This document shows, piece after piece, positions 1 to 54,640 of a DNA stretch of 54,640 nucleotides. The notes beneath the pieces are model-generated. The model was not told where the DNA came from, made no database searches, and saw only the letters and a program-made list of their open reading frames with translations. The stretch spans positions 1 through 54,640 of IMG/VR virus record IMGVR_UViG_3300048856_000130. One strand, 5' to 3'. Both the position numbers and the translations under genes were made by a program. The DNA comes from a virus (lineage: Duplodnaviria > Caudoviricetes). Every line of letters starts with the position of its first letter. The stretch's first letter is position 1.

Positions 1-1038
1 CTAAAGAGCGGGACTGTGAGCAAGCAGCAGCACATCGCCGCTGTTGATGCGGTCGGCCGCGGTGCGCGCGACCATCAGCGCCCGAGCGCGCTTCGTGTAA
101 TGGCGGACGGTGTCAGGGGTCATCCCGCAGATCGAGCCGATCTGGTCGTCGTTGAGCCCCAACTCCTTCAGATAGCAGGCGGCGTTCTTCCGCAGACCGT
201 GGAAGCTGTACCCGCGCGGGCGCCCGTTGCTCAGGTATGTCGGCGATCCCAGGTCATCCATCAGCCGGCGCACCCGCTCCTGAACAATCTTCGGGTCGCT
301 GAAGGGTTTGCCCGAACGATCGTATAGGATCGTGCCGACGCCGCGAGGCACCTTGTCGATCTCCTCCAGCCACAGCGGGTGCATCGGCACGGCGACGATC
401 GCCTTGTTCTTCGACGCGGTGAATTGCATCGTCCGGCCGTCGTGCCAGTCATGGCGCATGCGGATGACGTCACCGATACGAGCGCCGCTGCACAGGCCGG
501 TGATGAGCGCCAGGCGCAGCATCGGCGACGCGAGCGACAGGGCCCGGGCGAGAATGTCGGCTGGCCACGGCTCATGCTCACCGATCGGCAGCAGCCGCAC
601 GTCCGTCGTCGGGTTGTCTCGGCGCCAGTCGTTCAGGGCAGCATAGGCCATCAGCACCTTGAGGGTCGCCAGCCAGTTGTTCGCCTTGCCCGGTGCGTCC
701 GCATAGGCGTCGCGCATCTTGCGCACGTCGCTCGGCCGGCATGCCTTCACCGATCGGTGCCCGTGCTCGATCGCGATCATGTCGAGATACCGGGTCCGGT
801 TGGCGCGCGTCTTCGGAGACGGGATGGTGCGGAACTCGCCGCTGCCGCGGTAAGCCTCCACCAGCGCCTTGAACGTTCCAGCACCAGCGCGTTCCGGCTT
901 GGCGTCCGGCCGCGACAGCTCGGCATAGGCGAGCGCGAACTGCGGGCTGTCGAGCGGAGGAAGGCGCAGATAGGTGTCCTTCCCGCCGACCTTCCTCCGG
1001 TAATAGAGCCTGTCACCCTTCTGGCACACGCCCTTCAT
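1..1038 (-). CDS. int: Phage tyrosine integrase
   Basis: Start MKGVCQKGDRLYYRR at ATG 1038; catalytic motifs GARIGD, FHGLRKN and TVRHYT. Confidence 0.93.
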   Translation of the reverse strand: MKGVCQKGDRLYYRRKVGGKDTYLRLPPLDSPQFALAYAELSRPDAKPERAGAGTFKALVEAYRGSGEFRTIPSPKTRANRTRYLDMIAIEHGHRSVKACRPSDVRKMRDAYADAPGKANNWLATLKVLMAYAALNDWRRDNPTTDVRLLPIGEHEPWPADILARALSLASPMLRLALITGLCSGARIGDVIRMRHDWHDGRTMQFTASKNKAIVAVPMHPLWLEEIDKVPRGVGTILYDRSGKPFSDPKIVQERVRRLMDDLGSPTYLSNGRPRGYSFHGLRKNAACYLKELGLNDDQIGSICGMTPDTVRHYTKRARALMVARTAADRINSGDVLLLAHSPAL

Positions 1039-1295
1039 CGTAAGTCGGCCCAACTCGCATCCCCTGCATCGCCCGATTCGCCGGCGGACAGGATACCGAA
1101 TTGCGCTTCCACGAAGCGGTCGAGTTGCACCTTCGCCCAAAGCAGCCGTTTTCCCTCTCGGATCGGCTGCGGATAGACCCGCTTCCCTACGCGGTCGCGG
1201 AAGGTCGTCTTCGAAATGCCCAGATAGCTGGCGGCCAGATCCTCGCCCAGGCGCGCGGGCCAATGCGGCAAGGTCGACACGCGTGCGTCCGTCAT
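1035..1295 (-). CDS. xis: Excisionase / AlpA-like HTH protein
   Basis: 86 aa; LAASYLGISKTTF HTH and YPQPIREGKRLLW; overlaps the int start. Confidence 0.85.
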   Translation of the reverse strand: MTDARVSTLPHWPARLGEDLAASYLGISKTTFRDRVGKRVYPQPIREGKRLLWAKVQLDRFVEAQFGILSAGESGDAGDASWADLR

Positions 1296-1423
1296 GGCCG
1301 CTTCCTCTCCCTCTCATGCTTGTTCAAAAGGTTGGCGACCAAGGCGGCCTCAGCGGGCCCGGTCGTATCCGCGTAGTGCTTGCCGTCGCGCAGGACCTGC
1401 TTGCCGGTCGAGGTGTAGGTCAT
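1292..1423 (-). CDS. Small hypothetical protein (43 aa, MTYTSTGKQVLRDGKHYAD...)
   Basis: Read manually; ATGA-coupled to both neighbours. Confidence 0.6.
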   Translation of the reverse strand: MTYTSTGKQVLRDGKHYADTTGPAEAALVANLLNKHERERKRP

Positions 1424-1998
1424 GGCAGCGGCTCCTGGGCCGCAGTGATGGCCGAATACTGATCGATGGCATCCTGTTCGGGGATAGCGATCTCGTCAGG
1501 ATTGCCTTTGCGGACATGCCACCCGCCATCTCGGGTGCCAGCGATGCTCAGCGCATCATCTCGGCTGTAACGACCAGCGCGCGTGATATACCTGGTGTAC
1601 CCGCGGTGATCTGGTCCCCACCACGCCTGGTGCTCATTCGACCAGACGAGATACCGCCCCGCCTGCTGCTCACCTCGCGGCTGCATCGCGGCGAGCGCTG
1701 CGCGAGCATAATGTTCGCACCGCAACCGCTGCTGGGTAGTTCCCAAGAACGGCAGGTCATCACAGAAGGGATCATCTTCTAGTGCCTGCGCCACCCGCTC
1801 CACCGCATCCTCTGCCGGCGCGGGGCGGGCGGCGACCGATTGCAGCCGGCGCACTTCTGCCACTCGCTGCACCATGTGGTCGCCGTCATAGAGCCCGCGC
1901 CGGATGTGCTCGCACGTTAGTTCACTGAGGATGCCGGAAACGATGTCAGCAGCCGCCTCGCGATCGCACTGCTCCACCTTCACTTCGTCATTTGCCAT
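1420..1998 (-). CDS. Hypothetical phage protein
   Basis: Start MANDEVKVEQ; C-terminal YLVWSNEHQAWW...GYT...AGRYS module; coupled in operon. Confidence 0.7.
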   Translation of the reverse strand: MANDEVKVEQCDREAAADIVSGILSELTCEHIRRGLYDGDHMVQRVAEVRRLQSVAARPAPAEDAVERVAQALEDDPFCDDLPFLGTTQQRLRCEHYARAALAAMQPRGEQQAGRYLVWSNEHQAWWGPDHRGYTRYITRAGRYSRDDALSIAGTRDGGWHVRKGNPDEIAIPEQDAIDQYSAITAAQEPLP

Positions 1999-2227
1999 GG
2001 TCGGTGTCCTGGTTGAGGAGGTGGGCGCGAACCAGATGGCCCCTAAGAGTGAGCGCCAGAACCTTGCGGCCGAAGAACAGCCAACGGGGCCGGTAATCCA
2101 GCAGGCCGGCTGCAATTAGATTCGCTCTGGCAAGTCCAAGCTCAAGCGTCGGCTCACCACTCGGATGGGAAAGCAGCGCACTCCTTCGCGCCTTCGTCAG
2201 CCGCCCCGAGATCTCTGCCACGTCCAT
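1988..2227 (-). CDS. Hypothetical protein
   Basis: MDVAEISGRLTK; fills the operon slot. Confidence 0.6.
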   Translation of the reverse strand: MDVAEISGRLTKARRSALLSHPSGEPTLELGLARANLIAAGLLDYRPRWLFFGRKVLALTLRGHLVRAHLLNQDTDHGK

Positions 2228-2229
2228 TC

Positions 2230-2850
2230 TCACGCTCCTTCGGCCGAGAGGGCAGCGCGAAGAACCTTTTCCGCCCACAAGCGGCCGGTCATCGTTGCGC
2301 ACGGATCGCGAACCTCACGGAAAGCAGCTTCCGCCTCCCCGCCCGCGTCTGCGGGGGCTGGGGATGCGGACAGCATGTAGGCCCATGCCGTGCGCAGAAT
2401 ATCTTGTTGCTCGCTCTCCTCAGCGTCGTTCGCGTAAAGGCATGTGTCGGTATACGCCTTTATCATGCCGTCGGTTGGCTTCATCGGCACCAACTTCCAC
2501 CCGCCCGCGTCTGCGGGGGCTGGCGGGGGTGCGGCGAGCATGGCGGACCAGACTTGTCGAAGGCCGGCTCCTTCATCACACGCGGCATGGGCGCGGGTCA
2601 TCATCGCCTCAGTCGGCACCACCGGCACCAGCTTCCAGCCCTCCCCCACCCCTGCGCGGTAGGTTTCGAGAAGGGCGTCAGCGACACGCTTCCATGCCGT
2701 CATCGTGGCATCGCAGTTCTTTGCGCGCAGATCGGCAGGCAGTTGCTCCGGCTTGACGTTCAGCCACGCAGCAAGCGCGACCAGTTCGAGCGGCGGTCTT
2801 TGCTCCCGCATCGCGTTCGTGTCGGCGGCGGGGGTTGCGAGCGCGGTCAT
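2230..2850 (-). CDS. Modular early protein with two WKLVP-x-x-PT...W-x-x-ML repeats (Eaa-like)
   Basis: Internal tandem module; 24-bp DNA repeat at 2338-2361 and 2500-2523. Confidence 0.7.
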   Translation of the reverse strand: MTALATPAADTNAMREQRPPLELVALAAWLNVKPEQLPADLRAKNCDATMTAWKRVADALLETYRAGVGEGWKLVPVVPTEAMMTRAHAACDEGAGLRQVWSAMLAAPPPAPADAGGWKLVPMKPTDGMIKAYTDTCLYANDAEESEQQDILRTAWAYMLSASPAPADAGGEAEAAFREVRDPCATMTGRLWAEKVLRAALSAEGA

Positions 2851-3131
2851 GCGGGCACCTGGGGGTTTGCCAATTCCAGCAGCACATCGGCGTGGCAAGC
2901 AGCATCGAGGCGACACCAGCAGGCGAGGTTCTTGCCGCGCAACTCGGCGACGCGGTCCATGAAGAAGGCCCGGTCGGCGTTGCTCATTCCGGCGATGTCA
3001 CGCTCATAATCGGCACGCGTTGAGCCGGCGTAGTTGCCGTAGGGGCTCGGGCGGCTCACCTTCACGGTGTTGGCGGGCATCCTCCATCCCTTCTTCCGGG
3101 ACAGCTGAACGCGGTGCGGCTGCTGCGTCAT
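2847..3131 (-). CDS. DUF4326 family protein
   Basis: RVQLSRKKGWRMP, VSRPSPYGN, LRGKNLACWC...CHADVLLELAN. Confidence 0.85.
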   Translation of the reverse strand: MTQQPHRVQLSRKKGWRMPANTVKVSRPSPYGNYAGSTRADYERDIAGMSNADRAFFMDRVAELRGKNLACWCRLDAACHADVLLELANPQVPA

Positions 3132-3841
3132 TCCGCGTCCTCCGTGCCGGGGAACTGGTCGCCGAAGTCGGGATCGTCGCGGCCTTCGGGTTCGAACACA
3201 GGCCCGCCGGAAAGCTCGTCCAGGCGCTTGGCGTAGGCAGCCTTCACCTTGGCGTGCAGCTCGGGATTGGTGCCGGCGAGCTTGTCCATCGACTTCTTGC
3301 CCGCGTTCTGGACCGATGCCAGGCGCTCAAGGTCTGCGGCCCCGGTGACGAACGCGATGTGATCGGTTGCCCACTGGTCGGCGGTCATCGGCTCTGATCG
3401 GCCGCGCTGGCCGGACGGCTGCTGAGAGCGCTCATCAGCTTTGAGCGGGTAGATCTTGTGCGCGGCCTTCTTTCCGCGCGTCGAGTTGGCCGCGACGATC
3501 TTCTCGCGCTCCATGTGCGACATATGGCTGACGCGGATGCCCCCAACCTGCATCCCGCCGAATGCGACCTTGTCATCCCGGTAGATCGTCATCGCGCGGC
3601 CGACGTACTGCGATGCGTCTGAACCCCAGACGGCGACCATGATGCGGCGGACGGTCTTGCACGGCTTGAACGGCTTGTTGTCGTCACCCTCGAAATGGAT
3701 GCTGATCGGCTGCTCGGCGCTGTCAGTGTTCGCGCGTACACCGGTGATGGTGATCGTGCGCGGTCCACCGGCAAGCTCATCAGCATTGAGCTGGTCGCTC
3801 TTCGCCGCGATGAACGCGGACATATCGATAGGGCTGTTCAT
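3128..3841 (-). CDS. Conserved phage protein partnered with YqaJ (putative ssDNA-binding/annealing protein)
   Basis: KSDQLNADEL-GGPRTITIT N-terminus, acidic C-terminal tail, coupled to the exonuclease gene. Confidence 0.6.
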   Translation of the reverse strand: MNSPIDMSAFIAAKSDQLNADELAGGPRTITITGVRANTDSAEQPISIHFEGDDNKPFKPCKTVRRIMVAVWGSDASQYVGRAMTIYRDDKVAFGGMQVGGIRVSHMSHMEREKIVAANSTRGKKAAHKIYPLKADERSQQPSGQRGRSEPMTADQWATDHIAFVTGAADLERLASVQNAGKKSMDKLAGTNPELHAKVKAAYAKRLDELSGGPVFEPEGRDDPDFGDQFPGTEDAE

Positions 3842-4614
3842 AGCGTCATCTCCTGTTCGACCCGACGCTCGGTCGGGATCAGCTTGGGCATTGCCGCCAA
3901 GGTCGCGCGGTACTCGCGCTCCCTCTCCACAAGGCGGGCTTCAAAGGCGGTGGCGGCGGCGACGATCGCGCCCTGGATCAGCGGATCCGGTTCGACGCGC
4001 TTGACGAACATCGGGAGGCCGCCGCTGTAGGATACGAAGTCGATCCACTTGCGGCCGGTGACGAGCAGCCCGGTTTGCAGCTGAAGGATGTATTCCTCCG
4101 GCACCCGGTCCTCGGCGATCGTCTGCACCTGGAACTTGCCCCGGCGCGACTTGCACTCGATCAGCCCATCATCGCCAACGAGACCGTCCGGCGAATAGCC
4201 GATCGTGAAGCCCCACTGGTCGTTCGTGATGAACCCGACCTCGGTCACCGGCGCATGGTGCTTGCTGTACTGCATGCGCGCCTCGATCTCGTCGTCGTGA
4301 CCGCGGAGCATGTCGTCAGAGATGTAGTGCGGCTCGACAAAGCCGGTCACGCGCTGGAACAGGATCTCCCATTCGTGCGCGCGGGCGTCACCGTTGGCCG
4401 CCTGCTTGAGCGTCTTGGCCGTCAGGATCTTCTTCATTTCGCTGGCGGTGAGAATGCCTAGACGCTGGGCCAACCATGCGTCTGAACCTTGAATAAGGTC
4501 GCGGTGATAGGTGATGTGCGGGTTGGGCCCGGCTGCCGTTGGCGCCAGCTTGGGCGCCTCCGGCTCGTCGGTAGCGTCCGGCTCGCGGAAATCGAAGTCG
4601 AATGGGTTATCCAT
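3838..4614 (-). CDS. YqaJ / lambda-exonuclease family protein
   Basis: QGSDAWLAQRLG.LTASE, SPDGL, IECK, QLQ motifs. Confidence 0.92.
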   Translation of the reverse strand: MDNPFDFDFREPDATDEPEAPKLAPTAAGPNPHITYHRDLIQGSDAWLAQRLGILTASEMKKILTAKTLKQAANGDARAHEWEILFQRVTGFVEPHYISDDMLRGHDDEIEARMQYSKHHAPVTEVGFITNDQWGFTIGYSPDGLVGDDGLIECKSRRGKFQVQTIAEDRVPEEYILQLQTGLLVTGRKWIDFVSYSGGLPMFVKRVEPDPLIQGAIVAAATAFEARLVEREREYRATLAAMPKLIPTERRVEQEMTL

Positions 4615-4617
4615 CGC

Positions 4618-5751
4618 TCAGAACCTCAGCGTGACGTTGGGGACTTCGCCGCTGCGGATCAGCAGGACGATCTTCTTCGCGGCCTCCTCATCGACGCCGC
4701 AGGTCATGATCGCCTCCTTGGCGGCCTTCATGACGGCGCTGCGGTGCTTCTGGTCGGCCTCACGCTTGGCCTGCTCGGCTGCGATGCGATCAGCCTCGGC
4801 CTTACGATCCGCCTCTTCCTTGGCGATCCGGTCCCGCTCTGCCTGTGCGGTGCGTTCGGCTTCTTCGGCACGACGGCGCTCGGCAGCCAGCGCTTCGGCA
4901 TGCTCCTTCTCGCGGCGCTCCTGCTCGGCACGGGCAGCCTCTTCGGCTGCCCGCTTGGCGCGCGCTTCCGCTTCCTGTTCGATCCGTGCCAGGCGCTCGG
5001 CTTCGGCCTTCTCTGCGGCGACCCGGCGCTCTTCGGCAAGGCGTGCTTCCGCAGCATCGCGAGCCTTGCGCTCTTCCTCAGCACGGCGCTCGGCGTCGAT
5101 CCGCTCGCGCTCTGCCGCCTCAGCGCGCAGACGCTCCAGTTCGGCGCGGTCAGCCTCTTCCTTCGTCAGCCGGGCCAGCGCGGTCTTGAGGATGTCGACG
5201 GTCTGCGCCTTCGCGGCCTCAGCCTCCGGGAGCATGTCGCCGAACTGCTCGGCATCCAGCACCGTGTTCCAAGCGACCGAACCGCGCTCGCGGATCACCG
5301 ACGCGGTGTCGTCCATGTCGACGCGCGCCATAGCCTTGAGGCCTTCGATGATGGCGCGGCAATGCTCGACCCGCGCCTTCTCGGCTTCTTCCCACTCGGT
5401 CAGCGGGCGGCGAACGTCATCGGCCATGCGATCCAGTTCTTCGCGGGCAACACGGCGGGCGGCATCCACGACGCCGATCTTCGCGCGCGCTTCCTCGTTC
5501 AGCTGCTTGCCGGCAGCGTCGATCGCGGTCTTGGTGCGGGTGATCTTGTAGGCGAGCGACTTGATCGCATCCCGCCCCTTGTTCGTGGACAGGTCCGGCT
5601 CGAACGCCTCCACCTCGCGGCGGATATGGGCGAACAGCTCGTCCCGCTTCTGCTCATCCAGGAGGACGACAACGGGGGTCTGGGCGACCACGGCGACGAT
5701 GTCCGTCGTGGCGGCATTGGACAGCGGCAATTCAGCGACGGCAGTAGCCAT
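4618..5751 (-). CDS. Coiled-coil phage protein (A/E/R-rich, often mis-annotated as TolA-like)
   Basis: DLSTNKGRDAIKSLAYKITRTKT motif, long EAER-rich coil. Confidence 0.85.
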   Translation of the reverse strand: MATAVAELPLSNAATTDIVAVVAQTPVVVLLDEQKRDELFAHIRREVEAFEPDLSTNKGRDAIKSLAYKITRTKTAIDAAGKQLNEEARAKIGVVDAARRVAREELDRMADDVRRPLTEWEEAEKARVEHCRAIIEGLKAMARVDMDDTASVIRERGSVAWNTVLDAEQFGDMLPEAEAAKAQTVDILKTALARLTKEEADRAELERLRAEAAERERIDAERRAEEERKARDAAEARLAEERRVAAEKAEAERLARIEQEAEARAKRAAEEAARAEQERREKEHAEALAAERRRAEEAERTAQAERDRIAKEEADRKAEADRIAAEQAKREADQKHRSAVMKAAKEAIMTCGVDEEAAKKIVLLIRSGEVPNVTLRF

Positions 5752-5791
5752 GGTCGTCCTTTCGATTGATGATTTGCGGTTGGCGGCTGAG

Positions 5792-6031
5792 TTACCCACG
5801 CCGCGCCTCCCGCCATTCGCGAACCCAGAGCGTGACGGCGACGGCGAGTGCTGCGGTGGCGAAAACGATCACCTGCTGGTCTCCGGCGCCGAACCCCATT
5901 GCGTAGCCGATACCGGACAGCAGCAACCAAAGCGGCCAGTCGCTGCACCAGCGTTCCGCGCGGCTCAGCTTCGGCTCGGTCTCGCGGGCTTCGCGCTTGA
6001 TCCACTGCGCGCGGGTGTTGGGGGCGCTCAT
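5792..6031 (-). CDS. Small membrane protein
   Basis: Two hydrophobic segments; 79 aa. Confidence 0.65.
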   Translation of the reverse strand: MSAPNTRAQWIKREARETEPKLSRAERWCSDWPLWLLLSGIGYAMGFGAGDQQVIVFATAALAVAVTLWVREWREARRG

Positions 6032-6516
6032 GCGGTGGCTCCCGTTTCGAGGGCGGCTAGGGCGCGGAGATTGGCGGCCATAAGAGCAAGCGCGGGGGTG
6101 GCGGCGGTTGCTTCTGCGCGTCCGTCTTTGCCGCCGTGCCCCCAGAACATGCTGCCTCCCCTCCGATTGATGGAGGTGCCCACCAACATGGCGGTCGACT
6201 GAGGTCCGCCCTTGTTCGAGGCCTCATCCGGCGAGGCTGGCCACATGCTGAGCCGGTCGACGGCCCAGCCTTCCGGCACCAGCGTCATCGCGGCGTCGAG
6301 CGAGGCGGTGTAGGCGGGCGCCTGGTGACTCTTGTCATCGCTGGTGCGGTACCAACCGGGCAGGTGCGCGAACACGCTCTGCGGAGACGGCCTAACAACC
6401 CAAGCGCCCGCATCTCCCGACACCGCGACGGCGATCTCCGCGTCCAGATCGCGATCCGGCCCGCTCAGCGCCTCGACCCGCGCCGCCAGCGCCAGCAGTT
6501 CCTCTGCGCGCGTCAT
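6028..6516 (-). CDS. Phage ABA-sandwich-like domain protein
   Basis: GPDRDLDAEIA...PAYTASLDAAMTLVPEGW...ATPALAL. Confidence 0.7.
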   Translation of the reverse strand: MTRAEELLALAARVEALSGPDRDLDAEIAVAVSGDAGAWVVRPSPQSVFAHLPGWYRTSDDKSHQAPAYTASLDAAMTLVPEGWAVDRLSMWPASPDEASNKGGPQSTAMLVGTSINRRGGSMFWGHGGKDGRAEATAATPALALMAANLRALAALETGATA

Positions 6517-6740
6517 GCTGCACCGCCAGTGGCTGCGGCGATGGCTGCGCGGGTGGTTGGCGTGTGGATCACGAAACCCGGATGGTTCGGCTTGTCGCGG
6601 ATCAGGCCCGCGTTGATGAGCCGCTTCTCGCGTGCTTTCGGCACAAAGCGACAATCACCATGGCCGAGTTCGACCCCGCCACCGTTGCTGTTGAGCACCT
6701 CCTGGAGGAAGGCGGCGTCACCACGCTTGAGCCCACTCAT
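6513..6740 (-). CDS. Hypothetical protein
   Basis: MSGLKRGD; ATGA coupling. Confidence 0.6.
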   Translation of the reverse strand: MSGLKRGDAAFLQEVLNSNGGGVELGHGDCRFVPKAREKRLINAGLIRDKPNHPGFVIHTPTTRAAIAAATGGAA

Positions 6741-6925
6741 GCCTGAATTCCTTTTCCCATCGGCGCGAACCAAGCCTTGCCGATCAGTGCCAAGTCGATT
6801 TCCATGCGGGCCTGCTGGACGGTCGCGGCGACGCGCGGGCTATCCGCCCGGGACTGCGCGAAGGCGCAGCCTCCCGCGTCGTCCACCTCGATCTCGAAGC
6901 CGCGATAGTGGATGGTCTGGGTCAC
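6737..6925 (-). CDS. Hypothetical protein
   Basis: GTG start, IHYRGFEI; coupled. Confidence 0.6.
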   Translation of the reverse strand: MTQTIHYRGFEIEVDDAGGCAFAQSRADSPRVAATVQQARMEIDLALIGKAWFAPMGKGIQA

Positions 6926-7455
6926 AGTCCGACCCCCATCGCCTGAAGCGCCGCCTCGACGGTCGGCATGTCGCGGTCGATTTCCTCGTACCGGTCGCGG
7001 TATTCCTCGATGCGCGGGTCCGAGCGGTACGAGTTGTAGTAGACCGCCTTGCCCTCAGCCTTGAGCTGGTCGCAGATCGCTTGCTCGCGGATCTCGCCAA
7101 GCGCTCCCCACAGGCTGTCCGCCACGCAAGCTCCATGCGTCGGGCGCACAACCTCCGCGAGGTGCTTGCCCCGGTTCCACGAGTTGAACTCCAGGCTGTA
7201 CCGGCGCTCGACGCGGCCAAGCTGGCTCGCAGCCTCGCTCACCTTCGACGACATGCCCGGCAGCTTCGCCATCAACTCAAGCCGATCGTGCGCGGCGTTG
7301 AGTTCGCTCAGCATGATCAGGATGCCGAGCGGTCCCGGCTGCTGGAACCACTCGTTGCCCGTTGCGCCGTCCTCGCGCTCGCAACGGGTGGGGGCGCCGG
7401 CTGCCAGCAGGGGGGGCTTGCTGGCCGAGGACACGGCGGGGGTGAAGGCGTTCAT
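6922..7455 (-). CDS. Hypothetical protein
   Basis: MNAFTPAVSS; coupled. Confidence 0.6.
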   Translation of the reverse strand: MNAFTPAVSSASKPPLLAAGAPTRCEREDGATGNEWFQQPGPLGILIMLSELNAAHDRLELMAKLPGMSSKVSEAASQLGRVERRYSLEFNSWNRGKHLAEVVRPTHGACVADSLWGALGEIREQAICDQLKAEGKAVYYNSYRSDPRIEEYRDRYEEIDRDMPTVEAALQAMGVGL

Positions 7456-7955
7456 GACCGGCGCGCCGAAGAGGGCGCGGCAGGGAGCGGCATCCAGTGG
7501 GTGGCGCCAAGGAGCGGAAACGAGGCGTATCCGTGGACACCCTTGAAGCCTTGGGTCGGCACCATCCAACCGGAGGCGGTAAGGTAGGCGACATGCGCCC
7601 ACGCGATCTCCGGCTCGCCGTCAGGCTCACCGTCTTCATCGCGCGGCTGCCGGATGCTGGCGATCAGGTACGACCCGATGGTGCGAAGCCCATCCTTCGG
7701 AGCAGTCTCGATCGGCTGCCACACCCCCCCCCGCCCCGGCGCTTCGTTGCTGGCGGGCTCGGGGGATGCGGGGGCGGCTGCGAGGGCGGCGGATGCGAGC
7801 ATCGCGTGCCAGACGGCTTGCGTTCGTGGGTAGAGCCCCTTCTTAGACGTGAAGTCGTTCTGCGCCGCGGCACCACCTCGCAGCATCGCTTCGGTCGGCT
7901 CCCGCGGCACCAGCACGAAGTCGTTGCTGGCGGGGGGAGTGTTGGGGGCGCTCAT
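7452..7955 (-). CDS. DUF551-like modular protein
   Basis: LVPREPTEAM module plus WQPIETAPKDG...THWMPLP. Confidence 0.75.
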   Translation of the reverse strand: MSAPNTPPASNDFVLVPREPTEAMLRGGAAAQNDFTSKKGLYPRTQAVWHAMLASAALAAAPASPEPASNEAPGRGGVWQPIETAPKDGLRTIGSYLIASIRQPRDEDGEPDGEPEIAWAHVAYLTASGWMVPTQGFKGVHGYASFPLLGATHWMPLPAAPSSARRS

Positions 7956-8311
7956 GCGCGAACACTCCGGCCGACACCGCGCCGGCTGCCGTCGGGAGCT
8001 TCGGGGCCCCAATCAGTGAAGCGGCGAATTTCACGGCTGTGAGCGCGAGTGACCTCGCCCTTGCGGAAGTCTGCATCGATCAGTGGATGGTCGCTGTCCA
8101 TCGAGCCGCCGAACAGGGCAAACTCAACTCCCTCCTCAACCTCTTGCTCGCTGGCGTCCTTCGGAAGGTAGAACTGAACCTCAACTACCCAGAGCTGACC
8201 TTCATAGACCGTTTGGGCGTTCGGATCGTCGTAGCGGAACTCGGTCCGCACCTCCGCTACCGTCTTTTCCTGCTGCGTCCCCATCGGGCTCGCCTGCGAA
8301 GCGCGGGTCAT
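7952..8311 (-). CDS. Hypothetical protein (acidic)
   Basis: ATGA-coupled; N-terminus duplicated with the upstream gene. Confidence 0.65.
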   Translation of the reverse strand: MTRASQASPMGTQQEKTVAEVRTEFRYDDPNAQTVYEGQLWVVEVQFYLPKDASEQEVEEGVEFALFGGSMDSDHPLIDADFRKGEVTRAHSREIRRFTDWGPEAPDGSRRGVGRSVRA

Positions 8312-8628
8312 GCCGACACCTGCGGGGCTGCAACCGAGACACCGAGGGAAGCGGCGATGGCGGCACGCGCCTCTGCAAGCACCTTGCTCTGGCGGTCAGT
8401 GAGCGGTGGGCTGGCAACCGCCAGCAGCGCGATCAGAGACTTGCGCAGACGCGGCGCCGTGCAAACCAGGGCGGCGTTGTCACCGTAGACGTGCGCGACC
8501 AGATCGCCAGCTCGGCCATCCTCGTTGGTCTCGTGAATGCTTTCGTATCCGAAGCCGTCCGTGACGACCTGCCAGACGTCAGACTGGTACTCGCCAGTGC
8601 CTACCGTCTTTTCCTGAACCTGGCCCAT
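8308..8628 (-). CDS. First gene of the leftward early operon, hypothetical
   Basis: GGGAG RBS before ATG 8628, downstream of PL. Confidence 0.65.
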   Translation of the reverse strand: MGQVQEKTVGTGEYQSDVWQVVTDGFGYESIHETNEDGRAGDLVAHVYGDNAALVCTAPRLRKSLIALLAVASPPLTDRQSKVLAEARAAIAASLGVSVAAPQVSA

Positions 8629-8675
8629 CGGGCTCGCTCCCACCTGCGCCGAGGGATGCTCGGCTGATGGGGAGT

Positions 8676-8730
8676 GTTATGTGCCCCTCTTGGGCATATG
8701 TCAATGTCCTGTATGCCCTATGTGGGCATA
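8676..8730 (-). promoter_or_regulatory. PL promoter with two repressor operators (OL)
   Basis: TTGACA-17-CATAAC on the minus strand; TGCCC-N5-GGGCA at 8682-8696 and 8714-8728. Confidence 0.8.
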
Positions 8731-8735
8731 TTTAT

Positions 8736-9143
8736 TTAATCAGGCCATTCCTCGTCCGGAAACCACTCTGGCTCCGGATCGGCGACAACGGTTCGGTCCT
8801 CAGGCTCCGGTTTCCTCTTCGCCGGGAGCACGGGCACTTCCCCACCGAACGCGGCGCGAACGACGGCTCCGTAGTCGGTCAGTTCCTGAAAGATGCAGCG
8901 CACTTCCTGGCCCGACCTGATCAGGCCGCCAACGAAGGGTGCGCGTTCAGCGGTGAGATAGCCGATCTGGATACCGCGGCAGCTGAACACGGCGATCGCG
9001 TTCTGGTCTACGGGGTTGTCGGGCTCAGGTAGGAGATGGATCAGCTCGCCCGGCGTGCAAAGGGCGAGTTCGAAGCGCCGCGATGGCCCGCGCTTGTTCG
9101 GGTAGTGCGCCCCGACGACGGCTAACGACAATCCCGCGATCAC
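8736..9143 (-). CDS. Stand-alone HIRAN domain protein
   Basis: AVVGAHY...L.PEPDNPVDQNAIAV...QIGYL HIRAN signature. Confidence 0.88.
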   Translation of the reverse strand: MIAGLSLAVVGAHYPNKRGPSRRFELALCTPGELIHLLPEPDNPVDQNAIAVFSCRGIQIGYLTAERAPFVGGLIRSGQEVRCIFQELTDYGAVVRAAFGGEVPVLPAKRKPEPEDRTVVADPEPEWFPDEEWPD

Positions 9144-9144
9144 G

Positions 9145-9531
9145 CTAGTTTAGCAGGCGTGGCCCATAGTTGATCAGAGCCACTAGGAGGCCGACAGCGC
9201 CCCCAACAATGGCGACTGTCCGCTGCACCCGGGCGGCGGCTTTGTCGACCGCTGACTCTATGTCGCCCTTCATCTCTACCTTAGTCGGTATATGCGAGAG
9301 CCGTTCTTTCATCGTCGCCACGTCGACCGGCACGCCAGCCAACTTAGCCAAGTCAACTTGTACGGCCGCGACCTGCGCTTCGAGCTTGGCGATGCGTGGC
9401 TCCATGCCTGGGGACATGCCATCTCCACCTCCGTCATTCAAGGGCGGCTTGGGCGGGCGCCCCCGGTAGTGCCCACCGGATCGGAGGTCATCAATAATGT
9501 GTCGGTAATCCGGGTCGGTATCATCGACCAT
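9145..9531 (-). CDS. Coiled-coil protein with C-terminal transmembrane helix
   Basis: GGGDGMSPGMEPRIAKLE coil; hydrophobic C-terminus. Confidence 0.7.
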   Translation of the reverse strand: MVDDTDPDYRHIIDDLRSGGHYRGRPPKPPLNDGGGDGMSPGMEPRIAKLEAQVAAVQVDLAKLAGVPVDVATMKERLSHIPTKVEMKGDIESAVDKAAARVQRTVAIVGGAVGLLVALINYGPRLLN

Positions 9532-9841
9532 GCAGAACCTCCTGGATGGTTTTTAGCTCTGCATCCAAGCGCTCACTGTCCTCGCGGCTGCGGGAATGCT
9601 CTTCACGAAGAGCCTCCAAAATCTGCTTGAGGCTGGAGGAGCCGTCCCGAAGGCTGCTCTTAGCCAGTTCATCTTCGCCGAGCCGCGCAGCTGCAATGGC
9701 AATCATAGCGTTGGACAGCACGCCTGCGATATCGACCGTGATATCGAGCAGCCGCAGCCTCGCATGAGCCTCATGCCCACGGTGCACGAGCAGATCTACT
9801 CGCTCAGACAAACGCTGAAGGTCTGGCCGCTCCGCGCTCAT
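9521..9841 (-). CDS. Hypothetical helical protein downstream of cI
   Basis: ATGA overlap with the cI stop. Confidence 0.65.
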   Translation of the reverse strand: MSAERPDLQRLSERVDLLVHRGHEAHARLRLLDITVDIAGVLSNAMIAIAAARLGEDELAKSSLRDGSSSLKQILEALREEHSRSREDSERLDAELKTIQEVLHGR

Positions 9842-10482
9842 AGCTCCCTCGCGTACCAGATCACCCTGCCCTCGATCCGAAGATCTTCAGCGTCGACCTC
9901 GAAATCCGGCACATGCGGATTATCGGAGATCACCATCACCCGGCGCTTCCCGGCGACGCGCAGCCGCTTGATGCCGTGCGTCCCCAGGTGGTCGATCCAG
10001 TAGATGCCGTTGATGCGCGACAGCGCCCGCTCGTTGATGTCCACCATCACGCGGTCGCCCGTCCGCAGGGTCGGCTCCATGCTGTCACCGATGCCTTTGA
10101 CCAGGCGCAGGCGGTCGGTCGGTGTCCGCGTGATCGACTGAACCAGCGACAGGCCCATCTTCACCGGCTCGGACTCGATGAAGTCCTCGATCAGCGTGCC
10201 CGGCCCCATCGACAGCGACAGGTCAAGCGCGGTGATTTCCACCACGTCATCGTCGCTGGCACTTGGATGGTGAGGCTTGGGCGCGATGGGGTCACCGCCG
10301 ATCAGATCGCGAGGCTCGACGTCGAGCGCCTTGCCGATCCGTTGAAGCCAGTCGGTGTCTAGTGTGCGGTCGCCCCGCTCCAGCTTGCCGAGCATGTTCA
10401 GCGTCGTGCCGATGCGCTCGGCCAACTCCGTCTGGGAGAGGCCGCGGCTCTTGCGGTAAAAGGCGATGTTGTTGTCGGACAC
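9838..10482 (-). CDS. cI: CI-like repressor (XRE HTH + S24 peptidase)
   Basis: GTG start; RKSRGLSQTELAERIG HTH; GDSMEPT and IKRL catalytic Ser/Lys. Confidence 0.93.
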   Translation of the reverse strand: MSDNNIAFYRKSRGLSQTELAERIGTTLNMLGKLERGDRTLDTDWLQRIGKALDVEPRDLIGGDPIAPKPHHPSASDDDVVEITALDLSLSMGPGTLIEDFIESEPVKMGLSLVQSITRTPTDRLRLVKGIGDSMEPTLRTGDRVMVDINERALSRINGIYWIDHLGTHGIKRLRVAGKRRVMVISDNPHVPDFEVDAEDLRIEGRVIWYAREL

Positions 10483-10488
10483 GCTCCG

Positions 10489-10579
10489 CTTGTGCCCCGT
10501 CTGGGCACTAAACAACAGAGGACCAGCTGGGCACATTATGCCCTTGCCGGATGTGCCCATATAGGGCATATTAGGGCGC
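10489..10579. promoter_or_regulatory. OR region with PR and probable PRM
   Basis: TGCCC-N5-GGGCA at 10493-10507 and 10554-10568 plus half-sites; TTGCCG-17-CATATT ends 7 nt before the cro ATG. Confidence 0.75.
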
Positions 10580-10774
10580 ATGAAGCTGATCGATTATCTC
10601 AAGGGTAAGCCCGAGACCGTCTCCGACTTCGCTGCTCGGATCGGTGAGGCCGAAACCACGATCCGCAAGATCGTCTACGGCCAACGTCAACCCTCCCTCC
10701 CCTTGGCGGTGAAAATCTCCGAGGCGACAGACGGGAAGACCAGCCCGGGCGAGCTCGTCCGCGAGGCCGCATGA
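10580..10774 (+). CDS. cro: Cro-like HTH protein
   Basis: 64 aa HTH, divergent from cI. Confidence 0.88.
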   Translation: MKLIDYLKGKPETVSDFAARIGEAETTIRKIVYGQRQPSLPLAVKISEATDGKTSPGELVREAA

Positions 10775-10886
10775 CCGCCCCCACCGCCGCCCCGGCGACC
10801 TTCCCATACCTGTCCCACCGCACCGTCGCCCAGGTCGACGCCGACCGCGCGCGCAAGCTTCCCGCACCTCACAAGGAGCGCTCCGC

Positions 10887-11054
10887 ATGAATATCCAGCA
10901 GATCGCGATCGCGTCCCTCGTGGTCGCCCTCATCATGGGCGCCAGCCTTCCCCGCACCGAGGACGACCCGGTCGAGCCCTTCGAACCCGCTGAGGCTCCC
11001 GGCCCCGATGCAATCCAGATCAACTCCCATGACGGTGCAATGCAGCATGGCTAA
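10887..11054 (+). CDS. Small protein with N-terminal hydrophobic segment (MNIQQIAIASLVVALIMG...)
   Basis: AAGGAG RBS; preceded by a 39-aa ORF at 10771-10890; read manually. Confidence 0.55.
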   Translation: MNIQQIAIASLVVALIMGASLPRTEDDPVEPFEPAEAPGPDAIQINSHDGAMQHG

Positions 11055-11493
11055 CCCGCATATCCACGGCAATCGCGCCGTCTATTCCGCCTCTACCGCT
11101 CTGGAAGCCGCAGGACGCGCGCTCGCAGAGATCAAGTCGCAGGACCGCCTCACATGGTCCGACGTCGGCGCGGTGCTCGGTGTCTCCGAGGATCAGGCCG
11201 CGAAGTATGCAGACGGCACCTCCACCATGAGCTTCGTCACCTTCGGGCGTGGCAAGAAGGAATGGAACGGCCGCTTCACTGGCTATTTCGACCGCCTGTG
11301 CGAAGACAGCCGCCCGGGCAAGGTGGACGATCGCCACGGTCACACCACGATCCTGCAGGCGGCGCTCGCGCTGTCGGTGGCGCTGGAAGACGGCGACATC
11401 TCCCCCGAGGAAGTGCGCGCCAACCGGCACACCCTTGAGAACGCCCGCGACGCCATCGAGGCGCAGCTGGCCAAGCTGGTGTTGCGCGCATGA
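11047..11493 (+). CDS. CII-like regulator
   Basis: HTH (LTWSDVGAVLGVSEDQAAKY) and ALEDGDISPEE motif; position after cro. Confidence 0.65.
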   Translation: MANPHIHGNRAVYSASTALEAAGRALAEIKSQDRLTWSDVGAVLGVSEDQAAKYADGTSTMSFVTFGRGKKEWNGRFTGYFDRLCEDSRPGKVDDRHGHTTILQAALALSVALEDGDISPEEVRANRHTLENARDAIEAQLAKLVLRA

Positions 11494-12080
11494 GCATCTG
11501 CCTCGACTGCCCCGCGCCGGTCAGCGCCCGCGGACGCCGCTGCCGCTCATGCGCCATGCGCCTGGTCGCCCAGACCACGAACTACAAGAACCGGCAGCCC
11601 CGCTCTAACACTCCCTTCACGCAGGAGCAGATCGACCGGATCCGCCGGCTCTGCGCCCAGTACGGCACGGTCACGGCCGCCGAGATCGCCAAGACCAGCA
11701 CTGGCGCCATCTCGCGCCTCAAGCGCCGGGGATGGACCGTGGCAAGCCGCCACGCACCCCGCCGGCCGCGCCCGACGGACTTCGCCATCCAGAGCGACGG
11801 CATGACGGTCCACCAGCTGATGCGGCATTACCGCGCTGGCACCAACACCATCCTGAAGTGGTGCAAGGAAGTCGGTCGAAAGCCGATGCAGGGAACCCCG
11901 CCCCGCGCCGTCCTCCCCGCCGACTTCCTCGAGCAGACGCGCGTCCTTGGGCTGAATGCTGCCGCAGAGAAGTTCGGGATCCACCCGGACACGCTGCGGA
12001 AGCGCGTGAAGTTGGCGACCCCCAAGCCGGACCGCAGCTTCGGTTGGACCGATCGCTACGCCGAGAGGAAGGCAGCATGA
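11490..12080 (+). CDS. Zn-ribbon + multiple HTH protein
   Basis: CLDC...CRSC; several HTH-like segments. Confidence 0.65.
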   Translation: MSICLDCPAPVSARGRRCRSCAMRLVAQTTNYKNRQPRSNTPFTQEQIDRIRRLCAQYGTVTAAEIAKTSTGAISRLKRRGWTVASRHAPRRPRPTDFAIQSDGMTVHQLMRHYRAGTNTILKWCKEVGRKPMQGTPPRAVLPADFLEQTRVLGLNAAAEKFGIHPDTLRKRVKLATPKPDRSFGWTDRYAERKAA

Positions 12081-12298
12081 ACGGCCGCTCTTCCTCCTTT
12101 TCGGGTGCCGTCACGTCGCAGCGCCACGCGCTGCAGGACTGCACAGCATTCATCAGCAACGCGACGGTCGCCTCGCTCCTGGCCATGACCGCCGACCGCC
12201 TGTGCCGCGACAAGAGCCTGACCGACCCGGCCATGCGCGCCGACGTCGCCGACATGCTGGCGAAGGCTCAGACCCGCGAGCGGAGGCGCGCGGCATGA
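12077..12298 (+). CDS. Hypothetical protein
   Basis: ATGA coupling. Confidence 0.6.
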   Translation: MNGRSSSFSGAVTSQRHALQDCTAFISNATVASLLAMTADRLCRDKSLTDPAMRADVADMLAKAQTRERRRAA

Positions 12299-12474
12299 TC
12301 GCCCTCCTCGCCCGCTTCCTCCCGTCCGCACCGGCTCCACAGCCCAACACGGACGCCGAGGACCGCCGCACCGCTCGCCGCATCGAGAGCGAACGCCAAC
12401 GCAAATCCTACGCAGAACGTCGCGCCGCAGAGTGCCGCGCGGCCCGACTGCGCTTCACCGGAGAACAAGCATGA
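12295..12474 (+). CDS. Hypothetical protein
   Basis: ATGA coupling. Confidence 0.55.
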   Translation: MIALLARFLPSAPAPQPNTDAEDRRTARRIESERQRKSYAERRAAECRAARLRFTGEQA

Positions 12475-12707
12475 GCGAGAGCGCAGAGCGCCTGCGGCTG
12501 CACGTCGAGGCCATCGAACGCCTTGAGAGCGAGAAGGCCGGCATCGGTGAGGACCTGAAGGAGCGGTATTCGCTCGCCAAGTCCGAAGGCTTTGACGCCA
12601 AGGCCCTGCGCCGCGTCGTCCGCGAGCGGAAGAAGGAGCGCCAAAAGCGCGAGGAGGAAGAGGCAATCTTCCAGACCTACGGCCAGCAGCTGGGGCTGTT
12701 CTCGTGA
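12471..12707 (+). CDS. gapR: GapR / DUF2312 family DNA-binding protein
   Basis: LRLHVEAIERLESEKAGIGEDLKERYSLAKSEGFDAKALRRVVRERK. Confidence 0.9.
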   Translation: MSESAERLRLHVEAIERLESEKAGIGEDLKERYSLAKSEGFDAKALRRVVRERKKERQKREEEEAIFQTYGQQLGLFS

Positions 12708-12946
12708 GCGCCGCTGATGACGTGCGCCAGGCGAAGGCTGCCGCCAAGTCGGTGATCGACGCGCTGCAGAACAGGAACCTGCACCCGATGGAGGCAATGG
12801 CTGCCGCCTCGTTCGCGCTGGGCGCAATGGTTGCTGCTGCCGCCGAGAATGGCATCAGCAAGCCGGGTCGTTCGGGGCAGTTGCTCGCTCACCTTTTTCA
12901 GCTCGCCGAAAGCGCGGCTGAGGAAGCGCTCGAGCAGAACGCCTGA
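12704..12946 (+). CDS. Hypothetical protein
   Basis: GTGA coupling. Confidence 0.6.
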   Translation: MSAADDVRQAKAAAKSVIDALQNRNLHPMEAMAAASFALGAMVAAAAENGISKPGRSGQLLAHLFQLAESAAEEALEQNA

Positions 12947-12947
12947 C

Positions 12948-13292
12948 ATGATCGAGCTGCCCTTCCCCGACAAGATCCTGTGGCCGAACGGCCGCGGGCA
13001 TCGCATGGCCAAGCATCGTGCTTTCCAGAAGCACAAGACCTGGGCCTACCACGCGATGCTCGCGCACGGCTGCAGCGCGGGCCTGGTCTTCGCGTCGCGC
13101 ATCGAGTGGGCGGTCACCTTCTACCCGAAGACCCGCCACGCGATCGATGACGACAACGCTCGCGCGTCCCTCAAGGCGTACCAGGACGGCCTCGCTGCCG
13201 CGCTTGGCGTCAATGATGCCATCTTCGCCGCGCCGCGCATCCAGTTTGCCGAGCCCGTCAAGGGCGGCAAGGTTGTGGTGACGCTCGGATGA
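12948..13292 (+). CDS. rusA: RusA-like Holliday junction resolvase
   Basis: IELPFP..LWPN, DDDNARASLKAYQDGLAAALGVNDAIF. Confidence 0.85.
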   Translation: MIELPFPDKILWPNGRGHRMAKHRAFQKHKTWAYHAMLAHGCSAGLVFASRIEWAVTFYPKTRHAIDDDNARASLKAYQDGLAAALGVNDAIFAAPRIQFAEPVKGGKVVVTLG

Positions 13293-13897
13293 TCGATCCC
13301 GCCGTCTTCCGCGCGCTTGTCGCGCAGGGGGCAACTCCCGAAATGCTGCTTGCAGTTGTTGAGGCCGACGCCGCTGCCGAAGAGGCAAAGCGCGTTACAC
13401 GTCGTGCCAAGACTGCTGAGCGGGTGCGCAAGCATCGCGCCAAGAAGGCTACGGATGACGGCGATGGTAACGCATGTAACGCGTTACAGGGCGTTACGGA
13501 GCGTTACAGCACCGAGCAAAAGAAACTTCCCCCAGACCCCCTAAAAGAAAACTACCCCCTAGAGACCTCTGACGAGGTCCCCCCCCCCATTTTGTTTTCG
13601 GAAGAACCGACTGGAGAACCACCGCTGACGGCGGAGGAAGTTCTCGAGGCGTGGAACGTTACCGCCGACAAGTGCGGGCTTCCGAAAGCTCGGCTCACCC
13701 CGCAGCGCCGCCGCAAGCTCGGCCCGCTGATCCGCCAGCACGGCATCGAAGACTTCGGGGCAGCGCTCCAAGCCGTCGAACGCTCGCCGTTCCTTCGCGG
13801 CGGCAACAACCGCGGTTGGCGGGCTGACTTCGACTTCTTCCTGCAGACCAGCAGCTTCACCAAACTCATCGAGGGTTCTTATGACGGGACGAACTAA
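13289..13897 (+). CDS. Phage replication initiator
   Basis: Central iteron region; C-terminal SPFLRG.N.RGWRADFDFFL...KLIEGSY domain. Confidence 0.8.
   Translation: MIDPAVFRALVAQGATPEMLLAVVEADAAAEEAKRVTRRAKTAERVRKHRAKKATDDGDGNACNALQGVTERYSTEQKKLPPDPLKENYPLETSDEVPPPILFSEEPTGEPPLTAEEVLEAWNVTADKCGLPKARLTPQRRRKLGPLIRQHGIEDFGAALQAVERSPFLRGGNNRGWRADFDFFLQTSSFTKLIEGSYDGTN
13467..13590. repeat. Probable replication origin: GTAACGC/GCGTTAC iterons followed by A-tracts
   Basis: GTAACGC at 13467 and 13476; GCGTTAC at 13481, 13491, 13501 (also 13392); about 10-bp phasing. Confidence 0.7.
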
Positions 13898-14129
13898 TCG
13901 CCTGATTGCCGCCAGCTCGTCCTCCTCCGGGGCCAGCGACACCGGATGCCCCAAAGACCTCGACGGCTACTGCGCCTGGCTCAACGTCCGGGAAGCACGC
14001 CGGGGCCAGTGGGTGATCGCCACCGACAAGGAAGGGCGCCGCTACCTCGACTGGCACGAGGACATCGCGACCGATGACTGGCTCCGGGAGAAGGGGCTCG
14101 TGCCGAAGATCGGGAGCCGGGCGGCATGA
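13881..14129 (+). CDS. Hypothetical protein
   Basis: Overlaps the initiator stop. Confidence 0.6.
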   Translation: MTGRTNRLIAASSSSSGASDTGCPKDLDGYCAWLNVREARRGQWVIATDKEGRRYLDWHEDIATDDWLREKGLVPKIGSRAA

Positions 14130-14599
14130 GCAAGCGGCAGCCCACATTGCGCGAGGCAGAGCGGGCGGTCGCCGACATCCACCGGACCCTCTCGTTCGCG
14201 AAGGAGGCCCGGCCTGCGGAATGGGAGCCCGCGCGGGAAGAGACCTATTGGCAAGCGGCCTCGCCGCTCAAGGCCAACGGGTTCTGGGTAAGGTATGAAC
14301 GCGCTCGCTACTGGGAGGCCGTCCGCTGGCCGATGAGCCGGATCGATAAGCATTGCGATGACTGCGAGTGCGCGCTCCAGGACCGTCGCGATGGTGGCTG
14401 CGCGCTTTCCTACGACCCGCGCTGGCTGATCTCAAACCCGGCGGCTCGCGATCCACGCGCATCTGGTCTGTATCAGCCTCGCTACGTCTGCCGGCCCTGC
14501 TGGAACCGGGTCCGCCCACGGCTGCGCCAAGCCGAAGCGATCAACGAAAACCGCCTGATGATCGGGCGCCTCAAGAGGGAGATGCGCAATGCAGCTTAA
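14126..14599 (+). CDS. Cys-containing (Zn-finger-like) hypothetical protein
   Basis: CDDCEC...CRPC. Confidence 0.65.
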   Translation: MSKRQPTLREAERAVADIHRTLSFAKEARPAEWEPAREETYWQAASPLKANGFWVRYERARYWEAVRWPMSRIDKHCDDCECALQDRRDGGCALSYDPRWLISNPAARDPRASGLYQPRYVCRPCWNRVRPRLRQAEAINENRLMIGRLKREMRNAA

Positions 14600-15032
14600 G
14601 ACCGCTGGTGACCTACGCGGCTTCCTCGCCGACGTGCTGGTCGGGATCAAAGACGGCACGGTCGACGCGAGCCAGGCGCACGCGATCAGCAAGGTCGCAG
14701 CCCAGATCAACTCGTCCCTCGCGACTGAGGTTCAGGCACGGATGCACCTCAAGGGCCTGGATGGCGAAGTGGCCGGAAGCATGGTGATCGCCGGGGCTGC
14801 GCCGGAAGAGCCGGTGAAAGCCATAGCGCCGCACCCGCCCGTCGCGGACACGATCGACCCTTCGAAGGTCGCACCTGTCGGGATCGTTCAGCTTGAGGAC
14901 GCGACCGCGAACTTCCGCCGCACCAAGCAGGACGCCGACAGGGTCTGGTGTGACCAGTGCGACATGAGCGCCACGGTGGCTCAGGCTGTCGGCTGCAAGT
15001 CCCGCTTTTGCAAGGCGAAGGAAGCGGCCTGA
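14589..15032 (+). CDS. Hypothetical protein (helical N-terminus, Cys-rich C-terminus)
   Basis: N-terminus resembles ORF 43222-43485. Confidence 0.65.
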   Translation: MQLKTAGDLRGFLADVLVGIKDGTVDASQAHAISKVAAQINSSLATEVQARMHLKGLDGEVAGSMVIAGAAPEEPVKAIAPHPPVADTIDPSKVAPVGIVQLEDATANFRRTKQDADRVWCDQCDMSATVAQAVGCKSRFCKAKEAA

Positions 15033-15070
15033 CCAGCCCCACCGCCAACAATTCAACCAAGGAACGAAGC

Positions 15071-15565
15071 ATGCAAATCGCAAACATCGCCGGAAACCTC
15101 GGCAAGGACGCCGAACTCAAGTCCACGCAGGGCGGAGACCAGTTCTGCCGCTTCTCCGTCGCCGTCTCCACCGGCCGGGGCGACAATAAGACCACGACCT
15201 GGTGGGACGTCACACGCTGGGGCAAGGGCGCGGACAAGCTCGCCGGCTTCCTGAAGAAGGGCGCCAAGGTCGCGGTGTCGGGCGAGATCTCGACCCGCGA
15301 GCATGAGGGCAAGACGTACCTGCAGATCCGCGCCGACCATGTGACGCTGCAAGGCGATGCTGGTGGTGCTGGGCAGCGCAGTGACGGTGGCGAGCGGCAG
15401 TCCAGCGGGACCGGCAATGGCGGTGGTGGTGGCTCACGCGGACGGCAGTCGGGCGGCGGGTTCGGTGGTGGGTTCGGGGGTGATGACCTTGAGGACGACG
15501 TACCCTTCGCGAGCTGCGATCCCGCGTTCGATCTGCCGGGTAGCCACCGGCGGCGGGTGCTGTGA
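15071..15565 (+). CDS. ssb: Single-stranded DNA-binding protein
   Basis: IAGNLGKDAE OB fold, Gly-rich linker, DDLEDDVPF. Confidence 0.95.
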   Translation: MQIANIAGNLGKDAELKSTQGGDQFCRFSVAVSTGRGDNKTTTWWDVTRWGKGADKLAGFLKKGAKVAVSGEISTREHEGKTYLQIRADHVTLQGDAGGAGQRSDGGERQSSGTGNGGGGGSRGRQSGGGFGGGFGGDDLEDDVPFASCDPAFDLPGSHRRRVL

Positions 15566-15810
15566 TGGGGAAGGCGCTTGCAGCCTGGGTCGCGGTGTTC
15601 GCCGTCGTAGTGGTCTTTGGCCACAATGAACGGGTCAAAGCCTACCGTTCTGGCTTCGATGCTGGGGTGAAGACGACCCTGTGCGCCACCCGCGTGGCTC
15701 AGACTGGGGCGCCGTCGCCAGCTTGCGAGGAACTGGAGCCCGGGCAGCGTGAGTACGCGATGCGCCTAGGCCGCGAGATCGCTGCTGAAGTGCGGGAGGC
15801 CCGGCCATGA
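15565..15810 (+). CDS. Small membrane-anchored protein
   Basis: N-terminal TM. Confidence 0.6.
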   Translation: MGKALAAWVAVFAVVVVFGHNERVKAYRSGFDAGVKTTLCATRVAQTGAPSPACEELEPGQREYAMRLGREIAAEVREARP

Positions 15811-15947
15811 AAACCGGCCTCACCGCATTCCTCATCGACCTGCTCAGCAACAAGCTCGCCACCCGCGACGCTCACAAGCTCGCCGAGGAATACGCCATCC
15901 GGGCCGATTTCGCGGCGGGGTATCTCAAGCAGTGGATCTCGCGATGA
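15807..15947 (+). CDS. Small hypothetical protein (46 aa)
   Basis: ATGA-coupled, MKTGLTAFLIDLL. Confidence 0.5.
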   Translation: MKTGLTAFLIDLLSNKLATRDAHKLAEEYAIRADFAAGYLKQWISR

Positions 15948-15948
15948 G

Positions 15949-16107
15949 CTACAGCAGCGCGGCCTTGAGGATGGCTTCGATCTTCGCCCGGCCCGCGTCG
16001 TTGGCGGCACGGTACACGTCCGGATCCAGGCGCAGGGCGAACGTCCGGCGCTGCTGGTCGGCGGGGAGCTTGGGGCGGCCGGCGGTGCGGTTGGGGTGGT
16101 TGGGCAT
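15949..16107 (-). CDS. Ribbon-helix-helix protein (BrnA-antitoxin-like), 52 aa
   Basis: Read manually: MPNHPNRTAGRPKLPADQQRRTFALRLDPDVYRAAND... Confidence 0.65.
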   Translation of the reverse strand: MPNHPNRTAGRPKLPADQQRRTFALRLDPDVYRAANDAGRAKIEAILKAALL

Positions 16108-16108
16108 G

Positions 16109-16459
16109 TCAGTCTCCTCCGCGCATCGCTGCGCCGAAAATTGTCGCGGCCAGATCCGCGCTATCCAGCCAGCCGATCCAGAAACGTGGGAGGTCGTAGC
16201 GGTGCTCGATCCACCATTTGGCGTCGGGGTTGGCGAAAACCGGGATCAGGCGTGTTGCCAGTTGGTCGGGCCAGTCAGTTGGGAGCGTGCCAGGGGAGCG
16301 CCGATCGATGCGCGCGATTGCGGTGTGGAGATCGTCAGCGCCTGTGTACGCAAAGCGGCCGCGGATGGCCTGCGCCCATTCGACTTGGCGTGGCGACCCA
16401 TTGAGGGGCGGGAGATCGATGATCTCCCAGCCCCGGTAAGTGATCGCGGCGATGGGCAC
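16109..16459 (-). CDS. Hypothetical moron protein
   Basis: LPPLNGSPRQVEWAQAIR...DAKWWIEHR. Confidence 0.7.
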   Translation of the reverse strand: MPIAAITYRGWEIIDLPPLNGSPRQVEWAQAIRGRFAYTGADDLHTAIARIDRRSPGTLPTDWPDQLATRLIPVFANPDAKWWIEHRYDLPRFWIGWLDSADLAATIFGAAMRGGD

Positions 16460-16462
16460 GGC

Positions 16463-16771
16463 TCACATCACCTCGCTGTCGAGTTCGAGCGTAACGCGAT
16501 CGTTGAAGTTGGCGGCGGCGTCAGTCTCAGCGTGGCCGAGGACGACAGCGAGGGTGGTCTTCGCAGCCACGAAATCCGCCTGCGCGTCAGCGATCACCGT
16601 TGCGGCCGGCTGGACCGAGCCCGGGAAGATCGAGTTCACGGCGTCGGCACCGGCGTTGCGGCCGGCGCGGCTCGCATCCACAGCGGCACGCACCGCGTTG
16701 TCCATTACGGCGTTGAGCGCGTCGATGACGGCGTTGCGGACGGTGTTATTGCTGATGCTGATCGTCGCCAT
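16463..16771 (-). CDS. Hypothetical moron protein
   Basis: GGAG RBS; own promoter TTGCGC-17-CATACA at 16858-16830. Confidence 0.65.
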   Translation of the reverse strand: MATISISNNTVRNAVIDALNAVMDNAVRAAVDASRAGRNAGADAVNSIFPGSVQPAATVIADAQADFVAAKTTLAVVLGHAETDAAANFNDRVTLELDSEVM

Positions 16772-16996
16772 CGTCTGTCTCCGCCCCTGGTCCGGCGAGG
16801 CGCCCGGTCGGCTCCGTGCCGATGGATTGTGTATGTCATAAACCTACGGGGCGCGCAAGTGGTTCCGATGGTTTTTGGCATACGGGCGAGATATTTTTTG
16901 AAGCGTGCTCTGCGAGGCCATGGAGTGGACGCCACCCGCCACCCCCGCATGACGCCCGCCACCCACGCCCGGGATTACATTTGAGATGGAGCGGAA

Positions 16997-17221
16997 GTGA
17001 TGTTGCTCAAGGTAATCGAGACCGGCCGCAGATGGGGCGACAAGCGGGAGGATTCCGTCACCACCGTATCCGTCGCCGGGGTCAAGTGCACCGTGACGGA
17101 ATACGACTCATGGTCCGGCCCGATCGAGGTGGGGCAATCAGGTCAATATTTCCGAGTTGCGACGGTCGAGCCTGTCGCGGTGCGCGATGATCGGTGGGCT
17201 TCGAAGATGGAGCGGAAGTGA
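16997..17221 (+). CDS. Small hypothetical protein flanked by 19-bp direct repeats
   Basis: AGATGGAGCGGAAGTGATG at 16984-17002 and 17205-17223. Confidence 0.6.
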   Translation: MMLLKVIETGRRWGDKREDSVTTVSVAGVKCTVTEYDSWSGPIEVGQSGQYFRVATVEPVAVRDDRWASKMERK

Positions 17222-17340
17222 TGCGGCGATTTGAGGCACCGCACAGCGCCGCAAACACGAACCTAGGCAATCACACCGGGCACCCGCGTTTCGACGCCTG
17301 AGCCCCGCTTATTTCACGAAATTCGGCACGGAGAATGGGG

Positions 17341-17898
17341 ATGGCACGGGGACGCAAGCGCAAGGCAGGCAACCGCACTCGGTCGGGACGGCTCAGCAGG
17401 GCTGGCGTCCCGGCTGTCCGTATCGATCGCGGCAACCCGCGCGCCGAGTTGCGGACGGAGCTCTACGGCACGAACGGCAGCGATGCGATCGGCCGGGCAT
17501 ACGAGCGCGGTCTGCTGGGTACGGGCAGCGAGGCGAAGGCGATGCTCGACACAGCGCGGGCCATCCACCGCGCATACTGGGCCTGGTACGCGACGGGCCC
17601 GATCCGGTGTGCGCTCGCCGATCGCAACGGGGCTGCGGTTGAGCATGACGAGGATCGCGAGAAGAAGCAGGAGCGATGGCTCAACGACATGATCCGCACG
17701 GTTGAGCGTGGTGGTCGTGCCGTTCGGGTGGTGTTCGATCACCTCGTTGTCGACATCAACCCGGACTATGGGCCGATCTGGCTGGACCGCATCATCGAGC
17801 GCCAGGCCAAGGACAGCGACTGGGTGAACCTCACCGCCGCACTGGATGCGCTGGCCGAATGTGCTGGCGTTCGTCGGTTGACTGCGATGGTGGGTTGA
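17341..17898 (+). CDS. Probable late-gene regulator (Q-position protein)
   Basis: Basic N-terminus MARGRKRKAGNRTRSGRLSR; last gene before the late promoter and terminator. Confidence 0.55.
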   Translation: MARGRKRKAGNRTRSGRLSRAGVPAVRIDRGNPRAELRTELYGTNGSDAIGRAYERGLLGTGSEAKAMLDTARAIHRAYWAWYATGPIRCALADRNGAAVEHDEDREKKQERWLNDMIRTVERGGRAVRVVFDHLVVDINPDYGPIWLDRIIERQAKDSDWVNLTAALDALAECAGVRRLTAMVG

Positions 17899-17940
17899 CT
17901 GCGATGGCGGGTTGACAACCCGATCAGGATAGCGCATGAA
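17876..17940 (+). promoter_or_regulatory. Putative late promoter preceded by 17-bp tandem repeats
   Basis: GGTTGAC at 17876, 17893, 17910; the last copy supplies TTGACA (17912-17917). Confidence 0.5.
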
Positions 17941-17963
17941 ATGAATATTGGCGCATTGCGTCT

Positions 17964-18000
17964 AGAGGCCTGGGGCGAAAGCTCTGGGCCTTTTGCGTTT
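17964..18000 (+). terminator. Intrinsic terminator (tR'-like)
   Basis: 13-bp stem AGAGGCCTGGGGC-GAAA-GCTCTGGGCCTTT then T-rich tail. Confidence 0.7.
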
Positions 18001-18099
18001 CTGGCCCTGCCCCTGACACACCCAAGATGACACTAGATATTTGATAGCGATGCGGTTGGTGATGGGTCGCGAGGCAGGGCCAGGATAACGGAGGCTGCA

Positions 18100-18369
18100 A
18101 TGGGCGACCGGATACGCGGACGTCGCGGCGTCGCACTCCGCAAGGCTCGCCTCGCTGCTGAGCCGCTATGCCGACGCTGCAAGGAGCGCGGGCTGACGAC
18201 TGCGGCTACTGTGCCCGACCATATCGTGCCGCTCGCCCTGGGTGGTGAGGACGTGGACAGCAATATTCGGTGTCTGTGTGGGCCGTGTCACGATGAGGTG
18301 ACGGCTGAGCAGTTCGGGCACCGGTTGAAGCAAGAGATTGGATTGGATGGATGGCCCGTTTCGGGCTAG
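18100..18369 (+). CDS. HNH endonuclease, HK97 gp74-like terminase cofactor
   Basis: EPLCRRC...DHIVPL..GG....NIRCLCGPCH, upstream of terS. Confidence 0.9.
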   Translation: MGDRIRGRRGVALRKARLAAEPLCRRCKERGLTTAATVPDHIVPLALGGEDVDSNIRCLCGPCHDEVTAEQFGHRLKQEIGLDGWPVSG

Positions 18370-18441
18370 AATAATAGCGGGCCGAGAGAGCGTTGGAGCG
18401 CTCGATCCCGGCCCTAACCACAACGATGTTGGAGCATCGCG

Positions 18442-19260
18442 ATGGCTACCCAGATTGATACGCTCATTCCCTATCCGTGCAAAGGATGCGGCACCGAAAT
18501 CCGGAAGCGCACCTTCTGTACGAACGACTGCCGAGCTGACTGGTATCGGCGAACCTGTGCAGAGCGAGACAGAGCAAAGGCACGGGCTCGAGGCGTAAGG
18601 CCGATTGAAGAGGTCAGGGCCACGCAGATCGGCATGGTTCGGCGCCAGTGTATTGTCTGTGACGCCACCTTCGAGCGGCGGCCCAACGGGCGCGACGCAG
18701 GGAAGTGTTGTTCCCGAGCGTGCGGGTTTGTCTATAGGCGCTGGATCGGAGAGCACACTCGCAGCCTGACGCAGGCGCGCAAGGAATTCGCTCGGTGGGC
18801 GAGACGGGCACGAGAGGCCCCCCGCCCGTTGCGTCGTGCTCGGCCCGGTAAGGCTTGCCTGGCGTGCGGGACCGAAGTGGCCAAACATAAGCAACGATGC
18901 GAGCCATGCCGGGAGGAGCGGCGAGCCACTGCCAAAGCGGCTTACCGGCAATCGGACGCATGCAAGGCCATTAGGCGCGCCGCCAAGTCTAGACGCAGAG
19001 CGATCGAGAGAGGGATCGAGGCTGAGCGCTTCGATCCGTTCGAGATCTTCGAGCGTGATGGTTGGAAGTGCCACCTCTGCGGATGCCGCACGCCAAAGAA
19101 GTTGCGTGGGACCTATGACGACCGCGCCCCCGAACTAGACCACGTCATTCCTCTAGCAGCTGGTGGCGAGCACAGCAGACGCAACACGGCCTGCGCCTGC
19201 CGGAAATGCAACATCAAGAAGTCGGATCGACCTCTCGGGCAGCTCCGGCTGGTCGCCTAA
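18442..19260 (+). CDS. Multi-Zn-finger HNH endonuclease (homing-like)
   Basis: Repeated CxxC fingers; IFERDGWKCHLC...ELDHVIPLAAGGEH...NTACACRKCN. Confidence 0.88.
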   Translation: MATQIDTLIPYPCKGCGTEIRKRTFCTNDCRADWYRRTCAERDRAKARARGVRPIEEVRATQIGMVRRQCIVCDATFERRPNGRDAGKCCSRACGFVYRRWIGEHTRSLTQARKEFARWARRAREAPRPLRRARPGKACLACGTEVAKHKQRCEPCREERRATAKAAYRQSDACKAIRRAAKSRRRAIERGIEAERFDPFEIFERDGWKCHLCGCRTPKKLRGTYDDRAPELDHVIPLAAGGEHSRRNTACACRKCNIKKSDRPLGQLRLVA

Positions 19261-19352
19261 CCCCTCGGGGGGACCTGGATTGCTGGGAGCCTTTGAGGTC
19301 GGACACCGGCGTGTGCTGAAATCGCCACATCCACAGTTGAGAGTTCGACCTT

Positions 19353-19730
19353 ATGGCCAACCCGAGAACGCCGGTCGCGAAGGCCCGGGCGACGGGCGCC
19401 GACATCAAGAACCCAGGACGTCACGCCGACCGAAAAGACCCCAAGGTCAAGCCACTCGGCAAGCCTTCCCGCTTTCTGGATGAGAATGGCCGGGAGGCAT
19501 GGGAGGGCTTCAAGGTTGAGCTTCCTTGGCTCACCGAAGCCGACCGTTCCTTGGTCGAGATCGCGGCGAGCGTCCGCGGGCGATTGCTTAGCGGCGAAGA
19601 CGTCGGCGTGACCGCCCTGTCCATGCTGCAGTCGATCCTGAGCAAGATGGGCGGAACGCCGGCCGACCGAAGCAAGGTGTCAACGCCTGATGACGAAACC
19701 GAGGAAGACGAGTTCTTCGGCGACAACTGA
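19353..19730 (+). CDS. terS: Terminase small subunit (P27-like)
   Basis: Position; MGGTPADRSKV motif. Confidence 0.85.
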   Translation: MANPRTPVAKARATGADIKNPGRHADRKDPKVKPLGKPSRFLDENGREAWEGFKVELPWLTEADRSLVEIAASVRGRLLSGEDVGVTALSMLQSILSKMGGTPADRSKVSTPDDETEEDEFFGDN

Positions 19731-21561
19731 CCGCGGCACGCAATACGCGCTCGATGTCGTTGCCGGCCGCTTCATCGCTGGGCCGCATGTTCGCAACGCC
19801 TGCCGTCGCCACCTGGACGATCTGGAGCGCGGGCACGAACGGGGGCTGACCTACTCGGTCGAGAAGGCTGAGCGCGTGCTTCGGTTCTTCGAAACCAAGT
19901 TGCGGCTGAACGGCGGCCAGTTCGAAGGGCGTCCGTTCAACCTGCACCCGTCGCAGGCCTTCAAGCTGTCGTGCTTGTTCGGGTGGCTGCGGGCTGATGG
20001 CAGCCGGCGCTTTCGCCGAGCCTACATCGAGGAGGGCAAGGGCAACGGCAAGTCGCCGTTCGCTGGGGGCATCGGCCTGTACGGCATGATGGCCGACGAC
20101 GAGGCCGGCGCCGAGATTTACGCCGTGGCTGCGCACCGCGACCAGGCGAAGATCCTGTTCAACGATGCGGTCGCGATGGTCGACCAGTCGCCGGACCTCG
20201 CCAAGCGGATCACGCAGAGCGGCGGGCCCGGTCGGGTCTACAATCTGGCCTGGCTGCCGAAGGGATCGTTCTTCCGGCCGCTGTCTCGATCGGCGGGCAA
20301 ATCGGGCTCCGGCCTTCGCCCGCATATCGGGCTGGCCGACGAGCTGCACGAGCATCCGAACCGCGACGCGGTGGAGATGATCGAGCGCGGCTTCAAGTCT
20401 CGCCGGCAACCCCTGCTGCTGATGATCACCAACAGCGGATCCGATCGCAACTCGATCTGCTACGAGGAACACGAACACGCGGTTCGCGTCGCGGCCGGCA
20501 CGATGACGCCGGGCGAGGACTTCGCCTATGTCGGCGAGCCGATTGACGACAGCACCTTTAGCTTCGTCTGCTCGCTCGACCCGAAGGACGATCCCCTCAA
20601 GGATCCGTCTTGCTGGGCAAAGGCGAACCCGCTGCTCGGCACGATCCTGACGGAGGAGTATCTGGCCGGCGTCGTAGCGCAGGCCAGGGCGATGCCGGGG
20701 AAGCTCAACGGCATCCTGCGGTTGCACTTCTGCGTTTGGACGGACGCGGACACCGCCTGGATGTCGCGCGAGGTGCTGGAGAAGTGCCTGGCTGACTTCG
20801 ATCCCACCGGACACCACGGCAAGCGGATCGCGATCGGCATCGACCTTTCGCAAAACCGGGACATCACGGCGAAGGCCTGCGCGGTTCAGACCGGCAGCGT
20901 CGACGTCGAAGTTGAAGTCGAAGGCGAGAAGCAGATCGTCGCCAAGCCGACCTTCGACGCCTGGATCGAAGCATGGACGCCGGGAGATACGATCGACCAG
21001 CGCGCGGTGCTCGACAAGGCGCCGTACGACGTCTGGGCAAAACAAGGACACCTGCAGGCGCCGCCGGGTCAGAGTATCCGGTTCGATCACGTCGCGCAGT
21101 CGCTGGCGGACGATAGCCGGGACTTCGACATCGGCATGGTCGCCTATGACCGGTACGCGTTCCGGCGGTTCGAGGAAGAGTGCCAGAAGCTGGGCCTGTC
21201 CCTGCCGTTCGTGGAGCACCCGCAAGGTGGCACGAAGAAGGGCAAGCCGACTGAGGACATGAAGGAAGCGGCGGAAGCGGATGGCCGCACTGCCGAAGGC
21301 CTCTGGATGCCCGGTTCTCTGCGCGAACTTGAGGACGCGATGTTGGAAGGCCGGGTGCGGTTCAAGCGCAACCCGGTGCTGATCTCGGCGATGATGTCGG
21401 CAGTTACGGACGAAGACCGCTGGGGCAACAGGTGGCTCGCGAAAGAGCGGGCAACGAACAAGATCGACGCGGCAGTTGCCGTGTGCATGGCGATAGGAGC
21501 GGCGATGGCGATGGGAAGCAGTAGCGCCATTGACGACTGGCTCGCGAGCCTGGCCGCGTGA
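19690..21561 (+). CDS. terL: Terminase large subunit
   Basis: GKGNGKS Walker A, LADELHE Walker B, IGIDLS and KIDAAVA nuclease motifs. Confidence 0.96.
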   Translation: MTKPRKTSSSATTDRGTQYALDVVAGRFIAGPHVRNACRRHLDDLERGHERGLTYSVEKAERVLRFFETKLRLNGGQFEGRPFNLHPSQAFKLSCLFGWLRADGSRRFRRAYIEEGKGNGKSPFAGGIGLYGMMADDEAGAEIYAVAAHRDQAKILFNDAVAMVDQSPDLAKRITQSGGPGRVYNLAWLPKGSFFRPLSRSAGKSGSGLRPHIGLADELHEHPNRDAVEMIERGFKSRRQPLLLMITNSGSDRNSICYEEHEHAVRVAAGTMTPGEDFAYVGEPIDDSTFSFVCSLDPKDDPLKDPSCWAKANPLLGTILTEEYLAGVVAQARAMPGKLNGILRLHFCVWTDADTAWMSREVLEKCLADFDPTGHHGKRIAIGIDLSQNRDITAKACAVQTGSVDVEVEVEGEKQIVAKPTFDAWIEAWTPGDTIDQRAVLDKAPYDVWAKQGHLQAPPGQSIRFDHVAQSLADDSRDFDIGMVAYDRYAFRRFEEECQKLGLSLPFVEHPQGGTKKGKPTEDMKEAAEADGRTAEGLWMPGSLRELEDAMLEGRVRFKRNPVLISAMMSAVTDEDRWGNRWLAKERATNKIDAAVAVCMAIGAAMAMGSSSAIDDWLASLAA

Positions 21562-22844
21562 GTGACACCGGCCGGCAGGCCTTTCTGGTCCAGTATGACA
21601 GCGGAGTAGCCCAGGCCGAGCGGGCGCTGGTGCGTGCGCGTAAGGAGACGATGGGTCTCGACGCGTGGGCATCGCGCAACGACGGCACCAACTTCCGCAC
21701 GAACCAGGTTACGCTTGCCCATTACGACGACAGCGGCGCGAACGGTAACGCGCTCGGCATCTCTGCCGTGTGGGCGTGCGTGAACCTGCTGGCGGGCACG
21801 ATCGCGAGCCTGCCGCTGATGGTCTACCGGACGGTCGGCCAGGAACGGACGATCGCGAAGGACCATCCGCTTTACCGCCTGCTGCACGACAGCCCGAACG
21901 TCGACCAAACGGCGGTCGATTTCTGGGAGTTCGTGCAGGCGTCGGTCGAGCTACACGGCAACGCCTTCGCCGAGAAGCGGACCACCGGCGGCCGCGTCAC
22001 GTCGCTGGTGCCGGTGCGCCCCGACATCGTGTCGGTGAAGCGCGTAGGCACTGGGCTCGAGTACAGTTGGACGGCAGACGGCCAGCAGAAGCGCCTCTCG
22101 TCGGCTAAGGTGCTGCATATCCGCGGCTTCGGCGGTAACCCGCTCGGCGGCGCGTCGACCCTGTCGGTGTGCCGGAGCACGTTTGGCTCGGCGATGGCGG
22201 TGACCAACGCGGCCTCGGCCATGTTCCGCAACGGTGTGCGCCCTTCCGGCGTGCTGTCGACGGACAAGACGCTGACCGGGGAGCAGCGGCCGACTTTGGA
22301 GCGCTTGCTGCAGGAGAAGTTCGCCGGCGCCATGAACGACGGGCGGCCGATGGTGCTCGACAACGGGCTCTCTTGGAGCCAGCTCACGATCGATCCTGCC
22401 GACGCACAGATGCTGGAGACCCGCCGCTTCAGCGTTGAGGAAATCTGCCGCATCTTCGGCATCCCGCCGCACATGATCGGCCACACCGAGAACAGCACCA
22501 GCTGGGGCACCGGCCTTGAGCAGCAGACCCTCGGTTTCCAGAAGTTCACGCTCCGCCGCCGGCTGAAACGCATCGAACAGGCGCTTGAAAAGCAGCTTTT
22601 GACCCCAGCAGACCGCGCGGCGGGCGTGACAATCGAGTTCAACTTGGAAGGGCTGCTGCGCGGCGACAGCGGCGCGCGGTCAACCTTCTACCAGTCCGGC
22701 CTTTCGAATGGCTGGATGACAATCAACGAGGTCCGCGCGCTGGAGAACCTGCCGCCCGTCGAGGGTGGCGATGTGCCGCGCATGCAGATGCAGAACGTCC
22801 CTCTCACGGAGGCCGGGCAACAGCCGGCAGGAGTTGCCGCATGA
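21558..22844 (+). CDS. HK97-family portal protein
   Basis: SAVWACVNLLAGTIASLPL, EEICRIFGIPPHMIG, MTINEVRALENLPP. Confidence 0.96.
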   Translation: MSDTGRQAFLVQYDSGVAQAERALVRARKETMGLDAWASRNDGTNFRTNQVTLAHYDDSGANGNALGISAVWACVNLLAGTIASLPLMVYRTVGQERTIAKDHPLYRLLHDSPNVDQTAVDFWEFVQASVELHGNAFAEKRTTGGRVTSLVPVRPDIVSVKRVGTGLEYSWTADGQQKRLSSAKVLHIRGFGGNPLGGASTLSVCRSTFGSAMAVTNAASAMFRNGVRPSGVLSTDKTLTGEQRPTLERLLQEKFAGAMNDGRPMVLDNGLSWSQLTIDPADAQMLETRRFSVEEICRIFGIPPHMIGHTENSTSWGTGLEQQTLGFQKFTLRRRLKRIEQALEKQLLTPADRAAGVTIEFNLEGLLRGDSGARSTFYQSGLSNGWMTINEVRALENLPPVEGGDVPRMQMQNVPLTEAGQQPAGVAA

Positions 22845-23497
22845 TCCTGACCAAGAACAGCGCCGTGCCGCTGGACAGCAAAGCCGTGTCCGACAGCGGC
22901 GTGATCGAAGGCTATGCCTCGGTCTTCGGTAACGTCGACAGCTACGGCGAGATCGTGGAGCCCGGCGCGTTCGTGGACAGCCTCGTCAAGAGCAAGCGCG
23001 AGGGCCGGAAGATCAAGCTGCTGTGGCAGCACGACCCGCACCAGCCCATCGGCGTCTGGGATGACCTGGCGGAGGACAGCAAGGGCCTCTGGGTGAAGGG
23101 CCGCCTGTTCAAGGACACCGTCGCGAAGGCCGCGGAAGCGTACAACCTGCTCAAGGAAGGCGCGCTGGACGGCCTGTCGATCGGCTACCGCACGCTGAAG
23201 GCCGAGCCCAAGGCGGGCAAGCCGGGCGTCCTATCGCTGCTGAAGCTGGACCTGCTGGAGAACAGCGTCGTGACCTTCGCCGCGAATGAGCGGGCGCGCG
23301 TCGAGGTCGTGAAATCCATGATTGCGACCGGCGGCAATCCAACGGAACGCGAGTTTCAAGAAGCCCTGCGGGAGCTTGGCTTCTCGAAGAGCAGAGCCGA
23401 GGCGATGTCCACGGCCTGTAAGCCGTACCTTCGGGGGGAGCCCGAGGCGAAGGCGAACGATGAACTCCTGGAGTTCCTGACGGCTCTCCGGGGCTGA
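22841..23497 (+). CDS. HK97-family prohead protease
   Basis: IEGYASVF, LLWQHD, GLSIGY, ENSVVTFAAN. Confidence 0.95.
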   Translation: MILTKNSAVPLDSKAVSDSGVIEGYASVFGNVDSYGEIVEPGAFVDSLVKSKREGRKIKLLWQHDPHQPIGVWDDLAEDSKGLWVKGRLFKDTVAKAAEAYNLLKEGALDGLSIGYRTLKAEPKAGKPGVLSLLKLDLLENSVVTFAANERARVEVVKSMIATGGNPTEREFQEALRELGFSKSRAEAMSTACKPYLRGEPEAKANDELLEFLTALRG

Positions 23498-23528
23498 TCC
23501 TTCCTCTCTGCCTAGAAAGGGCAACCAC

Positions 23529-24851
23529 ATGCGAAAGATTATGCTCGCGGGTCTGCTGACCCGCGCATCGATGACTGCTGCCGAGCGTTCCAAGGGCCGC
23601 TTCATGCGCAGCCCGGACGGCCACAACGGTGGCGGCGCCAAGTCGGCCGCCGAAATGGCGACCGAACTGAAGGGCGATTTCGAACGCCGCTTCAACGAGG
23701 TGAAGGGTATCGCCGAGCGCGCAACTGGCATGCTGGAGAAGGGCGAGGTTCTGACGCCGGAATACAAGGCGCAGATCGATGACGCGCTGACCGGCTTCAA
23801 CACCACCAAGACGCGCCTGGACGACCTCGAGCAGAAGCTGGACGGCTTCGACCCGAGCGCGCAGCACTCCTATCAGACGCCGGGCGCGCAGTTCTCCGAG
23901 GATGCCGACGTGAAGTCGTTCCTCGCGAACCCGACTTCCGGCAAGCGCATCGGCGTCGACGTGAAGGCGATCGTGTCTTCGCTGACCACCGACGCGAACG
24001 GCTCGGCGGGTGACCTGATCGTCCCGCAGCGCCAGGGCATGGTCGATCCCGTCGTGCGCCGCATGACGATCCGCGACCTGCTGACCCCGGGCCGGACCAA
24101 CTCGAACGCGATCCAGTATCCGGTCGAGACCGGCTTCACCAACTCGGCTGCGACCGTGTCGGAAACGACCGCCCCGACCAAGCCGCAGTCGGAGATCAAG
24201 TTCGACATCCGCACCACCAGCGTCACCACGATCGCGCACTGGCTGATCGCCACGCGTCAGATCCTGGACGACGTGCCGATGCTGGAAAGCTACATCGACG
24301 GCCGCCTCCGCTATGGCTTGGCGTATGTCGAGGAGAACCAGCTGCTGAACGGCGGCGGTACCGGCACCGACCTGAACGGGATCTACACCCAGGCGACTGC
24401 TTTCGCCGCGGGTTCCGCGATCCTCGCCGGTGCGACAAACATCGACGTTCTGCGGTACGCGATGCTGCAGGCGGCGCTCGCCGAGCTCCCGGCCACCGGC
24501 CACGTCCTGAACCCGATCGACTGGGCAACCATCGAGACGCTGAAGGATGGCGAAGGCCGGTATCTGATCGGCAACCCGCAGGGCACCATTCAGCCGACCC
24601 TTTGGGGCCTGCCGGTGGTGGCAACCCAGGCGATGGCGGCAGGCTCGTTCCTGACCGGCGCCTTCCGCCTGGGCGCGCAGATCTTCGACCGCATGGACGC
24701 GCGTGTCGAAATCTCGACCGAGGACAGCGACAACTTCCGCAAGAACCTTGTCACCATCCTCGCCGAGGAGCGCCTAGCGCTCGCGGTGTACCGCCCGGAG
24801 GCCTTCATCAAGGGCACCTACGCGGCGGCAAAGACCGACCTGGCTTCCTGA
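23529..24851 (+). CDS. HK97-fold major capsid protein
   Basis: Delta-domain coil; TIAHW...RQILDD; TLWGLPVV; AEERLALAVYRPEAF. Confidence 0.97.
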   Translation: MRKIMLAGLLTRASMTAAERSKGRFMRSPDGHNGGGAKSAAEMATELKGDFERRFNEVKGIAERATGMLEKGEVLTPEYKAQIDDALTGFNTTKTRLDDLEQKLDGFDPSAQHSYQTPGAQFSEDADVKSFLANPTSGKRIGVDVKAIVSSLTTDANGSAGDLIVPQRQGMVDPVVRRMTIRDLLTPGRTNSNAIQYPVETGFTNSAATVSETTAPTKPQSEIKFDIRTTSVTTIAHWLIATRQILDDVPMLESYIDGRLRYGLAYVEENQLLNGGGTGTDLNGIYTQATAFAAGSAILAGATNIDVLRYAMLQAALAELPATGHVLNPIDWATIETLKDGEGRYLIGNPQGTIQPTLWGLPVVATQAMAAGSFLTGAFRLGAQIFDRMDARVEISTEDSDNFRKNLVTILAEERLALAVYRPEAFIKGTYAAAKTDLAS

Positions 24852-24865
24852 TCCTCCCGGAGCCT

Positions 24866-24898
24866 GAGGGGCTGGCCTTGCGCCGGCCCCTCCTTTCT
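24866..24898 (+). terminator. Hairpin/terminator after the capsid gene
   Basis: GAGGGGCTGGC-CTTGC-GCCGGCCCCTC then CTTTCT. Confidence 0.55.
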
Positions 24899-24936
24899 CG
24901 ACCTCCGTCCGCGGCGGTCCAGAAAGGAGAGACGCG

Positions 24937-25158
24937 ATGACGAACGTGAAGATGAAGGCGGTCGATACGCTGCATGTCAGCTCGGTCAGCCAGCACAGCA
25001 TGGTTGCAGGGACGGAGTTCGAGGTCCCGACGCACATCGCCGACGATCTTGAGGCGCGCGGGCTGGCTGATCGCGTCGCCGACGAGCCGGAGAAGAAGGC
25101 GGCACCCGCCCCGGCGAACAAGATGGACCGGGCGCCCGCAAACAAGGCGGCGAAGTAA
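24937..25158 (+). CDS. Small head-associated hypothetical protein
   Basis: GGAG RBS; KKAAPAPANK tail typical of post-capsid genes. Confidence 0.75.
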   Translation: MTNVKMKAVDTLHVSSVSQHSMVAGTEFEVPTHIADDLEARGLADRVADEPEKKAAPAPANKMDRAPANKAAK

Positions 25159-25164
25159 AACCCG

Positions 25165-25722
25165 ATGCTGCGCGCCCTCGCCGCCCCCGATGGCGAAGCA
25201 ATCCTCCCCCTCGCCGACCTGAAGGCGCGGGTGCGCATCCTGTCCAATGACGAGGACGAGACGGTTACGCGCATGCGGGGCCAGGCGATCGACTGGGTAG
25301 AGCGCTACACGGGCATCGCGCTCGACAAGCGCCAGTTCGAATATGCCGACCGCCAGTTTTGCCGCCGCATCGGCCTGCCCATCGGCCCGATCGTGAGCGT
25401 CGACGCCATCGAATATGACGATGCAGCCGGCGAGCTTCACAACCTCACCGCGGCCGACTGGCGCTTCGGCGCCGGCACCGTGTTGAGCGCGGCCGGCAAG
25501 CGCTGGCCGGCATCGGATGGCGAACCCGGCTCGGTGCGGATCAAGTTCACGGCAGGACTGCAGAACGCCGCGACCGAGGCGCCGTCGCTGATCGCAGCCG
25601 TCGAGCTGCTGGTGGCGCACTGGTTTGCCAATCGCGAGGCGGTGAGCGCGGGCAATGCGGCGACGGAGGTTCCCTTCGGCGTGTCGTCGCTGTGTGACCA
25701 GTACCGGATGCCCGGGCTGTGA
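25165..25722 (+). CDS. Head-tail connector (gp6-like)
   Basis: LADLKARVRI...AVELLVAHWFANRE. Confidence 0.9.
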   Translation: MLRALAAPDGEAILPLADLKARVRILSNDEDETVTRMRGQAIDWVERYTGIALDKRQFEYADRQFCRRIGLPIGPIVSVDAIEYDDAAGELHNLTAADWRFGAGTVLSAAGKRWPASDGEPGSVRIKFTAGLQNAATEAPSLIAAVELLVAHWFANREAVSAGNAATEVPFGVSSLCDQYRMPGL

Positions 25723-26066
25723 AAGCCGACCGCCCCCACCGCATCATGATCCAGCGCATGGGAGAGCCCGTTGACGACGGCTACACCACCCTGCCCGGCC
25801 AGTTCGAAGACTTCGCCCCCGAATACGCCCGCATCATCTACGGAAGCGGACGAGAGCAGCGTGAAGCGGCACAGGAGGGCGCGTCGCAGACCGCGACATT
25901 TGAGGTTCTTAGCAACGCCAAGACCCGCACGGTGAGCGTGACCGATCGCATCTGCTACCCGGTGGGCGACCCCGATCCGGCTAAGTGGCCGGTGTGGGAC
26001 GTCATCGCAGCGGTTGATCTAGGTTATAATGAAGGCGTTCGCCTGACGGCTGTGAGGCAGCGCTGA
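25719..26066 (+). CDS. Head closure / head-tail adaptor
   Basis: HRIMIQR...GREQREA; position. Confidence 0.8.
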   Translation: MKADRPHRIMIQRMGEPVDDGYTTLPGQFEDFAPEYARIIYGSGREQREAAQEGASQTATFEVLSNAKTRTVSVTDRICYPVGDPDPAKWPVWDVIAAVDLGYNEGVRLTAVRQR

Positions 26067-26461
26067 TGGACATGCCTACCGCCTTGCGAACGCGCCTGCT
26101 CGCGCATGCTCCGCTCGCTCAACTCGTTTCGAAGCGCATCGACTGGATGATCCGGCCGCCGGAGACGGCCCTGCCGGCACTGGTTTTGCAGACGATCACG
26201 GACGAGCGGCCGCAGCACTACAAGGGCTTCCAAGCGCTGCGTTCGACGCGCGTGCGAGCGGACACCTGGGCGGTAACATATGCGGCGGCGCGGGCAGTAT
26301 CCGAGGCGGTGATTGCCGCTGCGGTTCCGGAGTATCGCGGCAACGGCATCCACTTCCGCCGCGCTCAAGTCGAAGGCCCCCGCGACCTGATGGACGACGA
26401 CGCGACCAAGCCGCTCCACCGCTCATCGGTTGACCTGATCCTATGGTGGTCGGCCCTCTAA
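26066..26461 (+). CDS. Tail terminator (DUF3168)
   Basis: ALRTRLLA..PL..LV..RI; RVRADTWA. Confidence 0.8.
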   Translation: MDMPTALRTRLLAHAPLAQLVSKRIDWMIRPPETALPALVLQTITDERPQHYKGFQALRSTRVRADTWAVTYAAARAVSEAVIAAAVPEYRGNGIHFRRAQVEGPRDLMDDDATKPLHRSSVDLILWWSAL

Positions 26462-26462
26462 C

Positions 26463-26864
26463 ATGGCCGGGTTCCAAGTGTCCGGCTTCGACGCGCTCGA
26501 CCGGAAGCTGGCGCAACTCGAACGCGGGTTCGACCGGAAGAAGGTTGTCGGCGTCCTGCGCCGCGGCGCGAATGTCATTGCAAGGGAAGAGCGGGCGCTA
26601 GTCCCGGTGCGCAGCGGCGATCTCCGCCGAAGCATCACCGTCACGACTTCGCCCGGCTTCACGCTTCCCGATGCACGAAACGAGATCACGATCTTCGTCG
26701 GCCCGAAACGCGGCGCCGGCTCGATCGCCCACCTGGTCGAGTGGGGCACCATCCGCACGGCCGCTCATCCCTTCATTCAACCCGCCATCGACAAGCGCGG
26801 GGAGGAAGCAATCGGTATCGTTCTGACGGGGCTCCAAGGGCTCCTGCAGGATGCGGTGAAGTGA
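26463..26864 (+). CDS. HK97 gp10-family tail component
   Basis: VPVRSGDLRRSI; HLVEWGT...AHPFIQPA. Confidence 0.88.
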   Translation: MAGFQVSGFDALDRKLAQLERGFDRKKVVGVLRRGANVIAREERALVPVRSGDLRRSITVTTSPGFTLPDARNEITIFVGPKRGAGSIAHLVEWGTIRTAAHPFIQPAIDKRGEEAIGIVLTGLQGLLQDAVK

Positions 26865-26885
26865 CGTTTAGCAGGAGCTAGGAAC

Positions 26886-27344
26886 ATGGACGCAAACGGA
26901 AATAGCCAGGCCCAGATCGGCTGGGGCTCGGAGTTCTGGCTGGCGAACGCTCAGGGCGTGCTGGTGGAACTGGACGAGGTGACGGAGATCCCGTTCGCCG
27001 AGGAAGCGGCGGATGATGTCGAAGTCACGCACTTCAAGTCGCCCGGCCGCCGCAAGGAATACAAGCCCGGCCTGATCGAGCCCGGCGACGGCACGATCAC
27101 GCTCAACTATATCCCGGGCGGCGCAACGGATCTGCTGATCACCGAGGCCCAGAACTCGGGCAAGGTGCGCGCCTATCGCACGATCATCCCGGCCGGCGAT
27201 GGCACCTGGCAGGTCGACGGCTTCCTCTACGTCAAGAGCCGTGGCCGCGCTGTGCCAATCGGCGACCGCATGACCCAGACCGTCAGCGTCCGCTTCACGG
27301 GCCTCGGCGTTGAGGGCGTCGGCGCCGTTGGTGATGACGACTGA
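26886..27344 (+). CDS. Major tail (tube) protein
   Basis: VEVTHFKSPGRRKEYKPGLIEPG. Confidence 0.88.
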   Translation: MDANGNSQAQIGWGSEFWLANAQGVLVELDEVTEIPFAEEAADDVEVTHFKSPGRRKEYKPGLIEPGDGTITLNYIPGGATDLLITEAQNSGKVRAYRTIIPAGDGTWQVDGFLYVKSRGRAVPIGDRMTQTVSVRFTGLGVEGVGAVGDDD

Positions 27345-27766
27345 TGAAGGGCGAAAAGACCTTCGACGCATGCGGTGAACGCTGGACCATGTTCTTCGGG
27401 AACGCGGCCCAGTGCTCGATCGAGGAAGCCTATGACAAGGGCTTCTTCGCGGTGATCCAGGACGTCATGCCAGGTGCAGACCCGGCATGGCTCCTGAACC
27501 CGGGGGCCTATGCCTCGGAACTCGCCGCCGTCGCTCGTGAGATCCGCATGAAGGATCTGCGGGACCTCGCCTGGCATGGCCTCCGCAAGCATCACCCGGA
27601 CTTGACCCTGGATGATGTCAGCGACATCGCCGACGACCTCGGACAGCAGAAGTTCGGCGAGGTTGTCGGCTCGGCAATCCGTGCCACTCAGGACACCGCC
27701 GCTGAACCGGCAAAGGGTGGTGCGGCAAAAAAGCCCACGACCCCGCGGCAAAAACGGACTGGCTGA
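27344..27766 (+). CDS. Tail assembly chaperone (gpG-like)
   Basis: Between tube and tape measure; slippery heptamer near its end. Confidence 0.85.
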   Translation: MKGEKTFDACGERWTMFFGNAAQCSIEEAYDKGFFAVIQDVMPGADPAWLLNPGAYASELAAVAREIRMKDLRDLAWHGLRKHHPDLTLDDVSDIADDLGQQKFGEVVGSAIRATQDTAAEPAKGGAAKKPTTPRQKRTG

Positions 27767-28065
27767 CGCTTCAGCGCAGTTGGACTGCCGCGGGGTTTGA
27801 CGCCTCCACCTTCTGGGACCAGTGCCAAGCCACCTACGGCGCCGCGATGCGGGGCCGAGCGGACGCCTTGAAGCAAGACCGCGAGCGGGTGCTGTTCGCC
27901 GCTTGGGCGGGCGCGATGTTCACGAGGCAAGACAAGCTCAAGAGCTTCTCGCACTACGCGAAGGACATGCTGCCCCGTGATCCGCAGACGAACGCGGGCA
28001 AACTGGCAGCGCTTCGGAACGTGCAGGCGTCGGGTGTACCGATGTCGATCAAGCGCATCAGGTAA
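27727..28065 (+). CDS. gpT portion of the gpGT chaperone, reached by -1 frameshift
   Basis: In-frame A-AAA-AAG at 27727-27733; open -1 frame reads ...DWLTLQRSWTAAGFDASTFWDQ... to 28065. Confidence 0.8.
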   Translation, partial: KKAHDPAAKTDWLTLQRSWTAAGFDASTFWDQCQATYGAAMRGRADALKQDRERVLFAAWAGAMFTRQDKLKSFSHYAKDMLPRDPQTNAGKLAALRNVQASGVPMSIKRIR

Positions 28066-28109
28066 TTTGAGGCACGGGTTTCCCGGCGCCCATCTCTTTA
28101 GGAGCGGCC

Positions 28110-31100
28110 ATGCAAGCACTTCTCGCATCGCTGGTCGTCTCGATGGGCGTCAAGGACGCCGCGTTCAAATCCGGGATGGCGACCGCGCGTGCGGATGCGA
28201 AGCGTACCGGCCAGGAATTCAAGCGCTCATCCAAGACTATGGAAGGCGCGGTCCAAAACGCCGCCCGCGAGATCAACGCGGCGATGGTCCGGATCGGCGA
28301 GAGTGTCGCGTCGATGGGCGAGAAGGTCCGCCGCGCGGGCGTCGGCCTGACTGTGGGGCTCACGGTCCCGCTCGGCCTCATCGGAAAGACCACCAAGGAC
28401 ACGGCGGCTTCGTTCGAGCAGGGCATGAACCGCGTCCGCGCGGCGCTGCTCAGCACGTCACCGGAGAACATCGAGAAGCTATCTGAGGCGGCGCTTCGCC
28501 TAGGCCCAGCGATGGGCCGCAGCGCGATCGAGGCGGCCGGCGCGGTCGAGATGCTGGCGAAGAACGGCATGAGCGCGGCGCAGGTCCTCGGCGGAGGCCT
28601 TGAGAGCGCCCTGAAGTTGGCGGTGGTTGGCCAGACGGACCTAAGCTCTGCGGCTGACCTGACGACGGATGTTCTGGCGCAGTTCGGCAAGCGCGCCTCG
28701 GACCTGCCGGACATCACCAACAAGGTCGCCGGCGCACTCGATGCGACGAAGCTTTCCTTCAACGACTATCAGCTGGCAGTCGCCCAGGCGGGCGGCGTGG
28801 CCGGCGGTCTCGGCTACGAGTTTGACGACTTCAACGTCGCCCTTGCTTCTACCGTCTCGCTGTTCGGCTCGGGTTCCGATGCAGGCACCGCCTTCAAGAC
28901 GTTCATGACGTCGCTTTCCGGCAATTCGAAAGAGGCTGAGGACCGGATCAAGCAACTTGGGCTGCAGTTCTTCGACGCGACCGGCAAGGCCCGGCCACTC
29001 TCCGAGATCGCCGACGAACTGAATACCAAGCTGAAGGATCTGAACGACCGGTCCCGCAACCGCGTCCTGTCCGACATCTTCGGCAATGATGCGATGCGGA
29101 CTGCCATTGCGCTGATGAGCCAAGGGTCGCAGGGCATCGAGAACCTGAAGCAGCAGATCAACGGCGTCACCGCTGACGAGAAGCTCGGCGAGCTCCTGCG
29201 TGGCGATGCAGCGGCCACCGAGCAGCTTTCTGCCGCGACCGAGAAGCTGTCGATCCGGCTGGGCTCAGTGCTCCTCCCGATCTTCACGTCCGTGAAGCAG
29301 GCAATCGCCTCGGTGGTGGACGCGCTCGCCAATATGCCGTCCTGGTTTTACACGGCAGTGGTGTCGGTTGGCGCGCTCGCCGCGTCGATCGGGCCGTTGA
29401 TCCTCGTTGCAACGACAGTCGCAAAGGTTGCGCTGCCCCTGCTGCTTCTGCGGCTCGGTCCCGTGGCGCTGGCATTTGCGGCCGTGATCAACCCGGTCGG
29501 CGTGCTGATCCGCCTGCTCGGCCAGTTGGCGATCGCTGCCGGGGCGTCGACCGCCATCGGGCTTCTCGGAGCGCGCATGGCCATGTTCGCCGGCCCGATC
29601 GGCATCGCGGTCACGCTTCTCACCATTCTTGTGCCGCTGCTGATGAGGACCGCGAAGCAGTCGGAGGCCCTGACGAAGGCGCAGGACCAGCTGACAGCTA
29701 TGCAGGAGGCCGGAGCCGCGACGCTGAACCGCCTGGCAACCGCACAAGGAAAGGCGCGCGACGAAGCAATCAAGCTCGCGAAGGCGCAGCGGGATCAGGC
29801 GCGTGCAGCCTTGGTATCGGCGCGGGCGAACGTGATGGCCGCCCGAGCAGCTGCGATGGCTGCAATCCAGACCGCAGAAAGGGCCAACGAACTCCCAACC
29901 AACGCGATCGGTACGTTCCTGCGGGTGCGCGGCGGCATGAACGCGAAGGCCAAGACGGACGAATATCAGAAGCTGGTTGAAGTCCAGCAGGGGCTGGTGG
30001 ACCAGTTTGCCGATCTCGACGCCGGGATTCGCGCGGCCGAGGCGGCGGGCAATGGCAGCGTGAACATCGAAGACCCCGAAAAGACGAAGCGTGGGCGGAA
30101 GGAGCGTGGACGAGACGCGGCCCGTGACGAGGCAAGCTACCAGGATGAACTCGGCCGGCTTCGCGTCGCTGAACTGGAGGCGCGAGCCGACCTCACCGAG
30201 AGCATCGAAGGGCGCTACAACGCGTCGACTGCCGGCATTGCGGAGGAACGTGCATCCTTCGCCCGGTCGATCGCGCTGGACGAGGGCATCAACGACGCCA
30301 AGCGGGCCCAGTTGCTGGCCGCGAAGGACGCCGAGCTCGAGCAGCGCAGGGGCATCGCCGAGCGCGAGCGGTTCAGTGCCCTCGCGCAGCAGCAGTACGA
30401 CATGGAGACGGACGCCCGCGATGCCGAGCAGGACGCGCTCCGCGATCGAATGGACCTGGCCGACAGCATGGCCGAGCGTCGCGACATCGGCCTGCGCCTC
30501 CTGGACCTTCAGCGGAAGCAGGAAGAGGCAGAGATCGAACTGATCCTCGCGACCAAGGCGAGCACGACTGCCGAATGGGAGAACGCACGGGCCCGCAAGG
30601 ACCGCCTGGACGCCGACTATGCCCGCCGCCGTGTTGGTGCGGTGCGGGACACGGAAGGGCCCGCAGAGGGTTACATGCGCGATCTCAACAGGTCGGCAGC
30701 GGCGCTCGGTGAGACGATGGAGAACACCGCCGTCTCGGCATTTCAGCGGCTGAACGATGAGCTGGCCGACTCGCTCACGGGGTTTGTGAAGCTGGGTGGC
30801 GCGGCCGGTTCGTTCGTCTCCACGATCCTGAACGGCATTGCCCGGATTGGCATCGAGCAGAACATCATCAAGCCGCTGGCTGGCGCGCTGTTCGGCGGAG
30901 GTGGTTTCCTCAAGGGCCTGTTCGGCGGGGCTACTGCTGCGGCCTCCGGATTTGGCGGTGTCGACTTTGGCGCGGACCTCGCTGCGGCTCAGGGGCTCAG
31001 CTACGGCGGCGGCAAGGCATCTGGCGGGCGTGTCTCGCCCGGCAGTTGGTACACGGTTGGCGAGAGCGGGACGGAAGCGTTCGTGCCCGACAGCGCCGGG

Positions 31101-31283
31101 ACCATCCACCCCAACAGCGCATTGCGCGGTGGTAACGCCGCTCCTGCGCTGATCCAGCTGGTAGCAGACGAAGGCGCCGCTTTCGTTCCGCGGGTCGCCA
31201 GTATCTCCGGCAACGTCTCTGTCGAGACGGTCCGGGGCTCAAACAAAGCGGCCGCGCGCCGAGGAAGGCAGCGTCTCGCATGA
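28110..31283 (+). CDS. Tape measure protein (TP901 family)
   Basis: 1057 aa Ala-rich; FEQGMNRVRA core, central TM region, YTVGESGTEAFVP. Confidence 0.95.
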   Translation: MQALLASLVVSMGVKDAAFKSGMATARADAKRTGQEFKRSSKTMEGAVQNAAREINAAMVRIGESVASMGEKVRRAGVGLTVGLTVPLGLIGKTTKDTAASFEQGMNRVRAALLSTSPENIEKLSEAALRLGPAMGRSAIEAAGAVEMLAKNGMSAAQVLGGGLESALKLAVVGQTDLSSAADLTTDVLAQFGKRASDLPDITNKVAGALDATKLSFNDYQLAVAQAGGVAGGLGYEFDDFNVALASTVSLFGSGSDAGTAFKTFMTSLSGNSKEAEDRIKQLGLQFFDATGKARPLSEIADELNTKLKDLNDRSRNRVLSDIFGNDAMRTAIALMSQGSQGIENLKQQINGVTADEKLGELLRGDAAATEQLSAATEKLSIRLGSVLLPIFTSVKQAIASVVDALANMPSWFYTAVVSVGALAASIGPLILVATTVAKVALPLLLLRLGPVALAFAAVINPVGVLIRLLGQLAIAAGASTAIGLLGARMAMFAGPIGIAVTLLTILVPLLMRTAKQSEALTKAQDQLTAMQEAGAATLNRLATAQGKARDEAIKLAKAQRDQARAALVSARANVMAARAAAMAAIQTAERANELPTNAIGTFLRVRGGMNAKAKTDEYQKLVEVQQGLVDQFADLDAGIRAAEAAGNGSVNIEDPEKTKRGRKERGRDAARDEASYQDELGRLRVAELEARADLTESIEGRYNASTAGIAEERASFARSIALDEGINDAKRAQLLAAKDAELEQRRGIAERERFSALAQQQYDMETDARDAEQDALRDRMDLADSMAERRDIGLRLLDLQRKQEEAEIELILATKASTTAEWENARARKDRLDADYARRRVGAVRDTEGPAEGYMRDLNRSAAALGETMENTAVSAFQRLNDELADSLTGFVKLGGAAGSFVSTILNGIARIGIEQNIIKPLAGALFGGGGFLKGLFGGATAAASGFGGVDFGADLAAAQGLSYGGGKASGGRVSPGSWYTVGESGTEAFVPDSAGTIHPNSALRGGNAAPALIQLVADEGAAFVPRVASISGNVSVETVRGSNKAAARRGRQRLA

Positions 31284-31870
31284 GCGTCGACCTGACCGCT
31301 TTGGAGGTGAACGGCGACGAGATCATGCCGCTCGACTTCGGGGGCTTCATGCCCTCCGCGCTGGGCGGCTCGACCTCACGCTTCGGGCGGATGGGCGACC
31401 GCTACGCCGCGCAGGTGTCAACGCCGCTGATAGAGATTGAACCGGACGGGCGGCGCTGGGCGGCCAAGCTACTCCGGGCGCGAAAGGAAGGCGGGGTCGT
31501 GTTGATCCATCAGCCCGACTTTCGCGTCGGAGCGCCCGGCAACCCGGTTGTTCCGGAGGCGGTAACGGGCGGTCGCCAGATCCCGATTTCCGGCTTCACC
31601 CCGGGCTATTCGATCCGGGAAGGCCAGTGGTTCAACCTGATCATCGACGGTCAGCGGTATCTCGACCAGGTTGAGGGCGCGACGATTGCCAGCGGCTCGG
31701 GCGCCGCCACGATCACGATGCAGAACCTGCTCCGCGCGCCACTCACAGCAGGCGTGAAGGTCGATTTCGTTCGGCCCTGCATCGAGGGCTGGATCGAGGG
31801 CAACTTCAGCATCCCGCGTGCGAACGACGGCTTCACTTCCTTCAGCTTCACGATCAGCGAAAAGGCCTGA
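31280..31870 (+). CDS. Distal tail protein-like
   Basis: Position after TMP; coupled. Confidence 0.65.
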   Translation: MSVDLTALEVNGDEIMPLDFGGFMPSALGGSTSRFGRMGDRYAAQVSTPLIEIEPDGRRWAAKLLRARKEGGVVLIHQPDFRVGAPGNPVVPEAVTGGRQIPISGFTPGYSIREGQWFNLIIDGQRYLDQVEGATIASGSGAATITMQNLLRAPLTAGVKVDFVRPCIEGWIEGNFSIPRANDGFTSFSFTISEKA

Positions 31871-31871
31871 C

Positions 31872-32426
31872 ATGACGCAGCGGATCATCCTGGCGGGCTT
31901 CCTACTCTGGAGCACGCCGGCAGGAGACGTGCGCCTGGTTGACGGCGGCACGCTGGCGTTCAACGGCGGGCAGTATCGCGCGTCACACCCGGTCTTCGGC
32001 GCAATCTCGGGTTTCCAGCCCATCAACGAGGGCGTTGGCGACGAAGCGCCTGCGGGAACGCTGACGTTCTCCCCTGCTCCAGATGCCGACCCCTCCATCA
32101 TCAACTCGCCGGGGCTTCAGGGCTCTCGCATCCGCATGTGGATCGGCGAAATCGACGGCGACACGGGGCAACTGATCGGGCCGCCTGACCTGATGCTCGA
32201 CGGGATCGGCGACGTGACCCGCTTGAAGCTCGCTCGCGGTTCGAAGCAACTCGAGTTCGACATCGTGTCCCGATCGGAGCGGCTGTTCCTGGTGAACGAG
32301 GGCAACGTCCTGTCGGGCGAGTATCATCGTGGCATCTATCCGGCCGAGCGCGGCCTGGACAACGCGATCGGGGTTCCGACTGTAGTTGCCTGGGGCGTGA
32401 CCGGGCAGCCGCGGGGCACCGCCTGA
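31872..32426 (+). CDS. Tail hub/baseplate protein
   Basis: Position; beta-rich; HRGIYPAERGL. Confidence 0.65.
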   Translation: MTQRIILAGFLLWSTPAGDVRLVDGGTLAFNGGQYRASHPVFGAISGFQPINEGVGDEAPAGTLTFSPAPDADPSIINSPGLQGSRIRMWIGEIDGDTGQLIGPPDLMLDGIGDVTRLKLARGSKQLEFDIVSRSERLFLVNEGNVLSGEYHRGIYPAERGLDNAIGVPTVVAWGVTGQPRGTA

Positions 32427-32854
32427 TGTCGGTGATCGCCCCTCTCAACCCGGTTGAGCGTGCAGCCGCGACGAAAGCCACGGCCGACAAGTTCCGCGGG
32501 CGGCCACTCGACTTCGCTAACGGCGTCACCTGCCTGCACCTCCTTCGGGAGCAGATGCTGGCGTTCGGATACTCGCCTCCGGAGATCCCGGCGTTCTCCG
32601 ACGTGCTGGGCGCCAAGCGCGCGTTGCGGAAGGCAGGGCACCGGACGCTGAAGGGACTGCTGAACAAGCACCTGACGCCGATCCCGCCTGTGCAAATGCG
32701 GGTCGGCGACGTGGCGATCCTCAAGGGCGAACCATTCGACGCGATCGTGATCTCGGCCGGCGGCAAGCTGCTGGGCTGGCACGAGGACGGCCGGGCTGGT
32801 CTCGTCAATCTCGTGCCCATCGCTCCCCTCATCGGCGCCTGGAGGATCGTATGA
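32426..32854 (+). CDS. NlpC/P60-like tail protein (DUF6950-like)
   Basis: Cys in TCLHL, VGDVAI, AWRI terminus; gpK-like position. Confidence 0.7.
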   Translation: MSVIAPLNPVERAAATKATADKFRGRPLDFANGVTCLHLLREQMLAFGYSPPEIPAFSDVLGAKRALRKAGHRTLKGLLNKHLTPIPPVQMRVGDVAILKGEPFDAIVISAGGKLLGWHEDGRAGLVNLVPIAPLIGAWRIV

Positions 32855-35202
32855 GCGGTACGCTGGGCAAGGTCGCGATGGTTGCAGGCATGGTTGCACT
32901 TGCGGCGACCGGCGCCGGCGCAATTGCGGGTGCAGGCTGGGGCATCGCGGGCATCGGCAGCTTCACCGCCATCTCGCAGGCGGCAAGCATCGCAGCCGTC
33001 GCCGCGAGCACGGCCGCATCGCTCACGGCGAAGAAGCCACCGGCGCAAGGCTCCAGCACGGACATCACGATCGGCGCCAACATGCCGTCGCCGATGGTCC
33101 TGGGGGAGAGCTATTACGGCGGCAGTCGCGTCCACATGGCAGCGTACGGCACCGAGAACGACGTCCCGAACAGCTATCTGTGGGCGGTGGACGTCTATGG
33201 CGTCGGCGGCCCCTATGAGGCGCTGGTCGGGCGTTACATGGACTTCACGCCCGTCAGCTTCAGCACCGGCGGGCAGGCGATCGGCCACTATTCGAACAAC
33301 GTCCTATACAGCGACTACCAGCTGGGCCTCACCCCGGAGCCGGATGCGCTGGTGCCGAATTGGCCCGGTGCGCCAAACTGGGGCGCGGCCTACAATCTGT
33401 CGGGCAAGCCCGCAATTGGTTGGAACGCGCGCTTTCCGAAGGACGGCAAGCGGTTCGGGTCCGGGTTCCCTCAGACCGGCGCCGTATGGCGCGGCATCAA
33501 GCTCTACGACCCGCGGAAGGACAGCACCTATCCCGGCGGCGCGGGTGCGCAGCGCTGGGCCTCCCCGGGCAACGTGGCGGCTTTCTCCGCGGCAAAGGGC
33601 ACCTGGGCCTATTCGCGCAACCCCGGCCTCCACGCCCTCCGCTATGCCCTAGGCACCTGGGAGCGGGACGAGACGACGGCCAACCCGTACAAGAAGACCT
33701 TCGGCATCGGGCTCGACTGGGACGCGATCATTGTCGAGGATTTCGTCACGCTGGCGAACGTCTGCGACGACAATGGCTGGACCTGCAACGGCGTCATCTA
33801 CGAGCCGGGCGACAAGTGGGCCAACCTCAAGTCGATCCTGCAGGCCGGTGGTGCTGAGCCCTGTTTCCGCAACGGGCAGCTTGGCCTTCGCATCAACGCC
33901 CCGCGCGTCTCGCTCGACACGATCACGATCGATGACCTGGCGGATGGCGAGAACGTCTTTCCGGCAATGCAGAGCTACCGCGACCGGCTGAACACCATCA
34001 TCCCGAAATACCGCGAGCCGGCGCAGAAGTGGGAGTTCGTCGCCACTCAAGAGCCGGTGCAGGTGACGCAGTTCGTCACCGAGGACGGCGAGGAGAAGTC
34101 CGAGGAGCGGCAGTACAACCTCGTCACGAACCCGAACCAGGCGGCGCAACTGGCCGGCTATGACCTGGCGGGCGGGCGCGAGGCTGGGCCGATCGAGCTG
34201 GTCTGCAAGCCGCGTCTGCGCCGGTACGGCCCGGGCGACATGCTGACGATCAACATCCCGGAGGCGGGCGAGCTGTTCACCGATCGCGACTTCGTGATCC
34301 TGAGCCGCACGGTCGACCCGGCGAGCATGACGGTATCCCTGACGCTGGTGAGCGAGAACCCGAACAAGCACGCGTTCGCGCTGGGGCTGACGGGGACCTC
34401 GCCGCCCGCGATCACCATCCCAGGGCCGGAAGAGGCGGACGATGTGGCCGGATCGCGCGGTGACACCCAATCCGCAATCGCAAACTCCTTCCCGATCGGG
34501 CTGACGATCACCGCGGCCGACAGCGGAACGTTGACCATCAGTGCGCACACCCGGCGCTATACGGACGGGCACCCGGACGTCGCGGTCGATGGCGCCACCA
34601 TTGCAACCGGCCTGGCACCCGGCGCCTTCCGCGCGATCGGCTATGACGATCCTGAGCGCGTCGGCGGCGCGGTGACGTACCAGCTGTTCGAAGACGACAT
34701 CGACGCTCGCGCTGCGCCCGACCACCCTGCCCGGCACTATCTCGGATACGCGATGATCCCGACTGCCGGCAGCCCGCCATCGAGCGGCGGTGGTGCCAGC
34801 CCGCCGGGTGGGCAATGCGTGACCACCGACACCCCGATCCTGATGGCGGACGGCACCGAGAAGCCGGCCGGTGACATCGTGACCGGCGACCGCATCCTGA
34901 CGCGGCACGAGCTGCGGCTGAACGAAGTTGGCGGTGGCTGGGGCGTATTCCCGGTCGAAGCCGTCGTGATCGCCGACAGCGAGGACGTGTGGCAGGCGGA
35001 CGTCGGCGGCCGCCAGTTGCGCGCGACCGGCGACCATCTCGTCTACACCGGTGCATGGGTGAAGATGCGCGACATTGGCACCCAGATCGCGGGCTCGCAC
35101 CGCATCGTGAAGGCGACCGTGGCCGACGCGCATACCTACGTCTCGAACGGCGTGCTCTCGCACAACATCAAGATGGAGCCGCGTGAGATCGAGACGGAAT
35201 GA
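32851..35202 (+). CDS. Central tail tip (gpJ-like) protein with C-terminal Hint domain
   Basis: RGIKLYDPRKDST...YSRNPGL tail-tip motifs; Hint at residues 656-772. Confidence 0.88.
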   Translation: MSGTLGKVAMVAGMVALAATGAGAIAGAGWGIAGIGSFTAISQAASIAAVAASTAASLTAKKPPAQGSSTDITIGANMPSPMVLGESYYGGSRVHMAAYGTENDVPNSYLWAVDVYGVGGPYEALVGRYMDFTPVSFSTGGQAIGHYSNNVLYSDYQLGLTPEPDALVPNWPGAPNWGAAYNLSGKPAIGWNARFPKDGKRFGSGFPQTGAVWRGIKLYDPRKDSTYPGGAGAQRWASPGNVAAFSAAKGTWAYSRNPGLHALRYALGTWERDETTANPYKKTFGIGLDWDAIIVEDFVTLANVCDDNGWTCNGVIYEPGDKWANLKSILQAGGAEPCFRNGQLGLRINAPRVSLDTITIDDLADGENVFPAMQSYRDRLNTIIPKYREPAQKWEFVATQEPVQVTQFVTEDGEEKSEERQYNLVTNPNQAAQLAGYDLAGGREAGPIELVCKPRLRRYGPGDMLTINIPEAGELFTDRDFVILSRTVDPASMTVSLTLVSENPNKHAFALGLTGTSPPAITIPGPEEADDVAGSRGDTQSAIANSFPIGLTITAADSGTLTISAHTRRYTDGHPDVAVDGATIATGLAPGAFRAIGYDDPERVGGAVTYQLFEDDIDARAAPDHPARHYLGYAMIPTAGSPPSSGGGASPPGGQCVTTDTPILMADGTEKPAGDIVTGDRILTRHELRLNEVGGGWGVFPVEAVVIADSEDVWQADVGGRQLRATGDHLVYTGAWVKMRDIGTQIAGSHRIVKATVADAHTYVSNGVLSHNIKMEPREIETE
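34816..35166 (+). other. Hint (intein-like/BIL) domain
   Basis: Block A CVTTDTPILMADG, block B ATGDH, block G HTYVSNGVLSHN; next residue is Ile. Confidence 0.88.
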
Positions 35203-35242
35203 CCCGCCCCGCTCGCAGCCACGGACTAACCAGGAGTACGAC

Positions 35243-35638
35243 ATGATCCCAGGAACGCTGCGGCTAGTGGCCCAGCGGTGGACGCCGTTCGCCTACCGCT
35301 TCCAATATCCCGGGCTGGACTTGAGCGCCGCCGACATCACCGGCCAGGTGCGTCTCTACGCCGACTCGCCAGTCGCGATGATCAACCTCCTGACCGTCAG
35401 TTCTCCGCTCGCGCAGGGGTTCTCGATCTCGGTCGATACGATCGACGGGGTTCCTACCTCGACGGTTCTCATGCGGATCAATGAAACCACGATCGAAGGC
35501 ATTCTGCCGTTCCCGTCCGAACGCGAGCCGGACGAGCCGGTCGAGCTTGCGTGGGCGAAGCACATCACCCTTTCGCCGGTCGGCAAGCGTCGCTGGTTGG
35601 AAGGCCCCTTCATCATCACGCCGGGAGCAAACCACTGA
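35243..35638 (+). CDS. Tail accessory/adaptor protein (BppU-like position)
   Basis: AGGAG RBS; coupled to the tailspike. Confidence 0.7.
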   Translation: MIPGTLRLVAQRWTPFAYRFQYPGLDLSAADITGQVRLYADSPVAMINLLTVSSPLAQGFSISVDTIDGVPTSTVLMRINETTIEGILPFPSEREPDEPVELAWAKHITLSPVGKRRWLEGPFIITPGANH

Positions 35639-37677
35639 TGGTTGATGCTATCGTTCAGGCCATCGATGGCCGTGCCGTTGTCCAGGTGCAGGGCAATGAA
35701 CTGCTCTTGCCGTACATTGCCAATGCGGCGGCGCAGGCGTCCTCGGCGCGTGCCGCGCGAGATGCAGCATACGAAGCCGTAGACCTGGCTGCCGAGAAAT
35801 CTGTAGAGGCATCTCAGTATGCCGCGGCGGCTTCGGCTCTCGCGAACCGGTTCGCGAGCTACTCTGCCGGCCTAGCGGGTACCCAACCCGGGCAGGACTT
35901 CACCGTAGTCGCGAACGACGGGACGTACATCAACGTCTATCGGAACGGCACGAGCACCGGCAGCGGCGACCCGATCATCCAGTTGCCCGGTAAGGCGGCG
36001 TATGAAGGAGCCGCCGGCGCCGGCCTGATCGGCTATGCGGCAGCAGGGACTGGCATCCGCCCCCGCGATGCGCTGGACAAGCTGCGCGAAAGACGCACGA
36101 TACTCGACTATGTCGGTGGCGTTCCGGACGGCGTGACGAGCAATCGGCAGGCCTTCCTCAACATGCTCGCAGATGGTGGTGGCATCGTGCCCTGGCAGCC
36201 GCAGCCGTATGTCATCGATGACACTGTCCTGTTCCCGGTTGGTGCAACCCTGCTGATCGAGCCGGGCGTGCGCATTTTGTGGGATGGTGAGACCCCTGAG
36301 AACCTGGGCGTCGGGGTCGCTGTGTTTCGCGTATCGGGTGACAACCTGATTGCCTGCACTGGGGGGCAAGGCAGCGTGTTCACGGTCGAGTGTGCGGTGG
36401 ACACGCCAACGATCGCCGTCGTTGCAGGCTTCTCTGTCAACAACGTCACCGTGATCGGTGCCTTTGCGAAGCGCTGCATCCAAGTGCATCTGAACCTCAA
36501 CACCGGCCCCGTCTCTTACGACGACGCGATTACGAGCGGGAAGCCCGGCGCCAACACCAACCGGTTCATCAAGATCGTAGGGGGCGGATGCAGGTTCGAC
36601 ACTAGCGTCTTCGAAGATCCGGCCATCATCAACGGTTCCGGTGCCGCCCTCTTCTATTGTGAGGACGCTGAGGTTCGCGAGGCGGATTACGTCAACGCCT
36701 ACTGTGGCGTGCAGTACTGGGGCGGTGACAGCGGCTTCGGAGCCGGACAGCAAGGTTCGGATCCGGACGCAGAGCGTAAGAGCAAGCGCATCCGGATTAT
36801 CAACTGCACCACGCGCGACACGACCGCAGGCTTCTGGGGATCGTTCGGCGATGACGTAACCGTTGAAGGCTGCCGCTCGTACAACTGCCACGACGTCGCG
36901 CACGACCATGAAGGGTCGCAAAACGTCATGGTATCGAACTGCTATGCGGAGAACAGCTATAACGGCAACTACGTCACCTTCGCCCTGACCCGGAACGGCA
37001 TCACCTATCAGAACTGCGTATCGATGCAGTCCATACGGTCCCGTCCTCATCTCCGCTGCTACAACGCGTCTCTAAGCGCCGGTGACAACCAGGGTATCGT
37101 TTGGCGGGGCGGGCGCTTCGAAACGACCGATTTGACCGGCCCTGGTGTTCTGGACACCGGCTTTGGCCCGGCTGGGCTGATCGCGATCGAGAACGCCACC
37201 TTGATCAACACCCGGATCGACTTCACCGGACTCAACAATCAGGTCCGCGTCATCGGCAACGACTTCCACTTTCCCTTCGTGAGCGCCGGGCCATTCGCCG
37301 CGGTCAAGATCGCCGGGATCGCAGGTAACTCGCTCCAGGGCCGCGCAATCGCGATCATCGAAGGCAACCGCGTTCGGACGACTGCCCCTCAGCCCGCGGG
37401 AACTGAGCTATTCCATGTCTCGGTTGGTGACTTCAACTTCGCCGATCTCGTCGTGATCGCTAGCAACATCGCGTTCCTGCCGAACACGGCCGTCTACTCG
37501 CCGATCTACATGGAGCATACCGGCACCAATCCGGGCACTGCCAGTCGCTTCCGGGTGATCAACAATGAAATGCTGGGGCAGATCCAGACACGCAGCACCG
37601 GCGGTGTCCCTGGCGTGTTCTCCGGCCGCAACAACTTTGACGAGAACGACACCCCTATTCCGCTGACGCCTGTCTGA
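35638..37677 (+). CDS. Tailspike / beta-helix depolymerase
   Basis: N-terminal anchor, GAGLIG...DKLRE..TILDY-GG-PDGVT entry motif, N/G/V-rich parallel beta-helix repeats. Confidence 0.82.
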   Translation: MVDAIVQAIDGRAVVQVQGNELLLPYIANAAAQASSARAARDAAYEAVDLAAEKSVEASQYAAAASALANRFASYSAGLAGTQPGQDFTVVANDGTYINVYRNGTSTGSGDPIIQLPGKAAYEGAAGAGLIGYAAAGTGIRPRDALDKLRERRTILDYVGGVPDGVTSNRQAFLNMLADGGGIVPWQPQPYVIDDTVLFPVGATLLIEPGVRILWDGETPENLGVGVAVFRVSGDNLIACTGGQGSVFTVECAVDTPTIAVVAGFSVNNVTVIGAFAKRCIQVHLNLNTGPVSYDDAITSGKPGANTNRFIKIVGGGCRFDTSVFEDPAIINGSGAALFYCEDAEVREADYVNAYCGVQYWGGDSGFGAGQQGSDPDAERKSKRIRIINCTTRDTTAGFWGSFGDDVTVEGCRSYNCHDVAHDHEGSQNVMVSNCYAENSYNGNYVTFALTRNGITYQNCVSMQSIRSRPHLRCYNASLSAGDNQGIVWRGGRFETTDLTGPGVLDTGFGPAGLIAIENATLINTRIDFTGLNNQVRVIGNDFHFPFVSAGPFAAVKIAGIAGNSLQGRAIAIIEGNRVRTTAPQPAGTELFHVSVGDFNFADLVVIASNIAFLPNTAVYSPIYMEHTGTNPGTASRFRVINNEMLGQIQTRSTGGVPGVFSGRNNFDENDTPIPLTPV

Positions 37678-38665
37678 TCCTCTGAGCCCCGCCGAGTGCG
37701 CCAAGCTTCCCCAAATCAAGCTTGGCGCACGGCACTTCTATCCACCGGTACGACAGGTATGCGAGCGGGATCGTGATTGTTGAAACCGCTGCGAGGTAGG
37801 CGGGGCCGGAAAGCTCGGGCAGGTGCACCGCTCGCAGCACGAACTCGTGCAGCATGTACACTGAATAGCTGATCGCCCCGAGGAACGTCAGCGGCTTCGC
37901 GAGTACGCCCCAGCTTGGCGCCAGCAGGCAGGCGTAGAAGATCGCATAGCCCAGTGCCCAGGCGGTAAGGATGGCCGAAAAGGAGCCGGCGTCACCGTGT
38001 TCGGGCGGGAACGCCTGGAAGCGCACCCACATTCCGAAGAGGATCGCAGCGGCGACAAGCGAGAGGCACTGGAAATGTAGCCCGCGGTCCTCCCCGCTGT
38101 AGATGCGATAGGTCAGCAGCCCCACCACACAGCTTGCGACTAGGAGCATGCGGCCCATCGGCGGGCACGAAAAACCGAGGAAGGGCAACACGGCCGCGAG
38201 CAAAATCACACCAACGGTTCCTGTGGTGATCAGCACTGCGCTTCGGTTCAACCCGGCCGCGAACAACCCGGCAAACCCGGCGTACCAAACCATCTCGACG
38301 GACAGCGTCCATGAGACGCCAACGACGTTCGGCGCCGCAACCCAATCCTGGGCAAGCAGCACGTTCGCGTAGAGGTCAGCCGGGGTCACGGACCTGCCGA
38401 GCACGAGCCAAGCGACCAAGCACGCGTAGTAGAGCGGGAGGATGCGCAGCATTCGGTTCGCGGCAAAGCGGCGAAGGCTGCCGGACTTCTCGAGTCCGAT
38501 CGGGATTACGAAGCCACTGACAAGGAAGAACGAGGCAACGCCAGTCTGCCCGAGGTTGACCGCCCAAGGGGCGTGCAGGCCGCTTTGCTCGATTGAGTGC
38601 TGTAGCAGAACGAGCAGCGCGGCAATGCCGCGGGCGACGTCGATATTCGCAATGCGCCCGCTCAC
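37655..38665 (-). CDS. Acyltransferase-3 (OafA/Oac-like O-acyltransferase) moron
   Basis: IDVARGIAALLV..QH, GVASFFLVSGF, RMLRILPLY, WTLSVE, GAISYSVYMLH; GTG with GGGAGG RBS. Confidence 0.92.
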   Translation of the reverse strand: MSGRIANIDVARGIAALLVLLQHSIEQSGLHAPWAVNLGQTGVASFFLVSGFVIPIGLEKSGSLRRFAANRMLRILPLYYACLVAWLVLGRSVTPADLYANVLLAQDWVAAPNVVGVSWTLSVEMVWYAGFAGLFAAGLNRSAVLITTGTVGVILLAAVLPFLGFSCPPMGRMLLVASCVVGLLTYRIYSGEDRGLHFQCLSLVAAAILFGMWVRFQAFPPEHGDAGSFSAILTAWALGYAIFYACLLAPSWGVLAKPLTFLGAISYSVYMLHEFVLRAVHLPELSGPAYLAAVSTITIPLAYLSYRWIEVPCAKLDLGKLGALGGAQRIRQASAE

Positions 38666-38810
38666 CGCACCCTCCCTTTTGGGTGTCAGAAGCACCCCAA
38701 AGCACAGGCTAAACCGGTGAGAGACCAGCCACAAGTTGGATCAGGCGGCGCCGTTCCCGAGCCGGCACACCCACGCAGGAGAATGAGCATGCACCACCCA
38801 AGGGCGCATC

Positions 38811-39254
38811 GTGCCTGACCGCGGCATAGGCTTGGAGGACGCCCTCAGCCCCCGCATCGCCGGATCCACTGAAGGAATGACGCTGCAGGTGCTTGCCCAG
38901 ATCCGCGACAGCCTGACGGCGATGAGCAGGGACATTCGGTCCAACAACGAGGCGACGGCCGACGTTCGGGAGCGGGTGATCCGCCTGGAGGAACGCGACA
39001 AGCGGCTTGAGCAGATCGAGGCGCACGTCGGCGTTCTAGACGCCCGGGTCGACGTGCTCCTGAAGGACAAGGACCGTCGCGACGGAGCCCTTGGGATGCT
39101 GGGCATCCTGCGCGTGTGGGGGCCGCTGATCTTCAGCGCGATCGCAGCCCTGTGGCTGGTCGGCCGGTCGATCGGGATCACGCCGGCGCCGCCTGTTCGG
39201 GTGGAGACGCCAAACGGACTGACCATCGAAACCACTTCGGGAGGTAAGCCATGA
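38811..39254 (+). CDS. Coiled-coil + TM lysis-region protein
   Basis: Coil then C-terminal TM; coupled to the lysozyme. Confidence 0.65.
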   Translation: MPDRGIGLEDALSPRIAGSTEGMTLQVLAQIRDSLTAMSRDIRSNNEATADVRERVIRLEERDKRLEQIEAHVGVLDARVDVLLKDKDRRDGALGMLGILRVWGPLIFSAIAALWLVGRSIGITPAPPVRVETPNGLTIETTSGGKP

Positions 39255-39826
39255 GCAGACGCACTGCCCTATTCGAGGTCGTGAAGCCGTTTACGCCCGA
39301 AGGCCGCTACACGGCCGAGATGGTCAAGGCGCTCGATGCGCTGGCCGACCTGATGAAGCTGCCCCGCGAGGGTGGCGCGCTGTCACCATCCCCGGTGGCG
39401 ATCGACAACATCAAGGAATTCGAAAGCTGCCAGCTGAAGGCCTACCCCGATCCGGGCACCGGCGGCGATCCCTGGACGATTGGCTGGGGCGCAACCGGGC
39501 CGGGCATCGCGAAGGGCGTTGTCTGGACGCAGCGCCAGGCAGACGAGCGGTTGGCTGCGGACGTTGCCCGCTTCTCGGCCGGCGTCACCACGGCGCTCGA
39601 CGGCGCGGCCACCACTCAGGCGCAGTTCGATGCGCTGGTGAGCTTCGCCTACAACGTCGGCGTTCAGGCGCTCACGACCAGCACTCTCCTGCGCAAGCAC
39701 AAGGCCGGTGATTACGCCGGGGCTGCCGAGGAATTCTACCGCTGGAACAAGGCTGGCGGGCGTGTCCTGCCCGGCCTCACCCGACGCCGCGAGGCTGAAG
39801 CCAAGATCTACAGGGGGCGCGCATGA
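39251..39826 (+). CDS. GH24 lysozyme (endolysin)
   Basis: IKEFES..LKAYPD......WTIGWGAT; QFDALVSFAYNVG; GLTRRREAE. Confidence 0.95.
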   Translation: MSRRTALFEVVKPFTPEGRYTAEMVKALDALADLMKLPREGGALSPSPVAIDNIKEFESCQLKAYPDPGTGGDPWTIGWGATGPGIAKGVVWTQRQADERLAADVARFSAGVTTALDGAATTQAQFDALVSFAYNVGVQALTTSTLLRKHKAGDYAGAAEEFYRWNKAGGRVLPGLTRRREAEAKIYRGRA

Positions 39827-40128
39827 ACCGCTTTCACTGGCCGGACGCCCGCGGGTGGATCGGCATCGGCGCCTTCTCGCTGACCGTCATGGTTCTGTGG
39901 ATGCTCGCGGTCTTCCCGGACCTCCGCCAGGACGAGTTCTTCAAGACCATCACGACGCTCATCATTGGCACCGGCTTCATCAACGGCGTGGTGTCGTGGG
40001 CCTACAGCGCGACCAAGGGCGGCGGCGAGCTGGCCGAGCACAACGCAACGCTGGTCCGGCAGCAGGCAGAGACGCCGACCGGCCAGCAGGGCGACCCCGT
40101 TCACACGATCCAGGAGAGACAGCCATGA
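39823..40128 (+). CDS. Putative holin (2 TM)
   Basis: Two TM segments, hydrophilic C-terminus, ATGA-coupled to the endolysin. Confidence 0.65.
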   Translation: MNRFHWPDARGWIGIGAFSLTVMVLWMLAVFPDLRQDEFFKTITTLIIGTGFINGVVSWAYSATKGGGELAEHNATLVRQQAETPTGQQGDPVHTIQERQP

Positions 40129-40274
40129 AGCTCAAAATCGGCAAGCTGCTGAAGACCGTCGTCCGCGCGGCGAAGGCCAACCCGGAGATCGCGCTGGCGG
40201 TGGCAGGGTTAATCGCGCCCGGCGTCGTGAAGAAGGTCGCGCCGATCGTGGTGGCTGCGGCGGTGAAGCCCTAA
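40125..40274 (+). CDS. Cationic amphipathic 49-aa peptide, last lysis gene
   Basis: MKLKIGKLLKTVVRAAKANPEIALAVAGLIAPGVVKKVAPIVVAAAVKP; AGGAG RBS; ATGA coupling. Confidence 0.75.
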   Translation: MKLKIGKLLKTVVRAAKANPEIALAVAGLIAPGVVKKVAPIVVAAAVKP

Positions 40275-40561
40275 CCCCACCCCCACCACCGAAGCACATC
40301 CCCCTCCCCCCAAAGCGGCCGATACACCCCGCCCAGGTAATAAAACCGGTTCCACTCGCGGCACCCCGGCGTGATGCGACACCTGCACCGGCGCCCGATC
40401 AGCGAGTAATCCCGGCCAACGCGGGCGGCGAGCTCCACCAGGTCGACCTGCACGAAGCTGCACTTGCCCTCGCACATGGCCCGCACCTCGCACCCGCGAT
40501 CGATCATCGCGCCCAGCGTGCGTGTCCATGTCGGGAATTGTGTTGGTTTGCCGCAGCCCAT
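40271..40561 (-). CDS. Small Cys-rich hypothetical protein
   Basis: CEGKC...CRCRITPGC. Confidence 0.6.
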   Translation of the reverse strand: MGCGKPTQFPTWTRTLGAMIDRGCEVRAMCEGKCSFVQVDLVELAARVGRDYSLIGRRCRCRITPGCREWNRFYYLGGVYRPLWGEGDVLRWWGWG

Positions 40562-41220
40562 CTACGAGCCTGAAGCATGGGCGCGGCGTGTAGGAAATAG
40601 GGGTGCTGCGGGCCGGGCTTGATACCGGCTTCTCCTCTCGCCTTCGCAGCGTCCCAAGCGCAGATGAGGAGAACAGGGGTCCGATCTAGCGTGTCCATCC
40701 ACGCCGCCGCAGCCCGCACACCATACCGCACGACTCGTGTTCGTGCCAGCCTTTTCGCTTTGTCAAGCAGGCGCGGCGTGGTAGGAATGTGGCGGGCGGC
40801 GACCCGAGAAGAACGGACGAAGGTGGTTCCGTCACCTGATGACTCCGGGCCGGTGAAACTCCGGATATGTCGCCCACATGACGCGCGTTGCTCACTGACA
40901 CGCCCCCGATACCCACCAGATCGAGGGCGTCCCTACCCGGAAGGATGGGATGGCTTCGCGGTACCGCTGACGGAGGATTTGATGGCGAGAAACTGTGGCA
41001 TTGCCTCTTACATCCCGACCATCATCGAAGGCTGGGGCGGGTTGAAGGCTTCGAGCGGCAATATCGAGGGTTGGGGCGGCGATTGACTGCCCCACATGAC
41101 GCGGCGGACGCACGTAATTCCCTCGTGCGGCACACCACTGGCGGGCGCTGACCGGTACAGCCTGCCGACCGAGGAGCTGGGTCAACGCTCCACAGCTGGG
41201 ACAGGGACCAGCCCGCCGCC

Positions 41221-41394
41221 TCAACCCTTCCCCGGCAGCTCGCTCTCAAGCATCCACTCGCCCCACTTCTTCACCGCGCGCACCCCGCAGCACTTCGCGA
41301 CCGCGGCTTGCTCCTCGCCTTCCTTCGGCGTGTCGCTGACCCATTCGTGGGCGGTGCCGTCGCACTGGTACGGTTCGGGCGGGGGTTTGGGCAT
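41221..41394 (-). CDS. Small hypothetical protein (57 aa)
   Basis: Read manually: MPKPPPEPYQCDGTAHEW... Confidence 0.4.
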   Translation of the reverse strand: MPKPPPEPYQCDGTAHEWVSDTPKEGEEQAAVAKCCGVRAVKKWGEWMLESELPGKG

Positions 41395-41444
41395 GCGGGG
41401 GATGTAGGGGGGCGTGGTTGGGAGTCGGATGACCGAGGTCCGGT

Positions 41445-41732
41445 TTAGCGAGATCTGCGTTCCTCAATCCGACTCGGGTCCGCTGTGAGCGTGATCTCGC
41501 CTTGGTAGTTCTGGCTCTGCGCTGCGCCGCACCGCCTGCAAACCCTGCTCCGATGTGCCCGAATGGGCTCGGGCTTGTTTTCGATCCGCTCAGGACGCCA
41601 CGTTACCGACGCCAAGGGCAACCGCTCCGGAACGTAGTTGGACCACTCAGACCAAGCGTGCTCGATGAACAGGCACCGTTCGGGGGCATCTTGCGGGAGG
41701 CCAGCCATTCTATGTTCTAGTTGCCAGTCCAT
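41445..41732 (-). CDS. Hypothetical protein with CRRCG knuckle
   Basis: GAGG RBS before MDWQLEHR. Confidence 0.55.
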   Translation of the reverse strand: MDWQLEHRMAGLPQDAPERCLFIEHAWSEWSNYVPERLPLASVTWRPERIENKPEPIRAHRSRVCRRCGAAQSQNYQGEITLTADPSRIEERRSR

Positions 41733-41760
41733 CGTTTCGACCTCACGTTCGTTGTCGGGC

Positions 41761-41973
41761 TCATACGTCCGATCCTCTTCGCTCCGGAGACGAGGCGTGC
41801 TCCATCCCACGCAGCGCGCGAAGGCTCTCGGCAGCATTCATCCGATCGTGAAGCTCGATCGTGAACCGGTTGATGTTCGCGGCCGCTTCATTCGCAGCCT
41901 TGCCGATCTGTTCACAAGCCGCGCCCAAGTTGCGCAGGCTCTGGTTCATCGCAGTCATATCGATCTTCTGCAT
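41761..41973 (-). CDS. Hypothetical protein
   Basis: GGAGGGAG RBS before MQKIDMT. Confidence 0.55.
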   Translation of the reverse strand: MQKIDMTAMNQSLRNLGAACEQIGKAANEAAANINRFTIELHDRMNAAESLRALRGMEHASSPERRGSDV

Positions 41974-42053
41974 GCTCGCTCCCTCCATCGCGATCATCAT
42001 CTTCCCCTTCCCCGCCTAGACTGCGCTCGCGGCCGGCGGGGTGCAAGGTGGGG

Positions 42054-42500
42054 TTAGGCTGCGTACTCCCATAGAAGCTTCGGCTCAGTCGGGTGCTTGT
42101 CGACGCGGCGCCTGGTCGGCGTATCCCAGCTGCGGCCGGGCACTTCGCCGATGAGCTTCCACCCGGCAGCCGCCAAAGACGACCCCGGCTCGCGCTGGAG
42201 CGTGTAGGTGCCGATCCTCCGATAGCCGAGCGCGAACGCCGCCCGTGCAGCTGCGCCGTACAGGAACGAACAGGCGTTCCGGTGGCCGGTCGTGCAAAGC
42301 CGCGTCACCTCGAGCGTGGCGCCGTCGTCGCGGTGACGGGAGACCGGGCGCCCGACGATCACGACGCCTACCAGCTCGTTGCCCGCCAGAGCGGCGATGC
42401 TGAACTTGTGCCCGACCGGCGGCGTGTGGTGCCGATGGTGCAGGCGCACGAACTCCGCGGCATCCGCGAAGTCGATCGGGGCGGCGACAAGACGGCTCAC
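42054..42500 (-). CDS. XF1762 family protein
   Basis: HHRHHTPPVGHKFS, GRPVSR..DDG.TLEVTRLCT, NACSFLYGA. Confidence 0.85.
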   Translation of the reverse strand: MSRLVAAPIDFADAAEFVRLHHRHHTPPVGHKFSIAALAGNELVGVVIVGRPVSRHRDDGATLEVTRLCTTGHRNACSFLYGAAARAAFALGYRRIGTYTLQREPGSSLAAAGWKLIGEVPGRSWDTPTRRRVDKHPTEPKLLWEYAA

Positions 42501-43225
42501 CCCTGCCCTCCCGCATCCTTCGCCCGCTGCGGCTTCGGGGCGGGGGTGCGCGTGGCGCTAGTGCGGGCTTGGCGCCGCCGCTGAAGCTCGCCAACCCAGT
42601 GCTTCAGCTTAGCCGCCGCCATGACGATCGGCTTCAATTCATTGGCCGCGTCATCGTACGAAAGCGTTTTGCGGAATCTGCCCCCGTTCAGGCGAGCCAG
42701 TACGCCGCGAGGGATAGCCTCCCAATTGCTCGGATCGACATTGCGCCGGTCGCCATCCAAACACTTCAGCGCATACCCCGCTGGCAGCGGCCCGTTTTTT
42801 GCTTCCCACTCCACGAGGTGCACCGCCCGCCAGCGCGACTGAAGCGGCATGCCGTCATGTATCTTGCGCTCGAGGTACCCGTCTTTGCTAATCCGTTCGG
42901 TCCCGATGGGCTTGTAGAGGCGAACGGCAACGCCCTGACGCTCGCCTCTCTGGAACTGTGTTTTACGAGCGTTCGGGTGGCGGCCGCCTGTACCCGGCGG
43001 GCATGGCTTGCCTTTGTTCGGAGGCTCCTGCCCCTTGGCGAAACAGCCTGTCCGCCCGGTCAGCCACCCATTCCGCTTGCACAGCGCATTGAAGTTTTGA
43101 AGCGAGATTTCTTCGCGATTGAACCTCTGGCAGAACGCCTGGTGAGCCTCGTTGCGCGGCAATTGGCTGACGGATTGGATAAACGCCCGCTCTTCGACGC
43201 TGTAATGGATTTGCCGGCCCTTCAC
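42497..43225 (-). CDS. HNH-3-like endonuclease (possibly degenerate)
   Basis: GRTGCF.KG..P.NKG; PIGTERISKDGY; H..EWE..NGPLP; DGDRRN...SN. Confidence 0.75.
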   Translation of the reverse strand: MKGRQIHYSVEERAFIQSVSQLPRNEAHQAFCQRFNREEISLQNFNALCKRNGWLTGRTGCFAKGQEPPNKGKPCPPGTGGRHPNARKTQFQRGERQGVAVRLYKPIGTERISKDGYLERKIHDGMPLQSRWRAVHLVEWEAKNGPLPAGYALKCLDGDRRNVDPSNWEAIPRGVLARLNGGRFRKTLSYDDAANELKPIVMAAAKLKHWVGELQRRRQARTSATRTPAPKPQRAKDAGGQG

Positions 43226-43485
43226 TTCGCATCCCCGAGGCGCCTAGGTTCGGCAGCCGGAGCAATGTTCGCGAGCTGTGGTGCGAAGTGATATCCGTGG
43301 CCTGCGAGCAGGGTTGCGGCCTTCAACTGTAAATCGGCGTTCTTCACGACCTGATCGGCGACTGCCACGATGGCCTCGGCTCGTTTCGCCTCCTTCTCGA
43401 TCTGCTCGTCAGTCAGGTCCTCGTCGCCGAGGCGCTCGATTTGGGCGAACAGGTGATCGTTCAGGTCTGACAGCTTGTTCTTCAT
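43222..43485 (-). CDS. Conserved phage protein (MKNKLSDLNDHLFAQIERL family)
   Basis: GGAGG RBS; GTGA-coupled to the HNH gene. Confidence 0.8.
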   Translation of the reverse strand: MKNKLSDLNDHLFAQIERLGDEDLTDEQIEKEAKRAEAIVAVADQVVKNADLQLKAATLLAGHGYHFAPQLANIAPAAEPRRLGDAK

Positions 43486-43501
43486 TGCCTTGCCTCCGTT
43501 T

Positions 43502-43581
43502 CCACTAGCGGTTAAGAACCATACCCACTAGCGGGTTGCAAGAGGAAAAGCACTAGTGGAAACGATTGATTCGACTAGCGG
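43502..43581. promoter_or_regulatory. Four ACTAG-core operator repeats in a divergent promoter region
   Basis: CCACTAGCGG 43502 and 43525, GCACTAGTGG 43550, CGACTAGCGG 43572. Confidence 0.7.
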
Positions 43582-43606
43582 TAATGCAGCCGCTATCCAG
43601 CGCCGC

Positions 43607-43765
43607 GTGACACGCCCGAAAGAATACGACGAACAGCTGGCGTTCCTCGTCAAGCGCGGAACCAAGGACCGCATCGAGGCGGTGCGCGGCGAGGTGTCCA
43701 AGGCGGACTTCCTACGAGCCGCAATCGATGACGCGATCGCCAAGGCGAAGCGTCGGAGACAGTAG
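43607..43765 (+). CDS. Ribbon-helix-helix regulator
   Basis: RPKEYDEQLAFLV...SKADFLRAAIDDAI. Confidence 0.75.
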   Translation: MTRPKEYDEQLAFLVKRGTKDRIEAVRGEVSKADFLRAAIDDAIAKAKRRRQ

Positions 43766-43862
43766 CTTCTGCGTCCCCCCTATGCTGTAACCTATTGATT
43801 CATAATGAGTGGAACAGAGCGGGAAGATCGGGACAGCCCATTGAAAACATAGGGTTTATGTT

Positions 43863-43906
43863 CTTTCACGGCTGAAACACGGGTTCGATTCCCGTAGGGG
43901 TCACCA
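43863..43906 (+). tRNA. 3' half of tRNA-Glu(TTC) = prophage attR
   Basis: CT-TTC-AC anticodon loop, GGTTCGATTCC T-arm, ends in CCA; 5' half absent. Confidence 0.88.
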
Positions 43907-43998
43907 TAACCCGCCGAACTCCTCCTAACCGAGCGAGAACGGCGGGTTTCGGTCATTTGGACGTGCTTTCTGGTCACAACTCTGTGATACAAAGAGGC

Positions 43999-45615
43999 AT
44001 GGACGATATGGCTGATATGCAGCGGCTTCTGAAGCGCGGTGAAACCTATCACTATCACCGCCGCGTACCGCTCCACCTGGTCGAAACCATCGGCAAAAAA
44101 TTCATACGCCGCGCTTTGGGCACCGACAGCCTGAAAGAAGCGCGTCGCCGACGGACTCTGGAGGATGCTCGGACCGAGGCGATGTTCCGCAGCGCAGAAA
44201 AGGGTATCAAACCAACCGCCAGCCGTGCCGGCGTCTCGCTGGGCACCCTCACCGGCTACGTGCGGGAGACCGTGGCAGAGATGGATCGCAAGGCTTCCGA
44301 ACGGCTGGCCTTAGCCCCGCCGGCCGATAAGCAGAAGCTGGCGGACCTAGTCGAGGACGCTGAGATCAAGCTTGGCATCCTTACCGACCCCGGCGACCCG
44401 CGGCAGGATGAGCTAGTGTCGCGGGCGACCGATCACATCGCTGACGCTCACGGGGCAGAACTGACCGACGCCGCGCTTGTCGCTCAGTTCGCAGAAATTG
44501 TGCGGCGAGGGTTGGTTGAAGTCACTCGTCGCCAGATCGGGCGGCTCACCAACGAAAACGGCAGGGCCTTCCACGATGCTGCATTTGATCCCGCGGCTCC
44601 GCAACCCGCCCCGGTCAACGTTGCCACGCTTGATACCGACATCGTGGACGGCTGGGCAGCGGAGCGGAAACCCTCTCAAAAAGCCGTGGACAGCTGTCGG
44701 AGCGAGCTCCGCAAGTTCCTTGCCCATCGAGGGCCGACGGCCGCGGGCGACATAACCCGGGCCGACGTGCTGACCTATAAGGCCTCAATGATCGCGGATG
44801 GTCAGACCCCGGCGAACATTAAGACGCGGCTCAGCCGCCTCAGCACTGTGCTCGGCTGGGCCGCTGAAAATGGTCACCTGCCCACCAACCCGGCCAAGGG
44901 AATCACCATCAAGGTGCCGAAGAAGAACAAGGACAAGCGCCAGCCCTTCGACGTGGCCGACCTGAACGCGATCTTTGCCGGTCCTGTTCACGCGAACGGC
45001 GAACGGCCCCTGCGTGGGCGTGGGGATGCTTCCTACTGGCTCCCCCTGCTGGCACTGTTCAGTGGGGCACGGCTGGAGGAAATGGCCCAGCTTCGCCCAC
45101 ATGACGTGGCCCAGCAGACCTATACCGATGGCGACGGCCAGACCCGGCAAAGCTGGTTCATCAAGATTGTCGAGGTGGACGGCGAGGACGGCACCAGCGT
45201 CAAGACCGCAGGCAGCGAGCGCCTTGTCCCCGTGCATCCCGTGCTGGAGTCGCTGGGCTTCATTGCGTTCGTGAAGGCCCAGCTGGACGCTGGCTATGCC
45301 CGCCTGTTCCATCTGTTGAAGCCGGGGGGCTATGGGAAGCTGGGCAACAAATGGGGCGAATGGTGGAGCGGTTACATGCGCGGCACCCTCAGCATCACAG
45401 ACAAGCGCAAGGTTTTCCATAGCTTCCGCCACACCTTCAAGGACATGGCCCGTCATTGCGGCCTACCCGAAGGCATTGCCCGGCAGATTATGGGCCATAG
45501 CGGCGAGGACGCGGCCGACGATTATGGTAACGGACATGCCCTGTTCCAGCTCGTCGAGGGCATGGCGAAGGTGAAGCCCGTGGGCGCGAAACTGCCCGCG
45601 CCGTCAGCCGCTTAA
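43999..45615 (+). CDS. Tyrosine integrase with N-terminal DUF6538-type domain
   Basis: RGETYHYHRRVP N-terminus; SGARLEE, VKT, FHSFRHTF, MGHS...Y. Confidence 0.9.
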   Translation: MDDMADMQRLLKRGETYHYHRRVPLHLVETIGKKFIRRALGTDSLKEARRRRTLEDARTEAMFRSAEKGIKPTASRAGVSLGTLTGYVRETVAEMDRKASERLALAPPADKQKLADLVEDAEIKLGILTDPGDPRQDELVSRATDHIADAHGAELTDAALVAQFAEIVRRGLVEVTRRQIGRLTNENGRAFHDAAFDPAAPQPAPVNVATLDTDIVDGWAAERKPSQKAVDSCRSELRKFLAHRGPTAAGDITRADVLTYKASMIADGQTPANIKTRLSRLSTVLGWAAENGHLPTNPAKGITIKVPKKNKDKRQPFDVADLNAIFAGPVHANGERPLRGRGDASYWLPLLALFSGARLEEMAQLRPHDVAQQTYTDGDGQTRQSWFIKIVEVDGEDGTSVKTAGSERLVPVHPVLESLGFIAFVKAQLDAGYARLFHLLKPGGYGKLGNKWGEWWSGYMRGTLSITDKRKVFHSFRHTFKDMARHCGLPEGIARQIMGHSGEDAADDYGNGHALFQLVEGMAKVKPVGAKLPAPSAA

Positions 45616-45805
45616 ACGATGTCTGACTTCAGGGTCAGAAAAAATTATCTGATGCCGTTGTAGTCTGTTGCTCGCCAGCTTTGAAACGAAAAGACCCCCA
45701 CCTTGCCGGACGAGGGTCTCCGGGAGCGCCGAGACGACGCTGATCGACACCAGCATTTCTACGTCCCGGTTCTCCTTCGATGCAGCTTCGATAGGAGTCA
45801 GAACC

Positions 45806-46609
45806 GTGGCCATAAAGATCAAGGTGCAGAAGCCTGCCCCCTCCCCCGTCATCGCCATCGAGCACCTGAAGGGAACGGCTCGACGACTGGCTGAATTAAT
45901 ATCGAAGCAGGGACATTATGAGTTCGAGGGGTTCAAATGGCTTCATGGTACCTTCGGAGGAATTGCCGCCGACCTTGGCGTGAATGATAAGACAATTGAA
46001 CGCAACGTCCAGAAACCACCGTTCCATTACATCACGCGATGGTCAGCGGAGGATGGCAGGCACATTCTGTTGAAGCTGGGCACTGCACCTTGCGAAACCG
46101 ATCTCGTCTACAGCCTGCGCGCCGTATGGGTTCGAGGGTTACTCTATTTCAACGGGGTGGCAGCGGAAGCATGGCCGATCGAAGCCATGAAGGCCAAGCA
46201 CGCAAAGTTGCCGTATAAGCGGTTACAGCAGCGCATCGAGAAGGCTCAAGAACGGTTGCCTGAGTTGGCGAAGCTAAAGGCAGGCGAGGACATATCGTAT
46301 GAAGTTCAGCCGCACGAAATGGGCTTGCTGCGTGAATGCGTGAAACGACTGGACGATGATGCCTTCGCCACCGTTGCGTGCATCGCATCCTGGAACGGCT
46401 GGCACAAGTTCATGTCATACACCAAAATCGCGGACAGGATTGTCGGTCGATATTATCACTGGCCGACCCTTGGTCCGATCGCCGCCAACCCTGACATCGC
46501 CCTGCAAGCCTATCTCGACATCGGACAGGACGAAGGGAGCATCGAAATTGCCGACAGCGCCCGATTGACGGCCAAGATCGCCAGTCTGGCGCCTTCCACG
46601 GCATCGTGA
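45806..46609 (+). CDS. Hypothetical protein with N-terminal HTH (possible replication protein)
   Basis: AGGAG RBS before GTG; IAADLGVNDKTIER HTH; followed by an AT-rich tract. Confidence 0.6.
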   Translation: MAIKIKVQKPAPSPVIAIEHLKGTARRLAELISKQGHYEFEGFKWLHGTFGGIAADLGVNDKTIERNVQKPPFHYITRWSAEDGRHILLKLGTAPCETDLVYSLRAVWVRGLLYFNGVAAEAWPIEAMKAKHAKLPYKRLQQRIEKAQERLPELAKLKAGEDISYEVQPHEMGLLRECVKRLDDDAFATVACIASWNGWHKFMSYTKIADRIVGRYYHWPTLGPIAANPDIALQAYLDIGQDEGSIEIADSARLTAKIASLAPSTAS

Positions 46610-46880
46610 TCGACCAATGTCTGTTTCTCTTATCCCATGTTTCTACAATTATACTACTAACATGAACTGATATTTTCACAGGGAGAGAGAAACAGACATT
46701 TCAGTCCATGGCTTGTCGCTTCGCTCCCTCGCCATGTCCCTTGTTCGGGAGAAGGAAGAATGGGAGCGATAACGATTGCCAAAATCAAAGCTCCTTCGGG
46801 AATTGCAATTAATTGCAATGAACCTTCCGTTAAGGCGAACGCAGTATATTCGGGCACCTCCGTGATACAGGAGCGTGCCC

Positions 46881-47444
46881 ATGCCCTCGGTTCAAGACAA
46901 GTCAGATGTCGACCACCTCAAGCAGGAGGCGCTGGCACTCGCAGTCAAGCCGACGAAGAGCTTCCATGCGTTCGCCCTTGCCTTGTGCGCTGCCCACGGT
47001 GAGGACCGGGCCTTTCTGCACGAGGTGGAGCAGGTCGCCGGGATTAAACGCCGGGCGCTGTTCTACCTGCTGAACGTGGGCAAACTTCTCAACGACCACG
47101 ATGTGTCCGAGGAGCAGGCTGAACGGATCGGATGGACCAAACTCCAGATCATTGCTCGATACGTAGCGAACCGACCAAGGAGGCTCAGCCAGCGTGCAAT
47201 GAAGGCCAAGCTGGAGATCGCAGCACGAACCTCTGCACACGCGCTCCCGGCTGCTCTGGAGGCACAAGACGCGCCATCAAAAGGGGCGCTCCGTTCGATC
47301 CTCCTGCGCCTCCCTGCCGAGCAATACGTCGATGTCGAGGCCGCCCTCATCGCCTGCGGTGCAGAGCGGAAGCGCCGAGGCTTGATCCGTAAGGAGGCGG
47401 CCCTTGTGCAGTTGGCGGTCAGTCACCTGACTGCGAGGCGGTGA
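46881..47444 (+). CDS. Hypothetical protein
   Basis: AGGAG RBS; IGWTKL motif. Confidence 0.65.
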   Translation: MPSVQDKSDVDHLKQEALALAVKPTKSFHAFALALCAAHGEDRAFLHEVEQVAGIKRRALFYLLNVGKLLNDHDVSEEQAERIGWTKLQIIARYVANRPRRLSQRAMKAKLEIAARTSAHALPAALEAQDAPSKGALRSILLRLPAEQYVDVEAALIACGAERKRRGLIRKEAALVQLAVSHLTARR

Positions 47445-47761
47445 CGCGCACCGTGTCGTCAGCGCCGTGATCGGCAATGCCGAGGTCAACGTGCTGATAG
47501 GCGCCAACCCGAGTTTCTTCACGTCCCGCGGGGCGCCGGAGGGCACAACTTAGGACCGCCGCTGCGCCGGCTCACGATGATCTGTATCGTTGCCGTAGAT
47601 GTCGCGATCGGCCCAGTCATGCAGGCGGGTGTCGAGCACAGCAGGATCACGGATGAAGGTATATGCAGCATCGAAGCGCCATCGGAGAATATCTTAAGAG
47701 CTTGAAATTACTGTATAAATACAGAAAACCAGCTTAAGATGATCCTTGTTTCGAAAGGATC

Positions 47762-48310
47762 ATGATGATTAATGTTCTGACCTTAGGTCATTCCAATGCT
47801 GACTGGGATAATTTCTGTCATGCACTCGATCAGTTCAACGTCGACTGCATTGTTGACGTGAGGTCATCGCCCCGATCGCGCTGGCGACACTTCAATAAAC
47901 CTGAACTGCGGGTGCGGCTGAACCGGGTTGGCGTGTCATATATCCACATGGGCGATGCTCTGGGCGGGATGCCCGCTAGCGGGACCACCGACTACGCGAC
48001 GCGACGCGGCACCGCTGCCTTCACCGCAGGGATCGAGACCGTTTTGGGGATCGCGGCCCGGTGCACGCCCGCCCTCCTGTGTGCGGAGCGTGATCCGCTG
48101 CAATGTCATCGCTTCTCGTTAATCGCCCGTCATCTGCACAGCCTGCCGGACGTCGGGGTTTCCCACATTCGTCACGACGGCACATTGGAAAGCCAGGAAG
48201 AGGCCGAGAACCGCTTGCTGGCCCTCCACAAGATTTCCGACGACCTGCTGACCAGCCGGGATCAACAGGTGGCCGATGCCTACGCTCGGCAAGAGCGCAA
48301 GCTCGGCTGA
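47762..48310 (+). CDS. DUF488 family protein
   Basis: TLGHSN, VDVRSSPRSR, LLCAERDPLQCHR. Confidence 0.9.
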   Translation: MMINVLTLGHSNADWDNFCHALDQFNVDCIVDVRSSPRSRWRHFNKPELRVRLNRVGVSYIHMGDALGGMPASGTTDYATRRGTAAFTAGIETVLGIAARCTPALLCAERDPLQCHRFSLIARHLHSLPDVGVSHIRHDGTLESQEEAENRLLALHKISDDLLTSRDQQVADAYARQERKLG

Positions 48311-48404
48311 GAAGGCTCAACTCAGACCCCCGGTTTCAGGTGCCCCCTCCCACCCATGAGCTCTCGGAAAAGCTGGGCAAAAGCAAAGACGCGAAAGACG
48401 AGAA

Positions 48405-49394
48405 ATGAGTGAAGCTCCGAACGAAGACGGTCGTGCAATTAATTGCAACAGCGACTTGATCGTCCCGACGAGCGACGGTCCTGGTTCTCTGCTCTCAGAG
48501 CCGATCTCAGAGCAGGTGCACCATCTCCTATCCTCTTCCCTGTCCAGCAACAGCAAGCGCGCCTACGCAGCTGACTTCGCCCATTTCAAGGCATCTGGGA
48601 GGCACATCCCCTGCCCGCCTTCAGAGGTCGCAGAATACATAGCCGATCTGGTCGACACTCACGCGGTCGCTACAATTCAGCGCAGACTGGCGGCGATCGG
48701 GAAGGCACACCGCGGGCTCGGCTATGATGATCCGTGTTCAGCTGAGATCGTGAGGGCTACGCTGCGCGGAATTCGGCGGACAAAAGGCGTGGCACAGCGC
48801 GAGGCGCGAGCCCTCCGACGTGATGACCTGTTTATGGTGCTGGAGCAGATCGGCGAGCGCCCCATCGACGTCCGGGACAAGGCCTTGCTGCTCATCGGGT
48901 TCGCTGGGGCGTTTCGTCGCTCCGAACTGATCGGACTGGACTGCAGCGATGTTGAACATGAGCGCCGAGGCATCGTTCTGCATCTGCGCCGCTCGAAAAC
49001 CGACCAGAACGGACACGGTCGCAAGATCGCGATCCCGAATGGGCGGACCCGATGGTGCCCGGTCGGCCATCTAACCGCCTGGTTGGCTCACGCCGAGATC
49101 GGCCACGGCCCGGTCTTCCGCAACATCAACAAGCGCGGTCACGTAGCCTCGCGCCGTCTCTCCGGGGAGGCGGTAGCGAAAATCGTGAAGAGGCGCGTAG
49201 AGGCGGCAGGCTTCGATCCAACCTCCTTCTCTGGACACAGCTTGCGTGCAGGCCTCGCGACCAGCGCCGCTGCCGCTGGCACGTCCACCTGGAAGATACG
49301 CCAGCAGACCGGTCACGCCTCGGATGCGATGCTAGCCCGCTACATCCGCGACGCGGATATGTTCACGGACAACCCTGCTGGTGCGGTGCTGTGA
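48405..49394 (+). CDS. Cre-like tyrosine recombinase/resolvase
   Basis: RDKALLLIGFAGAFRRSE, RSKTDQ, SGHSLRAG, TGH.S..MLARY; start uncertain. Confidence 0.92.
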   Translation: MSEAPNEDGRAINCNSDLIVPTSDGPGSLLSEPISEQVHHLLSSSLSSNSKRAYAADFAHFKASGRHIPCPPSEVAEYIADLVDTHAVATIQRRLAAIGKAHRGLGYDDPCSAEIVRATLRGIRRTKGVAQREARALRRDDLFMVLEQIGERPIDVRDKALLLIGFAGAFRRSELIGLDCSDVEHERRGIVLHLRRSKTDQNGHGRKIAIPNGRTRWCPVGHLTAWLAHAEIGHGPVFRNINKRGHVASRRLSGEAVAKIVKRRVEAAGFDPTSFSGHSLRAGLATSAAAAGTSTWKIRQQTGHASDAMLARYIRDADMFTDNPAGAVL

Positions 49395-49440
49395 CCGGCG
49401 GCGGGCTGACAGCACGCGGGTCGCGCGCGCAACAGTCCGT

Positions 49441-50424
49441 TCAGCCGAACATCGCCTCCCCAAGGTCCGAGTAGATCGGCTCGAGCTCATTATCATCGAG
49501 CGGACTGTCCTGCATGGCCATCTTCGGGCTGTTTCCGACGGCGTAGTAGACGAGCAAAATCGCCGGGACCCGATACAGGGAATTCGAAGAGGCTCGCTCC
49601 TGTATGAACCGGCCCAAGAAGGGCTTACGGCTTAGCCACAGCTCTAGGTCCCGGTGGAAGTGATCGCCGGCGAACTTCTTGTAGTGGTCAATGAGCAAGG
49701 TATTCAGCGGACCGGCGACACCTTCGCTCCCAATGAACTCGCTATACCTTTGGGCCAAGAAGGTAGCGAGTGCCCGATCCGGGGCGAGCATCCCATTTAT
49801 GGTGCGAGACACCTCAGAGAAGAACCCGTCGGTCGCCTCGATCAACGCCATGCTCTTCGCTGCCGCTCTCTTCAGCGAAGGAGTCGCAGTGACGCTGGGT
49901 TTGTAGATCGTGTCGTGTGTCAGCTCGCTGTACGCATGCTGGAGCAGCGTTCGAACCTGCACTTCGCAAGGCATATTCGCGAGAACGCGTTCCCCCTCGA
50001 ATGTAAGCTCATCTTTCGAGCGGAGGACGTAGTGAAGCGACTGGTAGTCGAATTCGTATGGTCGCTCCTCGCGCTCCTCTGCGAAATCCCGCGCCTTTTG
50101 CGCGACCCATGCCGCTCCGCTCTCGATTTCCGTCTCGATCGTACGCACGTCGTCTTCCACGAGCACCACGAAGCGAAGACCCACTTTGTCCTCGATCTGC
50201 TCGTACGGATCAGTGTAGGCCTTCTTGCGGTGGAAGGCCTTCTGCAACAGGGACTCCGTTTCTTTCACGCGCGGCTGCACCGGAAGCTTCAGGAACAACT
50301 CTAGCTTCGTCGGGGCGACGCGAGTGGCGATTGCACTGCGCAGCTCGTGAGCCACGTAGCGCCCCCAAGCCGCATACGACCGCTCCTCGTGCTGCCACCG
50401 CTCCAAGAGTTCATCCTCGGTCAT
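49441..50424 (-). CDS. RelA/SpoT-domain small alarmone synthetase with C-terminal extension
   Basis: RVKETESLLQK, DKVGLR, YQSLHY, EVQVRTLLQHAYSELTHDTIYK. Confidence 0.92.
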   Translation of the reverse strand: MTEDELLERWQHEERSYAAWGRYVAHELRSAIATRVAPTKLELFLKLPVQPRVKETESLLQKAFHRKKAYTDPYEQIEDKVGLRFVVLVEDDVRTIETEIESGAAWVAQKARDFAEEREERPYEFDYQSLHYVLRSKDELTFEGERVLANMPCEVQVRTLLQHAYSELTHDTIYKPSVTATPSLKRAAAKSMALIEATDGFFSEVSRTINGMLAPDRALATFLAQRYSEFIGSEGVAGPLNTLLIDHYKKFAGDHFHRDLELWLSRKPFLGRFIQERASSNSLYRVPAILLVYYAVGNSPKMAMQDSPLDDNELEPIYSDLGEAMFG

Positions 50425-51503
50425 CACCGCTCTTCCGTCACCTCCTGGTGGACGATGATGCGGGTCCAAGCCTCGTCGCCCTCGCCTCCAAACTCCTGTG
50501 CTGGTCCGCTCGTAATCTCCACCTTCTTCTGGCTCAGAGCGTCCGGAGAAGCGAAGAACTCCGCGGCAGCGCCGAACTTGAACCGTCTGCGCCTCAGCTT
50601 TGCCCCGAGCCGGGCCGTATCCCGCATGACTGCCCTGCGGGGGAAATGTTTTGCCTCAAGGAAGTTCCGGAATGGGTCCTGCATATCCTTCGGTAAGTAT
50701 TTCTCTGCAAACTCATCGGAAGTGAAGGTCGGGCTCTTTTCAGTCTTGATGTACGTGTAGAGCGCGTCGTTGACGTCGCGCTTCTCCTCCACTGGTAGGC
50801 TCGACCGTGCGACGAACTCTCGGGTGAGATCGAAGAAACGGGCGGTCTCGTAGGCGCCATCGCCCTTGAATACGCAGCCAAGAAAACCCTCATAAAAATA
50901 CTGCGCGGCGGCCTCACGATGGCTCTGCGTGATATTGTGATCGAACACCAAGGCGGTCCAACCTTCAGGTCTCTTCTCGGAAACGCTCTCCCGAACCATA
51001 AAGCCGACCTTGTACAGCCTGGTCGCCTTCGTAAGGAAAATGTCCTTCAACAATTGAGTCACGATCGAGCCACCATCGGGCTGGCGGCGGAAGCCAGACT
51101 GCATCTCCGCCTTAATCACACATACGAACGGCGCATCGTGAGCCCCCACCGTACCGTCCAAGACAATAAGCATGCCTCCAGGGAGACCGGGCTGAAGCTG
51201 AGCTCGGGTGAGCCGATCTGCACAAGCCTGCGAGATGTGCAGAAACTCGGTATCATCCGCGGCGAGAAGTGCCTCCGCATCGGCTAGGTGGCTGTCCGCA
51301 CCATAGGCAATGATATCCATCTGCACGCTCTTGGCTTGTGCGGAGAGCGCCTCCGTGATCCGCGCTCTGAACTCCTGGGTCGCATCTGCGGAGAGGATTT
51401 CGAGTTGGGTCGCGTATGTGGGCGTGATGGGCCTCTTGTCAGCCTTCCGCCTGAATACCTCATGCACAGCAATCCGGCGAACTTGCAGGTTCTCAACGAT
51501 CAA
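50424..51503 (-). CDS. NdpA/YejK-like (37-kDa nucleoid-associated family) protein
   Basis: TTG start with GGGAG RBS; IAVHEV, GGMLIV, VIKAE, LYKVG, YFYEGFLG, T..FF; TGATG-coupled to the SAS. Confidence 0.8.
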   Translation of the reverse strand: MIVENLQVRRIAVHEVFRRKADKRPITPTYATQLEILSADATQEFRARITEALSAQAKSVQMDIIAYGADSHLADAEALLAADDTEFLHISQACADRLTRAQLQPGLPGGMLIVLDGTVGAHDAPFVCVIKAEMQSGFRRQPDGGSIVTQLLKDIFLTKATRLYKVGFMVRESVSEKRPEGWTALVFDHNITQSHREAAAQYFYEGFLGCVFKGDGAYETARFFDLTREFVARSSLPVEEKRDVNDALYTYIKTEKSPTFTSDEFAEKYLPKDMQDPFRNFLEAKHFPRRAVMRDTARLGAKLRRRRFKFGAAAEFFASPDALSQKKVEITSGPAQEFGGEGDEAWTRIIVHQEVTEER

Positions 51504-51732
51504 TGCCCACTCCCACGCTTCGGACGCCGGCACCTCCGGCGCTTCCTCACTCAAGTTCAGCCGCTTCACCGCGCTCCAACGACCGGGCCAAAGTGCTTCG
51601 CTCATCTTCTGAGTAGCTACGTGTTTACTCAATGATCGAAGGCTCTTTGACTTGTCTGCCGCTCGCTTCCCTCAGCCTGCCCTTGCTCACAATGCCGTAG
51701 GCACTGTGGAGCATCAAAAGATGGCGCTCAAC

Positions 51733-51757
51733 CTCCGATAACACCCTATTATCAGAG
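51733..51757. other. Putative tyrosine-recombinase crossover (res-like) site
   Basis: CTCCGATAA-CACCCTA-TTATCAGAG: inverted arms around a 7-bp asymmetric spacer. Confidence 0.55.
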
Positions 51758-51909
51758 CCTAAAGATGCAGCCCACCGCCTCGGCGCCGTGCAATTAATTG
51801 CATCACGTCACGGTAGCATCCCCGTCGCGCCGCCCGAGCCTTATTGCTAGCGACTGCGGCGATCGATAAGCGGGTTCGCGGTTCCGCCGCGCGCGGTTCT
51901 GGGGGATGA

Positions 51910-53409
51910 ATGCCAACACTGACTCAATCGGCGCTCGAGCGCCATCTATGGGGAGCTGCGGACATCCTGCGCGGCACCGTCGATGCCGGGGACTACAAGC
52001 AGTATATCTTCGGCCTCCTGTTCTATAAGCGCCTGTGTGACGTCTGGGGTGAAGAGTTTGAGGCGCTGCTAACCGAGACCGGCGACCGCGAGGAAGCCGC
52101 CGACCCGGACGAGCATCGCTTCCACGTTCCTGCCGAGCACCGCTGGGAAGCCGTGCGGCAGCAGTCCACCCAGATCGGCCAGAGGCTCAACAACGCACTA
52201 GCGGCCATCGAAGATGCCAACCTGCGCCTGCGCGGCGTGTTCGGTTCCGTGGACTTTGCCAATCAGGATCGCTTCTCCGATGCCCTGCTGGAAAGGTTGC
52301 TGTCGCACTTCGAGAAATACCGCCTGCGCAATGCTGATGTTCCCGCCGACCTGCTCGGGGATGCCTATCTCTACCTCATCAAGATGTTCGCCGAAGGCGC
52401 AGGCAAGAAGGGCGGTGAGTTCTACACCCCCCGCCAGATCGTGCGCCTGATGGTCGAGATCGTTGAGCCGCGCCCCGGCATGTCGGTCTATGATCCCACC
52501 TGCGGTTCGGGCGGTATGTTGCTGGAGGCGGTGCAGTATCTGAAAGACCGGGGCGAGGACGCGCGCACCCTGTCGCTCTATGGGCAGGAGAAGAACTTCG
52601 CCACATGGGGCATCGCCGAGATCAATCTGTTCCTGCACAACGTCGATGATGCCTTCATCGCCAAGGGCGACACGATCCTTAGCCCCAAGCGGTATGACCC
52701 CAAGGCGCGCGAGTTCGTGGAGGGCATCGGAGCCTATGACCGGGTGCTGGCCAACCCGCCGTTCTCGGAAAAAGTGTGGGGTTACGAGGTCTGGCAGAAC
52801 GGCGACCCGTTCGGGCGTGACACCTATGGCTGCCCGCCCAAGGGTTATGGCGACCTTGCCTTCGTCCAGCACATGCTCGCCAGCCTGAAGGACGACGGGA
52901 TGCTGGCGGTGGTGGTGCCGCACGGCGTCCTGTTCCGGGGCGGGGCCGAAGGGCGGATCAGGGAGGCCATGCTGGCCGCAGACGTGATCGAGGCGGTCGT
53001 GGGTCTTGCCCCCAATCTGTTCTACGGAGCGGGCATCCCTGCCGCCCTGCTGGTGTGCCGGAAGAAGAAGCCTGCCGAGCGGCGGGGCAAGGTGCTGATC
53101 GTCAACGGCGATGCCACCTACCAACCGGGCAAGGCGCAGAACTTCCTGATCGACGAGCACGTTCGCACGCTGGCCGAGGCTGTCCATGCCTTCGCCGATG
53201 TCGAGAAGCTGGCCCGCGTCGTCCCGGTCGAGGAGATCGCCGCCAACGGCCACAACCTCAATATCAGCCGGTATGTGCAGACCGGCGCGGATGCCGAGGC
53301 GGTCGATGTCGCGGCGGAAGTCGCCAAGCTGCAAGACCTGATCGCCAAGCGAAACGAAGCGGAAGCCGTCATGTTCGGGCACCTCAAGAGGCTTGGCTAT
53401 GTCGAGTGA
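51910..53409 (+). CDS. hsdM: Type I R-M methyltransferase subunit
   Basis: LWGAADILRG, GEFYTP, YDPTCGSGG, NPPF. Confidence 0.97.
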   Translation: MPTLTQSALERHLWGAADILRGTVDAGDYKQYIFGLLFYKRLCDVWGEEFEALLTETGDREEAADPDEHRFHVPAEHRWEAVRQQSTQIGQRLNNALAAIEDANLRLRGVFGSVDFANQDRFSDALLERLLSHFEKYRLRNADVPADLLGDAYLYLIKMFAEGAGKKGGEFYTPRQIVRLMVEIVEPRPGMSVYDPTCGSGGMLLEAVQYLKDRGEDARTLSLYGQEKNFATWGIAEINLFLHNVDDAFIAKGDTILSPKRYDPKAREFVEGIGAYDRVLANPPFSEKVWGYEVWQNGDPFGRDTYGCPPKGYGDLAFVQHMLASLKDDGMLAVVVPHGVLFRGGAEGRIREAMLAADVIEAVVGLAPNLFYGAGIPAALLVCRKKKPAERRGKVLIVNGDATYQPGKAQNFLIDEHVRTLAEAVHAFADVEKLARVVPVEEIAANGHNLNISRYVQTGADAEAVDVAAEVAKLQDLIAKRNEAEAVMFGHLKRLGYVE

Positions 53410-54640
53410 TGTGGCGGAACTTGACCGGCCAGTTGACGAGTTGCCGGACGGCTGGCGTTCGCTTCGCCTTGGCGATGTGGCCAGATTAGGTGGCGGAACC
53501 ACACCTTCGCGCAATGAGGCAGGGTATTGGGACGGCGGGGTGATACCTTGGGCAACGCCGTCCGACATAACCTCGCTGCCGTCAGGGGTGAGCACCATCG
53601 ACAGCACAGAAAGCATGGTGTCAGAGCGGGCGCTTGCCGAGTGCTCATTGCCGCTCAATCCGCCGGGGACAGTGCTAATGACTTCCCGCGCCACGATTGG
53701 TTTTGCCGCCATCAATACCGTGCCGATGGCGACAAATCAGGGCTTCATCACCTTCGGCGCGAGCCGTGACTTAAACCCCGAGTTTCTCCTTCACTGGTTG
53801 ATCGCGCAGCGCCCCAACCTTGTGGCGGCGGCGGGCGGCAGCACCTTCAAGGAACTTAGCCGGAGCACTGCGAAGCTCTTGCCGATCTTGCTCCCACCCC
53901 TCGAGGAGCAGCGGCGGATCGCCGAGGTGCTGCGGTCGGCTGATGAGGCGATTGCGGTGCAGGCTGCCCTATGCTCGCACCTTAGGCAGACGACTGATGA
54001 TCTCACAGACGAACTGTATGCGCGTGAGATTGCCGAGTGCGTCGATAGCCTCACCGCGTATGGCGATGCCTGCGCAACGGTGCAGGTTGGCATCGTAGTG
54101 AAGCCTGCATCCTACTACGTTGATGACGGCGGGGTGCCTGCACTTCGCTCTACCAACATCAGACGAAACCAGATTGAGTTCTCGGGCCTTGTCCAACTTT
54201 CCCGCGAAGGTCACGAATTCAATCGGAAGTCATCGCTACGGGCTGGTGATGTAGTGACGATCCGCACCGGAGAGCCGGGAAAGACTGCGGTTATCCCGCA
54301 CGACGCGCCATCGCCGCTGAACTGCATCGACATCATTTTTTCCAGACCAAAGCCGCACCTTCGCCCCCACTTCGCGGCCTACTTCATTAACTCCAGCACC
54401 GCCCGGCGTCAGATTTTGGGGGTGCAGGGTGGTCTGGCCCAACAGCATTTCAACGTGGGCGAGATGAAGAAGCTGAAGCTGCCGGTTCCAGACCTTGCCC
54501 GGCAGGATCGGCTCATTGAGGTTCTGGACGCTGCATGGCAGTCCGTGCGGGTGGAGGAAGCCCAGCTCGCCGTGCTTCAGTCGACGAAAGCGGCCTTGAT
54601 GCCCGCGATCCTCTCCGGTCGCGTCCGGGTTCCGGCATGA
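53399..54640 (+). CDS. hsdS: Type I R-M specificity subunit
   Basis: LPDGW..LRLGDV, GGTTPS, LPPLEEQRRIA; two TRDs. Confidence 0.95.
   Translation: MSSDVAELDRPVDELPDGWRSLRLGDVARLGGGTTPSRNEAGYWDGGVIPWATPSDITSLPSGVSTIDSTESMVSERALAECSLPLNPPGTVLMTSRATIGFAAINTVPMATNQGFITFGASRDLNPEFLLHWLIAQRPNLVAAAGGSTFKELSRSTAKLLPILLPPLEEQRRIAEVLRSADEAIAVQAALCSHLRQTTDDLTDELYAREIAECVDSLTAYGDACATVQVGIVVKPASYYVDDGGVPALRSTNIRRNQIEFSGLVQLSREGHEFNRKSSLRAGDVVTIRTGEPGKTAVIPHDAPSPLNCIDIIFSRPKPHLRPHFAAYFINSSTARRQILGVQGGLAQQHFNVGEMKKLKLPVPDLARQDRLIEVLDAAWQSVRVEEAQLAVLQSTKAALMPAILSGRVRVPA

Follow-up and report, generated by a model that had tools for sequence, protein, structure and literature searches.

The closest described counterpart of the locus analyzed here is type I PANGU, a pairing of an NAP (Pag1A) with a GRel synthetase (Pag1B), which was named in a preprint of April 2026 (bioRxiv 10.64898/2026.04.06.716658). 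The mechanism derives from this single preprint, which is not peer reviewed and deals with Gammaproteobacterial homologues. According to the preprint, Pag1A leaves phage-degraded DNA and binds the C-terminal domain of Pag1B in a 2:1 ratio (structure PDB 9UFP), and this binding turns on pppGpp synthesis by Pag1B. The NAP is described there as an activator freed by phage nucleases that degrade host DNA, which sets it apart both from an antitoxin and from a sensor of phage DNA or proteins; (pp)pGpp is the product, in vitro assays on the studied homologue excluded pyrophosphorylation of tRNA, and homologous operons protect E. coli from T4 or Bas34. Pag1B is reported to begin with a toxSYNTH domain, which an alpha-helical linker joins to a C-terminal domain described as acidic and DNA-mimicking (DMK), and the G-loop tyrosine Y129 of the F. 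futtsuensis protein is essential. Candidate NAPs were defined by membership in the NdpA/YejK family (IPR007358, i.e., Pfam NA37), a length of at least 300 aa and an HMM E < 1e-10. The E. coli genes are called "NA37 and gRel" in the same text, and SLATT occurs in some type I operons. gRel appears as Gammaproteobacterial in Atkinson 2011 (PMC3153485), and our literature search found no description of the pairing earlier than the preprint.

Three other groups of proteins are relevant for comparison. CapRel (PDB 7ZTB) shares the synthetase-only RelA/SpoT fold, a C-terminal regulatory domain and abortive infection with the family considered here; its C-terminal domain inhibits the enzyme in cis and recognizes a phage capsid protein, and its target is tRNA, as summarized in bioRxiv 10.64898/2026.04.06.716658. 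In contrast to CapRel, the present family has a separate, invariably linked NAP partner. RelQ and RelP (SAS1/SAS2) are pppGpp-forming housekeeping synthetases with the same SYNTH fold, whereas they lack the 50-residue helix, the C-terminal domain and the NAP partner. E. coli YejK (NdpA; PDB 9BE2) belongs to the same Pfam family, NA37, as the NAP described below, with which it shares 15% identity; YejK is encoded by a standalone housekeeping gene, whereas our NAP gene is island-borne and operon-coupled to its effector.

The window, i.e., the whole analyzed stretch of 54,640 nucleotides (IMG/VR record IMGVR_UViG_3300048856_000130), contains an NA37/YejK-like gene followed by a synthetase-only RelA/SpoT gene (Table 1). 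A preliminary description made from the sequence had reported a TGATG-coupled two-gene pair, a synthetase devoid of a hydrolase domain, and an island position where the pair is flanked by a recombinase and by type I R-M genes. These points were all confirmed; the pair lies on the minus strand, the neighbors being a Phage_integrase protein at 48405-49394 and hsdM/hsdS at 51910-54640. The same description took the pairing for a candidate undescribed system, a claim that falls with the match to type I PANGU as named in bioRxiv 10.64898/2026.04.06.716658. Rather than forming a new system, the pair very probably adds an intact representative to a known one, the NA37 plus GRel-type synthetase family named type I PANGU, to which it was likened by its described features.

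Table 1. Positions of the features of the NAP-synthetase cassette and its surroundings in the window.
Feature	Position	Strand	Remarks
DUF6538 integrase	43957-45615		Pfam
Tyrosine recombinase	48405-49394	plus	Pfam Phage_integrase, 61.9 bits; convergent with the synthetase gene
pagB-like gene for a synthetase-only RelA/SpoT protein of 327 aa (small alarmone synthetase), extended at the C-terminus	49441-50424	minus	ATG 50424-50422, stop 49443-49441
Helical C-terminal domain, residues 239-327	49444-49710	minus	AF2 and complex model; predicted to dock on the NAP dimer
Single long alpha-helix linking both domains, residues 182-231	49732-49881	minus	DSSP on AF2 model
SYNTH domain, residues 1-176	49897-50424	minus	AF2 model; RelQ/RelP-like; catalytic residues invariant
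TGATG stop/start overlap of both genes	50422-50426	minus	TGA and ATG, one shared base
pagA-like NAP gene, 359 aa, NA37/YejK family	50424-51503	minus	TTG start 51503, stop 50426-50424
Shine-Dalgarno-like GGGAG	51510-51514	minus	6 nt before the NAP TTG; read directly from the sequence
14-bp perfect palindrome TGCAATTAATTGCA, possible operator	51789-51802		Divergent NAP/hsdM intergenic region; membership in the system uncertain
hsdM, type I R-M	51910-53409	plus	Pfam N6_Mtase, 309 bits; HsdM_N
hsdS, type I R-M	53393-54640	plus	Pfam Methylase_S

The likeness extends to several features that can be compared with the description of type I PANGU. The gene order is the same, with the NA37/YejK-like NAP first, the synthetase-only RelA/SpoT protein second and the two genes overlapping; in the effector, a helical linker likewise joins the synthetase domain to a C-terminal domain, and the G-loop tyrosine is kept; and an R-M system is a neighbor in both. 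The P. aeruginosa pair is given as 40.6 and 37.5 kDa, and the 359 and 327 aa of our proteins agree in size. With 359 aa and the E-value reported below, which was obtained with the Pfam model and not with the authors' HMM, the NAP lies within the published limits on size and family. The 1-nt overlap is well inside the published spacing of less than 40 bp between adjacent genes, and hsdM, which begins 407 bp away from the first codon of the NAP gene and is followed by hsdS, places the pair within the published distance of less than 10 kb from defence genes. On the other side, our copy shares about 36% identity with its E. coli homologues and, judged by its best named relatives, belongs to a mostly alphaproteobacterial clade, its locus has no SLATT gene, and the acidity of its C-terminal domain is no more than mild.

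Analysis of the NAP with Pfam gave NA37 (PF04245) at 52.9 bits and E 4.8e-14, against a cut-off of 24.6. The AF2 model (mean pLDDT 85.8) was compared with solved structures by Foldseek, and E. coli YejK (9be2) was the only match at E ≤ 0.001, with E 2.9e-9. Identity with the housekeeping YejK itself was rejected, as the NCBIfam equivalog NF001557 scored 32.2 bits against a cut-off of 341. In nearly all of 80 loci, homology of relatives to the longest NAP open reading frame starts at residue 43-48, and the consensus of the family alignment opens with "M.LENL.I.RII.HEV"; this onset, the alignment and the GGGAG motif together favored TTG 51503 as the start codon.

The synthetase matched Pfam RelA_SpoT (PF04607) at residues 52-176 with 56.2 bits and E 5e-15, well above the Pfam cut-off, and this was the only domain returned by the Pfam search, which found no hydrolase domain. 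About 150 residues lie beyond the Pfam domain, so that the extension is longer than the "about 110" residues given in the preliminary description. The full-length family comprises 279 clusters at E ≤ 1e-30. In the AF2 model, whose mean pLDDT is 93.0, the helices of the C-terminal domain span residues 239-320. The best solved-structure matches of the SYNTH domain were RelQ/RelP (5dec, 6ex0, and 6fgj; target TM-score about 0.8 by Foldseek), which cover residues about 1-205 and are also the best sequence matches in PDB, while CapRel 7ztb was a weaker fold match (E 1.4e-5, query TM-score 0.42, target TM-score 0.40, rmsd 13.6). Residues R52, K54, K62, D79, K80, G82, R84, Y127, H131, E154, and Q156 are invariant in 36 aligned relatives, and the catalytic positions line up with the RelQ/YjbM motifs, Y127 aligning with a Y of the RelQ Y-R-S-Y-H stretch. 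By position, not by alignment, Y127 presumably corresponds to the G-loop Y129 of the F. futtsuensis Pag1B. The assignment to the housekeeping YjbM/RelQ was rejected in turn, since the NCBIfam equivalog NF053588 gave 35.2 bits against a cut-off of 320.

A search with the PADLOC 2023 models, one of the checks named in the preliminary description, gave no match for the NAP and a weak, partial one to PDC-S33 for the synthetase. The latter (33.8 bits) covered profile positions 64-175 of 349, which correspond to the synthetase core, and fell short of a full-length match.

The synthetase domain carries a net charge of −9 here (family average −3.6). The C-terminal domain has a net charge of −4 over 95 residues, and the mean among 36 family sequences is −2.7, with a range from −9 to +5. 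Because the C-terminal domain is weakly acidic, the idea that it serves as a "DNA mimic" finds thin support in this family.

Neighborhood analysis bore out the conserved linkage, which the preliminary description had proposed to examine: in 80/80 genome loci, which, by record titles, come from Alpha-, Beta- and Gammaproteobacteria as well as several further phyla, the gene immediately upstream of the synthetase gene, in the same orientation, encodes an NAP homologue. The same holds for 20 of the 21 viral-contig loci and for 51 of the 53 metagenome loci whose upstream sequence was long enough to tell. Among 78 callable pairs of relatives, the two genes overlap by 4 nt in 72 and by 1 nt, as here, in four. 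A truncated NAP beside an intact-looking synthetase was found in a few loci (L034, L060, L074, and L087). Pairwise identities of the NAP and the synthetase correlated with r 0.90 over 630 non-independent pairs, a value given little weight because it is expected for any co-inherited gene pair.

The cassette measures 2.07 kb, and nucleotide homology to its closest relatives, with 84% protein identity, breaks off a few bases from the start codon of the NAP gene at one end and from the stop codon of the synthetase gene at the other. Its flanks vary among close relatives, the distribution of the pair is patchy, and the inspected contexts are islands, plasmids or provirus records. The cassette forms a mobile unit complete in itself, and the present copy helps to show that the NA37-synthetase cassette is discrete. 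The E. coli SLATT/DUF4231-NA37-synthetase loci encode full-length homologues that are 36% (E 7e-77) and 32% (E 8e-63) identical, and the pair is about 36-40% identical to Gammaproteobacterial members. Given the gene names used in the preprint for E. coli, this kinship lends indirect support to a GRel assignment of the synthetase. The best named relatives place our copy in a clade composed mostly of Alphaproteobacteria.

To describe the possible contact between the two proteins, two NAP copies were modeled together with synthetase residues 215-327. The complex scored 0.74, and the best of three controls scored 0.00; 58 of 80 solved complexes attain the mark applied to such scores, as do 2 of 110 mismatched pairs. 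The runs shared at least 86% of contacts, with a partner pLDDT of at least 88, and the modeled interface was asymmetric, with one large and one small part. The prediction supports the binding of an NAP dimer to the C-terminal domain of the synthetase in an asymmetric 2:1 arrangement, likewise the stoichiometry and asymmetry of type I PANGU in the preprint. The interface of the major NAP copy is predicted to comprise residues 2-6, 39-57 and 272-279, and the contacts reported there for Pag1A (K6, E47, K52, E278, and D282) have numbers near these. Modeled near-invariant anchors are P308 and the C-terminal D320-L321-G322 of the effector, set against the N-terminal N5-L6 strand, G120 and D276 of the NAP. 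As a whole, the predicted interface residues showed no excess of conservation over the remaining positions (one-sided Mann-Whitney, p 0.72 for residues of the NAP and 0.26 for those of the C-terminal domain). On a reading that we hold to be rather unlikely, the effector C-terminal domain of the mostly alphaproteobacterial clade, which is nearly neutral, may not be a generic DNA mimic; NAP capture through the modeled anchors would then be a specific co-evolving protein lock instead of charge mimicry.

By homology to YejK and from the preprint, the NAP would reside as a dimer on long chromosomal DNA, with the synthetase held inactive, probably as a homo-oligomer, the latter point coming from the preprint only. 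Once a phage degrades the host DNA, the freed NAP dimer would capture the C-terminal domain of the synthetase in the asymmetric 2:1 complex that was modeled. The activated synthetase would then, as in the homologues of the preprint, make (pp)pGpp by moving a pyrophosphate group of ATP onto GTP/GDP; the evidence within the window for this chemistry consists of the conserved catalytic residues and the RelQ/RelP-like fold. Drainage of nucleotides with a halt of transcription and translation would finally abort the infection, again following the preprint. By this analogy, the NAP would sense the loss of host DNA and activate its partner, and would not serve as an antitoxin. The preliminary proposal that the NAP gates the synthetase agrees with this scheme, but its suggestion of an antitoxin or of a sensor for phage DNA or proteins does not, since the preprint reports an activator freed by host-DNA degradation.

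Known toxSAS enzymes are neutralized by adjacent antitoxins. If this held here, the pair would be a classical type II toxSAS toxin-antitoxin system, in which a constitutively toxic synthetase is neutralized by NAP binding and defence, if any, follows loss of the antitoxin; the tight gene coupling and the predicted binding of both proteins would fit equally well. We regard this as highly improbable: neither gene alone nor both together were toxic in homologous systems, and a homologous synthetase was inactive in vitro until the NAP was added, as reported in bioRxiv 10.64898/2026.04.06.716658. Moreover, the four loci with a truncated NAP keep an intact-looking synthetase, a tolerance that is hard to reconcile with an antitoxin role. 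Gating by the NAP could also be combined with another chemistry, namely pyrophosphorylation of the tRNA 3′ end, as by CapRel and FaRel2, or synthesis of (pp)pApp instead of (pp)pGpp. Substrate choice is not readable from sequence with the methods used, CapRel is among the fold matches, and the clade is distant from the Gammaproteobacterial members, all of which leave room for such an activity. It nevertheless appears very unlikely, given that the pppGpp-making enzymes RelQ/RelP match best in both sequence and fold, that the acidic synthetase domain is unlike an expected tRNA-binding surface, and that a studied homologue gave neither tRNA labeling nor use of other NTP substrates in the preprint. 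By analogy with that homologue, the tRNA pyrophosphorylation considered in the preliminary description would give way to (pp)pGpp as the product.

A role outside defence was weighed as well, the pair then being a module for stress response or nucleoid regulation gained by horizontal transfer, or else a passenger that stays silent on the island. The variable flanks are compatible with it, as is the result that no sigma-70-like promoter was found in 49300-51950, a weak test. Both open reading frames are, however, intact and of full length with invariant catalytic residues, the pair is patchily distributed in mobile contexts, a type I R-M system adjoins it, and homologous operons are protective in E. 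coli according to bioRxiv 10.64898/2026.04.06.716658, so that we consider the absence of a defence role extremely improbable. With type I PANGU as the preferred reading, a genuine defence module was picked from raw sequence in a system that has since been named and dissected. The pair adds to a mostly alphaproteobacterial clade with a weak "DNA-mimic" property, and could be used to test the generality of the activation mechanism.

Searches around the cassette for expression signals yielded little. Scanning 49300-51950 for promoters and terminators gave nothing informative, and ARAGORN (default settings) and Rfam found no RNA genes near the island. The 14-bp palindrome TGCAATTAATTGCA occurs in three copies in the window, all inside the island, where none is expected (100 shuffles), and is absent from 104 other loci. 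Its copies precede the divergent NAP/hsdM unit and two other units, a placement which hints that PANGU, the R-M system and a recombinase share one island regulator. No candidate for this regulator was found, as ESM Atlas searches with the open reading frames at 46875-47444 and 45668-46609 returned only clusters of "hypothetical protein." Like the protein lock considered above, such a shared regulator is held to be rather unlikely.

The cassette sits in an integrase-bounded island next to the type I R-M system and in tandem with a prophage, and is thereby layered with a second defence on the same element. The boundaries of the provirus record here take in this non-phage island, which calls for caution with provirus boundary calls.

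Two long ORFs were found on the minus strand within 49441-51632. The upstream ORF matched Pfam NA37 (PF04245; 52.9 bits, E 4.8e-14) and the downstream ORF matched RelA_SpoT (PF04607; 56.2 bits, residues 52-176); since RelA_SpoT was its sole Pfam match, the synthetase lacks a hydrolase domain, as the preliminary description had stated. Position 51632 is the start of the longest possible ORF of the NA37/YejK-like protein (NAP), and in almost every one of 80 related loci the similarity sets in at residue 43-48 of this ORF. The alignment gave 'M.LENL.I.RII.HEV' as the family consensus N-terminus, and GGGAG is located 6 nt 5′ of TTG 51503. The homology onset, the consensus start and the GGGAG therefore make 49441-51503 the best gene limits, in agreement with those proposed from the sequence alone. 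The TGATG coupling noticed there was also seen directly, the NAP stop TGA (50426-50424) and the synthetase ATG (50424-50422) having one base in common, and the placement of the pair between a recombinase and type I R-M genes was confirmed (see the table).

A pairing of this kind has been described as type I PANGU in a preprint (bioRxiv 10.64898/2026.04.06.716658), besides which no second description of NAP with a synthetase was found in the literature. According to that preprint, PANGU systems are two-gene defence operons built around a YejK-like NAP, and type I, present in more than five phyla and in some operons with an added SLATT gene, consists of the NAP Pag1A and of Pag1B, a small alarmone synthetase of the GRel subfamily in which a helical linker lies between an N-terminal toxSYNTH domain and an acidic C-terminal 'DMK' domain; the E. 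coli genes are named 'NA37 and gRel' in its methods. The preprint also reports that PANGU shields E. coli from T4 or Bas34, that the genes are non-toxic singly or jointly, and that ATP and GTP are converted to pppGpp only with both proteins, with no labelling of tRNA. In the cryo-EM complex (PDB 9UFP), Pag1A and Pag1B are in a 2:1 ratio and meet at two interfaces, a large one and a small one, and a Pag1B tetramer is inactive. Pag1A binds only DNA of at least 400 bp and leaves the nucleoid upon infection, and mutations in denA (EndoII) let T4 escape.

The window pair agreed with type I PANGU, as presented in the preprint, in NAP family, NAP size and operon spacing. PADLOC 2023 gave only a partial match to the synthetase (33.8 bits) and has no model for the NAP. 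The pair is probably a type I PANGU, judged by the preprint's description of its proteins; the PANGU mechanism, which would apply to the window pair by analogy, comes from this one preprint. The earlier interpretation as a defence-type module with a NAP-gated synthetase was retained, while its novelty was lost to the preprint, and the NAP, for which an antitoxin role or the sensing of phage molecules had been suggested before, corresponds in that source to an activator sensing the loss of host DNA.

Searching one-genome-per-species contigs with a synthetase alignment yielded 144 relatives, the best 80 of which were kept. A NAP homologue was located directly upstream on the same strand in 80/80 of these genome loci, so the conserved neighbourhood proposed earlier as a check was borne out; in three of them (L007, L036 and L044) the NAP was interrupted by a contig edge. 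The NAP and synthetase genes overlap by 4 nt in 72 of the 78 genome pairs with both ORFs callable, the remainder having a 1-nt overlap (n = 4), a 7-nt gap (n = 1) or a 316-nt gap (n = 1). The hosts, as labelled, were Alpha-, Beta- and Gammaproteobacteria, Desulfobacterota-type lineages, Clostridia, Nitrospinaceae and Binataceae. Three further genome loci (L034, L060 and L074 of the 80) carried a shortened or broken NAP ORF beside a full-length synthetase and were regarded as decayed cassettes.

Among IMG/VR contigs, the NAP was present in 20/21 loci. The sole exception, L087 (9330-10987), has an intact synthetase preceded by a 224-aa chimeric ORF, whose last ~85 residues resemble the NAP C-terminus (by-eye comparison with the A3 consensus) and whose N-terminal part is unrelated to NAP, as though the NAP gene had taken in phage DNA by recombination. 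The 80 metagenome loci were divided by the length of upstream DNA, namely at least 1080 nt (53), 150-1079 nt (21) and too little to judge (6). In the first group 51/53 satisfied the adjacency rule; L182 failed because its synthetase match starts at residue 43, the NAP being in fact present, and in L164 the match starts only at residue 86. A NAP fragment was found in 16/21 loci of the second group, and one of its five misses, L178 (592-1421), is a decayed cassette in which the NAP is reduced to a 60-aa tail and the synthetase is frameshifted.

The synthetase family was recovered at full length, with 1353 matches at E ≤ 0.001 among 3542 candidates, query coverage of at least 86% in the 120 matches listed, and 279 clusters at E ≤ 1e-30 in a 50%-identity library. 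Residues R52, K54, K62, D79, K80, G82, R84, Y127, H131, E154 and Q156 were invariant in 36 sequences. Loci combining DUF4231/SLATT, NA37 and RelA_SpoT were found in K. pneumoniae (one plasmid) and E. coli (two chromosomes), the E. coli proteins matching the window proteins over their full length (36% identity, E 7e-77; 32% identity, E 8e-63). In blastn, 4/5426 E. coli genomes matched, two of them across 77-78% of the query. Unlike the SLATT-bearing Klebsiella and E. coli loci, the window cassette has no SLATT/DUF4231 gene, and a homologue occurred in 1/80 genome loci (L075).

The AF2 model of the NAP (pLDDT 85.8) had E. coli YejK (9be2, E 2.9e-9) as its sole Foldseek match at E ≤ 0.001. The synthetase model (pLDDT 93.0) comprised a synthetase fold to about residue 176, a single helix (182-231) and a helical domain (239-320), the same layout as the preprint describes for Pag1B. 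Its best solved-structure matches were the pppGpp-forming RelQ/RelP (target TM-score ~0.8), whereas the match to CapRel (7ztb) was much weaker. When synthetase residues 215-327 were modelled in complex with two NAP copies, the score was 0.74 (best of three controls, 0.00), a mark attained by 58/80 solved complexes and 2/110 mismatched pairs; contact agreement between runs was at least 86% and partner pLDDT at least 88. The modelling supports a predicted binding of the synthetase C-terminal domain to a NAP dimer. The modelled large interface occupies residues 2-6, 39-57, 120-121 and 272-279 of one NAP copy, and the other copy forms the small one; these numbers are close to the Pag1A contacts K6, E47, K52, E278 and D282 given in the preprint, a resemblance in numbering only. 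Conservation at predicted interface residues did not exceed that at the remaining positions (p 0.72 and 0.26), and near-invariant anchors within the interface were N5, L6, P108, G109, G120, E133 and D276 of the NAP and P308, D320, L321 and G322 of the effector. The synthetase C-terminal domain is only weakly acidic (net -4; family mean -2.7, range -9 to +5).

The closest relatives, L106 and L109, share 84% protein identity with the window pair, and their nucleotide homology to the window (76%) is confined to 49437-51502 (2,066 bp), ending a few bases from the NAP start and synthetase stop. In L109 the cassette is located in another island with a P4-type integrase, an M78 peptidase and an HNH-like gene. 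These results indicated that the 2.07-kb pair moves as a unit and that its adjacency to R-M genes is not conserved. IMG/VR records the window as a provirus, with an estimated completeness of 73%, and a siphovirus-like prophage occupies 1 to ~43 kb. A degenerate tRNA-Glu(ttc)-like element (43836-43906), in which the T-arm, 3′ acceptor strand and CCA are intact and the 5′ half is poor, was called by relaxed ARAGORN only, default ARAGORN and Rfam finding nothing there. It is directly followed by a DUF6538 integrase, and the GC content drops at this point from ~0.65 to ~0.55-0.63. The element probably represents an att remnant, with the prophage on one side and, on the other, a second integrative island carrying the gene pair and R-M genes, and on this reading the provirus call seems to take in a non-phage island.

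Coordinates of annotated features in the window and of SLATT genes in related loci
Feature	Coordinates	Strand	Remark
Prophage integrase	1-1317	-	
Large terminase	19690-21561		
Portal	21558-22844		
Major head protein	23529-24851		
Tape measure	28110-31283		
Tail fibre	32851-35202		
O-acetyltransferase-like moron	37655-38734	-	
DUF6538 integrase	43957-45615		
14-bp palindrome	46804-46817		58 bp upstream of ORF 46875-47444
DUF488 gene	47762-48310		
Phage_integrase-family recombinase	48405-49394	+	convergent with synthetase gene
14-bp palindrome	48434-48447		just within annotated 5′ end of recombinase ORF
14-bp palindrome	51789-51802		divergent NAP/hsdM intergenic region
HsdM	51910-53409		divergent from NAP gene
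HsdS	53393-54640		divergent from NAP gene
SLATT/DUF4231 gene before NAP (Klebsiella and E. coli loci) or its homologue (L075)	L082 4430-4903; L083 4854-5300; L105 3145-3612; L075 2466-2888		

The window holds three copies of a perfect 14-bp palindrome, TGCAATTAATTGCA, all of them within the island (0 expected in 100 shuffles); it was not found in 104 other loci. It looks like a putative operator of an island regulator. ESM Atlas returned only 'hypothetical protein' clusters for island ORFs 46875-47444 and 45668-46609, and neither pointed to such a regulator. Four (C/G)ACTAG(C/T)GG-like words were also seen by eye at 43495-43580, between the small ORF 43222-43485 (minus strand) and a small plus-strand ORF ending at ~43765; they may act as operator for a small regulatory or TA-like pair where the prophage ends.
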